From an uncultured bacterium (lineage in GTDB: Bacteria > Fidelibacterota > Marinisomatia > Marinisomatales > TCS55), in NCBI GenBank assembly GCA_964452665.1, contig CAYVNB010000002.1, forward strand, positions 1 through 40,260: a stretch of 40,260 bases of DNA, written 5' to 3'. Within the stretch, counting starts at the first letter, position 1; each line of letters opens with the position of its first letter. Below the pieces are notes generated by a model, which was not told where the DNA came from, ran no database searches, and saw only the letters and a program-made list of their open reading frames with translations. Both the position numbers and the translations under genes were made by a program. Positions 1 through 40,260 of this stretch are shown one piece after another.

Positions 1-1331
1 ATTCAGATACATTAGCAGGCCTATACGTTTATGAATGGGATGGGGCTACAGATAACGGATATACCACCAAGTGGCATAGGAATCTAAATTCTGCTCTAAC
101 GGATTCAATAGGTGAAGCGCGGGTTGAACATTTTACTGTTTTTGATATTGATAGTGATGGTAGACAAGAAATCATTTGGGCTAACAATGGTGAATACGGT
201 GCTTTTGATAAGTCATCAGGGATGTCAGGAGATAAATTTGTTATAGCTTCAGTGGAAGGTGACATTGGAGTTCTCCCGCAGCTAAAGCAAGAATTTGCGC
301 ATTCACCTAGATCAATGGGAGGTGTTGGTGGAAGTCCCCAGGGTGCAGCCATTGCAGACACTGATGGTGATGGTAAATGGGAAATGTGGGGTTTTTCCTG
401 GAATAATTTATCTGTTTTTTCCATCGAGGCAACAGGTCCAGATGCCTATACTGTATCAGATACAGGATATAAATTGGCAGCCAGAGATGAATGGACTTTA
501 TCTCCTGCTGTAGCTGATGTAGATAAAGATGGTAAACATGAAGTTTATGTATCAGCCTGGTATGAGGGAATTGTATATGCAATTGCTGATGGTGATGGGG
601 ATGCAACGACTTTTGCTGCTAGTGAAACTGCAGCAATTGATAGTATAGCAACATCATGGGGAACAACTGGTAAAGGAAATGTCTACGCTTATGGTACTTC
701 TGCTAGTAATAATGCCTTTGGAGATCCAGCAGTTTTTGTTGCACATGGTGCTGGGTTTAGAAAATATGATTTCAGTGGAACAAACGTATTAGATGCAGGA
801 AATTGGACCACAACTGATGTTACTGTTGATACATTACAGACAGGTTCTTCAACAAAACTATATGCAGGAGCGAACCTAGATAGAGATAGCTTCGGTGAAG
901 TTATAATTGGTTATCAAAGTGTTAGTGATAGTCTCTATGCTGGAACAGATTCTGCCAAAGCTAATCCACATAGAAGTTTTGTTAGAGTTCTCGAATGGAC
1001 AGGAAAAAGTACTGATTTAAGTGTAAAGGATGTTGTTCTGATTACACCGGATGATTTTAAGTTGAATCAGAATTACCCAAACCCATTTAATCCTACAACC
1101 ACGATAGAATTTAGTTTGCCGATTAACAGCACGGTTTCTATCTCGATCTATAATGTTATGGGCCAGGAAGTGGCAAATATTCTGCCGCTGCAGGACAAGC
1201 CAGCTGGGACATATAAAGTAAATTGGGATGGTTTGGATCGGAGTGGAAATCAGGTGGCAAGCGGGACCTATTTCTACAGCATGCGGTTTGGAAATTTCAC
1301 AAAGACTAAACAAATGACGTTCATGAAGTGA
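1..1331 (+). CDS. FG-GAP/VCBS-like repeat secreted protein with T9SS C-terminal sorting domain (5' partial; codon phase starts at nt 3)
   Basis: The frame is open from nt 3 to the window edge, upstream of the ATG at 222. Repeated Ca-binding-like DxDxDG motifs are present (DIDSDGRQEIIW, DTDGDGKWEMW, DVDKDGKHEVYV). The C-terminus LNQNYPNPFNPTTTIEFSLP...GTYFY is typical of Por/T9SS sorting tails. Confidence 0.75.
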   Translation, partial: SDTLAGLYVYEWDGATDNGYTTKWHRNLNSALTDSIGEARVEHFTVFDIDSDGRQEIIWANNGEYGAFDKSSGMSGDKFVIASVEGDIGVLPQLKQEFAHSPRSMGGVGGSPQGAAIADTDGDGKWEMWGFSWNNLSVFSIEATGPDAYTVSDTGYKLAARDEWTLSPAVADVDKDGKHEVYVSAWYEGIVYAIADGDGDATTFAASETAAIDSIATSWGTTGKGNVYAYGTSASNNAFGDPAVFVAHGAGFRKYDFSGTNVLDAGNWTTTDVTVDTLQTGSSTKLYAGANLDRDSFGEVIIGYQSVSDSLYAGTDSAKANPHRSFVRVLEWTGKSTDLSVKDVVLITPDDFKLNQNYPNPFNPTTTIEFSLPINSTVSISIYNVMGQEVANILPLQDKPAGTYKVNWDGLDRSGNQVASGTYFYSMRFGNFTKTKQMTFMK

Positions 1332-1354
1332 ACGATCCACTTGCGTGAAAAAAA

Positions 1355-1383
1355 GCCCTGCAGTGATGCGGGGCTTTTTTTTT
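1355..1383 (+). terminator. Rho-independent terminator
   Basis: GCCCTGCA-gtga-TGCGGGGC forms an 8-bp stem with one G-T wobble, followed by a run of 9 T. It starts 24 nt after the stop codon at 1331. Confidence 0.8.
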
Positions 1384-1444
1384 ACATTTTTGGAGCTAAT
1401 TATCGGTAGTTTAAAATTAAATAATCTAAATTCAAATAAACCTA

Positions 1445-2743
1445 ATGGTAATTTTTTTTAGATCACTATTTATCCTTGTTTTTTTGGCTTCGGCTAAAGG
1501 CCAGTACATGGATGCGATTGTCCCTGTTCAATTTAAGGATCCGGGACAGGCTTTTCGTTCTAATGATCAATACCAGTTGTCCGGTAATTCTATTGATCTA
1601 AATCAAAGTATTATAATAGAAGGTGGCGCTATCCGCTTTTCAGGCGATACCTCAGCCACCGTATGGGTTCAATTTTTAAGGCCGGATGGACAATGGACCG
1701 ATAAAACTCAAGCCAAAATATTTATTGAACCAAATAGTGACCGATTTATTGCTTCTGTCCTGGATTCAACAATAGGTCAGGTATCTGGTATGCGTTATTC
1801 TGTTGAATCATCAGAATTGGTTCAATTTATTTCAGGAGGGTTCTATGATATAAAGGATCGAGAGCCAACGTCACGTGATTTTACACCAAAATTAAAGACA
1901 AAATCTTTGGTTGTTGATAAACCAAAGATAATCTCCCGAAGTGAATGGGGAGCGAAGGACCCTAAATATAGCTATTCCAATCATCCCTATTTTGATAAGC
2001 TGACACTTCATCATGCAGCAGGGTGGGGTGCTAAAACCTTAGATGAAGGGAAAGCAGCAGTAAAATCCATTCAAGAGTTTCATCAGGATGGTCGGGGGTG
2101 GAGTGATATTGGTTACCATTTTGTGGTTGATATGTCTGGAAACATTTACCAGGGACGCCCAGAGACGGTGCTCGGCGCACATGTGGGTGGTGCCAATACT
2201 GGGAATATAGGTGTCTGTATTTTGGGCTGTTATCATCCGCCCGAAACGAGTATCACCTGCCGGGACGAAATGACCTATAACACAGAAAAATCACTCATAC
2301 ATTTATATGCATGGATTAGTGATACCTATGGGATTCAACCTACGGTGCTAAAGGGACATCGTGATTATTTTGGCACCACATCTTGTCCCGGTGATAATGT
2401 ATGGCCCCTGTTACCACAAATACGTGCGGAAATTGCCCTGTTTATCCAATATGGTGAGCAGCCCACACGTTTTGCATTATTTCAAAATTATCCCAACCCA
2501 TTTAATGCCACAACGACTTTGCACTATGATATACCGGAACCGGCAGATGTAAAGATTGTTATTTATGATATTCTTGGGAGGAGAGTTAAGGAATTGGTGA
2601 ATCAAACTCAATATTATGGTTATAAAAAGATCATATGGGATGGCAAAGATGATATGGGAGTATTAGTCGCTGCTGGGGTTTATTTTTTTAGGGCTGAACT
2701 AGGGCCATTGAGTGAGACGAGGAAGATGGTTTTACTAAAGTAG
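1445..2743 (+). CDS. N-acetylmuramoyl-L-alanine amidase (PGRP/Amidase_2 type) with N-terminal unknown domain and T9SS C-terminal sorting domain
   Basis: It has a signal peptide. Amidase_2 motifs are present: LHHAAGW, GWSDIGYHFVVD..GNIYQGRP, GAHVGGANTGNIGVCILG, GHRDY..TSCPG. The tail is FQNYPNPFNATTTLHYDIPE...GVYFF. Confidence 0.8.
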   Translation: MVIFFRSLFILVFLASAKGQYMDAIVPVQFKDPGQAFRSNDQYQLSGNSIDLNQSIIIEGGAIRFSGDTSATVWVQFLRPDGQWTDKTQAKIFIEPNSDRFIASVLDSTIGQVSGMRYSVESSELVQFISGGFYDIKDREPTSRDFTPKLKTKSLVVDKPKIISRSEWGAKDPKYSYSNHPYFDKLTLHHAAGWGAKTLDEGKAAVKSIQEFHQDGRGWSDIGYHFVVDMSGNIYQGRPETVLGAHVGGANTGNIGVCILGCYHPPETSITCRDEMTYNTEKSLIHLYAWISDTYGIQPTVLKGHRDYFGTTSCPGDNVWPLLPQIRAEIALFIQYGEQPTRFALFQNYPNPFNATTTLHYDIPEPADVKIVIYDILGRRVKELVNQTQYYGYKKIIWDGKDDMGVLVAAGVYFFRAELGPLSETRKMVLLK

Positions 2744-2829
2744 ATATTCTAATTAGTTAAGTCTTGTCGTTAAAACTGCAATACCCTAATGTCCATGGAA
2801 GATAAATTCTTTATAAGGAGGTTAAACGA

Positions 2830-4101
2830 ATGAAATCAATTAAAAGTGCTATAATCATAGGTTTGGTAAGTCTGAGCAGCCTATTGGCTCAGCAGATCAT
2901 CATCCATGCTGGATCATTATTAAATGGGACATCTAAAAAAGCTGTATCTAAACGATCTATTATTGTAGAGAATGGAAAGATTGTAGATGTGGTCAGAGGA
3001 TATAAAAAAGGTGGGGAAATGGATACGGTTATCGATTTAAAGGACGCAACTGTAATGCCGGGCTGGATCGATATGCATGTTCATTTATCCGGTGAATCTA
3101 ACCCAATGGCTTATGGTGAGGATTTCTATATGAATCCTGAAGATGTGGCCTATCGGGCGATTCCGTGGGTAGAAAAAACCTTGATGACGGGTTTTACTAC
3201 GGTTCGAGATGCGGGGGGTGAAATCATGCTATCGACACGAAATGCAATCGACAAGGGGTATATTAAAGGGCCTCGGATTTATTCAGCAGGCCGTTCATTG
3301 GGAACCACAGGTGGCCATGCTGACCCTACGAGTGGTTTGAATCGAGAACTTCGTGGTGATCCTGGTCCCTACGAAGGTGTAATTAATGGAGTTGAGGATG
3401 CTATGAAAGGTGTTCGCCAACGCTATAAAGATGGTTCAGATTTGGTGAAAATCACAGCTACGGGGGGTGTTCTTAGTGTAGCTAAAAATGGTCAAAACCC
3501 TCAATTTACTGAAGAAGAGATTCGAGCTATCGTGGAAACGGCCGCAGATTATGAAATGTTTGTAGCTGCCCATGCCCATGGTAAAGAAGGTATGCAGCGG
3601 GCCATTCGAGCTGGCGTAAGAACCATCGAGCATGGTACACTCATGGATGTAGAAACAGCACGGCTTATGGTTAAGTACGGCACCTATTATGTGCCCACCA
3701 TTAGTGCAGGTGAATTTGTGTATGAAAAAGCCCAAAAGCCCGGATATTTTCCTGAAATCATTCGACCCAAAGCTTTGGCCATTGGCCCAGCAATTAAGAA
3801 TACTGTTACTATGGCGTATAAAGAGGGTGTGAAAATTGCATTTGGCACGGATTCAGGCGTATCTCCCCATGGCGATAATGCAGATGAATTCCGGTTTATG
3901 GTAGAAGCGGGCATGGCACCAATTGATGTAATTAATTCAGCCACTTCTGTGGCTGCTGAAGCGTTGGGCGTTGATGATCTGGGTAAAATTAAAAAAGGAA
4001 TGAAAGCAGATATTGTAGCAGTACCCGGCGATCCATTAAAAGATATCACCATTACGAAAAAAGTCAATTTTGTTATGAAAGGTGGCGTGGTATATAAATA
4101 A
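2830..4101 (+). CDS. Secreted metal-dependent amidohydrolase family protein
   Basis: AAGGAGG lies upstream of the ATG and there is a signal peptide. Amidohydrolase metal ligands are present: DMHVHL (HxH), AHAHG, IEHGT, FGTDSG. Confidence 0.8.
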   Translation: MKSIKSAIIIGLVSLSSLLAQQIIIHAGSLLNGTSKKAVSKRSIIVENGKIVDVVRGYKKGGEMDTVIDLKDATVMPGWIDMHVHLSGESNPMAYGEDFYMNPEDVAYRAIPWVEKTLMTGFTTVRDAGGEIMLSTRNAIDKGYIKGPRIYSAGRSLGTTGGHADPTSGLNRELRGDPGPYEGVINGVEDAMKGVRQRYKDGSDLVKITATGGVLSVAKNGQNPQFTEEEIRAIVETAADYEMFVAAHAHGKEGMQRAIRAGVRTIEHGTLMDVETARLMVKYGTYYVPTISAGEFVYEKAQKPGYFPEIIRPKALAIGPAIKNTVTMAYKEGVKIAFGTDSGVSPHGDNADEFRFMVEAGMAPIDVINSATSVAAEALGVDDLGKIKKGMKADIVAVPGDPLKDITITKKVNFVMKGGVVYK

Positions 4102-4108
4102 AGAAAAA

Positions 4109-4134
4109 GGGGCAGAACATTCTGCCCCTTTTTT
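4109..4134. terminator. Bidirectional intrinsic terminator between convergent genes
   Basis: GGGGCAGA-acat-TCTGCCCC is a perfect 8-bp stem. It is flanked by AAAAA on the left and TTTTTT on the right, so it reads as hairpin plus U-run on both strands. Confidence 0.8.
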
Positions 4135-5311
4135 ATTTCATCAAACTATAAGGCGGGAATCTATTGATAACCGTTCGAAATGGACCGCGAATTTCTTTTG
4201 ATCTGATGCCGGGCGTTTTCTTGAATTCTAGAGCCCAAACCATTTTGAATTCTTCTAGACTGCCCTGATCTAACCCATATTCCCATTCCAGCCACTCTTT
4301 GCAAAATGGCTCACCTTGACAGATGTCAAACTCATTGGTTAGCGTAAGGGATCCGTCCTTTACTTCATAAGTATAGGCCACTTCATATATCCAAGTGCCC
4401 TGACCGATGCCAGGTCCTTCCCCAGCATCGACCCAAACATCATCATAGCGGTATTTCACATAGATTGTATCACCATCTAATTCCCATTCTGCAACCGTCG
4501 AATCGGTGTAGGTTCGATTCCAACCCGAGCCATCATCATAGGGGTCCTCCCAGGTGTAGACCTCTACCCATCGGCCTCCGTCTTCAATATGAATTGCCCA
4601 GGATCCATAATCCCAAGAAGTATCATCTTCATAGCTGAAAATTTTTGTAGGTGTGTTGGCTGGGATTGAAATTCTGGCATGAGCCAATGTGCCTTCAATT
4701 GTTAAGAAATCAATATCTGATACAGAAAAAGTCTGCTCTGGGATATTTAGTGTTTGACCATCAAAAGTAAAATCTATTTGGTCCTGGATCTCAACATAAT
4801 TGCCATCATTAAAATACACCCCCAAATAGTCTGAGTGCCACTCTCCATAGGTGGTGTCATCATTTCCCGTACTATCATCGTACCATATAGTTGTATCCTG
4901 ATACTGCTCAGAATAATTATCCATATAAGCTGAAATTACGGGTTTATTTAAACCATCATGATCATTGAACCAATTATAATTTGTTATAGATACACTGGCT
5001 TCCCCTGAATTTTTGTCTGCCCAGCCATGCATGAATTTGATTTGATCTTCAACCATACCAGATACATTGATAGCACCTTCTCCATCCGCCATCCGATCGA
5101 TGAGTTGTTGATTGGAATTTGTGATGACAACTATTGAATAATTCCAGGCATTTAAACTGTGACCTGCCACATCTTCAACAGATCTGCCTGCAGTATAGCG
5201 GTTTAACGTTTGAGGCATATACCAGGTGCCCACGATCTGATCCTCTAATGATACATCTTTTTCGCAGGAAAGGAGGCCTAAAACAAATAGGGTAAATAAT
5301 AACTTTTTCAT
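4133..5311 (-). CDS. Hypothetical acidic Trp/Asp/Tyr-rich lipoprotein
   Basis: It has a lipoprotein signal MKKLLFTLFVLGLLSC (lipobox LLSC). I recognise no catalytic motif. GTWY and GTWIYEV segments are reminiscent of lipocalin-like folds. Confidence 0.6.
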   Translation of the reverse strand: MKKLLFTLFVLGLLSCEKDVSLEDQIVGTWYMPQTLNRYTAGRSVEDVAGHSLNAWNYSIVVITNSNQQLIDRMADGEGAINVSGMVEDQIKFMHGWADKNSGEASVSITNYNWFNDHDGLNKPVISAYMDNYSEQYQDTTIWYDDSTGNDDTTYGEWHSDYLGVYFNDGNYVEIQDQIDFTFDGQTLNIPEQTFSVSDIDFLTIEGTLAHARISIPANTPTKIFSYEDDTSWDYGSWAIHIEDGGRWVEVYTWEDPYDDGSGWNRTYTDSTVAEWELDGDTIYVKYRYDDVWVDAGEGPGIGQGTWIYEVAYTYEVKDGSLTLTNEFDICQGEPFCKEWLEWEYGLDQGSLEEFKMVWALEFKKTPGIRSKEIRGPFRTVINRFPPYSLMK

Positions 5312-5600
5312 AGGGATAGTCCGAGATTAGAAAATTAGCGAGAAATTACAAATTATTTTTATGGGACGTTGTGATAATTCTCACACTATTTTTTTATTTC
5401 TGGTTCGAGATCAATTTAGAGTCCTTTGGCAATTGGATTAATATAATTGAAAAAATCTATTTCCTCTGCTATTGATTCAATAGCCCATCGAAACAAGCAG
5501 ATATTCACCAGTTTATTTTTGTTCGTTTTAAATGTTTGAGATGGTTTTAAGGCCAAATTTTCCAATCATCCAAAAAAAGGATACGTGCATTTTTTGATAT

Positions 5601-6038
5601 CTATGAATTTCGTATGTGATTGATTAATGCTTTTAATGCTTCAAAGTATCCAGCTTTGCCCTTACCAGATATTTGACCTATACACACATTTTTGATTACA
5701 GATTTCTTTCTAAAATCTTCTCTTTGATTTATATCGCTTATGTGAACTTCAATAACCGGATTTGATATTGAAGAAATTGCATCTCGAAGTGCATACGAAT
5801 AGTGGGTTAATGCCCCTGGGTTAATAATTAACCCATCAAATTCATTAATGGAGGCATGAATCTGGTCAATTAGGTCTCCCTCATGGTTTGATTGAAACCA
5901 TATAACTTCATACCCATCTGACTCTATTTGGGAATTAAGCCATATTTCGATATCTTTTATTGAATCGGTACCATAAATATCGGGTTCCCTTAGGCCTAAT
6001 AGATTAAGGTTAGGGCCATTTAGGACTAATAATTTCAT
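5601..6038 (-). CDS. aroQ: 3-dehydroquinate dehydratase, type II
   Basis: Motifs LNGPNLNLLGLREPDIYG, SNHEG and INPGALTHYS are present, and the length (145 aa) fits. Confidence 0.95.
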   Translation of the reverse strand: MKLLVLNGPNLNLLGLREPDIYGTDSIKDIEIWLNSQIESDGYEVIWFQSNHEGDLIDQIHASINEFDGLIINPGALTHYSYALRDAISSISNPVIEVHISDINQREDFRKKSVIKNVCIGQISGKGKAGYFEALKALINHIRNS

Positions 6039-7105
6039 TGGATCACTTTAAGAGATTGTTTGATTAAATCATCTGTAACTGATTGAGATATTTTACTTAC
6101 ACCAATTTTATCCAAAATAACAAAATTTAGAATACTGTTTCTAACTTTTTTATCTCTTTTCACGAATGATAAAATGGCACTTGAATCAAGTTCGAAAATG
6201 GAATGTAGAGATAATTTTTCAATAGTTTGGATTAAATATTCTTCATCAACTTTATCTAAGGATCCAATTTTGCTTGAGATCCATCCAGCACATTTCATGC
6301 CTAGCGCCACAGCTTCACCATGGCGGATGCCTTCATACTTAAAATGAGCTTCTAGCGCATGACCTATAGTATGACCAAAATTTAATAATCTTCGCAATCC
6401 GTCTTCCCGTTCATCTTTAGAAACTATTTCTGCTTTAATTTCACAGGAACGATTGACAGCTTTTTCAAATGGAAAAGAATCCAAATCATCTAACCAGTGA
6501 GAAATTTGATCAAAAAATTCTCGATCCCAGATAGCACCATATTTTATGACTTCACTCAACCCAGAAATCAGTTCTCGTTTTGGGAGTGTATCTAAAATTT
6601 TAGGATCTATCAATACACCTTTTGGTTGATAAATGGCTCCAACTAGATTTTTTCCTTCAGTAAAATTAATTCCTGTTTTCCCGCCAATCGCAGAATCCAC
6701 CATAGCTAATAGTGTTGTCGGAATTTGATAATACTCTATACCGCGCATAAAAGATGATGCAACAAATCCGCCTACGTCACCAACCACTCCACCACCTATT
6801 GCCAATATAGTGGTGGATCTGTCGCACTTCAATTTGATCATTTGGCTAATTACTCCGCTGAATTCGTCAAGACTCTTTGCAGCTTCACCAATTGGGAGGG
6901 TTAAATAATCGATATCAAAGTCTGAATCTTTTAATTGAGCCATTAGTTCAAATCCAAATAATTCCATTAGCTTGTATTGGGATATAATGACCCATTTTTG
7001 ACCATGATTATTTTTAGACAGAATTGTTGGAAACTCCTGCATAAGCCCCGATTTTACCTGAATCGGGTAAGAGCGATTACCTAGTTCGACTTGAATTGTT
7101 TTCAT
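6035..7105 (-). CDS. aroB: 3-dehydroquinate synthase
   Basis: Motifs GGGVVGDVGGFVAS and HTIGHALE are present. There is a 4-nt overlap with aroQ. Confidence 0.93.
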   Translation of the reverse strand: MKTIQVELGNRSYPIQVKSGLMQEFPTILSKNNHGQKWVIISQYKLMELFGFELMAQLKDSDFDIDYLTLPIGEAAKSLDEFSGVISQMIKLKCDRSTTILAIGGGVVGDVGGFVASSFMRGIEYYQIPTTLLAMVDSAIGGKTGINFTEGKNLVGAIYQPKGVLIDPKILDTLPKRELISGLSEVIKYGAIWDREFFDQISHWLDDLDSFPFEKAVNRSCEIKAEIVSKDEREDGLRRLLNFGHTIGHALEAHFKYEGIRHGEAVALGMKCAGWISSKIGSLDKVDEEYLIQTIEKLSLHSIFELDSSAILSFVKRDKKVRNSILNFVILDKIGVSKISQSVTDDLIKQSLKVIQ

Positions 7106-7596
7106 GAGTTCAGGTCCAATAAAATCTCATTTGTGATTTGTATGCTGGTTTTTCCATCGGTATCTATTGTCATATCTGCTAACGATAGATATTGAGCTCG
7201 TCTATCTAACCACAATTTAATCAAAGATTCTTTTTCATTATTTTTCGCCAGTAGAGGTCTTTTCCCCGCGCCTTTCAATCGGCGAACTAGTTCGTCAATA
7301 GAAGCTGTTAATAAAATTGTCGTACCATTTACTTTAATGAAATTCCGATTTTCCTCTTTCAATATAATTCCGCCACCACAAGAAACGACTGAAGCTGATA
7401 CTTCCTTCAAGCGCTCTGTTTCTATTTTCCTGAAAGTGGCCTCTCCATCTAACTTAAATATTCCAGAAATAGTTTTTCTTGTACTTTTTTCAATTTCTTT
7501 ATCAAGATCAACAAATGGTATTTTCAATTCATTCGCAAGTAATACTCCAACTGTTGATTTGCCAGTACCCATCATCCCAATTAAAAAAATATTCAT
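7102..7596 (-). CDS. aroK: Shikimate kinase
   Basis: Walker A GMMGTGKSTVG is present, the length is 164 aa, and there is a 4-nt overlap with aroB. Confidence 0.93.
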   Translation of the reverse strand: MNIFLIGMMGTGKSTVGVLLANELKIPFVDLDKEIEKSTRKTISGIFKLDGEATFRKIETERLKEVSASVVSCGGGIILKEENRNFIKVNGTTILLTASIDELVRRLKGAGKRPLLAKNNEKESLIKLWLDRRAQYLSLADMTIDTDGKTSIQITNEILLDLNS

Positions 7597-8756
7597 TAAT
7601 ATTTTGCAGTAGATTTTATATGGGTTTTGAGTTGTTCTATTGAATCACCACCGAATTTTTCTAGTAAAGCATCAACAAGAACAAAACATAACATACTTTC
7701 TGCGATGATTGATGCAGCGGGTACGGCACAAGAATCAGTCCGTTCTTTATGGGCATCCTTTTCTTCCAATGAATGAATATCCACCGATCGTAAGGGTTTG
7801 ATTAGCGTTGGGATTGGTTTCATGGCCATCCGCAAAACGATGGGTTGGGCATTGCTCATTCCACCTTCGATTCCACCTGCATTATTGGAGTAGCGGGTAA
7901 ACTTCTTACTATCATGACCAATTTCATCATGGACTTCACTACCAAATTTTTCGGCACCACCAAATCCGCTGCCAATTTCTACAGCCTTAAAGGCATTTAT
8001 GCTCATCATCATAGCTGATATACGAGTTTGAAGTTTGCGATCCCATTGGGTGTGTGCACCAAGCCCGTAAGGAAGTCCCTTGGCGATCACTTCAAAAATG
8101 CCACCTACTGAATCACCTGTTTTTTTAGCATCATCAATTTTTTCTGTCATTTTTGTTTCAGCATCTTTATCTAAACATCGAACATGTGATGCATCTGCCA
8201 TTTCACTCAATTGATTTGGTGTAAGATTTTCGGGTATAGGAGTTTCATCTTTTACATCATGGATTTCTATCACGCGGCTGCCAACTTCAATACCTATATC
8301 TTCCAATAATTTTCGGCAAATTGACCCTAGGGCCACACGCATGGTGGTCTCTCTGGCGCTAGATCGTTCGAGCACATTGCGGATATCATCAAACCCATAT
8401 TTTTGGACGCCAGCTAAATCCGCATGACCCGGTCTGGGGAGTGTCACCTTTCGAATGTCATCTTCCACAGGAGTGACAGACATTTTTTTAGTCCAATTTT
8501 CCCAATCCTTATTACGTACAATAAGACCAACAGGTGCGCCAATGGTTTTACCATGACGAACACCACACCAAATCTCAGCATGGTCAGTTTCAATTTTCAT
8601 TCGTCCACCACGACCGTAACCCATTTGACGCCGCTTCAATTGGTGACTAATATAATCTTCTGAAATGTCCAGTTCTGCCGGTATGCCATCTAAGATGCCA
8701 AGCAAGCCTTTTCCATGGGATTCTCCCGCTGTGAGGAATTTAATTCGTGTTAACAT
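7596..8756 (-). CDS. aroC: Chorismate synthase
   Basis: Motifs FLTAGESHGK and RPGHADL are present. A TAATG junction links it to aroK. Confidence 0.95.
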   Translation of the reverse strand: MLTRIKFLTAGESHGKGLLGILDGIPAELDISEDYISHQLKRRQMGYGRGGRMKIETDHAEIWCGVRHGKTIGAPVGLIVRNKDWENWTKKMSVTPVEDDIRKVTLPRPGHADLAGVQKYGFDDIRNVLERSSARETTMRVALGSICRKLLEDIGIEVGSRVIEIHDVKDETPIPENLTPNQLSEMADASHVRCLDKDAETKMTEKIDDAKKTGDSVGGIFEVIAKGLPYGLGAHTQWDRKLQTRISAMMMSINAFKAVEIGSGFGGAEKFGSEVHDEIGHDSKKFTRYSNNAGGIEGGMSNAQPIVLRMAMKPIPTLIKPLRSVDIHSLEEKDAHKERTDSCAVPAASIIAESMLCFVLVDALLEKFGGDSIEQLKTHIKSTAKY

Positions 8757-9556
8757 AATTTTGATTTTAATGCCATTTTAATTGGCTCCATTTTGATTTT
8801 CTCTGAAATTTTTTCTCCAAACCAAATATCAGCAGATGCTAAACCTTGAGCAATAAACATGTCTAATCCACTAACTGTTTTAATATTGGATTTTTTCCCC
8901 TTCTTCAACCATTTTGTTTCAAGGGGGTTGTATATTGTATCGGCTATTATTTGTCCTTTATGAATTTTGATTTTTGGTATGGATTCGATATCAGGCCACA
9001 TACCGATGGGGGTGCAATTGATGATAATTTGGTGATGTTGTGACGTATTAAGTTGTTCAAGTTGCGATGCTTTTATGGAAGATATTTCCCCAATCCATTT
9101 GGTGAACTGGCTTGCTTTTTCAATAGTACGATTCACAACTGTGATTGATTGTACTTTAGCTTGGATGAGCGCATAAGCTACTGCACGTGCTGCACCGCCG
9201 GCACCCAGTATAACACATTTTTTTTCATTTAAATCGATACAATTAATCTCCATAGCTTTGGCAAATCCAATCCAATCGGTATTGAATCCTTTAGATTTAT
9301 GAATACAATTCACAGCACCAATAATTTGAGCAGCATCATCCAATTCTTCCAAAAAGGGAATAATGGACTGTTTGTGAGGCAGAGTGACATTAAACCCGTT
9401 TAAATGGTTTGAATTCATGAATAAATGGATCGAATCATCCTTCACTCGAATTTTTTTATATTCAGCTTTAATATCAAGTTGCCTATAAATCTCACCATGA
9501 AGGGTTGAGCTTAAACTATGGGCAATCGGATCACCAATAACAGCAAATCGCTTCAT
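8750..9556 (-). CDS. aroE: Shikimate 5-dehydrogenase
   Basis: Motifs NVTLPHK and the NADP-binding GAGGAARAV are present. Confidence 0.9.
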   Translation of the reverse strand: MKRFAVIGDPIAHSLSSTLHGEIYRQLDIKAEYKKIRVKDDSIHLFMNSNHLNGFNVTLPHKQSIIPFLEELDDAAQIIGAVNCIHKSKGFNTDWIGFAKAMEINCIDLNEKKCVILGAGGAARAVAYALIQAKVQSITVVNRTIEKASQFTKWIGEISSIKASQLEQLNTSQHHQIIINCTPIGMWPDIESIPKIKIHKGQIIADTIYNPLETKWLKKGKKSNIKTVSGLDMFIAQGLASADIWFGEKISEKIKMEPIKMALKSKLC

Positions 9557-10815
9557 TGAGTTAATCTTTCCAATTCATCATAAAACCCCGGATAGGAAAT
9601 AAACGCGCATTCGGGATAGTCTAAAATTATATCGCCATCAGTAATGAGCCCGGCAGTAGTGAAGGCCATGGCAATCCGGTGGTCATGGAATGTTTCAATT
9701 TCAGCGCCCTTTAATTGTGTTGGTCCTTGAATAATAAATCCATCTTCTAATTCTTCTACATTGCCACCCATTTTTTTCAAATTATTGCAGATAGCATGAA
9801 TCCTGTCGCATTCTTTCACCCGCAATTCTTCGGCGCCCCGAACATCAGTTTTTCCATTTGCTTGAGTGGCAAGAATGGCAAGAATAGGCAATTCGTCAAT
9901 TAATCCCGGTACATCATTTTTGGAAATTGAGATGCCCTGCAATGATTGGTGAAACACGCGTAAATTTCCCAGTGACTCTCCTGCTTTTTCCCATTGTTTA
10001 AGGTATTCTATTCCTGCGCTCATTTTTTTAAGAGCACTAAAAAATCCAATTCGAGTTGGATTTTTCAAAATACGATTCAGAATCAAATCAGAGCTTGGTA
10101 TCATGGCTGCAGCGGCAGCAAAAAATGCTGCTGTTGATGGATCACTCGGTACCACCAAATTGATGGGAGATAAAGGCCAGGAAGTCTTGGTGATGGTTTT
10201 TGTAAGGCCATCTGATGAAAGATTAGCTCCCATACTTTTTAGCATCCTTTCAGTATGATCTCTAGAAAGAAGCGGTTCAGTTACGGATGTTTCTCCTTCC
10301 GCACCTAGCCCTGCCAGAAGAATGGCAGATTTCACTTGGGCACTCGCGACCGGTGAATCATAATGAATGCCTTTCAAATCACTTTTGAGAATCTTCACCG
10401 GTAATTTTCCATTATTACTTTCTGATTTCAATCCCATTTGAGATAAGGGATCTAAAATACGATTCATGGGACGGGAAGAGAGAGAATCATCTCCAACCAA
10501 GGTTGTATTAATGCCATTCATGCCTAAAAGTCCTAAAAGCAATCGTGCTGTAGTACCAGAATTACCGCAGTCTAATGGTTGGATTGGATCAGAAAATTTC
10601 CCTCCAGTTACGATGACATCCTCACTATCATTTTGAAATTGAATACCACAGGCTTCCAGACAGGATCGGGTTGATTGCACATCGGCACCAGTAGAAAGGT
10701 TGGTAATTCGAGATTCACCATCTGAAATGGCAGCAAACATAAGCGCTCGGTGGGAGATGGATTTATCTCCCGGTAATGTAATTGCACCTTTAATGGCCAT
10801 TGGCTTTAAGTTCAT
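9553..10815 (-). CDS. aroA: 3-phosphoshikimate 1-carboxyvinyltransferase (EPSP synthase)
   Basis: Motifs [10 protein letters not shown] and [12 protein letters not shown] are present. The start is ambiguous (TTG 10821, ATG 10815, ATG 10800), and every option overlaps the DAHPS 3' end. Confidence 0.9.
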
Positions 10816-12133
10816 CTGCAATTAAAAAAGCCAGTTCAATAGCTTGATTTGCATTAAGACGTGGATCACAGTGAGTGTGATAACGGTTTGAGAGATCTGC
10901 TTCAGAAATATCATCTAATCCACCTGTGCATTCTGTCACATTTTGGCCAGTCATTTCTAAATGAATCCCGCCCAAACGTGATCCAGCATTTTTGTGTATT
11001 CGGATATTTTCTTTTACTTCTTCTAATATTTTGTTAAATGGTCGTGTTTTTATTCCATCAGATCTTTTAATAGTATTGCCATGCATTGGGTCACAAGACC
11101 AAACAACAGTCCTGCCTTCGTCTTGTACTTTTTGAATCAATTTCGGCAAATAGGAAGAAACTTTTTCATGGCCAAATCTAGTAATTAGTGTAATCCTGCC
11201 TGCCTCATCATTAGGATTAAGAATATCCAACAGTTTGATCAATTCATCAGTATCCAAAGATGGACCACATTTTATACCGATAGGATTTTTGATTCCACGG
11301 CAAAATTCTACATGTGCGCTTTCTTCGAATCGTGTGCGATCTCCAATCCAAACGAAATGGGCTGACATATTATATACATCACCAGATGTCGAGTCAACGC
11401 GAGTCAGTGCTTCTTCGTAAGGGAGTAACAATGCTTCATGGCTCGTGTAATAATGAACCTGTCGTAGCTGAGGTGTATTTCCGGTATTAATTCCCAAGGC
11501 TTCCATGAAATTCAAACTCTCTTGGATCTGGTGAGCTAAGTAGCGATACCGTTCACCTTGGGGACCACTTTTCACAAATCCCATATTCCAAGAATTCACA
11601 TGGTGCAGATCCGCATAGCCACCATCGGCAAAAGCACGAAGCAAATTAAGTGTTGATGCAGCTTGGGAATAAGCCTTCAGCATCCGCTCTGGATTTGGAA
11701 TACGCTTTGATTTATCAAATTTTATATCATTAATAATGTCGCCGGAATAACTGGGGAGTTCAACCCCATCTTTAGTTTCTGTTGGGCTGGATCGTGGCTT
11801 GGCAAATTGACCTGCCATTCGACCCACTTTCACCACAGGGAGATTGGCACCGGATGTTAAAATAATTGCCATCTGTAAAATGACACGAAATGTATCTCGA
11901 ATATTATCGGCATGAAATTCCGTGAAGCTTTCGGCGCAATCACCGCCTTGCAATAGGAAACCATTTCCTTGTGCCACATCAGCCAGGGAGCGTTTTAAGG
12001 AACGCACCTCACCGGCAAAAACAAGGGGCGGAAAATCCTTTAAAGTTTTTTCCACTTCTCTTAAATGATCCTGATCAGGGTAATTGGGAATATGTTTGGC
12101 GGTAAAATTTCGCCAGCTGTTAGTCTGCCACAT
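10790..12133 (-). CDS. 3-deoxy-7-phosphoheptulonate (DAHP) synthase, class II
   Basis: The size is about 447 aa. The N-terminus SWR..A.H.PNYPD and the motifs [12 protein letters not shown] and IGDRTR are typical of class II (plant/actinobacterial-type) DAHPS. Confidence 0.9.
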
Positions 12134-12216
12134 GTTGTACTTTCTTTAAGTGACTATCCAAAGATTCCGTCGCCAAAATTTAAATTGATCATGGCTGTCT
12201 CGAATATTATTCATTA

Positions 12217-12984
12217 TCATTTTCCTTTCAATTTTTGTATCAAAAATTTGGTTGCTTCAACAGGGTCAGATTCCCCATCCATATTTTTAATAATGGCTGA
12301 TCCCACTACGACGCCGTCTGAATGTTCATTGAACCAAGTGACATCATCCCTTGTACTGATTCCGAAACCAACAACAAAGGGTGTAGTACTATTTTCACGG
12401 ACTCTATTTAGGTATTCGGCTAATGTATCTCTGGAGACCAGATCATTTCCGGTAATACCCAAGATGCTAACAGCATAAATGAGATCGCCTGCTAATTCAG
12501 AAATTTGTTTAATCCGTTCATTAAATGTATTAGGCGCCACCAACAAAATAGGGGAGACACCTTTTCCTTTTGCCAATTCACAAAATGGCTCAGCTTCATC
12601 CAATGGAAGATCGGGAAGGATCAACCCATCTACGCCGGCTGAAATACAACGATGCAAAAAGGTCTCATGGCCCATTTTCAAAATTGGATTATAATACCCC
12701 ATAAGCGCTAACGGGACTTGGGTTCGACTTCGGATTTCTGCTACCTGCTCAAAAATTTTGTTTAAAGTCATCCCATTATCTAATGCCTGTTGGCTGGATG
12801 CCTGGATGACAGGGCCATCTGCTTGGGGGTCGGAAAAAGGGATGCCAATTTCAACCATATCTGCACCTGCATCGGCGGCGGCACAAACCAATTCCACAGT
12901 GCTGTCCAACTTCGGATATCCGGCGGTGAGAAATGGAATAAGCATTTCTTTGGGTTCACTAAATAATGACTGAATCCTATTCAT
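12217..12984 (-). CDS. trpA: Tryptophan synthase alpha chain
   Basis: Motif [15 protein letters not shown] is present. There is a 4-nt overlap with trpB. Confidence 0.95.
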
Positions 12985-14189
12985 AACTTAATCCCCAATG
13001 CGTCTGCAACGGTGTGGACATCCTTATCTCCACGGCCAGAAAGGCAAACCACCACATCTTCATTTGGTGCGATACCATTATTTAATTGTCGCAGATAAGC
13101 CAGGGCATGGGCTGACTCCAATGCTGGTAAGATACCTTCTTTTTCAGAGAGCCACTTGAAGTTGTCCAATGCTTCTTGATCAGTGGCAGAATGGTATTCT
13201 ACCCGTCCAGATTCATTTAAATAACTGTGCTCCGGGCCAATGCCGGGATAATCCAGTCCAGCAGAAATAGAATGGGGGAGTGTGATCTGTCCGTCGTCAT
13301 CCTGAAGCAGAGTGGATGCAGCACCATGTAAAACACCAAAGTCACCCTTGGTCAATGTGGCGGCGTGCTCTCCGGATTCAAGTCCTTTGCCTGCCGCTTC
13401 TACACCAATAATTTTTACATCATATTTCAGGAATGGATAAAATAATCCCAAGGCGTTTGATCCACCGCCAACGCAGGCCACTAATCGATCTGGTAAATCC
13501 TTGCCAGACTGATTTGCAAATTGTTCCTTTGCTTCCTTGCCGATGATTGATTGAAAATCCCGTACCAACATAGGGTAGGGGTGGGGGCCCACGGTAGAGC
13601 CGATGAGATAATAAGTAGATTCTACATTGGTAACCCAATCCCGTATGGCTTCGTTTGTGGCATCTTTCAATGTCATACTTCCGGAAGAAACGGGGCGGAC
13701 TTCTGCCCCCAATAAATTCATTCGAAATACATTAAGCTTTTGACGCCGGATGTCTTCTTCCCCCATATAGACGACGCATTCCAGCCCAAACCGTGCAGCG
13801 ACGGTAGCCGTTGCTACACCATGCTGGCCAGCGCCGGTTTCAGCAATGATACGTTTTTTCCCCATGCGGTTGGCCAATAAGATTTGACCCAATGCATTAT
13901 TGATCTTATGAGCGCCGGTGTGATTCAAGTCTTCCCGTTTAAGCCAAACGTTGAATCCCAGTTCTTCAGAAATTCTTTCTGCATGATAAAGAGCCGTTGC
14001 CCGTCCGGAATAATGATTCAATAAGGTGGTTAATTCATTTTGGAATTTGAAATCATCCATTGCCTCTATGTAATGGCGTTCCAAGTCTTCCAGAGCAGGG
14101 ATGAGTGTTTCAGGGACGTACTTTCCTCCAAACTTTTCAAAATGCCCCTTGGAATCGGGGAGATTATAATTATTAAATTTATCTTCCAT
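12981..14189 (-). CDS. trpB: Tryptophan synthase beta chain
   Basis: Motifs [11 protein letters not shown] (PLP-binding Lys) and GGGSNA are present. Confidence 0.96.
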
Positions 14190-14193
14190 ATTT

Positions 14194-14865
14194 TTAAGTG
14201 TTCATACGTTTAAGTGTTAGACTGTCCGTGAACACGTTTATACTTGAACAGGTTTCTTTGAGTTTAGTAAAAAGTGTTTTCATTTTATTGTGATCTTTTA
14301 TTCCTGGTGATTTTTCAATCCCGCTATTCACATCAACTGCTGCAGGATTTACAGATTCAATTGCATCCATAATATTATTTGGGTTGAGCCCTCCGGATAA
14401 AATAATTGGCGTGTCAGACTTTCTTTTCAAAAAGGACCAATTGAATGTTTCACCGGTTCCCCCATAAGCATCTTTGGAAAAGGTGTCTAATAAAAATGCA
14501 TCTACTTTGTAGTTATCCATGGCAGCCATGCTGGCTTCATTTTTGATACGAAGCGCCTTTATCACGGGCACACTAATCTGATTGCAGAATTCAGGGGATT
14601 CATCGCCATGGAGTTGGATCAAATCCAATGGAATGCTTTGGATTGCATCATCAATAAATGATTTATCGTGATTCACAAAAACGCCCACTTTTGCCATACG
14701 GTTTTGGGTGTGATTGGCGATGGATTTTACTTTATCAATCGATATGGCTCGGGGACTATTGTCATAAAAAATAAACCCGATGGCAGACGCACCATGGTCC
14801 TCGGCGCATTTAGCATCCGCTAAATTGGTTATGCCGCAAATTTTGATGGGGATCATGACAGGCAC
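14194..14865 (-). CDS. trpF: Phosphoribosylanthranilate isomerase
   Basis: The N-terminus has KICGIT and the gene sits between trpC and trpB. The start could also be the ATG 9 nt downstream. Confidence 0.88.
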
Positions 14866-15614
14866 CCAATCAATGCTTCCAAAGCTTTCCCGGGATACCC
14901 TGTTTTCATGAGAGATGTTCCCACCAGCACTGCATCGTAACTCAGGTCCGCCAAATATTTCAAATCATCGTTTGTTTTGATCCCGCTTTCAGCCACCTTT
15001 ATAGATCCACTTGGTAGGCGAGGTGCCATACTTGCAAAATAGGAAATATCCGTGGTCATAGTCTTGAGATCACGGCAATTGACGCCCACAATCTCCGGTG
15101 CGATTTCAGCAACAATATCTGCATTTTCTTCGCTGTGAAATTCCACGAATGCTTCCAGATTTAATTCCTTCCCAAAGTTGATAAATGCATCAATGTCATG
15201 TTGGCTCAAAGCTTCTGCAATCAATAAGAAAGCATCTGCCCCTGCGCATGCAGCTCCCATGATTTGGTGATCACTAATGATAAAATCTTTCCGCAAAACT
15301 GGAATGGATACAGCTTTTTTCACGGACTCCAAAATATCAATATGCCCACCAAAAAATTGTTTATCAGTAAGTACAGAAATGGATGCAGCCCCGGCCGATT
15401 CATAATCTTTGGCGATTTGCACCGGATCCCCATTGGGGAGAATATTTCCTTCACTGGGAGACTTCATTTTAATTTCTGCGATAACAGATATTCCGGGAGC
15501 AGAAAGGGCATTCTTCAGGCTCAACGTATCGAATGGTTCAACCACACCTGCATAAGGGTGCATGCGTTCCATTTCTTTCCGTTTTACGGCTAATATTTGT
15601 TCAAGGATGTTCAT
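14853..15614 (-). CDS. trpC: Indole-3-glycerol phosphate synthase
   Basis: Motif VIAEIKMKSPSEG (IAExKxxSPS) is present. There is a 4-nt overlap with trpD. Confidence 0.93.
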   Translation of the reverse strand: MNILEQILAVKRKEMERMHPYAGVVEPFDTLSLKNALSAPGISVIAEIKMKSPSEGNILPNGDPVQIAKDYESAGAASISVLTDKQFFGGHIDILESVKKAVSIPVLRKDFIISDHQIMGAACAGADAFLLIAEALSQHDIDAFINFGKELNLEAFVEFHSEENADIVAEIAPEIVGVNCRDLKTMTTDISYFASMAPRLPSGSIKVAESGIKTNDDLKYLADLSYDAVLVGTSLMKTGYPGKALEALIGCLS

Positions 15615-16606
15615 TTTGTTAATTGCTTGAGTATATTGAGCGCTGCACCGGAATCCACTGATTCAGTTGCTTTCCTTAGTCCTTCTCTTAGGCTTTTGGC
15701 TTTGCCGCCCACCACAATTCCAGCGGCAGCATTTATCAAAACAATATCCCGTTTGGATCCTTTTTCTCCATTTAAAATATTGCGGATTGTTTCCGCATTT
15801 TCTTTTGGTTCTCCACCTTGAAGCTCATCCAGAGACACACGAACTAATCCCAAATCAATGGGATCAAATTCAAAGGTTTCCACAGGACCGCTATTTTGAA
15901 TTTGGCTGATTTTTGTTGTAGCGGTGGTGGATATTTCATCCAGACCATCTCGTCCGTGGAAGACCATTACTTTGGTAGAGCCCAGTGCCTTTAATACATT
16001 GGCTTGGATCTCGGTTAAATCGGCGTGAAAGATGCCCATGGCCTGGGCCTTCACATCGGCAGGATTGCACAGTGGTCCTAAAATATTGAATACCGTGCGA
16101 GTGGCCAAAGCAGTTCTAGCCCCGACAGCATATTTCATTGCGGGGTGGTATGCTGGAGCAAACATGAATCCTAATCCAATTTCTTCAATATCTGCCGTGG
16201 ATCCTTCCACCGGTTTATCAATGGCAATTCCCAAAGCCTGGAGCACATCCGCTGATCCAGATTTGGATGTCATGGAGCGATTCCCATGTTTGGCCACATG
16301 AATGCCGGCGCCTGCCACCACAAAAGTAGCGGTGGTAGAAATATTGAATGTCCCCAATGCATCACCGCCAGTACCGCACATATCAATGGCAGGTGTTTCT
16401 AATGGGACTTTGACCATTTTCTCCCGCATGGCTTGGGCGAATCCAGTTATCTCATCTACTGTTTCACCTTTTGATCTTAACGCCATTAAAAATCCGGCGA
16501 TCTGTGCATCATTATATTCTCCGGACATGATGGAGAGCATTATACTAAATGCGTCGTCTCGGGCAAGATTTTGGTTATCTAATAATTGTTCTAATATTTG
16601 TTTCAT
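15611..16606 (-). CDS. trpD: Anthranilate phosphoribosyltransferase
   Basis: Motifs CGTGGDALGTFNIST and KHGNRS are present. Confidence 0.94.
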   Translation of the reverse strand: MKQILEQLLDNQNLARDDAFSIMLSIMSGEYNDAQIAGFLMALRSKGETVDEITGFAQAMREKMVKVPLETPAIDMCGTGGDALGTFNISTTATFVVAGAGIHVAKHGNRSMTSKSGSADVLQALGIAIDKPVEGSTADIEEIGLGFMFAPAYHPAMKYAVGARTALATRTVFNILGPLCNPADVKAQAMGIFHADLTEIQANVLKALGSTKVMVFHGRDGLDEISTTATTKISQIQNSGPVETFEFDPIDLGLVRVSLDELQGGEPKENAETIRNILNGEKGSKRDIVLINAAAGIVVGGKAKSLREGLRKATESVDSGAALNILKQLTK

Positions 16607-16660
16607 TATATTCTCACGTACCCTGAGTTTTCAGAATGGGACTTTCATGTTTTGAGAGGT

Positions 16661-17230
16661 TCAACATTCGATTTCTAAAAAATTTCTAATGATTTGTTTT
16701 CCTTTCTCCGTCGCAATGGATTCAGGATGAAACTGTACCCCGAAAACAGAATGGGATTCATGTTGAATTCCCATGATCAAGCCATTACCTGATTGGGCAA
16801 TGATTTGTAATTCTTTCGGAAGTGAATCTTTTTCCGCCACCAATGAATGATATCTTGTTGCGGTGAATGAACCATTTAACCCTTTGAATAAAGCCGATTC
16901 TTTGTGTTGAATGTTTGTAGTCTTTCCATGGATAATTTCCGATGAATGCACCACCTTTCCGCCATAGGCGATAGTAATGGCTTGATGGCCAAGACAGACC
17001 CCAAGTATGGGAGTGGTCGCCCCATACTTTTTTATAACATTTACTGAATGTCCTGCAGTTTCTGGTCGGCCGGGGCCAGGTGAAATCACTATATGGGATG
17101 GTTGCCATTGATTAATATCATCTAAATCGAATTGGTCATTCCGTATCACTTTCACTTTTGGATTCATGGCTCCAATATATTGAACCAAATTATAGGTGAA
17201 GGAGTCGTAGTTGTCGATAACCAAAATCAC
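16661..17230 (-). CDS. trpG: Anthranilate synthase component II (glutamine amidotransferase)
   Basis: Motifs MILVIDNYDSFTYNL, GVCLGHQ (catalytic Cys) and QFHPES are present. An ATGA overlap links it to trpE. Confidence 0.92.
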   Translation of the reverse strand: MILVIDNYDSFTYNLVQYIGAMNPKVKVIRNDQFDLDDINQWQPSHIVISPGPGRPETAGHSVNVIKKYGATTPILGVCLGHQAITIAYGGKVVHSSEIIHGKTTNIQHKESALFKGLNGSFTATRYHSLVAEKDSLPKELQIIAQSGNGLIMGIQHESHSVFGVQFHPESIATEKGKQIIRNFLEIEC

Positions 17231-18711
17231 ACCGATAATCCATTCTCTGCAAAATCAATGGCCGCCATGATGGCCTTTGCCTTATTCACCGTTTCTTCAA
17301 ATTCTTTGGTTGGGTCCGAATCATGGATGATACCTGCCCCAGACTGAAAATGAACCACGCCATGTTTTATTACCATTGTGCGGATGGCAATACACGTATT
17401 TACATTACCTGTAAAATCAAAAAACCCTACAGCACCGGAATAAATATTTCGCCTTTCAGGTTCCAATTCGTAAATAATCTCCATGGCACGAATCTTGGGT
17501 GCGCCTGTGACCGTCCCTGCCGGGAATCCACTCATAAGCGCATCGAAGGGATTTTTATTATTAGCCAACTTTCCTTTCACATCAGAAACAATATGCATGA
17601 CGTGTGAATAATTTTCGATCACCATATTTTCCGGTATAGTAACGGAGCCAAATTCAGAAACACGGCCCACATCATTTCGTCCCAGATCCAATAGCATGAG
17701 ATGTTCGGCGCATTCTTTCTCATCATTCATTAAGTCTTGGGCCAATGCTTTATCTTCAACTTCAGAGTTGCCCCGTGGGCGTGTACCGGCAATTGGCCTG
17801 ATTTCTACAGTACCGTCTTCAATTTTCACAAGGAGTTCCGGCGATGCGCCAATAATATCAAAATCATTAATCTTCAAATGAAACATGTAGGGTGATGGAT
17901 TAATATTCCGCAATGCACGGTACAGGGTGGCAGGTGCCACGGAAGTTTGGCGCTGGAATCTTTGGCTTAAAACAAGCTGAAAAATGTCCCCATCCACAAT
18001 ATACTGTTTTGCTTTTCGAACTGCGGATTCGAATTCATCCTGATGAAAATTGGATGAGACTTCACTTTTCTCCACCCAGACAGGCGTTTTGTAATCCACG
18101 TCTGAATAAAGGGATTCAACAATCATATTCACTCGGGCGTGGGCTGCGTCAAATTGGGATTGGAGATCTTCATCTGGTTCTACATTTATATTAGAAATAA
18201 CCAGTGCAGATCCCTTTAAATGGTCAAAGGCGACCATGTCTTCAAATACCATGAAAACAGCATCGGGGACGTCCATGGCAGAATCGGTGTGGGTGGGAAT
18301 ATCTTCGATCCAAGCGATAGTTTCATAGCCGAGATAGCCCACCAATCCCCCGGTGAAAGCAGGAATGCCCGGAAGTTTTACCATATTATACTGGGCTTGG
18401 GTTTCCCGGAGTAAATCAAGATAAGGTGTTTCCACTTCAATGGTTTGATCATCTTCGGTAATGGTAGTTTTTCCATCCTTGTGCGTCAGAATTTTTCGTG
18501 GATTAACACCTACATAAGAATATCGGACGTATTGATTCCCTTTTTCTACTGATTCCAGCAAAAAGGCATATTCAGCTTTTTGGGATAAATGTACCCAGGC
18601 TGTCACAGGTGTAAGCAGGTCTGCTAATATCCTTTTATAGACTGGGACAGTCAAACAATCTTGGGAGACCAAGTTTTGAAATTCGTCATATGTGAGTTGT
18701 GTTTTATCCAT
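17227..18711 (-). CDS. trpE: Anthranilate synthase component I
   Basis: Motifs LLESVE, GAVGFFD and GAGIIHDSDP are present. I prefer the ATG at 18711 (MDKTQL...) over the TTG at 18720, which lies inside the U-run of the upstream terminator. Confidence 0.93.
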   Translation of the reverse strand: MDKTQLTYDEFQNLVSQDCLTVPVYKRILADLLTPVTAWVHLSQKAEYAFLLESVEKGNQYVRYSYVGVNPRKILTHKDGKTTITEDDQTIEVETPYLDLLRETQAQYNMVKLPGIPAFTGGLVGYLGYETIAWIEDIPTHTDSAMDVPDAVFMVFEDMVAFDHLKGSALVISNINVEPDEDLQSQFDAAHARVNMIVESLYSDVDYKTPVWVEKSEVSSNFHQDEFESAVRKAKQYIVDGDIFQLVLSQRFQRQTSVAPATLYRALRNINPSPYMFHLKINDFDIIGASPELLVKIEDGTVEIRPIAGTRPRGNSEVEDKALAQDLMNDEKECAEHLMLLDLGRNDVGRVSEFGSVTIPENMVIENYSHVMHIVSDVKGKLANNKNPFDALMSGFPAGTVTGAPKIRAMEIIYELEPERRNIYSGAVGFFDFTGNVNTCIAIRTMVIKHGVVHFQSGAGIIHDSDPTKEFEETVNKAKAIMAAIDFAENGLSV

Positions 18712-18718
18712 TTTGAGC

Positions 18719-18748
18719 AAAAAAAAACCCCGATCGAGGTCGGGGTTT
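18719..18748 (-). terminator. Intrinsic terminator immediately upstream of trpE (candidate attenuator terminator)
   Basis: The minus-strand RNA reads AAACCCCGA-ccucga-UCGGGGUUUUUUUUU. The stem pairs 18740-18745 with 18728-18733, extendable by AAA/UUU, and is followed by 9 U (18727-18719). The trpE ATG is 8 nt after the U-run. Confidence 0.7.
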
Positions 18749-18793
18749 AAACATAGTCAGTATGTACGGGTTTCTCTAGGACTATATTACCCC
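18742..18793 (-). promoter_or_regulatory. Candidate antiterminator helix competing with the trpE-proximal terminator
   Basis: RNA GGGGU..AUAGUC (18793-18780) can pair with GACUAU..ACCCC (18758-18742). That is 5+6 bp around an internal loop. It uses the same CCCC (18742-18745) that forms the 5' arm of the terminator. Confidence 0.4.
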
Positions 18794-18850
18794 TTCGGAG
18801 TTAAATAACCAGTACCAACTGTTATACTTTTCTGTGTTCATCTTAAACAT
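18782..18850 (-). CDS. Candidate trp/aromatic leader peptide MFKMNTEKYNSWYWLFNSEGVI
   Basis: This 22-codon ORF has UGG-UAC-UGG at 18817-18809, and 5 aromatic codons overall. Its UAG stop (18784-18782) lies inside the antiterminator 5' arm. It was absent from the supplied ORF track, presumably because it is too short. Confidence 0.45.
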   Translation of the reverse strand: MFKMNTEKYNSWYWLFNSEGVI

Positions 18851-18947
18851 TGCCTAAGATATTAAACTAAGTACAGTGCTACTACAAACATTATTTTTCT
18901 AGAATTTATAGTTTGAATATCGTGGCGGAGCCAGATTCAATTATAAT

Positions 18948-20078
18948 CTATAATCCTTTAATAAATAGTTTCATCACTTCGTAACAATTGACTAAACTGG
19001 ATTCAGAGACCCATTCGTCAATGGCATGAGCACCATGACCTGCAGGCCCAAATAAAATGGAAGGGATCCCTACCTGAGATGCCAGAGCTGAATCGGCCCA
19101 GTAAGACATTCCATTATACCTTTGTTCTCCTGCAGCTTCACATAATTTTTCTATCAACTCATCACCATCTACTTCATTAGGCGGACGGCTGAAAATCTCG
19201 GTTCCTGATACTGTATGTTTGCCTGGTGCATTTTCGACAGCCTTGATAACTCTATCCAATTCAAGCTCCAATTTTTCTTTTGGTTCTCCTGGAAGTGTTC
19301 GTCGCTCCCAGTTTAATATAGCTTCTGCAGCGATCACACTTTGAGCAGATCCACCTTGGATTATACCAGGATGAAGCGTGGGGACACCAAGATATGGATG
19401 AGGGTTTTCTTTTGATAGTTCTAAATTGATTTTTTCTAATTCATTTAAAGCTCGAGATAGTGGAAAAATTGCATTAATCCCCTGCTCAGGTCGACTTCCA
19501 TGGGCGGCAAGACCATATATCTTTAACTCGTACCATACGTATCCCTTATGGCTTATGCCTATAGCTTCTTCAGTGGGCTCCATAAATATACCCAGGAACG
19601 GTTTGGTGGGAAGTTTGGGGAGGTAATTTTTAACCAAATGCTCCATGCCTAAGCTGAGGTTTTCTTCATCCGCCACAAAAGTAAATGCCAATGAAATGGG
19701 ACAGTCGTTCTCAGAAAAATACTTTGCCAACCCCATTTGGACGGAACAGCCGGCCAGCATATCATAGGTGCCTCGGCCATAAAGGTAATCCCCTTCTTTG
19801 CGAAGTGTAAAGGGATCATTCATCCCTTCAATTCCAACTGTATCTATATGGCCATTCATAAGCAGAATTCTTTTTGGATCTTTTCCCTCTAATAATGAAG
19901 TTGTATTAGAGCGGTCATCCTTAATGGTGTGGATTTTTGATGGTATATTTAACCCTTTGAAATAAGTATGAATATATTGCGCGATCTCATGTTCACCTTG
20001 GCCCTCCTTTGATAGATCCGGATTGACTGAATTGATCGCTACAAGGTCAGTAAGGATATGGATTAGTTCTTGTTTCAA
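18948..20078 (-). CDS. M20 family metallopeptidase (ArgE/DapE/ACY1-like)
   Basis: Motifs MNGHIDTVG, FVADEE and GPAGHGAHAIDE are present. I place the start at TTG 20078 (MKQELIHILTDLVAINSV), which has AGGAG 7 nt upstream and gives a typical 376 aa. The 489-aa ORF is an over-extension. Confidence 0.8.
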   Translation of the reverse strand: MKQELIHILTDLVAINSVNPDLSKEGQGEHEIAQYIHTYFKGLNIPSKIHTIKDDRSNTTSLLEGKDPKRILLMNGHIDTVGIEGMNDPFTLRKEGDYLYGRGTYDMLAGCSVQMGLAKYFSENDCPISLAFTFVADEENLSLGMEHLVKNYLPKLPTKPFLGIFMEPTEEAIGISHKGYVWYELKIYGLAAHGSRPEQGINAIFPLSRALNELEKINLELSKENPHPYLGVPTLHPGIIQGGSAQSVIAAEAILNWERRTLPGEPKEKLELELDRVIKAVENAPGKHTVSGTEIFSRPPNEVDGDELIEKLCEAAGEQRYNGMSYWADSALASQVGIPSILFGPAGHGAHAIDEWVSESSLVNCYEVMKLFIKGL

Positions 20079-20187
20079 AAATAGGCTCCTAACAGAAAGG
20101 AAGGTAGGTGTGAAAAGAAAACAGATGCAAGAACGGTACGGCTTGGGTAGATTCAATTCAAATTCACGAGAGATAAGAGGAATAATT

Positions 20188-21849
20188 ATGAATAAAAAAA
20201 TCATGTTGGCGATCATGTTGATCTGGGTTTTTGGGTGTGAACAAAAAACTATTTCAACTTCAGATTTGATTTCAGCGGAAAAAATTGCAGGCTTGGAATA
20301 TACAACTTCAGAACGTGACTCATTACTTTCACCAGGTGCAAGTTTAGTTTCCGCAAGTATAAGTGGGTTGGTTAAACAATACGAGTCTATCCGCGAATTA
20401 GGTATGGCCAATGACATCCCATTTCCATTATTCTATGATCCTTTGCCAAGTGGAGTAAAACCACCTTTTGGACGCGATAAATTTAATTTTAATTCAAAAA
20501 TAGTTTCTCGTCCAGAAAAAATAGAGCTTTGTGCATTCATGACTATTCCTGAATTGTCATATCTTTTACGTACACAACAGGTGACTTCCGAAGAATTAAC
20601 ACGGATGTATATTCAACGGTTAAAGAAATATGGCTCTGAGCTTGAATGCGTGGTTACTATTACAGAAGAATTAGCCATCGATCAGGCTCGAAAGGCTGAC
20701 ATGGAAATAGCGCGCGGGAAATATCGCGGCCTGCTCCATGGTATCCCCTGGGGAGCAAAAGATCTACTATCCGTGCCTGGTTATAAGACGACCTGGGGAG
20801 CCATGCCCTACAAAGATCAAATCTTGGATGAAAAAGGGACAGTTGTAAAAAAACTAGAAGCAGCAGGGGCTGTATTAGTGGCTAAATTAACTTTGGGGGC
20901 TTTGGCCTGGGGCGATGTATGGTATGGTGGAAAAACGAGGAATCCTTGGAATTTGGAACAAGGGGCCAGCGGTTCTTCGGCGGGGCCTGGCTCAGCGACT
21001 GCGGCAGGACTAGTAGGCTTTTCAATTGGTTCTGAAACTTTGGGTTCTATTGTTTCCCCATCGACTCGGAACGGTGTTACGGGTCACCGTCCATCTTTTG
21101 GCACGGTAAGTCGGGCTGGTGCAATGGCTTTGAGCTGGACCATGGATAAATTGGGACCGATGACACGATCTGTAGAAGGCGCTGCAATTGTCTTTGAAAC
21201 TATTCGCGGTGCAGACCATATAGACAGGACGGTAATTGATGTCCCATTTCAATATCCATCTAATAATCGGTTAAAAAATCTGCGTGTAGGTTATGTCGCC
21301 TCAGCCTTTGCTGATACTATAGTTTCAGATAATGATAAAAGAGCACTGGCAGTTCTTGATTCTCTGGAGTTTGATCTTATTCCTATAGAATTGCCAAATT
21401 TTCCATCTGGTGCTTTATCCTTTATTTTACAAGCGGAAGCCGCTGCCGCTTTTGACGCATTAACGCGGTCAAATCAGGATGACAAAATGGTGCGGCAAGT
21501 CAAAGCCGCGTGGCCACATGTATTACGTGAAGCTCGTTTTATCCCAGCAGTAGATTATATTAATGCCAATAGAGCGCGAACTATTTTAAATCAAAAAATG
21601 GCCGAATTAATGAGTCAAGTAGATGTGTATATAGTTCCCTCTTTTTATGGAGATAATTTGCTTCAGACTAACTTGACAGGTCATCCATGCGTTGTGGTAC
21701 CTAATGGCTTCAATAAAAAAGGGTCGCCCACCAGTATTAGTTTCATTGGAGGTTTATATGAGGATGGGAATGTTTTGGCAGTGGCCAATGCTTATCAAAC
21801 CGCTACCAGTTGGCATAAAAAATATCCGCCCAAGTATGAAAAACCATAA
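20188..21849 (+). CDS. Amidase-signature family amidase, lipoprotein
   Basis: The start is ATG 20188 (MNKKIMLAIMLIWVFGCEQ, lipobox) preceded by AAGAGG. AS motifs are present: GIPWGAKD, GASGSSAGPGSA, GSETLGSIVSPS. Confidence 0.85.
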   Translation: MNKKIMLAIMLIWVFGCEQKTISTSDLISAEKIAGLEYTTSERDSLLSPGASLVSASISGLVKQYESIRELGMANDIPFPLFYDPLPSGVKPPFGRDKFNFNSKIVSRPEKIELCAFMTIPELSYLLRTQQVTSEELTRMYIQRLKKYGSELECVVTITEELAIDQARKADMEIARGKYRGLLHGIPWGAKDLLSVPGYKTTWGAMPYKDQILDEKGTVVKKLEAAGAVLVAKLTLGALAWGDVWYGGKTRNPWNLEQGASGSSAGPGSATAAGLVGFSIGSETLGSIVSPSTRNGVTGHRPSFGTVSRAGAMALSWTMDKLGPMTRSVEGAAIVFETIRGADHIDRTVIDVPFQYPSNNRLKNLRVGYVASAFADTIVSDNDKRALAVLDSLEFDLIPIELPNFPSGALSFILQAEAAAAFDALTRSNQDDKMVRQVKAAWPHVLREARFIPAVDYINANRARTILNQKMAELMSQVDVYIVPSFYGDNLLQTNLTGHPCVVVPNGFNKKGSPTSISFIGGLYEDGNVLAVANAYQTATSWHKKYPPKYEKP

Positions 21850-22039
21850 ATCAAATTTAAAAATCAATGAATTAGATTTGTACCCTAATTTCATTTATGA
21901 TTAATTTCACCTATTCTTAATTGTGGACAAAATATAAATTTAACAATTTCCAAAAAAGAGGGTCAAATATTCATCGAAGTTGACTGAATGAGGAGACTTC
22001 TTTCGGGGGAAATCTTTTTAAAGGATTAAAGGAAAAATA

Positions 22040-24553
22040 ATGCGAAAATTTATTTTAATAACAATGATCATCATGACCGGAATCGGTTATGCTCAAAGAG
22101 GGGGTGGCCAGCGTGGCGGCATGCGCCAAATGGATCCAAATCAAGTACCAAAAATTGGTGTAGTATATGGTACGGTAGTGGATTCCGCATCGGGGACACC
22201 GATTTCTTATGCATCCGTTGCAATCATTAATCAGAGAAGTAGTACTATAATGACTGGGGGTATAACCAACGAAGATGGTGAATTTCGAGTAAAAGAAATC
22301 CCCTTGGGCCGTCATAAGGTTATTGTTGAATATATTGGTTATCGTAAACAGGAATTAGGCCCTTTTACATTCTTGCCATTTGGTGATAATAAAACAGAAT
22401 ATAACCTGGAAAGAATTTCCCTTGTTCAAACCACCCTTCAAATGGCAGGTGTTGATGTTGAAGGAGAGCGTCCTTTATTTGTCCAAACAGCCGAAAAACG
22501 AATTTTTAATGTTTCAAAAAATTCTCTTTCAACGGGCGGGAATGCAATTGATGCTCTAAGACAAGTTCCAGGGGTTGAAGTGGATCCGGATGATAATGTG
22601 AGCTTGAGGGGCAGCACAAATGTGAATCTCATGATTGATGGTAAACCATCCAGTATCGCAGGCGGAGATGTTAAATCTCTCCTTCAAAGTATTCCTTCTG
22701 CAAACATAGCAGATATTGAAGTAATGACAAATCCAGGCGCTAAGTACGATCCGGAAGGCATGGCAGGGATTATCAATATCGTCTTGAAAGAAAATAAATT
22801 TGCAGGGTTAAATGGGAATGTCAATACAGGTGGTGATTCTCAAGGCGGGACAAATCTTTCAGGGCAGGTGAACTACCGAACTACCCGTTATAATTCTTTC
22901 ATCAACTTAGGAATGAATAATCGAAAGAGGATTTCAGATGGCTCCAGTTTACGATGGATGGAATTCCCAAATTTTAGAAATGAAATAAACCAGATATCTA
23001 ATTCGAATTCAGGTGGGCCCAACCTTTTCATTAAATCAGGATTTGAATACTTTATTGATTCAAAACAGTCCCTTGCAGTTTCTGCCACCATTAGTAACGG
23101 TAATCGTGACAGTGACAATGATACTTTTACAACAGATTTTGGACCTGGAGATAAAAAATATATTCGGTATACAACAACGGGAAGTGATCGTAACGGGTAC
23201 GATATTAATCTCAATTATGACAAGAAGTATGAAGATCCTAAGCAAAAACTCACATCATATTTTAGATTTTCTGATGGTTTGAATGATGGTTTGAACGAAT
23301 ATTTTAATACTGATAATGGTGGTAAAGATTTCGTAAGTCTGAACAAAGCAAAAAATGGCCAAGATGGTACAAGTTCTGGCTATGATTTTAAACTGGATTA
23401 CATTCATCCATTTGAAAGCAAATCTAAGTTAGAAATTGGTTTAGCGAGTAAATCTACTGATCGAGGGGATAATCAGATAGCTGAAATATTTGATGAAACC
23501 ACAAATCAATATATATCTGATCGTTCTTTCAGTAATGAATTTCTATACAATGAAACTGTCCATGCTGCCTACCTGCAGTATTCAGGCAGTATAGGGTTTA
23601 TAGGATTAAATCTGGGCGGCAGGTATGAAACAGTTGATATGTTATCAGAACTCAAAACCACAAATGAGAAATTCAAAAATCCCTATTCAAGTTTTTATCC
23701 CAGCTTAAGTCTCTCCTTTGGTGCTCCCCAACTGGTTCAGATTCAAACCAGCTATTCAAAGCGGGTAAACCGCCCCCGCTCAAGAATGCTCAACCCATTT
23801 AGTTCCAGGCAAGATGAAAGAAACCTAAGAGTTGGCAATCCATTTCTTAAACCCGAATACACAGATTCCTATGAAATTAACTTTAGCAGATTTTCAAGAG
23901 GATTGTCCCTGTCACTGGGAGGATATTATCGCTATACAACAGATAAAATGAGCAGATTTAAAGAGGTGAGGGATGATGGTGTATCTATCGCAACTTATAA
24001 GAATATTGAAGAAGAAAAGACGAAGGGGATAGATTACTCCATTGTTGGGTCACTTGGACAAAAACTAAGGCTAATGTTTTCAGGAAGTATTTATTGGGAT
24101 GAAATTAACTCTGAATTATTTGGTTCTGATTATGACAAAACAGCTCAAGGGCAACGCTTGAGATTAACAACCATGTGGAATATTAATCCTACAACTGAAT
24201 TTATGTTTTTCATGTTTTACATGCCAGGTAGAGATATTGCAATTGGAAAAATGGATGCAATGAGTTTTTCATCCATGTCATTAAAAAAGAAATTTATGGA
24301 TGAAAAACTGAATCTTACTCTAAATGTAGGCGACCCCTTTGGTCTATCAGGCTTTAGATTTGAATCATGGGGTGACCTCGATGAAGACGGAATTCGGGAT
24401 TGGTATCAGGATTCAAATCGGAACTGGAATAGTCGCACATTAAGATTAACTCTTGAGTATCGTTTTGGCAAGATGGAAGACCGAAGTCGATTTAGCCGGC
24501 AGCGGAGAGGAGAAGGGGCTCAAATGGATGAAGGAGCCGGGGAAATATTTTAA
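22040..24553 (+). CDS. Outer-membrane beta-barrel protein with CarboxypepD_reg-like N-domain (TonB-dependent-receptor-like)
   Basis: It has a signal peptide, then a Gly/Arg-rich linker, then GVVYGTVVDSASGTPISYASVAI...GEFRVKEIPLGRHKVIVEYIGY (carboxypeptidase-regulatory fold). A plug-like region (GNAIDALRQVPGV) follows, then a long beta-strand-rich region ending in LTLEYRFGK. Confidence 0.8.
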   Translation: MRKFILITMIIMTGIGYAQRGGGQRGGMRQMDPNQVPKIGVVYGTVVDSASGTPISYASVAIINQRSSTIMTGGITNEDGEFRVKEIPLGRHKVIVEYIGYRKQELGPFTFLPFGDNKTEYNLERISLVQTTLQMAGVDVEGERPLFVQTAEKRIFNVSKNSLSTGGNAIDALRQVPGVEVDPDDNVSLRGSTNVNLMIDGKPSSIAGGDVKSLLQSIPSANIADIEVMTNPGAKYDPEGMAGIINIVLKENKFAGLNGNVNTGGDSQGGTNLSGQVNYRTTRYNSFINLGMNNRKRISDGSSLRWMEFPNFRNEINQISNSNSGGPNLFIKSGFEYFIDSKQSLAVSATISNGNRDSDNDTFTTDFGPGDKKYIRYTTTGSDRNGYDINLNYDKKYEDPKQKLTSYFRFSDGLNDGLNEYFNTDNGGKDFVSLNKAKNGQDGTSSGYDFKLDYIHPFESKSKLEIGLASKSTDRGDNQIAEIFDETTNQYISDRSFSNEFLYNETVHAAYLQYSGSIGFIGLNLGGRYETVDMLSELKTTNEKFKNPYSSFYPSLSLSFGAPQLVQIQTSYSKRVNRPRSRMLNPFSSRQDERNLRVGNPFLKPEYTDSYEINFSRFSRGLSLSLGGYYRYTTDKMSRFKEVRDDGVSIATYKNIEEEKTKGIDYSIVGSLGQKLRLMFSGSIYWDEINSELFGSDYDKTAQGQRLRLTTMWNINPTTEFMFFMFYMPGRDIAIGKMDAMSFSSMSLKKKFMDEKLNLTLNVGDPFGLSGFRFESWGDLDEDGIRDWYQDSNRNWNSRTLRLTLEYRFGKMEDRSRFSRQRRGEGAQMDEGAGEIF

Positions 24554-24564
24554 ATTTATTCTAA

Positions 24565-24600
24565 ATTTGTATCGGCGCGATTATTTGCGTCGATACAAAT
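24565..24600 (+). terminator. Long hairpin downstream of the OMP gene (possible terminator, no clean U-run)
   Basis: ATTTGTATCGGCGC-gattattt-GCGTCGATACAAAT forms a 14-bp stem with one G-T wobble. It starts 12 nt after the stop codon and is followed by AT-rich sequence rather than a pure T-run. Confidence 0.45.
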
Positions 24601-24639
24601 AATTTATTTATAAATTATAATAAAATTTAAGGAGCCCCT

Positions 24640-25689
24640 ATGAATCTAATGATTTATGGAGCCAATGGTTATACCGGTCGCTTGGTCGTGGATGAGGCGA
24701 TTAAACGAGGACTTAATCCAATCCTGGCTGGGAGATCAGAGTCCGTTACTACATTGGCGGAAGAAAAAGGACTTGAGTCCTATGTATTTGATTTGTCCAA
24801 TGTGGATGACATTGTAGAACATTTAAATAGCATTTCAGTCATGGCCAACTGTGCGGGTCCGTTTTCTAAAACGGCAAAGCCAATGATGGAAGCCTGTATC
24901 CAAACTCACACTCATTATGTAGATATTACCGGTGAAATCTCTGTTTATGAATTGGGCCATAGCCTGGATGCATCAGCCCGATCTGCCGGTATTGTGATAT
25001 GTCCCGGTGTTGGTTTTGATGTAATTCCTACCGACTGTCTCGCGGTGTACCTCAAAGATAAAATGCCTGACGCCACACATCTTGCCTTAGGCTTTGCTAT
25101 GAAGGGCTCTAAGCCTAGTAAAGGGACGGCCAAGACTGGTGCAGAAGGCATGTCTCTGGGCGGAAAGGTTCGGGTGAATGGTGAAATGAAAAAAGTGCCA
25201 TTAGCCTATAAAGAGCGGGAAATTGATTATGGATTTGGAGCCATCAATGTCATTACGATTCCATGGGGAGATGTGTATACAGCTTATCACAGCACGGGCA
25301 TTCCAAACATAGAAGTGTATTTCCCGCAGTCGCCCAAAGGTGCAGCTCAAATTCGGAAACGCCAAAAATATATGAAATTGATGAAGATTAACTGGGTCAA
25401 AAATCTCGTATTAAATCGAATTGATAAAACATGGAAATCCAATACGGCTAAACAGCGCGCTGAGGCAAAATCCTTTGTATGGGGAGAGGTAAAGAATAAA
25501 CATGGAAATATAATAACAGGTCGATTCACTACAGTAGACGGATATGACTTGACAGCTTCCGGGACAGTAGAAGCTGCCCAATTCCTATTGGGGAATCATA
25601 ATCGGTCTGGATATTTTACACCAAGCAAATTGATGGGGAAAGAATTGGTGGAAAGGATGCCAGGATTCTCCGGGATCGAATACGAATAA
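24640..25689 (+). CDS. Saccharopine dehydrogenase-like NAD(P)-binding oxidoreductase
   Basis: The N-terminal Rossmann motif is MIYGANGYTGRLV, with AAGGAG upstream. The size and layout resemble the saccharopine dehydrogenase / trans-acting enoyl reductase family. Confidence 0.7.
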   Translation: MNLMIYGANGYTGRLVVDEAIKRGLNPILAGRSESVTTLAEEKGLESYVFDLSNVDDIVEHLNSISVMANCAGPFSKTAKPMMEACIQTHTHYVDITGEISVYELGHSLDASARSAGIVICPGVGFDVIPTDCLAVYLKDKMPDATHLALGFAMKGSKPSKGTAKTGAEGMSLGGKVRVNGEMKKVPLAYKEREIDYGFGAINVITIPWGDVYTAYHSTGIPNIEVYFPQSPKGAAQIRKRQKYMKLMKINWVKNLVLNRIDKTWKSNTAKQRAEAKSFVWGEVKNKHGNIITGRFTTVDGYDLTASGTVEAAQFLLGNHNRSGYFTPSKLMGKELVERMPGFSGIEYE

Positions 25690-25696
25690 GATTAAT

Positions 25697-26764
25697 ATGA
25701 AAAATGCAATAAAAGGCATTTTGGGAATTATTGGTTTATTATTGGCCTATCTATTATTCTGGCCTGTGAATGCCGATCCGGCTATTTGGAGGCCAGAAAA
25801 GGGGCCAGAGATGATCGGTGAATTTGCGCCCAATGATTATTTGGCCGATGCTGAAATATTGGGATTGAATGATGGGATAGGGCCGGAAGATGTGGCTATA
25901 GATGAATCTGGTAATATGTATGCCGGATATGAAGACGGACGCATCATTAAGTATGATGTATATGGGAAAACCCAGGGCGTTTTTGTTGATACGGAAGGCC
26001 GTCCGTTGGGTTTGGCTTTCGATGCTAATAGTAATCTGATTATTGCGGATGCGAATAAGGGACTTCTTTCTGTAGATCCTGATGGAAACTTGACGGTGCT
26101 TACTACAGAAGCCCATGGTATCCCCTTTGCCTTTACGGATGATGTGGATATTGCCCCTGATGGCAAAATATATTTCTCCGATGCATCATCAAAATATGGT
26201 ATCCACGAATATCGTGCGGATCTTATGGAGCACAGGCCATGGGGACGATTGATCATGCATGATCCAAAATCAGGGTTAACTGGAACATTAATGGGTGGTT
26301 TGTATTTTGCCAATGGGGTGGCGGTGAGCCCTGAAGGTGATTTTGTTTTGGTTAATGAAACATCCACTTATCGCGTAAAGAAAGTTTGGATTAAAGGTGA
26401 AAAAGCAGGCCAATCAGAAACCATTATCGATAATCTTCCGGGATTCCCTGATGGCATTTCGTCGAATGGAAAAGGCCTTTACTGGATTGCAATGCCTGCT
26501 CTTCGGAAAGATATCATTGATAATCTGGCAGGGAAACCATTCCTTCGGAAAATGGTTCTGCGACTGCCAGAAGCAGCCCAACCAGCACCTGATCGACATG
26601 GATTTATTTTAGGCATTGATGGCGATGGGAATGTGGTTCATAACCTTCAGCATCCTGATCCGGATTCGTTTTCACCCATCACCAGCGTAGAGGAAAAAGA
26701 TGGGGTCTTGTATTTGGGGAGTCTAACCTACCATGGGTTTGCTCGAATTAGTGCTCCTGAATAA
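25697..26764 (+). CDS. Strictosidine synthase-like / SMP-30-gluconolactonase-like beta-propeller protein, N-terminally membrane anchored
   Basis: It has an N-terminal TM helix. Motifs GRPLGLAFD, FTDDVDIAPDGKIYFSDAS and ANGVAVSPEG are present. Confidence 0.75.
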   Translation: MKNAIKGILGIIGLLLAYLLFWPVNADPAIWRPEKGPEMIGEFAPNDYLADAEILGLNDGIGPEDVAIDESGNMYAGYEDGRIIKYDVYGKTQGVFVDTEGRPLGLAFDANSNLIIADANKGLLSVDPDGNLTVLTTEAHGIPFAFTDDVDIAPDGKIYFSDASSKYGIHEYRADLMEHRPWGRLIMHDPKSGLTGTLMGGLYFANGVAVSPEGDFVLVNETSTYRVKKVWIKGEKAGQSETIIDNLPGFPDGISSNGKGLYWIAMPALRKDIIDNLAGKPFLRKMVLRLPEAAQPAPDRHGFILGIDGDGNVVHNLQHPDPDSFSPITSVEEKDGVLYLGSLTYHGFARISAPE

Positions 26765-27803
26765 CGTGCAATGCAAATGTAGCTAAGGCTGGAATCATAT
26801 CACCAAAGGAGGCAAATCGCTTGTCCTGAGTCTGACCTTTGAGAAAGCGGATATAAATTTGGGCCACGATACCCACCAATCTGAATATCCCCAACACATG
26901 GTAAAATTGAATGGTAGATACATCACGGCCACTGGTTTCTGCATACCGGGCCACCAGTTCTTTTCTCGACAAAAATGATTCATGCACTGGCATCATGGCT
27001 GACTGCTTGAAAAAGGGCGGATCATTCGGTTCAACCCAATAGCACAATAAAGCACCCAGGTCAGAAAGGGGATCTCCCAATGTGCACATATCCCAATCAA
27101 AGATTGCTTTGATATTGCCCGGATTATTTGTCGCCAGCATTACATTATCCAATTTATAATCATTGTGGACCAGTTAAGGCTCACCTGATTGCGGCATATT
27201 ATCAATTAACCATTGATGTATTTCATCCATTTCTGAAAAATCATTATGTTTGGCCCTTTCCCATCGTTTATGCCAACCCGCCACCTGTCGTTCGATAAAT
27301 CCCTCCGGCTTTCCTAATTCACTCAACCCTAATGATTCGTAATTTACTGCATGAAGATGGGCTAGGGCATCCGCCATCGCCAAACTTATTTGACGTCCTG
27401 CATCAGGAATGTGGGAAAATTCAGTTGGTATTTTTGTTCGAACCACCACACCAGTATGGCGTTCCATAACAAAAAATGGTGCACCCACGATGGATGCGTC
27501 ATCAGAAAATAGAAAAGCTTTTGGTGCATGTGAAAATGACTGGTGAAGGACAGACAGAACGCGATATTCTCGCGCCATATCATGTGAACCAGGGGCAACG
27601 GGGCCCAGTGGCGGTCGCCTTAAAACATATTCATGAGAACCATAATCCAAATGGTAAGTGAGGTTGGCTTTGCCATCGGGGAATTGGCGAAGAATCAGGG
27701 ATTGGTCTGAACCGGGAAGTTTATTATTTAAAAATTGAGTCAGTCGATTTACGTCAAATTGTTCATCACTACGAACGGCAATCGTATCCGTGTTATGCCC
27801 CAT
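26748..27803 (-). pseudogene. APH/choline-kinase-fold phosphotransferase (ACAD10/11 N-domain-like, LvaA-like) interrupted by one in-frame TAA
   Basis: ORFs 27174-27803 and 26748-27152 are in the same frame. Reading through gives ..MPQSGEP-TAA(27176-27174)-LVHNDYKLDNVML..DWDMCTLGDPLSDLG. The catalytic HxDxxxxN and DWD motifs therefore continue intact immediately after the stop. Confidence 0.75.
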
Positions 27804-28965
27804 ATTTTTTCAGAATCCGCTTGGCTGCAGCCAGTTTATGCACTTCATCGGGGCCATCATAGATTCGGGAGCCTCGCTCGTGGCGATACCAGAAAGAGAG
27901 TGGAATATCATCAGTAATTCCTAAAGCACCATGTACTTGGATGGCACGGTCTAATACATTCATGAGGACCTTGGCCAGATGGAATTTGATTATGGATATT
28001 TCAGTTCTTGCTGCCGGTGCCCCTTTTTTATCAATCTTTTTGGCACAAGCCAGAACCAGCATGCGAGAGGAATCGATTTCAGCACGAGACTCGGCAATCC
28101 AGCTTCGGATGGCCGGTTGATCTGCCAAAGTTGCGCCAGGATTTACCTCCCGATCAACAGCCCGTTGGCACATGAGGTCAAAAGCCCGTTCGCAGATACC
28201 AATCCACCGCATGCAGTGGTGGATACGTCCCGGGCCTAGGCGTTCTTGGGCGAGACGAAAACCATCGCCGGGGTTTTGAATAATGTTTTCTTTGGACACG
28301 CGCACATCAGTGTATTGTACTTCCCCATGGCTAAAGAACCCCTGTCCTTCTTCTCCCATAATGGGGATGTTTCGTACAATTTCAAATCCGGGTGTATTTG
28401 TGGGTACGATGATCATGCTGGCGCGCTTATATCGGCTTTCCACTTCTGGGTTCGTCACTGCCATAACAATACAGAATGATGCCCCATCCACACAGGAAGT
28501 AAACCACTTGCGGCCATTAATCACCCATTCATCCCCATCCAAAACGGCAGTAGTGTCCAACCAAGTGGGGTTGGAGCCGGGGCGGTCCGGTTCTACCATA
28601 CCGATACAACTCCGGATCTCTCCTGCCATGAGGGGTTTTAGGTAATTTTCTTTCTGGGTATCACTTCCAAATATGGTGAGCAGTTCAATATTACCGATAT
28701 CGGGCGCTTGGCAGTTAAAGGTATAGTGTCCCAGAGGTGAAGCGCCTAAAATTTCACTGACCGCAGCAAATTCCAAAAAATGCATTCCCATGCCGCCGTG
28801 TTCTTTTGGGAGGTATGGCGCCCAAAGGCCCATTTCTTTTACTTGGGTGCGGAGTGCACTGATTTTTGATTCAAGTTCATCATATTGATGGTTCAAAAGA
28901 AGGGATTCCAAGGGAATCAATTCATCTTGAACAAATGTGCGATATTGGTCTAAATAGTCTTTCAT
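27793..28965 (-). CDS. Acyl-CoA dehydrogenase family protein
   Basis: It has the ACAD layout, with EHGGMGM, MVEPDRPGSNP and a C-terminal helical domain ending in ..IYDGPDEVH. There is an 11-nt overlap with the phosphotransferase gene. Confidence 0.88.
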   Translation of the reverse strand: MKDYLDQYRTFVQDELIPLESLLLNHQYDELESKISALRTQVKEMGLWAPYLPKEHGGMGMHFLEFAAVSEILGASPLGHYTFNCQAPDIGNIELLTIFGSDTQKENYLKPLMAGEIRSCIGMVEPDRPGSNPTWLDTTAVLDGDEWVINGRKWFTSCVDGASFCIVMAVTNPEVESRYKRASMIIVPTNTPGFEIVRNIPIMGEEGQGFFSHGEVQYTDVRVSKENIIQNPGDGFRLAQERLGPGRIHHCMRWIGICERAFDLMCQRAVDREVNPGATLADQPAIRSWIAESRAEIDSSRMLVLACAKKIDKKGAPAARTEISIIKFHLAKVLMNVLDRAIQVHGALGITDDIPLSFWYRHERGSRIYDGPDEVHKLAAAKRILKKYGA

Positions 28966-28973
28966 GAATTTCC

Positions 28974-29732
28974 TTAAATCGTTTGGCCGCCATCCACGGT
29001 GAATGTTTCACCAGTGGCGAAGGATGATGCATCGGATGCAAGATAGAGGGCAATGCCGGCGATTTCTTGAGGATCGGCCATCCGTTTTTGGGGAATCCGT
29101 TTTATCATGGAAGCATTGGCCTTTTCATCCATCCACAGGGCAGCACTGAATTTGGTTTTGATAAATCCAGGGGCAATGGCATTCACTTGGATATTGCTTT
29201 TTGCCAGCTCTTGCCCTAATATTTTTGTCAGCATCATTACGGCACTTTTGCTGATACAGTAAATGCCCATCCCTGGGAAAGCATGCTTCCCAGCTATGGA
29301 AGCGATATTGATAATTTTTCCGCCGCCCCGTTCAGTCATGGATGGTACACAGGCCTTGGCCACTTTGTAATAGCCCTTCACATTTACGTCCCAGATTTTA
29401 TCCCAATGGCTATCCTCTGAAGTAAAAATGGGGCCATAGTGGGGGTTGGTAGCGGCATTATTTACTACAATATCAATACCTCCAAATTGTTGGATGCTTT
29501 GTTTGACCATGGATTGTATAGAGTCATTTTTCCCGGCGTGGACAGATATGGGGAGTACATTTCCCCCATCTCTGCTCAACGTGTCCGCCGCTTTATCTAA
29601 GTCTTTTTGGGTACGACTTGCGATGATTACATTTGCACCACTTTCTACAAACTTTTCGGCAATAGCATAACCAATACCACGAGAACCACCGGTAATGAGG
29701 GCCATCTTACCCTTTATATCAAAAGAAGTCAT
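28974..29732 (-). CDS. SDR family oxidoreductase
   Basis: It has the cofactor motif [16 protein letters not shown], and the catalytic Y-C-I-S-K (YxxxK). It lies 8 nt upstream of the ACAD gene. Confidence 0.9.
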
Positions 29733-29854
29733 TTTTTCTCCGAATCATAATGAAGAAGTAAATGGGAATAGGGGGATTCTTCCAAGAGATAATCGGATCA
29801 ATTGTTTCATCTGCAATCCTACCTTATTTTCCTGATAGAGGAATACAAGGTTTC

Positions 29855-30667
29855 ATGAGAATTGCTTTAATACAACAATACGCTTCTGAGGATATTGAAG
29901 CCAATATCCAGCGCGGATTAGACAATCTGGACAAAGCGGCGGCTCAAGGTGCAGAGGTGGCTGTCTTTGCGGAACTGGCCTTCACACGATTCTACCCCCA
30001 ATATTTGGCCGAAGGAGATGTATCCCATTTGGCAGAACCGGTTCCCGGCCCCACAACAGAAAAATTCATGGCGAAAGCTAAAGCACATAATATGGTGGTC
30101 ATCATCAATTTATTTGAATTGGACAATGGAAAAACTTACGATTCATCTCCGGTGATTGATGCGGACGGCACCTTGCTAGGTACCACCCGAATGGTCCATG
30201 TGGCAGACTATGAATGCTTTTATGAAAAAAGCTATTATGCTGAAGGCAACCATGGTGCCCCTGTCTATAACACAGCGAGGGGAAAGATTGGTGTGGCCAT
30301 TTGTTACGACCGTCATTATCCGGAATTTATGCGTGCATTGGGCGTAAATGGGGCAGAGGTGGTGGTCATCCCCCAGGCCGGTACCGTGGGGGAATGGCCC
30401 GGTGGGCTCTACGAAGCGGAATTGCAAGTGGCTTCTTTTCATAATGGTTATTTTTGCGCCTTAGCCAATCGTGTGGGTAAAGAAGATCAAATGGAATTTG
30501 CCGGTGAATCGATCATCACAAATCCGGAAGGAAAGGTAATTGCCCAAAGTCCTGCCAGTGTGGATGATATTTTGATCCATGATCTGGATCTATCTGAAGT
30601 ACCCCGTTCCCATGCCAGAACCATGTTCTTCCGTGACAGACGCCCCGACATTTACCCTTTGAGTTAA
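29855..30667 (+). CDS. Carbon-nitrogen hydrolase (nitrilase superfamily)
   Basis: I prefer the start at ATG 29855 (MRIALIQQ..., typical for the family). Motifs VFAELAF (Glu) and KIGVAICYDRHYPE (Cys) are present. Confidence 0.85.
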   Translation: MRIALIQQYASEDIEANIQRGLDNLDKAAAQGAEVAVFAELAFTRFYPQYLAEGDVSHLAEPVPGPTTEKFMAKAKAHNMVVIINLFELDNGKTYDSSPVIDADGTLLGTTRMVHVADYECFYEKSYYAEGNHGAPVYNTARGKIGVAICYDRHYPEFMRALGVNGAEVVVIPQAGTVGEWPGGLYEAELQVASFHNGYFCALANRVGKEDQMEFAGESIITNPEGKVIAQSPASVDDILIHDLDLSEVPRSHARTMFFRDRRPDIYPLS

Positions 30668-30668
30668 T

Positions 30669-31310
30669 ATGACTGAATACCCTAGACTTTATTCATTCCG
30701 CCGGTGACCCTGGGCCATGCGCGCCAGGATGGCGTTATCCTATGCTGACATCAAAGTAGAATTACGAGAAGTCCTTTTATCTGATCGGCCAAAAGAACTC
30801 TATGATGCCTCACTCAAGGGAACCGTCCCTGTGCTGCAACTCGCTGATGGGATGGTCATTGATGAGAGTTTTGATATTATGGTGTGGGCCTTAAATCAGA
30901 CAGATACGGATTGGAAAGATCTGGATTTAGATAAACAATTAGCAATAATAAAAATAAATGATGAAGATTTCAAACCATGGTTGAATAAGTATAAATACCA
31001 TATTCGTCATCCGGATCATCCACGGAAATATTACCAAGAAAAATGTGATGAGACCCTTTCCCCGTATGAATCTGTTTTGAATGACAGCCACTACCTCATG
31101 GGAGATAAGTCCCAGTGGGCCGATGTGGCAATCCTCCCATTCGTTCGTCAATTTGCCCATGTGGACCTGCCCTATTTCGAATCGGCCTATCCAAAATTAG
31201 ATCGATGGCTGAATGAGTGGAAAACATCAGATCTATTTCAGTCCATCATGAAAAAATATATACAATGGCAACCCGATCATAACCCCCTCATCGTTTCATT
31301 TGGGTCTTGA
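30669..31310 (+). CDS. Glutaredoxin-like GST N-domain family protein; candidate selenoprotein with in-frame UGA at 30705-30707 (conventional call 30717-31310)
   Basis: The frame reads MTEYPRLYSFRR-UGA-PWAMRARMAL... and continues into the called ORF. The body has SPKGTVPVL-like and LPFVRQFA motifs of this GST-like family. ATG 30669 lies 1 nt after the upstream stop (TAAtATG). Confidence 0.5.
30708..30741 (+). promoter_or_regulatory. Candidate SECIS-like hairpins downstream of the in-frame UGA
   Basis: Hairpin 1 pairs CCUGG (30709-30713) with CCAGG (30724-30728), extendable by GC/GC with one bulge, with loop CAUGC. Hairpin 2 is AGGAU (30726-30730)-GGCGUU-AUCCU (30737-30741). The two are mutually exclusive, and I have not evaluated either energetically. 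Confidence 0.3.
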
Positions 31311-31330
31311 TCTTGCCGTAATTTCTGGGA

Positions 31331-32377
31331 ATGAAAAAAGAAGTTTTATACAATAAAAAGAGCCGTGAGCTTCTCATGGCTGAATTACAGGCTGAATCCT
31401 TTGAGCGGATCACCTGTTCTTTTTATCGCTATATCAATATTGATAATCCAATAGCCCTTCGGGATGATCTCTACCGGGAATGGTCTTCCCTCAATATTTT
31501 TGGCCGAATTTATCTCGCCATAGAGGGAATCAATGCTCAGTTTAGTTGTCCTAAACAAAATTGGGACGCATTCAAAGCCAATCTGTCATCTCGTGAAATC
31601 TTGAAAGATATGAACTTAAAAGTTGCCTTACAGGATGGGGAATCATTCTATAAGCTCACGATCAAAATTAAAGATGAAATTGTAGCATACGGTGTTAGAG
31701 AGGATGAATATGAAATGTCCAAAGTAGGCCACCATCTATCTGCAGAAGCCTTTAATGAAAAACTCGCCGATGAAAATACGTTAGTGGTTGATATGCGAAA
31801 TTATTATGAAAGTGAAGTGGGCCGATTTGAAAATTCCATTATCCCTGATGTCGATACATCACGAGAGCTCCTACCCGAAGTGAAACGCCTTTTACAAGGC
31901 CATGAGCAGGATGAAGTTTTACTTTATTGTACCGGGGGCATCCGCTGCGAAAAGGCCAGTGCCTATCTCATTAACAGCGGCTTTGAGAAAGTAAATCAGC
32001 TAAATGGGGGTATTATCCAATATGCCCATGATGTGAAAGAAGAGGAGTTGGATTCTAAATTTATTGGCAAAAATTTTGTTTTTGATGCCCGCATGGGAGA
32101 ACGGGTGACCAATGATGTGATCGGTAAATGCCATCAGTGCGGAGTGCCTGCAGATCGCCATCTCGATTGCGGCAACGAATCCTGCCATATTTTATTTATC
32201 CAATGTGATGACTGTAATCAACAATACGACGGTTGCTGTTCTGCAGAATGCCAGGAATTTGCCGCATTGCCAGTTGAGGAACAGCAGATGTTACGGAAAG
32301 ATCCAGAGAAGGTGGTCTCAAACGCACGATATTCCAGCCGAATCAAACCGAAGCTGACTGAAATCAATCAATCGTAA
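31331..32377 (+). CDS. trhO: Rhodanese-domain tRNA uridine(34) hydroxylase (UPF0176/YceA family)
   Basis: It has the rhodanese active-site loop LLYCTGGIRCEKASAYL and a C-terminal Cys-rich tail, CHQCG...C..C...C..C. Confidence 0.85.
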   Translation: MKKEVLYNKKSRELLMAELQAESFERITCSFYRYINIDNPIALRDDLYREWSSLNIFGRIYLAIEGINAQFSCPKQNWDAFKANLSSREILKDMNLKVALQDGESFYKLTIKIKDEIVAYGVREDEYEMSKVGHHLSAEAFNEKLADENTLVVDMRNYYESEVGRFENSIIPDVDTSRELLPEVKRLLQGHEQDEVLLYCTGGIRCEKASAYLINSGFEKVNQLNGGIIQYAHDVKEEELDSKFIGKNFVFDARMGERVTNDVIGKCHQCGVPADRHLDCGNESCHILFIQCDDCNQQYDGCCSAECQEFAALPVEEQQMLRKDPEKVVSNARYSSRIKPKLTEINQS

Positions 32378-32592
32378 TGAACGTACCAGAAGGGCCGTTC
32401 ATAATATTGGCGAAATGGCCGCCCCACAATGGCTGTATAAATCCATCCCGCCAGCCAAAAAGCAATCACTGCTGGTAGAATAATATTGATCAATATGGAA
32501 AATACGCCCAGCACAAATAAAAGGGCGAAAGGTAATATCACCGCCATACTGATATAAGGATGTTTCAGCATAAATTGTTGCAGTTTATTCAT
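32368..32592 (-). CDS. Small hypothetical membrane protein (two predicted TM helices)
   Basis: The 74-aa product has hydrophobic stretches ISMAVILPFALLFVLGVFSILINIILPAVIAFWLAGWIY. Its 3' end overlaps the trhO 3' end by 10 nt. Confidence 0.5.
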   Translation of the reverse strand: MNKLQQFMLKHPYISMAVILPFALLFVLGVFSILINIILPAVIAFWLAGWIYTAIVGRPFRQYYERPFWYVHYD

Positions 32593-32765
32593 AATGGTTC
32601 TTTTTAATTATCATCAAGCAAAAACTATGCTAATCACCATAAATTGCCAAATTGGTTTCAGGATATGACGGTTTGGCAGGTGGGTGATAGTTTCTTCTTC
32701 ATTTTCATTCGTCGGTAATTTAGTTTCTCCACCCCAGTAAACCATTTCATTTGAGGAGGAAAAGA

Positions 32766-35018
32766 ATGAAATATAATTTTATAGGATTACTTTTGATTAT
32801 ATCGGCTTGCGGACAGCCGCCTGCAGTGGAGACTCGCGATCCAAAAATAGAACAAGTATCTACATTTGATGTGGCCTTAGATGTAGCCACCCAGCGCGAT
32901 TTGGAATCCCGATTCGACCAAGTATTGAATCCGCAAAATTTAAACGACTGGATGAAGCATATGTCATCTAAACCACATCATGTGGGTTCGCCCTGGAGCA
33001 AACAGAATGCGGAATTTGCGGCCAAATTATTTGAATCCTGGGGATTTGAATCAGAGATTGAGACATTCGATGTAATGGTTCCATTTCCAAAGATTCGGAA
33101 ACTGGAATTGGTGGCACCCAAAAAGGTTACGCTTCAATTGCATGAGCCGGCATTGAAAGAAGATGCCACTTCAGGAATTACAAAAGATGTATTGCCCGGT
33201 TATAATGCATTTTCTGCCGATGGAAATGTGACTGCAGAATTGGTTTTTGTGAATTATGGCATTCCAGCGGACTATGAAGAACTGGCACGGATGGGAATCG
33301 ATGTGAATGGCAAGATTGTATTGGCGAAGTATGGCGGTTCATGGCGGGGGATTAAACCGAAAGTGGCTTATGAACAAGGGGCCATCGGTTGTATAATGTA
33401 TTCCGATCCAAAAGATGACGGATATGTGAGGGGAGATGTATACCCCAAAGGTCCGTTTAGAATGGAACATGGTATCCAGCGTGGATCAGTTTTAGATATG
33501 CCCATGTATCCCGGTGATCCATTAACGCCGGGTTATGGTGCCAAGGGTGATGTAGAACGGCTTTCAATTGAGGATGCGCCGACAATTATGAAAATTCCAG
33601 TGATGCCCATTTCTTACGCGGATGCATTGCCCTTGCTGAAAGCGTTGGAAGGTCCTGTGGCGCCGGATAATTGGAAAGGGGGCTTAGCCATCACCTACCA
33701 TGTAGGGCCGGGTCCAGCGAAAGTGAATCTCCACTTGGAATTTGAATGGAAATTGCGGACGGCATATAATCCCGTAGCGCGGATGAAAGGTTCTGTATAT
33801 CCTGATGAGTGGATTATGCGGGGTAACCACCATGATGGTTGGGCCCAAGGGGCAGCGGATCCCATCAGTGGTATGGTTGCTCTTATGGAGGAAGCCAGGG
33901 CCATTGGCGAATTGGTGAAGACTGGATGGCGGCCAAAACGAACCTTAATTTATGCAGGGTGGGATGCGGAAGAGCCTGCATTACTTGGATCAACAGAATG
34001 GGTGGAATACCATCGGGATGATATTCGAGAAAAAATGGTAGCCTATATCAATACGGATGGAACCGGTGTAGGATTTTTAGGTGTAGGGGGGTCTCATGCT
34101 TTAGAAAAATTTGTTAATGAAGTCGTATCTGAAGTGCGGGATCCTATTCAAAATGTGACTCTTCAGGATCGTCTTCGAGCTCGCCTTCGTGTGAATGGGG
34201 ATAAAGATTCAGAGCGGGATGACCTGCGCATCTATCCATTGGGTGCGGGATCAGATTATACAGCATTCATTCACCATGCAGGTGTCCCCTCACTGAACTT
34301 GGGTTTTGGTGGTGAAAGTAGTGGTGGCTCTTACCATTCGATCTATGATTCATATGACCATTATACCCGATTCAGCGATGGTGATTTTAAATATGGTGTT
34401 ACCCTGGCGAAAGTGAATGGGCGATTGGTTTTGCGTTTGTCTGAATCAGATATTTTACCATTCAGGTTCACCAATATGGCTGAGAATATCAGTACATTCA
34501 TTGAAAGCAATAAAAAATTTGCAGAACTGGTAAAAAAGAAAACAGAACAACGGAATAAGCTTTTAGATCAGAATGCTTATACCATCGCCGGTAATCCTCA
34601 AAAAACATATTTGCCTCCCAATCGTTTAGATGATTTGCCTGCATTTGATTTCAGTCCTTTGGATGGTGCCCACAAACGTTTGGAAGTAAGTGCATGGAAA
34701 TATGAAAAAGCGTTGGCTGGATTACAAAAAAGATCTCTGTCGGCTGAACAAAAATCTCAGATTAATCGGTTATTAAAGGATGTAGAACAGGCCATGACCC
34801 ATCCGGATGGCTTACCCCGTCGTCCATGGTTCCAAAATATGATCTATGCACCAGGCTTTTATACCGGATATGGCGTGAAAACTCTTCCCGGAATCCGTGA
34901 AGGATTGGAAGAGCGGAATTGGGACGAAGTGCATAAATATATTGAAGAAGTGGCTAAAGCACTGGATCGCGCATCGGTAAAGATCAATGCAGCCATCCAG
35001 ATTTTAGAGGGGAGTTAA
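32766..35018 (+). CDS. M28 metallopeptidase, glutamate carboxypeptidase II / transferrin-receptor-like (PA + M28 + TfR-dimer domains), lipoprotein
   Basis: The start is ATG 32766 with AGGAGG 6 nt upstream; the ORF-track TTG at 32751 overlaps that RBS. The signal peptide carries the lipobox IISACG. Motifs RGNHHDGW, WDAEEPALLGSTEW, GAGSDYTAF and YHSIYD are present. Confidence 0.88.
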   Translation: MKYNFIGLLLIISACGQPPAVETRDPKIEQVSTFDVALDVATQRDLESRFDQVLNPQNLNDWMKHMSSKPHHVGSPWSKQNAEFAAKLFESWGFESEIETFDVMVPFPKIRKLELVAPKKVTLQLHEPALKEDATSGITKDVLPGYNAFSADGNVTAELVFVNYGIPADYEELARMGIDVNGKIVLAKYGGSWRGIKPKVAYEQGAIGCIMYSDPKDDGYVRGDVYPKGPFRMEHGIQRGSVLDMPMYPGDPLTPGYGAKGDVERLSIEDAPTIMKIPVMPISYADALPLLKALEGPVAPDNWKGGLAITYHVGPGPAKVNLHLEFEWKLRTAYNPVARMKGSVYPDEWIMRGNHHDGWAQGAADPISGMVALMEEARAIGELVKTGWRPKRTLIYAGWDAEEPALLGSTEWVEYHRDDIREKMVAYINTDGTGVGFLGVGGSHALEKFVNEVVSEVRDPIQNVTLQDRLRARLRVNGDKDSERDDLRIYPLGAGSDYTAFIHHAGVPSLNLGFGGESSGGSYHSIYDSYDHYTRFSDGDFKYGVTLAKVNGRLVLRLSESDILPFRFTNMAENISTFIESNKKFAELVKKKTEQRNKLLDQNAYTIAGNPQKTYLPPNRLDDLPAFDFSPLDGAHKRLEVSAWKYEKALAGLQKRSLSAEQKSQINRLLKDVEQAMTHPDGLPRRPWFQNMIYAPGFYTGYGVKTLPGIREGLEERNWDEVHKYIEEVAKALDRASVKINAAIQILEGS

Positions 35019-36545
35019 ATGATTAAAAGGATCTTAATTACACTTATTATTGTTTCTTGTGGACTCTTTGCCAATGAGCCCAAATCGGTTAAGGCAACCC
35101 AAAAGTGGGTGAAGAAAAATGGATATAAGATCATCCATGATTTTAAAACTTTGTTATCAATCCCCAATGTAGCTGCGGATAGGGCGAATATCCGAAAGAA
35201 TGCAGAATACATTAGCGAGCTGTTTCAATCGCGAGGCTTCGATATGCAGCTGCTTAAAGTGGATGGAGCCAATCCCATTATATATGGTGAATTAAAGAGG
35301 CCGGGAGCCACACGGACATTATGTTTTTATGTCCACTACGATGGCCAACCTGTGGATGAAACTAAATGGGAGCACGCCCCATTCGAACCGGTATTGTATA
35401 GTGGTCCAATGGATGGAGGTGGAAAGCCAATCCCCTTCCCTGAAAAGCGAACAAAGATCAATTCGGAGTGGAGATTATATGGCCGTTCGGCCGGAGATGA
35501 TAAAGCGCCAGTTATAACTATTTTGAATGCGGTAGATGCCCTGAATGCATCCGATATCGGTATAACATCAAATATTAAGTTATTTTTTGAAGGGGAAGAA
35601 GAAGCGGGTTCTACAAACCTGAAGGCTCACCTTTCCAAATATCGAGAATTGCTGGATGATATAGATATTTGGCTCTTTTGCGATGGTCCCATGCACCAAA
35701 GCCGCCAGCCCCAATTGGTATTTGGCGTCCGCGGTGTGACGGGTATGGAAGTCACTGTTTATGGTGCAAGCCGGTCTCTCCATAGTGGCCATTATGGAAA
35801 CTGGGCGCCGGTACCGGGGCAGACCCTGTCCCATTTGATTGCATCAATGAAGGATGAAGAAGGGAATGTATTAATCGACGGATTTTATGATACGATGGAA
35901 CCACTTTCTGAATTTGAACGGCTGGAATTGAGTAAAATCCCCGATGTAGACGTGGGACTGAAAAAGGAATTGGGCTTGGCTTACACAGAGGGAGGTGGCC
36001 AATCCATCAATGAACGATTGTTATTACCCTCTCTGACAATCAAGGGTCTCACTAGTGGTAATGTGGGCGCAAAAGCACGAAATGTAATACCCAACTCTGC
36101 CACGGTTGCAATTGGTGTGAGGTTGGTGAAAGGCAATAAACCCGAAGATATGCTAGATAAGGTAGAAGCCCATATCCAAAAACAGGGATTTCACATTGTC
36201 TATAATGATCCGGATATGGCCACGCGGGAGAAATATCCAAAAATAGCCAAAGTCGATCGCCGTGGTTCTGGGTATATCGCATCGCGGACGTCCATGGACG
36301 ATCCTTTTGCTCAAGAGATTATTAATGCCACAAGGTCGTTTGTTGGTGATAATTTGATTCTTATGCCGTCTTTGGGGGGATCGCTGCCAATTTATTTATT
36401 CACTGATTATTTGAAAAAACCAGTTATTATTGTCCCCGTGGCAAACCATGATAATAACCAACATGCACCCAATGAAAATCTCAGGATTGCCAATCTCTGG
36501 TATGGAATTGATCTCATGGGCGTTATCCTCACCATGCCGAATTAA
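35019..36545 (+). CDS. Secreted M20 family dipeptidase (CNDP/Dug1-like)
   Basis: A TAAATG junction links it to the M28 gene, and it has a signal peptide. Motifs YVHYDGQP, GRSAGDDKAP, FEGEEEAGS and HAPNENL are present. Confidence 0.85.
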   Translation: MIKRILITLIIVSCGLFANEPKSVKATQKWVKKNGYKIIHDFKTLLSIPNVAADRANIRKNAEYISELFQSRGFDMQLLKVDGANPIIYGELKRPGATRTLCFYVHYDGQPVDETKWEHAPFEPVLYSGPMDGGGKPIPFPEKRTKINSEWRLYGRSAGDDKAPVITILNAVDALNASDIGITSNIKLFFEGEEEAGSTNLKAHLSKYRELLDDIDIWLFCDGPMHQSRQPQLVFGVRGVTGMEVTVYGASRSLHSGHYGNWAPVPGQTLSHLIASMKDEEGNVLIDGFYDTMEPLSEFERLELSKIPDVDVGLKKELGLAYTEGGGQSINERLLLPSLTIKGLTSGNVGAKARNVIPNSATVAIGVRLVKGNKPEDMLDKVEAHIQKQGFHIVYNDPDMATREKYPKIAKVDRRGSGYIASRTSMDDPFAQEIINATRSFVGDNLILMPSLGGSLPIYLFTDYLKKPVIIVPVANHDNNQHAPNENLRIANLWYGIDLMGVILTMPN

Positions 36546-36550
36546 TTAAT

Positions 36551-36712
36551 ATGATTGGAAGAAAAATAATTCCCCTCTCACGCCTACGCTCACGGTATGA
36601 GCGGGTAAACAAAAGAGGGATGTCCTTTTATTGGGAGATAAAATACCTGATGACCATGGCCTTTGCCGTAGGAAAGCGGAGCCAGATTTATCGAATAAAG
36701 GTCAGTAGTTAA
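36551..36712 (+). CDS. Uncalled 53-codon basic ORF (MIGRKIIPLSRLRSRYERVNKRGMSFYWEIKYLMTMAFAVGKRSQIYRIKVSS)
   Basis: The ATG lies 5 nt after the M20 stop, and its TAA overlaps the next gene's ATG (TAATG). I see no SD and recognise no family, so this is a low-confidence call. Confidence 0.3.
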   Translation: MIGRKIIPLSRLRSRYERVNKRGMSFYWEIKYLMTMAFAVGKRSQIYRIKVSS

Positions 36713-37359
36713 TGGTGCAGAGATCTGCACTGGTCCTTGGTGCTTCAGGTTTGATTGGGTCTGAAGTATTGAAAGTATGTTTGAATTCAGATCATTATAA
36801 TCGTGTCATTGCGCCGGTTCGTACTACTTTAGGTATGGACCATGGAAAGCTAACCGAAATGGCAATCGATTTTAATATGCCGCCATGGGAAGATTTATTT
36901 CCTGTTGACCATATTTATTGCTGTCTGGGAACGACCATCAAAAAAGCAGGCAGTCAGGGTAATTTTAAAAAGGTAGATCATGATTATCCTTTGGCTTTCG
37001 CCGGTGCGGCCAAAAAATGGAATACATCCGTGTTTAGTATTGTGACTGCCGCGGGATCCAATGCCCGTTCAAAAATATTTTACAATAAAGTAAAGGGGGA
37101 ACTGGAAGACAAATTGAAATCGCTTTACTTGAAAACGACTCTCGTATTTCAGCCATCACTTCTTCTGGGAGAACGTGAGGAATTTCGATTGGGAGAAAAG
37201 ATTGGCGCCGGTATTGCCAAACTCACGGGGTGGATGACACCATTATCCTTTCGAGCAATTTCTGGTCAAAGGGTAGCCCAAACCATGGTGAAAGAAACTT
37301 TGGCTGACAGAACCGGTTTTCACATTATTTTAAATAAAACCATGCACGCAATTGGATAA
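36712..37359 (+). CDS. NAD(P)H-binding atypical SDR (HTATIP2/TIP30-like)
   Basis: The N-terminal motif is ALVLGASGLIGSEV, and the length is 215 aa. Confidence 0.7.
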   Translation: MVQRSALVLGASGLIGSEVLKVCLNSDHYNRVIAPVRTTLGMDHGKLTEMAIDFNMPPWEDLFPVDHIYCCLGTTIKKAGSQGNFKKVDHDYPLAFAGAAKKWNTSVFSIVTAAGSNARSKIFYNKVKGELEDKLKSLYLKTTLVFQPSLLLGEREEFRLGEKIGAGIAKLTGWMTPLSFRAISGQRVAQTMVKETLADRTGFHIILNKTMHAIG

Positions 37360-37372
37360 GGAGGATTCCATC

Positions 37373-39208
37373 ATGAAACGGACGTTGATATTCATTTTAT
37401 TTTTTACAATTAGTTTTGGCCAGCGAACGGCCAAACCTGTCATCCATGGGAAGCATTGGGTGGCCATTACAGGAAAACCATTAGGTGCCACAGCCGGGGC
37501 AACTATTTTTGCCCAGGGCGGAAATGCAGTAGATGCTGCCTGTGCCATGTTGGCGGCCACTTGTACCATGTACGATGTGCTGAGTTGGGGGGGTGAAACT
37601 CAGGCATTGGTCTATAATCCCAAAACCAAAAAAGTCATCGGTATCAATGCATTGGGTGTGGCGCCTACCGGAGCCACAGCAGAATTCTATAAAGAGAAAG
37701 GGCATGAATATCCGCCTCAATACGGTCCTTTGGCCGCAGTTACACCTGGGACACCGGGAGGGTTGATGACCATGTTAGCAGAATACGGCACCATGAGTTT
37801 GAAAGCAGTATTGGCCCCGGCCATGGAAATGGCCAAGGGATATCCTATCGAGGCTCAGGCTGCCAATGGGATAGAACGTGAGAAGAAACAAATTGCCAAA
37901 TGGCCCTATTCGAAAAAAGTATTTCTGGTACATGAAGGAGAACGGGAAGCACCATATCCCGGAGAGATTTTCATTCAGGAGGACCTATACAATACACTCC
38001 AAAAATTGGTTGATACTGAGGCAAAGGTTTTAGCCAAAGGTGGTTCGCGGAAAGAAGCAATCTACGCGGCCAATAACCGATTTTATAAAGAAGATATTGC
38101 TGAAGAGATCGCTCGATCTACTCAGGAACAAGGTGGTTTGATTACTAAAGAAGATTTAGCTAATTGGAAGGTATATTTAGAAAAACCTGTGAAGGTAAAC
38201 TACAAAGGGATCGACGTATATAAATTGACCCATTGGGTTCAGGGTCCGGTCATGCTTCAGTCATTAAACATGCTGGAAGAGTTCGATCTGAAAGCTATGG
38301 GATATAATTCATCCAGATATATTCACACCTTGTATCAGGTTATGAACCTGGCCTTTGCCGATCGAGATTTCTATTATGGGGATCCCTACTTTCCTCCGGC
38401 GGAGCCGATTAATGGACTTTTGTCTAAACGGTACGCAAATGCCCGGATCAAAGAAATCAATTGGGAAGAGAATAATGCCAATGTGAAACCAGGGAACCCC
38501 TATAAATTCCAAGTGGGGCCCAACAACCCGTTTTTGCACCATTTAAAAACATGGGGAGATGAAAAAAAGCGCCATAATCCTAATGATGGAAATCAGGATT
38601 TTTCAGCATTGGAAAGTGAATTCAATCTTGGAACCACAACGATTCAAGCAGCGGACAAGGATGGTTGGATCGTATCTATTACACCCAGTGGCGGATGGAT
38701 ACCTACTGTTATTGCAGGTAATACAGGTATCGGGTTGAGTCAGCGGGCTCAAAGTTTTGTTCTTTATGAAGATGAGAACCCCTATAATGTGATTGAGCCA
38801 GGGAAGCGTCCTCGGGCAACCCTGACACCAGCCTTGGCTTTAAAGGATGGAAAACCCTACCTATCCTTTGCAGTACAAGGGGGCGATACACAAGATCAAA
38901 ATCTTCTTCAATTCTTTTTAAATATGGTTGAATTTGACATGAATGTTCAGGAGGCAGCAGAAGCGGCCAATGTGAACAGTTATCAGATGTACTCATCATT
39001 TGGTACCCACAGCAAAGAGGCAGCCCGGATCGTGGTGCACCAAGATACACCGCCCTGGGTATTGAAGGATCTTCGAAAAAAAGGATATACAGTTGTGATA
39101 CGATCCCTGACATCAGGCCCCATTAATGCAATTTGGTTTGACTGGGAACACGGTACTATGTGGGGTGGGTCTTCTAATCATGGGGAGGATTACGGTATTG
39201 GCTGGTGA
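37373..39208 (+). CDS. ggt: Gamma-glutamyltransferase family protein, secreted
   Basis: The start is ATG 37373 (MKRTLIFILFFT...) with TAAGGAGGA upstream. The autoprocessing/nucleophile region is FNLGTTTIQAADKDGW. Confidence 0.88.
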   Translation: MKRTLIFILFFTISFGQRTAKPVIHGKHWVAITGKPLGATAGATIFAQGGNAVDAACAMLAATCTMYDVLSWGGETQALVYNPKTKKVIGINALGVAPTGATAEFYKEKGHEYPPQYGPLAAVTPGTPGGLMTMLAEYGTMSLKAVLAPAMEMAKGYPIEAQAANGIEREKKQIAKWPYSKKVFLVHEGEREAPYPGEIFIQEDLYNTLQKLVDTEAKVLAKGGSRKEAIYAANNRFYKEDIAEEIARSTQEQGGLITKEDLANWKVYLEKPVKVNYKGIDVYKLTHWVQGPVMLQSLNMLEEFDLKAMGYNSSRYIHTLYQVMNLAFADRDFYYGDPYFPPAEPINGLLSKRYANARIKEINWEENNANVKPGNPYKFQVGPNNPFLHHLKTWGDEKKRHNPNDGNQDFSALESEFNLGTTTIQAADKDGWIVSITPSGGWIPTVIAGNTGIGLSQRAQSFVLYEDENPYNVIEPGKRPRATLTPALALKDGKPYLSFAVQGGDTQDQNLLQFFLNMVEFDMNVQEAAEAANVNSYQMYSSFGTHSKEAARIVVHQDTPPWVLKDLRKKGYTVVIRSLTSGPINAIWFDWEHGTMWGGSSNHGEDYGIGW

Positions 39209-39995
39209 TCATCTCACCCTTTACCAGGTTGATGCATTTGCAGATCAGGTATTCTCAGGAAATCCTGCCGCTGTTATTCCACTGGAAAGTTGGTTGCCAG
39301 AAGTAACTCTACAGAAAATAGCCACAGAGAACAATCTATCAGAAACTGCATTTTTTGTAAAGCAGGATAAGGGCTATGCAATACGTTGGTTCACACCGAC
39401 GTCAGAAGTTGATCTTTGTGGGCATGCTACTATGGCATCGGCCTATGTTATTTTTCAATATTTGGATCCTGAGGAATCGATAATCCTTTTTGATTCGAAA
39501 TCTGGCCCTCTTCAAGTTGAGCGAACGGGAGATCTCATCACCATGGATTTTCCTAAGGATGACCCTAAACCCTGCAAGGAAATGAAAGCAAAATTGGATC
39601 AGATACTGAGGATAGAATCGGAAATAATATGCAAAGGTCGAGATGATTTCCTGGCTATAGTATCTTCCCAAAAGGAAGTGGAAGAAATTTCACCAAATTT
39701 TCAGGAAATGTCCCAATTAGACTGTAGGGGAGTGATCGTATCAGGACCAGGGGAGAACCATGACTTTGTATCCCGTTGTTTTTATCCGACCTATGGTGTG
39801 AACGAGGACCCCGTTACCGGTTCTGCACATTGTTTGATTGCAGCCTATTGGTCGGAAAAAATGGTAAAAACATTTCTTGAAGGAAGGCAGCTCTCGCCTA
39901 GAGGGGGAAATGTAGCCTGTGAAGTAAAAGGTGCGCGCGTTATTTTATCAGGGACCTGTCATCTTTATATGAAGGGTACTATTCGATTACCATGA
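39198..39995 (+). CDS. PhzF family isomerase
   Basis: Motifs LYQVDAFADQVFSGNPAAV and SETAFF are present. TTG 39198 has GGAGG 9 nt upstream; the alternative ATG 39180 has no SD. Either start overlaps the ggt 3' end. Confidence 0.82.
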   Translation: MAGDHLTLYQVDAFADQVFSGNPAAVIPLESWLPEVTLQKIATENNLSETAFFVKQDKGYAIRWFTPTSEVDLCGHATMASAYVIFQYLDPEESIILFDSKSGPLQVERTGDLITMDFPKDDPKPCKEMKAKLDQILRIESEIICKGRDDFLAIVSSQKEVEEISPNFQEMSQLDCRGVIVSGPGENHDFVSRCFYPTYGVNEDPVTGSAHCLIAAYWSEKMVKTFLEGRQLSPRGGNVACEVKGARVILSGTCHLYMKGTIRLP

Positions 39996-40260
39996 ATAAA
40001 ATTCTAGCAAAATTGATTACAGGAATATTTATCATATTTGCCTGGGTGAATCTAAATGATCCCGATGGCTGGATATGGTCCATCATCTATGTAGGGGTGG
40101 CGGTTATGCCATTAATCCACAAGGTGAACCAATCTCACTTAAATCAATTGGCCCTGGTTCTGCTTGTACTGGGCCTATTGATCGCATCGGGTATCTTGAA
40201 CTCGTGGATGCCCCAACAAACTGATGATCGCATGGTAAAGATGTGGGAACACCAGCGGGA
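39992..40260 (+). CDS. TMEM220-like small membrane protein (3' partial)
   Basis: An ATGA overlap links it to the PhzF stop. The product MNKILAKLITGIFIIFAWVNLNDPDGWIWSIIYVGVAV... stays open to the window end. The NDPD-W motif is typical of the TMEM220 family as I remember it. Confidence 0.6.
   Translation, partial: MNKILAKLITGIFIIFAWVNLNDPDGWIWSIIYVGVAVMPLIHKVNQSHLNQLALVLLVLGLLIASGILNSWMPQQTDDRMVKMWEHQR

What the first reader, a model, noticed from the sequence alone, without database searches (positions are those of the whole stretch)
18719..18887. Leader peptide with W-Y-W-L-F codons and switchable helices upstream of trpE: candidate ribosome-mediated attenuator
The 227-nt region between the M20 gene stop (18948) and trpE contains a short minus-strand ORF at 18850-18782, MFKMNTEKYNSWYWLFNSEGVI*. 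It has UGG UAC UGG at 18817-18809, and 5 of its 22 residues are aromatic. Fifteen nt after the second UGG, the sequence GGGGUAAUAUAGUC (18793-18780, containing the UAG stop) can pair with GACUAUGUUUAAACCCC (18758-18742). The CCCC of that 3' arm (18742-18745) is also the 5' arm of a GC-rich hairpin, CCCCGA/UCGGGG, followed by 9 U, which ends 8 nt before the trpE ATG. This geometry matches the E. coli trpL logic. A ribosome stalled at the Trp codons would leave the antiterminator free, allowing readthrough. A ribosome that reaches the stop codon would occupy the antiterminator 5' arm, so the terminator forms. The operon also carries the common shikimate pathway, so a mixed W/Y/F leader could sense more than Trp; that part is speculative. 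A weak sigma70-like promoter candidate (TTGTAG-17 nt-TAATAT, 18887-18859) lies just upstream, but it would give an almost leaderless leader ORF.
Basis: partly seen in the sequence, partly recalled or inferred. Interest (0 to 1): 0.65.

Follow-up and report, generated by a model that had tools for sequence, protein, structure and literature searches.

The report
Aromatic-codon leader attenuator before trpE
A 22-codon leader ORF rich in Trp, Tyr and Phe codons, followed by competing antiterminator and terminator hairpins, sits before the tryptophan/shikimate operon of an uncultured marine Marinimicrobia bacterium; it is a textbook-type attenuator that is conserved across the phylum and probably senses all three aromatic amino acids.

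Summary
The ORF MFKMNTEKYNSWYWLFNSEGVI* (18850-18782, minus strand), the 14-bp antiterminator (18793-18780 with 18758-18742) and the terminator plus U9 (18748-18719) are all present.

The window is from Ca. Marinimicrobia (SAR406). The same arrangement precedes trpE in 58/58 loci with TrpE at least 74% identical, 7/7 at 64-73% and 15/32 at 53-63%. It travels with trpE whatever gene lies upstream.

Across 50 distinct leaders the ORF has no indels and W14 is invariant. The antiterminator shows compensatory change (G-C 29, A-U 18) and is stronger than the terminator (-17.7 versus -13.1 kcal/mol). RNAalifold recovers it unaided.

The geometry fits trpL logic. A ribosome stalled at the Trp codons leaves the GGGG arm free, and one at the UAG inside that arm blocks it.

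Tyr/Phe fill 49% of positions within three residues of Trp in nine divergent leader clades, against about 8% elsewhere. Relatives' operons also carry pheA and tyrA plus the shikimate genes.

No Rfam family matches. The promoter assignment is unresolved. There is no experimental evidence. I rate it a new variant of a known kind, of moderate interest.

The parts
18885..18893 (-). Conserved upstream box 1, TAATGTTTG (consensus TAAnGTT(G/T)G).
   Evidence: Nearly invariant columns in alignment A1. Similar boxes lie upstream of other operon heads in the window. Function not shown.
18859..18866 (-). Conserved upstream box 2, TTTAATAT (consensus CTTAATAT), ending 8 nt before the leader ATG.
   Evidence: T24, A25, A26 and T29 are invariant in 50 sequences. 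RNA contigs X28 and X33 start upstream of or at this box in L018, so a -10 role is doubtful.
18782..18850 (-). Leader ORF of 22 codons plus UAG: MFKMNTEKYNSWYWLFNSEGVI*.
   Evidence: In 50 distinct relatives the 69 ORF columns have 0 gaps, the start is ATG (48) or GTG (2), and TAG is invariant.
18803..18826 (-). Regulatory codon window, codons 9-16: Y N S W Y W L F here, and Y/F Y S W Y W F F in the family consensus. Trp codons are at 18817-18815 and 18811-18809.
   Evidence: W12 in 49/50 and W14 in 50/50 sequences. Position 9 is only Y or F (35/15). Position 13 is Y in 45 and F in 2. Position 15 is F in 41 and Y in 7. Position 16 is F in 48. Clade-level enrichment.
18807..18821 (-). Segment A, CAGUUGGUACUGGUU (the Trp codons). 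Proposed 5' arm of an anti-antiterminator or pause helix pairing with segment C.
   Evidence: It forms in the unconstrained fold of the window. 88.5-98.6% of cells are paired in 50 sequences. Duplex energy is -12.5 versus -8.0 kcal/mol for shuffles. Rated probable, not firm.
18780..18793 (-). Segment B, GGGGUAAUAUAGUC. This is the antiterminator 5' arm and contains the leader stop codon UAG (18784-18782).
18758..18772 (-). Segment C, AACCCGUACAUACUG, in the antiterminator loop. It is complementary to segment A and shares G18758 with segment D.
   Evidence: The partner sequence changes in step with the Trp region in L076, L077 and L078.
18742..18758 (-). Segment D, GACUAUGUUUAAACCCC. This is the antiterminator 3' arm. 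Its AAACCCC is also the terminator 5' arm.
   Evidence: Pair 107:142 is G-C in 29, A-U in 18 and G-U in 2 sequences. 91.6% of cells are paired, against 31-44% when the partner is slid.
18719..18748 (-). Intrinsic terminator: AAACCCCGA, a 6-nt loop, UCGGGGUUU, and a U9 run ending 7 nt before the trpE ATG.
   Evidence: 9 bp, 5 G-C. Stem and U-run are invariant or nearly so in 50 relatives. Hairpin energy is -12.9 kcal/mol.
5601..18711 (-). Regulated genes: trpE, G, D, C, F, B, A, then class II DAHP synthase, aroA, aroE, aroC, aroK, aroB and aroQ. These are 14 contiguous same-strand genes.
   Evidence: Pfam hits. No minus-strand terminator-like site between the leader terminator and 4133. Co-transcription of the aro genes in this window is inferred. 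An 83-nt trpA-DAHPS spacer could hold an internal promoter.

Best explanation
This is a leader-peptide (ribosome-mediated) transcription attenuator that controls the trp/shikimate operon of a Ca. Marinimicrobia bacterium.

Proposed mechanism. RNA polymerase transcribes a 22-codon leader ORF while a ribosome translates it.

- With ample charged tRNA, the ribosome runs to the UAG. That codon lies inside the antiterminator 5' arm (segment B, GGGGUAAUAUAGUC), so the ribosome covers B. Segment D is then free to pair with the terminator 3' arm, and transcription stops at the U9 tract 7 nt before trpE.
- With scarce Trp-tRNA, the ribosome stalls at UGG-UAC-UGG (codons 12-14). Its footprint ends just short of B, which starts 15 nt after the second UGG. 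B pairs with D as soon as D is made, the terminator 5' arm is sequestered, and polymerase reads into trpEGDCFBA and the aro genes.
- The stalled ribosome also covers segment A (the Trp codons). Segment A can otherwise pair with segment C inside the antiterminator loop. A:C and B:D cross and share one nucleotide, so they are mutually exclusive. A:C probably acts as the anti-antiterminator or pause helix, the counterpart of the 1:2 helix of E. coli trpL.
- The Tyr and Phe codons packed around the Trp codons (codons 9-16) occupy exactly the stretch where a stall covers A but not B. The leader therefore probably also reports Tyr-tRNA and Phe-tRNA supply. This fits an operon that in most relatives also encodes prephenate dehydratase, prephenate dehydrogenase and the whole common pathway.

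Shown here: the sequence features, their conservation, covariation of B:D, the relative energies, and the gene content.

Inferred: translation of the ORF, the stalling, the response to any amino acid, and the roles of A:C and of the Tyr/Phe codons.
For: Anatomy is as described.

Organism and operon:
- TrpE relatives are named Ca. Marinimicrobia or Neomarinimicrobiota.
- Pfam identifies trpEGDCFBA followed by seven shikimate-pathway genes.

Conservation:
- A leader ORF plus terminator is found in 58/58 loci with TrpE at least 74% identical, 7/7 at 64-73% and 15/32 at 53-63%.
- The upstream gene differs between the window (M20 peptidase) and relatives (chorismate mutase), yet the element stays with trpE.

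ORF behaviour in 50 distinct sequences:
- 0 gaps in the 69 ORF columns, while the non-coding loops carry indels.
- Start and stop codons are conserved. W12 is present in 49/50 and W14 in 50/50.

Antiterminator:
- 91.6% of cells are paired, against 31-44% for slid controls. Pair 107:142 is G-C 29, A-U 18, G-U 2, and 0/500 shuffles reach the covariation score.
- It is the consensus structure returned by RNAalifold without guidance.
- Mean hairpin energy is -17.7 versus -13.1 kcal/mol for the terminator, and -13.8 versus -12.9 kcal/mol in the window.

Ribosome masking:
- With the A site on the second UGG, the full antiterminator is the minimum-energy fold in the window and in L004.
- With the A site on UAG, the terminator forms.

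A:C helix:
- It appears in the free fold of the window. 88.5-98.6% of cells are paired. Duplex energy is -12.5 versus -8.0 kcal/mol for shuffles.
- Its sequence is re-matched in L076, L077 and L078.

Aromatic cluster:
- Tyr/Phe occupy 30/61 positions within 3 residues of Trp in nine divergent Marinimicrobia leader clades, against 8/104 elsewhere in the same peptides and 7.5% in window proteins. Balneolales WWW leaders have 0/42.
- Y/F interchange and synonymous TAT/TAC and TTT/TTC changes occur at positions 9, 10, 13 and 15.
- In four leader clades the operon reads CM | leader | trpEGDCFBA-PDT-PDH-DAHPS-aroA-aroE-aroC.

RNA: metatranscriptome contigs span leader, terminator and the trpE 5' end in a relative, at L018:2834-3171 and 2844-3051.

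Precedent: the C. glutamicum AroR leader with Phe-Tyr-Phe before aroF (PMC11802643), and the Bacteroid-trp leader in Bacteroidetes (PMC2864571, supplement).
Against: - There is no experimental evidence that the ORF is translated, that the terminator works, or that read-through responds to any amino acid. The organism is uncultured.
- At equilibrium with the full terminator present, many relatives still fold into the terminator even with the ribosome masked on the Trp codons. The switch therefore has to be kinetic, as it is in E. coli.
- Covariation in B:D rests mainly on two or three haplotypes that may derive from few events. Only 4 of 14 pairs change on both sides.
- The A:C helix is weak evidence. 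Its 5' arm is constrained by coding, 12/50 and 9/50 sequences break two of its outer pairs, and it does not form in truncated free RNA, where B:D wins in all sequences. It is also not better than shuffles in L012 and L015.
- No Shine-Dalgarno sequence is visible and the transcription start is unknown.
- In this window pheA, tyrA and CM are absent, two aromatic positions are lost (N10, L15), and an 83-nt spacer before the DAHP synthase gene could hold its own promoter. Control of the aro genes, and Tyr/Phe sensing, are therefore less certain here than in relatives.
- In C. glutamicum the Tyr codon of AroR had no detectable effect (PMC11802643).
Confidence: 0.82

Rival explanations
1. Trp-only attenuator. 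The mechanism is as above, but only the two UGG codons are regulatory. The neighbouring Tyr/Phe codons would be kept for another reason, such as an A/U-rich unstructured spacer, the pairing needs of segment A, or nascent-chain properties.
For: - TAT/TAC of codon 13 and the third base of codon 10 lie in the A:C helix.
- Phe and Tyr codons are A/U-rich, as are the other leader codons (N, K, I).
- In C. glutamicum AroR the Tyr codon had no measurable effect (PMC11802643).
- The window's own leader has lost two aromatic positions yet keeps both Trp codons.
Against: - The Tyr/Phe enrichment recurs in nine leader clades with unrelated nucleotide sequences. It is confined to within 3 residues of Trp: 49% there against 7.7% elsewhere in the same peptides.
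- Position 9 is only Y or F, and position 15 is F or Y in 48/50, although other A/U-rich codons would serve equally as spacer.
- Codons 15-16 lie in a loop, not a helix.
- Relatives' operons encode the Phe and Tyr branches.
- Balneolales leaders lack Tyr/Phe next to the Trp codons.
Confidence: 0.35
2. The terminator/antiterminator switch is real but is set by a trans-acting factor (a TRAP-like RNA-binding protein, uncharged tRNA as in T-boxes, or a small ligand) rather than by the translating ribosome. The short ORF would then be incidental.
For: trpE is controlled by T-boxes in several other phyla. T-box-like GGUGGCACCGCG was seen upstream of trpE in L038-L041. The B. subtilis aro/trp supraoperon uses TRAP (PMC1173090).
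Against: - No Rfam family, including T-box and the riboswitches, matches at gathering threshold or at E up to 10.
- By eye there are no repeated (G/U)AG triplets and no T-box sequence.
- The ORF has 0 indels in 50 sequences with near-invariant Trp codons and a fixed 15-nt spacing to B. An untranslated RNA would have no reason to keep these.
Confidence: 0.05
3. The hairpin simply terminates the upstream gene (M20 peptidase here). The ORF and the alternative pairing are chance features, and trpE is transcribed independently.
For: The window fold alone is not significantly more stable than shuffles (z = -1.57). Terminator-like sites in the region are no more frequent than in shuffled sequence.
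Against: - The element is conserved with trpE behind different upstream genes.
- Only 7 nt separate the U-run from the trpE ATG.
- RNA contigs cross the terminator into trpE.
- The ORF and the antiterminator are conserved and covary.
Confidence: 0.02
4. A TnaC-like arrest peptide. The aromatic-rich nascent chain would sense free aromatic amino acid in the ribosome exit tunnel and stall the ribosome at the stop codon. This would hold segment B covered and enhance termination when amino acids are plentiful.
For: The peptide is 22 residues long with a conserved Trp at position 12, as in TnaC (from memory). The stop codon sits inside the antiterminator arm, so a ribosome arrested there would favour termination.
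Against: - The C-terminal residues (G-V-S/L/T) are explained by the RNA arm GGGGUU and vary at the last position.
- There is no conserved Pro or Asp as in TnaC.
- The leaders of other clades share only the Trp plus Tyr/Phe codon cluster, not a peptide motif.
- Codon-level sensing explains the data without this.
Confidence: 0.03

Closest known systems
E. coli trp operon leader (trpL; Rfam Trp_leader RF00513)
   Same: - A short leader ORF with Trp codons a few codons before its stop.
- An intrinsic terminator just before trpE.
- An antiterminator that shares a strand with the terminator.
- A stalled ribosome frees the antiterminator, and a ribosome at the stop codon blocks it.
- An additional upstream helix involves the Trp codons.
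   Different: - No sequence or structure similarity: no RF00513 hit even at E up to 10.
- The Trp codons are split by Tyr (W-Y-W) and embedded in Tyr/Phe codons.
- The stop codon lies inside the antiterminator 5' arm.
- The putative anti-antiterminator pairs the Trp codons with the antiterminator loop (A:C crossing B:D), rather than sharing a strand with it.
- There is no Shine-Dalgarno sequence.
- The operon continues into the shikimate pathway.
Bacteroid-trp leader motif (Weinberg et al. 2010, Rfam RF01692)
   Same: A predicted Trp-codon peptide leader upstream of trpE/trpB in a related lineage. This placement of Marinimicrobia near Bacteroidetes in the FCB group is from general knowledge. 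The motif is described as a loosely conserved hairpin with two or more UGG codons (PMC2864571 supplement).
   Different: - No match of RF01692 to the window or to 19 related loci.
- A different phylum.
- The published motif has no described antiterminator, no Tyr/Phe codon cluster and no supraoperon context.
Balneolales (Balneola/Gracilimonas) trpE leaders found here
   Same: A 23-24-codon leader ORF, a GC-rich terminator with a U-run, and an antiterminator 5' arm that mimics the terminator 3' arm.
   Different: They have three consecutive Trp codons (WWW) and no Tyr/Phe next to them (0/42). Their sequences are unrelated. There is a long spacer (28-199 nt) between terminator and trpE. Their operon content beyond trpC was not seen.
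Corynebacterium glutamicum aroR leader (Phe-Tyr-Phe) upstream of aroF
   Same: A leader peptide with mixed aromatic codons that controls a DAHP-synthase operon by ribosome stalling (PMC11802643).
   Different: It has no Trp codons and regulates only the aroF operon. It responded to Phe but not to Tyr. It is actinobacterial and unrelated in sequence.
Bacillus subtilis aro/trp supraoperon regulated by TRAP
   Same: trp genes are embedded with common-pathway and tyrA genes in one transcription unit under a terminator/antiterminator switch (PMC1173090).
   Different: The sensor there is the Trp-activated RNA-binding protein TRAP acting on (G/U)AG repeats, not a translated leader. Gene order also differs.

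Membership tests
Leader-peptide (ribosome-mediated) transcription attenuators of amino-acid biosynthetic operons | A short ORF immediately upstream of the operon that contains codons for the operon's end product | tested here: met
   A 22-codon ORF with two UGG codons. W12 is present in 49/50 and W14 in 50/50 relatives, and the ORF has 0 indels.
Leader-peptide (ribosome-mediated) transcription attenuators of amino-acid biosynthetic operons | An intrinsic terminator between the leader ORF and the first structural gene | tested here: met
   A 9-bp stem with 5 G-C pairs plus U9, ending 7 nt before the trpE ATG. Conserved in all 80 leader-bearing loci; the stem and U-run are near-invariant in the 50 aligned.
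Leader-peptide (ribosome-mediated) transcription attenuators of amino-acid biosynthetic operons | An antiterminator helix mutually exclusive with the terminator, supported by conservation or covariation | tested here: met
   B:D shares AAACCCC with the terminator. 91.6% of cells are paired, with compensatory G-C/A-U change at pair 107:142. It is the RNAalifold consensus. Energy is -17.7 versus -13.1 kcal/mol.
Leader-peptide (ribosome-mediated) transcription attenuators of amino-acid biosynthetic operons | Geometry: a ribosome stalled at the regulatory codons leaves the antiterminator free, and a ribosome at the stop codon occludes it | tested here: met
   A fixed 15 nt lies between the second UGG and GGGG, and UAG lies inside the 5' arm. 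Masked folds switch as predicted in the window and in L004. The footprint size is taken from general knowledge.
Leader-peptide (ribosome-mediated) transcription attenuators of amino-acid biosynthetic operons | An anti-antiterminator or pause helix involving the regulatory codons (the 1:2 helix of trpL) | tested here: inconclusive
   The A:C helix is predicted in the window and is mostly paired in relatives. It is only modestly better than shuffles and is out-competed by B:D in free truncated RNA.
Leader-peptide (ribosome-mediated) transcription attenuators of amino-acid biosynthetic operons | Read-through increases when the cognate aminoacyl-tRNA is limiting, and depends on leader translation | not testable with these tools
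   The organism is uncultured. The public RNA data available were Logan contigs, which give neither reliable depth nor transcript ends.
Rfam Trp_leader (RF00513) | A match to the family covariance model | tested here: not met
   No hit at gathering score or at E up to 10 on 18600-19000.
Rfam Bacteroid-trp (RF01692) | A match to the family covariance model | tested here: not met
   No hit in the window or in 19 related Marinimicrobia or Balneolales loci.
T-box leaders / TRAP-regulated trp leaders | T-box sequence and specifier loop, or about 11 (G/U)AG repeats | tested here: not met
   No T-box family hit in Rfam. No repeat array is visible in the sequence.

The most novel reading that the evidence does not exclude
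A single leader peptide integrates the charging state of tRNA-Trp, tRNA-Tyr and tRNA-Phe. Its Trp/Tyr/Phe codon cluster fills exactly the stall window between the anti-antiterminator and the antiterminator. It thereby governs a supraoperon of about 16 genes that makes all three aromatic amino acids from erythrose-4-phosphate and PEP. The design would be ancestral to much of Marinimicrobia (SAR406). In lineages such as this window's, where pheA, tyrA and CM have left the operon, the Tyr/Phe codons are starting to decay.
Probability: 0.4. Interest if true: 0.6.

Novelty: new variant of a known kind. Interest (0 to 1): 0.45.

Why it matters
Leader-peptide attenuation is textbook biology, but it is documented almost entirely in Proteobacteria and Actinobacteria, with one loosely defined motif in Bacteroidetes.

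This analysis shows it to be the conserved regulator of aromatic amino-acid synthesis in Marinimicrobia (SAR406), an abundant uncultured ocean phylum. No Rfam model detects these leaders, so they are currently missed or mis-called. In L132, for example, the gene caller merged part of the leader region into trpE.

If the Tyr/Phe codons are functional, this would be a natural multi-input attenuator. One short peptide would read three tRNA pools to control one operon for a branched pathway. That would offer a clean test case for how codon number and position set attenuator sensitivity.

The element also gives a sequence-only indicator of aromatic amino-acid prototrophy and its regulation in organisms that cannot yet be grown.

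Tried and rejected
- Rfam scans of the window at gathering score, of the leader region at E up to 10, and of 19 related loci gave no relevant family. Only terminator-driven chance hits such as STnc180 appeared, plus unrelated SAM and TPP riboswitches.
- Transcript evidence for the window itself gave only two or three short RNA contigs inside trpE and nothing over the leader.
- For relative L018, RNA contigs cover leader, terminator and trpE. I first read their 5' ends (2834, 2844) as a transcription start after the TAAnGTTGG box. A further run (X35) has a contig joining the chorismate-mutase gene to the leader. The start site is therefore unresolved, and I dropped both the leaderless-mRNA reading and the Bacteroidetes-type -7 promoter reading as conclusions.
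- Equilibrium folding with the full terminator present does not show the switch in most relatives. I used arm-level energies and truncated transcripts instead.
- I looked for a contrast group to test whether the Tyr/Phe cluster tracks pheA and tyrA in the operon. The Balneolales loci were too short to see the operon end, and their proteins were not among the hits listed, so this was not tested.
- Looking for leader peptides before other operons in relatives: the thrA operon in L130 carries a SAM riboswitch instead.
- Literature searches found no report of attenuators in Marinimicrobia.
Full report
**Observation.**
- A 22-codon ORF, MFKMNTEKYNSWYWLFNSEGVI*, runs from ATG 18850 to TAG 18784-18782. 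UGG-UAC-UGG lies at 18817-18809.
- Fifteen nt after the second UGG comes GGGGUAAUAUAGUC (18793-18780), which contains the stop codon.
- Its complement GACUAUGUUUAAACCCC lies at 18758-18742.
- A 9-bp terminator, AAACCCCGA/UCGGGGUUU (18748-18725), is followed by a U9 run ending at 18719.
- Small corrections: six rather than five residues are aromatic, seven nt rather than eight separate the U-run from the trpE ATG (18711), and the intergenic distance to that ATG is 236 nt.
- The fold of the window sequence alone is not remarkable (z = -1.57), so the case rests on comparison with relatives.

**Context.** TrpE encoded at 18711-17227 has hundreds of close relatives labelled Candidatus Marinimicrobia or Neomarinimicrobiota, all from marine metagenomes.
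- Pfam identifies 14 contiguous minus-strand genes: trpE, G, D, C, F, B, A, then class II DAHP synthase, aroA, aroE, aroC, aroK, aroB and aroQ, ending at 5601.
- No terminator-like site lies on that strand between the leader terminator and 4133.

**Conservation.** I collected 25 Marinimicrobia loci from GTDB species genomes and 80 from metagenomes.
- A short Trp-containing ORF followed by a GC-rich hairpin and a U-run lies before trpE in 58/58 loci with TrpE at least 74% identical, 7/7 at 64-73% and 15/32 at 53-63%.
- In most relatives the gene upstream is a small chorismate mutase (CM_2), not the M20 peptidase seen here. The element therefore belongs to trpE and not to the upstream gene.
- In an alignment of 50 distinct leaders (A3) the 69 ORF columns contain no gap, although the non-coding loops carry indels.
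- The start codon is ATG (48) or GTG (2) and TAG is invariant. Trp is at position 12 in 49/50 and at position 14 in 50/50.

**Terminator and antiterminator.**
- The pairing of 18793-18780 with 18758-18742 is maintained in 91.6% of cells, against 31-44% when the 3' partner is slid.
- Pair 107:142 alternates G-C (29) and A-U (18), with two G-U intermediates. No shuffle of 500 reaches the observed covariation score.
- RNAalifold, given only the alignment, returns this helix as the consensus structure.
- As an isolated hairpin it is more stable than the terminator: -13.8 versus -12.9 kcal/mol in the window, and a mean of -17.7 versus -13.1 kcal/mol in 50 relatives. In transcripts truncated before the terminator 3' arm, the exact GGGG:CCCC register check was met in 41 of 50 sequences. 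In the other nine the isolated hairpin still pairs the arms in a shifted register.
- The terminator itself is nearly invariant.

**Ribosome geometry.** The distance from the second UGG to the GGGG arm is fixed at 15 nt, and the stop codon always lies inside that arm.
- I folded the window transcript with about 28 nt masked around the A site.
- With the A site on the second UGG, the full antiterminator is the minimum-energy structure. With the A site on UAG, the terminator forms. L004 behaves the same way.
- In many other relatives the terminator remains the equilibrium optimum even with the mask. The switch therefore has to be kinetic, with the antiterminator forming before the terminator 3' arm is made. 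This is the case in E. coli as well (general knowledge).

**A third helix.**
- In the unconstrained fold the Trp-codon segment CAGUUGGUACUGGUU (18821-18807) pairs with AACCCGUACAUACUG (18772-18758), inside the antiterminator loop.
- This A:C helix crosses B:D and shares G18758 with it, so the two cannot coexist.
- It is 88.5-98.6% paired across relatives. The duplex averages -12.5 kcal/mol against -8.0 for shuffled loops.
- In L076 (W-C-W), L077 (W-E-W) and L078 (K-Y-W) the loop sequence has changed to match the altered codons.
- On the other side, several sequences break its outer pairs, L012 and L015 are no better than shuffles, and B:D out-competes it in free truncated RNA.
- I rate it a probable anti-antiterminator or pause helix, not an established one.

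**The aromatic codon cluster.** In the main clade, positions 9, 10, 13, 15 and 16 are almost always Tyr or Phe.
- Position 9 is Y in 35 and F in 15 sequences, with nothing else. Position 15 is F in 41 and Y in 7.
- Synonymous TAT/TAC and TTT/TTC changes occur at these positions.
- More divergent clades have leaders with no nucleotide similarity but the same habit...IWGFYFYFSY......AFWNKFWYYY......FNYYWYYQ......NFWWYF......SYYWH......KYFWCEW......AWWWTYF... and ...KFYFWFWY....
- Over nine clades Tyr/Phe fill 30 of 61 positions within three residues of a Trp. Elsewhere in the same peptides the figure is 8 of 104, and it is 7.5% in window proteins. The binomial p against a 12% expectation is about 1e-12. 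Balneolales WWW leaders have 0 of 42.
- Codons 9-16 are also the stretch where a stalled ribosome would cover segment A without covering segment B. This is an inference from footprint size.
- Long contigs from four leader clades show the operon CM | leader | trpEGDCFBA - prephenate dehydratase - prephenate dehydrogenase - DAHP synthase - aroA - aroE - aroC..., with overlapping gene ends. The Phe and Tyr branches are thus behind the same leader.
- The window is a derived case. CM, PDT and PDH are absent from this locus and from the whole 40 kb. Its leader has Asn and Leu where the family has Tyr10 and Phe15. This fits relaxed selection but is a single case.

**Promoter and RNA evidence.**
- The first box resembles the Bacteroidetes -7 element TAnnTTTG (consensus cited from general knowledge). 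Similar boxes precede other operons in the window.
- In relative L018, two metatranscriptome contigs (2834-3171 and 2844-3051) run from upstream of the leader ATG (2861) through the terminator into trpE. The leader and trpE are therefore co-transcribed and read-through transcripts exist.
- Another run has a contig joining the chorismate-mutase gene to the leader.
- These are assembled contigs that may include DNA. The start site, and hence the near-leaderless concern, stays open.

**Comparison with known systems.**
- The logic is that of E. coli trpL. However, neither Trp_leader (RF00513), Bacteroid-trp (RF01692) nor any other Rfam family matches the window or 19 related loci.
- Weinberg et al. 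(2010) predicted a Trp peptide leader in Bacteroidetes, described as a loosely conserved hairpin (PMC2864571 supplement).
- I also found unannotated WWW leaders in Balneolales.
- A mixed aromatic leader has one precedent, AroR (Phe-Tyr-Phe) before aroF in C. glutamicum, where only Phe had an effect (PMC11802643).
- aro/trp supraoperons are known in Bacillus, under TRAP control, and in Nostoc (PMC1173090).
- A search of the paper library for 'Marinimicrobia' together with 'attenuator' returned no paper.

**Rivals.**
- A plain terminator for the upstream gene is contradicted by the conservation with trpE, the 7-nt spacing and the read-through RNA.
- A protein-, tRNA- or ligand-set switch is unlikely given the indel-free ORF, the invariant Trp codons, and the absence of T-box, TRAP or riboswitch signatures.
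- A TnaC-like arrest peptide is not excluded, but nothing requires it.
- The live alternative is a Trp-only attenuator whose Tyr/Phe codons are incidental. I give that about one chance in three.

**Verdict.** It is a new, Rfam-invisible variant of a well-known mechanism, conserved through much of an uncultured marine phylum. There is good comparative evidence, but no experimental evidence, that it reads all three aromatic amino acids. Interest is moderate.

Noticed in passing
window 5601-18711 (-); L127, L131, L132, L134: The window carries a 14-gene trp plus shikimate cluster. Relatives carry a version of about 16 genes with prephenate dehydratase and prephenate dehydrogenase between trpA and DAHP synthase, and a small chorismate mutase gene just upstream of the leader. 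The window lineage has lost all three from this locus.
   Followed up: yes
window 12134-12216 (-): An 83-nt spacer lies between trpA and the DAHP synthase gene, where relatives have pheA and tyrA with overlapping gene ends. It contains TAAATTTTG, which resembles the Bacteroidetes -7 promoter box, so the aro genes here may have gained an internal promoter.
   Followed up: partly
window 18885-18893 and 18859-18866 (-): Two conserved boxes (TAAnGTT(G/T)G and CTTAATAT) lie upstream of the leader ATG. TAnnTTTG-like boxes also lie 43-85 nt upstream of other operon heads in the window (ORF starts at 1445, 12133, 20417 and 24640). Marinimicrobia promoters may be Bacteroidetes-like rather than sigma-70-like.
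   Followed up: partly
L001/L131, L047, L058, L065, L078 (between terminator and trpE ATG); Balneolales L026-L033, L042, L044: Insertions of 53-155 nt sit between the attenuator terminator and trpE, several with GCCAC...GTGGC-type inverted repeats. In L001 the original 'GCUCAAAAUGGAU' start context is retained upstream of the insert. They look like small mobile or repeat elements that target this spot.
   Followed up: no
L133 (and L089-L098, L124): This is a Marinimicrobia-like clade with TrpE about 61-63% identical. A cation-efflux gene sits between the chorismate mutase gene and trpE. There is no leader ORF or terminator, and DAHP synthase is missing from the operon. The attenuator appears to have been lost here.
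   Followed up: partly
L025-L033, L042, L044 (Balneola/Gracilimonas), about 100-340 nt upstream of trpE: Leader ORFs with three consecutive Trp codons (for example MKNEFAQNNNWWWPVIEHNSGTAT) are followed by a strong terminator. No Rfam family, including Bacteroid-trp, matched in the four of these loci that were scanned (L025, L026, L029, L044).
   Followed up: partly
L130:1496-1611 (+); L117:837-935 (-): A SAM riboswitch (80.4 bits) precedes a thrA-asd-thrB-thrC-metB operon in a Marinimicrobia contig. A TPP riboswitch lies in another contig. This phylum therefore mixes riboswitches and leader peptides for amino-acid operons.
   Followed up: yes
L132:10001-11563: The public gene call for trpE in this contig starts 78 nt too far upstream (520 aa instead of about 494), so it begins inside the leader ORF and runs through the terminator. 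This shows how such leaders are missed by automatic annotation.
   Followed up: partly
window 4104-4133 (-) and ORF 4133-5311 (-): A strong 13-bp terminator follows a 392-aa ORF that has no Pfam hit and lies downstream of aroQ after a 290-nt gap. Whether this ORF belongs to the operon is unknown.
   Followed up: no
L038-L041, L126: Upstream of trpE in Firmicutes, Chloroflexota and other loci pulled in by the search, the sequence GGUGGCACCGCG typical of T-box leaders is visible by eye. It was not tested with Rfam.
   Followed up: no

Follow-up and report, generated by a model that had tools for sequence, protein, structure and literature searches.

Four selenoproteins named "Glutathione S-transferase" are listed in the Sargasso Sea supplement of Zhang, Fomenko and Gladyshev 2005 (PMC1088965). 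Two of them belong to the family considered here: AACY01575427 (MEYPILYSFRRuPYAIRARLAL...) and AACY01615117 (MEYNKYPILYTFRRuPWAIRARMAL...). The same reads are found under #GST in the GOS supplement of Zhang and Gladyshev 2008 (PMC2398784), with a tally of 12 Sec sequences and 1,036 with Cys, and reviews of 2022 and 2026 (PMC9312934, PMC13188914) carry a "GST-like protein (PF13409)" as a prokaryotic selenoprotein known by prediction only. The 2005 group also contains a second, unrelated subfamily (AACY01041448, AACY01726075), with the site ..LISFVTuPWVQRAVIVL.. and 27% identity over 67 residues to the protein analyzed below; hence Sec was acquired independently at least twice within what the reviews call "GST-like selenoprotein".

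We analyzed a stretch of 40,260 nucleotides from an uncultured bacterium, referred to below as the window, in which an initial annotation had placed an in-frame UGA at the catalytic cysteine of a glutathione S-transferase (GST). In BLASTP comparisons the window protein matches the published members at 53% over 147 amino acids (E 8e-58) and 55% over 95 amino acids (E 5e-37), with U at the same alignment position. It has the same site, ..LY[ST]FRRuP[YW]AIRAR[ML]AL.., and falls in the same domain family (GST_N_2). The published sequences also have a hairpin with AGG in its loop (CGA GCT AGG CTA GCT C in AACY01575427 and CGT GCC AGG ATG GCA C in AACY01615117). Because site and hairpin are both shared, the window gene is, as far as prediction goes, one more member of a known selenoprotein family that was defined by computation and described in 2005, and is not new; it differs from the published members in being a different orthologue. 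Knowledge of the recoding itself is unchanged by the window gene. What is added to the family is a covariation-supported minimal SECIS (6 bp, GGN loop), a set of natural Sec/Cys alleles, which are possible matched enzymes for assessing the benefit of selenium in a Cys-type GST, and a taxonomic home: the Sargasso and GOS papers give no organism, whereas here the TGA forms come from Marinimicrobia/Neomarinimicrobiota (SAR406) and one Caldithrix MAG.

The gene consists of 213 codons and a stop, with a single internal TGA (Table 1), and its frame reads MTEYPRLYSFRR*PWAMRARMAL on translation. This agrees with the initial annotation, which had described the frame as open upstream of ATG 30717 save for one TGA and had pointed to an ATG 1 nt after the stop of the carbon-nitrogen (CN) hydrolase ORF. 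An automatic ORF caller puts the start at ATG 30717, for a product of 197 amino acids, and the databases carry only this part (30717-31310). Across the family, 23 of 25 distinct TGA orthologues have an ATG 11-16 codons 5' of the TGA, and ATG 30669 is strongly supported as the true start by these comparisons. In the public records (GenBank, IMG and ENA), the orthologues appear as truncated "glutathione S-transferase" products of 192-198 amino acids without the catalytic residue, for example MEA1882319.1, MBT6416958.1, MBN4081043.1 and MFL3024974.1. One 90%-cluster member of the truncated product was seen on 239 contigs, whereas a look-up of the window's exact 197-aa product among encoding contigs gave no record. 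The correct product very probably has 213 amino acids with U13, and the database entries are very probably mis-annotated. The practical value of this result lies in annotation, as an abundant marine gene is recorded without its catalytic residue.

Table 1. Features of the selenoprotein locus and its neighbors, in window coordinates
Feature	Position	Strand	Remarks and basis
Carbon-nitrogen hydrolase gene	29762-30667	+	Pfam CN_hydrolase, E 1.9e-48; next to the GST gene in almost every TGA-type and close Cys-type locus
Full coding sequence of the predicted selenoprotein	30669-31310	+	213 codons and stop, U at residue 13; translation, Pfam, full-length Cys homologues
Start codon ATG	30669-30671	+	1 nt 3' of the TAA stop (30665-30667) of the CN-hydrolase gene
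In-frame UGA, predicted Sec residue 13, motif R-R-U-P-W-A	30705-30707	+	Aligns with GSTO1 Cys32; Sec/Cys pair
Bacterial SECIS hairpin (predicted)	30721-30735	+	RNAalifold; covariation; Sec versus Cys contrast
5' arm GCGCCA	30721-30726	+	
Loop GGA, closed by A-U	30727-30729	+	
3' arm UGGCGU	30730-30735	+	
Stop codon of the gene, TGA	31308-31310	+	Translation; stop-codon count
UPF0176/rhodanese gene (TrhO-like)	31331-32377	+	Pfam UPF0176_N, Rhodanese, Rhodanese_C; conserved synteny
74-aa ORF	32368-32592	-	No Pfam match

We fetched the DNA of the closest protein clusters and the next tier described below, and of relatives taken from metagenomes and from a single genome of each species; the site was readable in 162 loci. 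The codon is TGA in 30 of these, TGC in 77 and TGT in 55, the last two making 132 Cys loci, within the motif LYSFRR[C/U]P. The TGA carriers are Marinimicrobia/Neomarinimicrobiota MAGs, unlabelled marine contigs and one Caldithrix MAG; specifically, TGA orthologues came from 13 species-representative genomes, the Caldithrix MAG and metagenome contigs, making 23-25 distinct sequences, the most divergent of which share approximately 47-53% protein identity with the window. Every proteobacterial homologue among the loci fetched has Cys. The closest clusters covering the N-terminal region (60-96% identity) are all annotated as 192-198 amino acids, starting MRARMAL or MAL, and those with source names belong to Candidatus Marinimicrobia and one Caldithrix abyssi MAG. 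Relatives 94-96% identical to the window protein were seen in newer metagenomes only. The next tier of homologues consists of 213-aa proteins that start MRKYPRLYSFRRCPWAIRARMAL; such full-length Cys homologues, for example P0013, align with the window protein across the N-terminal segment. The UGA is aligned with the catalytic Cys32 of human and rat GST omega-1 (RIYSMRFCPFAERTR against RLYSFRRCPWAMRAR). Its proposed location at the catalytic Cys of a Cys-type GST is thus borne out, and the flanks of the codon are conserved as protein.

The 12 codons 5' of the TGA deserve separate treatment. Among the 25 distinct TGA sequences they are kept as protein while synonymous change is free: all six Arg codons occur at the two Arg positions before the TGA (-2 and -1), six codons are used at Leu-6, and P-x-L-Y-[ST]-F-R-R is retained. 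Synonymous variation is present on both sides of the UGA. The ATG at 30717 in the window is an Ile codon in 16 of the 25 TGA orthologues, and in 5 of the 25 the first 50 codons downstream contain no in-frame ATG. With this ATG unconserved and no ATG nearby in those five, the conserved product is not one that starts after the TGA.

Two other readings can be weighed against these data. The first is a pseudogene or a sequencing error, in which a TGC-to-TGA truncation would leave no product, or a Cys-less protein from ATG 30717. Gene callers and GenBank do annotate exactly such products of 192-198 amino acids, and within one population TGA and TGC alleles lie one base apart at the codon, so single-base changes there do happen. 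However, TGA occurs in 30 independent assemblies and in 23-25 distinct sequences with identity down to approximately 47%, the 12 upstream codons are still under protein-level selection, the ATG at 30717 is replaced by Ile or has no nearby substitute in the orthologues just mentioned, and a product from 30717 would have a thioredoxin fold deprived of its first strand and its catalytic residue. We regard such a truncation as extremely improbable. The second is termination at the UGA followed by re-initiation, giving a 12-residue leader and a separately initiated GST body, with the downstream hairpin acting in regulation or coupling. In the window, ATG 30717 lies just three codons past the UGA, but this ATG is unconserved, what would be the leader forms strand 1 of the domain, is conserved, and can be aligned with the Cys homologues position by position, and the loop and spacing of the hairpin fit the SECIS model. 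We give re-initiation next to no weight.

The initial annotation had proposed SECIS-like hairpins 3' of the UGA at CCUGG/CCAGG (30709-30728) and AGGAU/AUCCU (30726-30741). Both pairs of complementary strings exist (30709-13 with 30724-28, and 30726-30 with 30737-41), but neither is conserved: 70.8% and 54.2% of cells, respectively, are paired in the orthologues, not clearly above shuffled or slid controls. A third candidate, GCCAU/AUGGC (30714-18 with 30729-33), is 88% paired but hardly covaries; it cannot form together with the hairpin at 30721-30735 and was rejected as the conserved element. The 30721-30735 hairpin is the structure that the RNAalifold consensus of the TGA sequences gives unaided. 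It has a 6-bp stem, a 3-nt loop (GGN in the family), 19 nt from UGA to loop and an energy of -7.9 kcal/mol. The proposal of a SECIS-like hairpin therefore holds, but with other arms than those named; what had been taken as the AGGAU arm is the loop of this hairpin together with its closing A-U pair.

In a 24-sequence alignment, 98.6% of the cells of the 30721-30735 hairpin are paired, and in 15 cells both partners are changed; neither the observed pairing nor the observed covariation was reached in any of 500 column shuffles. When the 3' partner is slid by 1-3 columns, pairing falls to 20-43%. For example, the pair at alignment columns 30/42 is CG in 10 sequences, UA in 7, AU in 5 and UG in 1, while the pair at columns 33/39 is CG in 17, UG in 4, AU in 2 and UA in 1. 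Three of the six pairs are invariant, and two of those are fixed by Ala codons.

The codons of a conserved peptide, R-A-R-[ML]-A-L, make up the stem, and we therefore took as control those Cys homologues (n = 123) in which the A-R-[ML]-A core is also encoded, and compared them with 23 distinct TGA sequences. The full stem is present in 22 of the 23 TGA sequences versus 8 of the 123 Cys sequences, and the loop Arg codon is AGG in 23 of 23 versus 13 of 123. Stem and AGG occur together in 22 of 23 versus 4 of 123 (Fisher p ~5e-21; the contrasts range from ~1e-18 to 5e-21). The Arg two codons before the loop Arg varies freely in the TGA sequences.

We left the window out and built a covariance model on the 21 remaining loci and the two published Sargasso sequences; the model matches 30705-30740 at 50.5 bits (E 3e-14), a score that is partly plain homology. 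This is the sole significant match in the window, the next one scoring 9.9 bits. Folding of the window alone does no better than shuffles (z -0.57 for 30705-30750 and -1.1 for 30716-30740), and the minimum-energy fold of 30705-50 is another structure, which includes the CCUGG/CCAGG pairing. As the single-sequence fold is at chance level, only comparison with other loci shows the site to be beyond chance.

The bSECIS model given in the legend to Fig. 2 of PMC13188914 has an apical loop of 3-9 nt with G in the first two loop positions, on an upper stem of 4-16 bp, a UGA-loop distance of 16-37 nt and a minimum free energy of at most -7.5 kcal/mol. The hairpin lies within every one of these bounds, though its energy is marginal (-7.9 versus -7.5 kcal/mol). 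It resembles the SECIS elements of Escherichia coli fdhF and fdnG in being an intragenic stem-loop just 3' of the UGA, whose small apical loop has unpaired G residues and stands at a constant spacing. Unlike those, it is much shorter (6 bp, 3-nt loop), with no bulged U and no conserved lower stem. There is no sequence resemblance between them and no Rfam family for the window hairpin. Binding by SelB is suggested by analogy. An Rfam search of the window gave no match at gathering thresholds and two noise matches at E up to 10.

Of the 34 long ORFs in the window, 13 end in TGA, including this gene and the ORFs ending at 1331, 39208 and 39995, which marks TGA as a regular stop codon here. The initial annotation had cited the last three as genuine TGA stops; the count confirms this, and a code-4 or code-25 reassignment is excluded by the stop-codon usage of the window. 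Since the stop of the gene is itself a TGA, one mRNA would have UGA both as Sec and as stop. The UGA at 31308 lies approximately 600 nt from the predicted Sec UGA; the latter has a hairpin 13 nt downstream and the former has none.

The same count bears on a further reading, that a standard amino acid, such as Trp, Gly or Cys, is inserted at the UGA by way of an altered code or a suppressor tRNA, without selenium. UGA followed by C, as here, is a weak termination context, and Sec machinery was not found in the sequence searched. Specifically, ARAGORN found no tRNA-Sec in the window or in loci L001-L086 (approximately 1.2 Mb in all), and motif scans for SelA, SelB and SelD signatures over the same sequence gave nothing credible. 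On the other side stand the termination of 13 of 34 long ORFs, this gene among them, by TGA, the specific alignment of the codon with a redox-active Cys, and the covarying GG-loop hairpin, which goes with TGA and not with TGC or TGT, whereas a suppressor or a code change would need no hairpin. A standard amino acid at this site is very unlikely. For Marinimicrobia, SAR406, Marinisomatota and Caldithrix, literature searches on the use of Sec turned up only an "orphan SelD", in incomplete SAR406 single-cell genomes. In-frame TGA junctions in the window yielded no convincing candidate for another selenoprotein gene, and a BLAST-based scan of all loci for TGA/Cys pairs was dominated by off-frame and antisense matches and was too noisy to use.

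Taken with the membership of published sequences in the family, the Sec/Cys pair, the protein-level conservation upstream of the codon and the covarying hairpin at the right distance make it highly likely that the UGA encodes Sec at the active site of a GST-like enzyme in a marine Marinimicrobia bacterium. We infer that selenium is actually inserted at residue 13 and that selA, selB, selC and selD are present in the source genome. Under Sec recoding, the gene would be translated into a 213-residue Cys-type GST, omega-like or Grx2-like, with Sec as residue 13, and recoding would be directed in cis by the intragenic hairpin. By analogy with E. coli fdhF, a complex of SelB, GTP and Sec-tRNASec may bind the G-containing apical loop while the ribosome stands on the UGA, outcompete RF2 and insert Sec; the second UGA, having no hairpin, would terminate translation.

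The product, with the TGA read as Cys, matches Pfam GST_N_2, GST_N_3 and GST_C, with PF13409 as the top match, and is a two-domain GST with an N-terminal thioredoxin fold and a helical C-terminal domain. NCBIfam gave matches to glutaredoxin 2 and maleylacetoacetate isomerase far under their cut-offs (for Grx2, 43.5 and 40.5 bits against cut-offs of 133 and 186.65). The best matches among solved structures (PDB) are omega-1 GSTs, but at an E of only 2.5e-7; in addition to the catalytic position, the GSH-site residues V-P and E-S are aligned with omega GSTs. An AlphaFold2 model of P0013, the closest full-length Cys orthologue (63% identical), has a pLDDT of 96.3 and places Cys13 between strand 6-9 and helix 14-25, the classical active-site position of the thioredoxin fold. 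Foldseek returned the canonical two-domain GST fold at TM ~0.75 with no class singled out: the URE2p, phi, nu and omega classes all score TM 0.72-0.78 and cannot be told apart.

Judged by sequence and model, the protein is an omega-like or Grx2-like Cys-type GST outside the omega class proper. It shares with human GSTO1 and GSTO2 and with bacterial GrxB the two-domain GST fold, a catalytic residue at the N-terminus of helix 1 and the C-P-x-A/C motif, and differs from them in a predicted Sec in place of Cys, in a monothiol UPWA. The omega class is marked by an N-terminal extension of approximately 19 residues that packs on the C-terminus. This extension is absent from the window protein, in which β1 begins at residue 6, while the alignment begins at residue 24-31 of GSTO1 and at residue 6 of the window protein. 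The protein would function in the manner of an omega-type Cys-GST, but we did not file it in the omega class, because the extension is absent and the fold match is not class-specific; a greater closeness to omega than to other classes is not borne out by the fold. Membership of glutaredoxin 2 (GrxB) was likewise rejected, since the scores are below cut-offs and the motif is UPWA, not a CPYC dithiol. The GSH-binding site is retained, with U13-P at the N-terminus of helix 1, V53-P54 (presumed cis-proline) and E66-S67. The enzyme would most likely be a GSH-dependent thiol transferase or reductase that works through a selenenyl-sulfide intermediate with glutathione.

In a neighbor-joining tree of 154 sequences, the 27 TGA leaves all fall in one clade of 32. 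Cys forms nested in this clade (L091, L093, L098 and others) have retained the AGG codon and the full stem; these SECIS-like hairpins look like relics left by Sec-to-Cys reversion. Alleles of both kinds exist at close range: the TGA gene of L016 (10001-10642) differs from the TGC gene of L087-L090 (3001-3642) at 2 of 642 nucleotides, and these loci share 99.5-99.7% nucleotide identity over approximately 6 kb, as one Marinimicrobia population. The TGC allele is present in four independent assemblies (L087-L090) with its hairpin intact. The stem spans the codons of R-A-R-[ML]-A-L, a motif whose core, A-R-[ML]-A, hardly varies. Two stem pairs are fixed by the two Ala codons of the motif (GCN, GCN), which leaves only the wobble positions and the choice of AGG for Arg to be set. 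The family may conceivably offer a natural snapshot of Sec/Cys exchange on a SECIS largely pre-encoded by a conserved peptide, a suggestion that we put forward as speculative. If the polymorphism were maintained, for example by selenium availability, and not transient, it would amount to a within-species Sec/Cys ecotype switch.

The order of genes around the locus is conserved. The CN-hydrolase, GST and UPF0176/rhodanese genes, the 74-aa minus-strand ORF and an M28/transferrin-receptor-like peptidase gene (29762-35018 in the window) are kept in this order in Marinimicrobia and in the Caldithrix MAG, with Sec and Cys forms of the GST alike (L001-L006, L087-L090). Elsewhere in the window, the minus strand at approximately 9553-18720 holds tightly packed ORFs with stop/start overlaps, several of which end in TGA. 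By the appearance of fragments, their translations resemble tryptophan biosynthesis proteins (a TrpG/PabA-like ...VQFHPESI... and a TrpB-like C-terminus). Two long ORFs, 18948-20417 on the minus strand and 20023-21849 on the plus strand, overlap by approximately 395 nt; the TTG start of the latter was probably called too far upstream.
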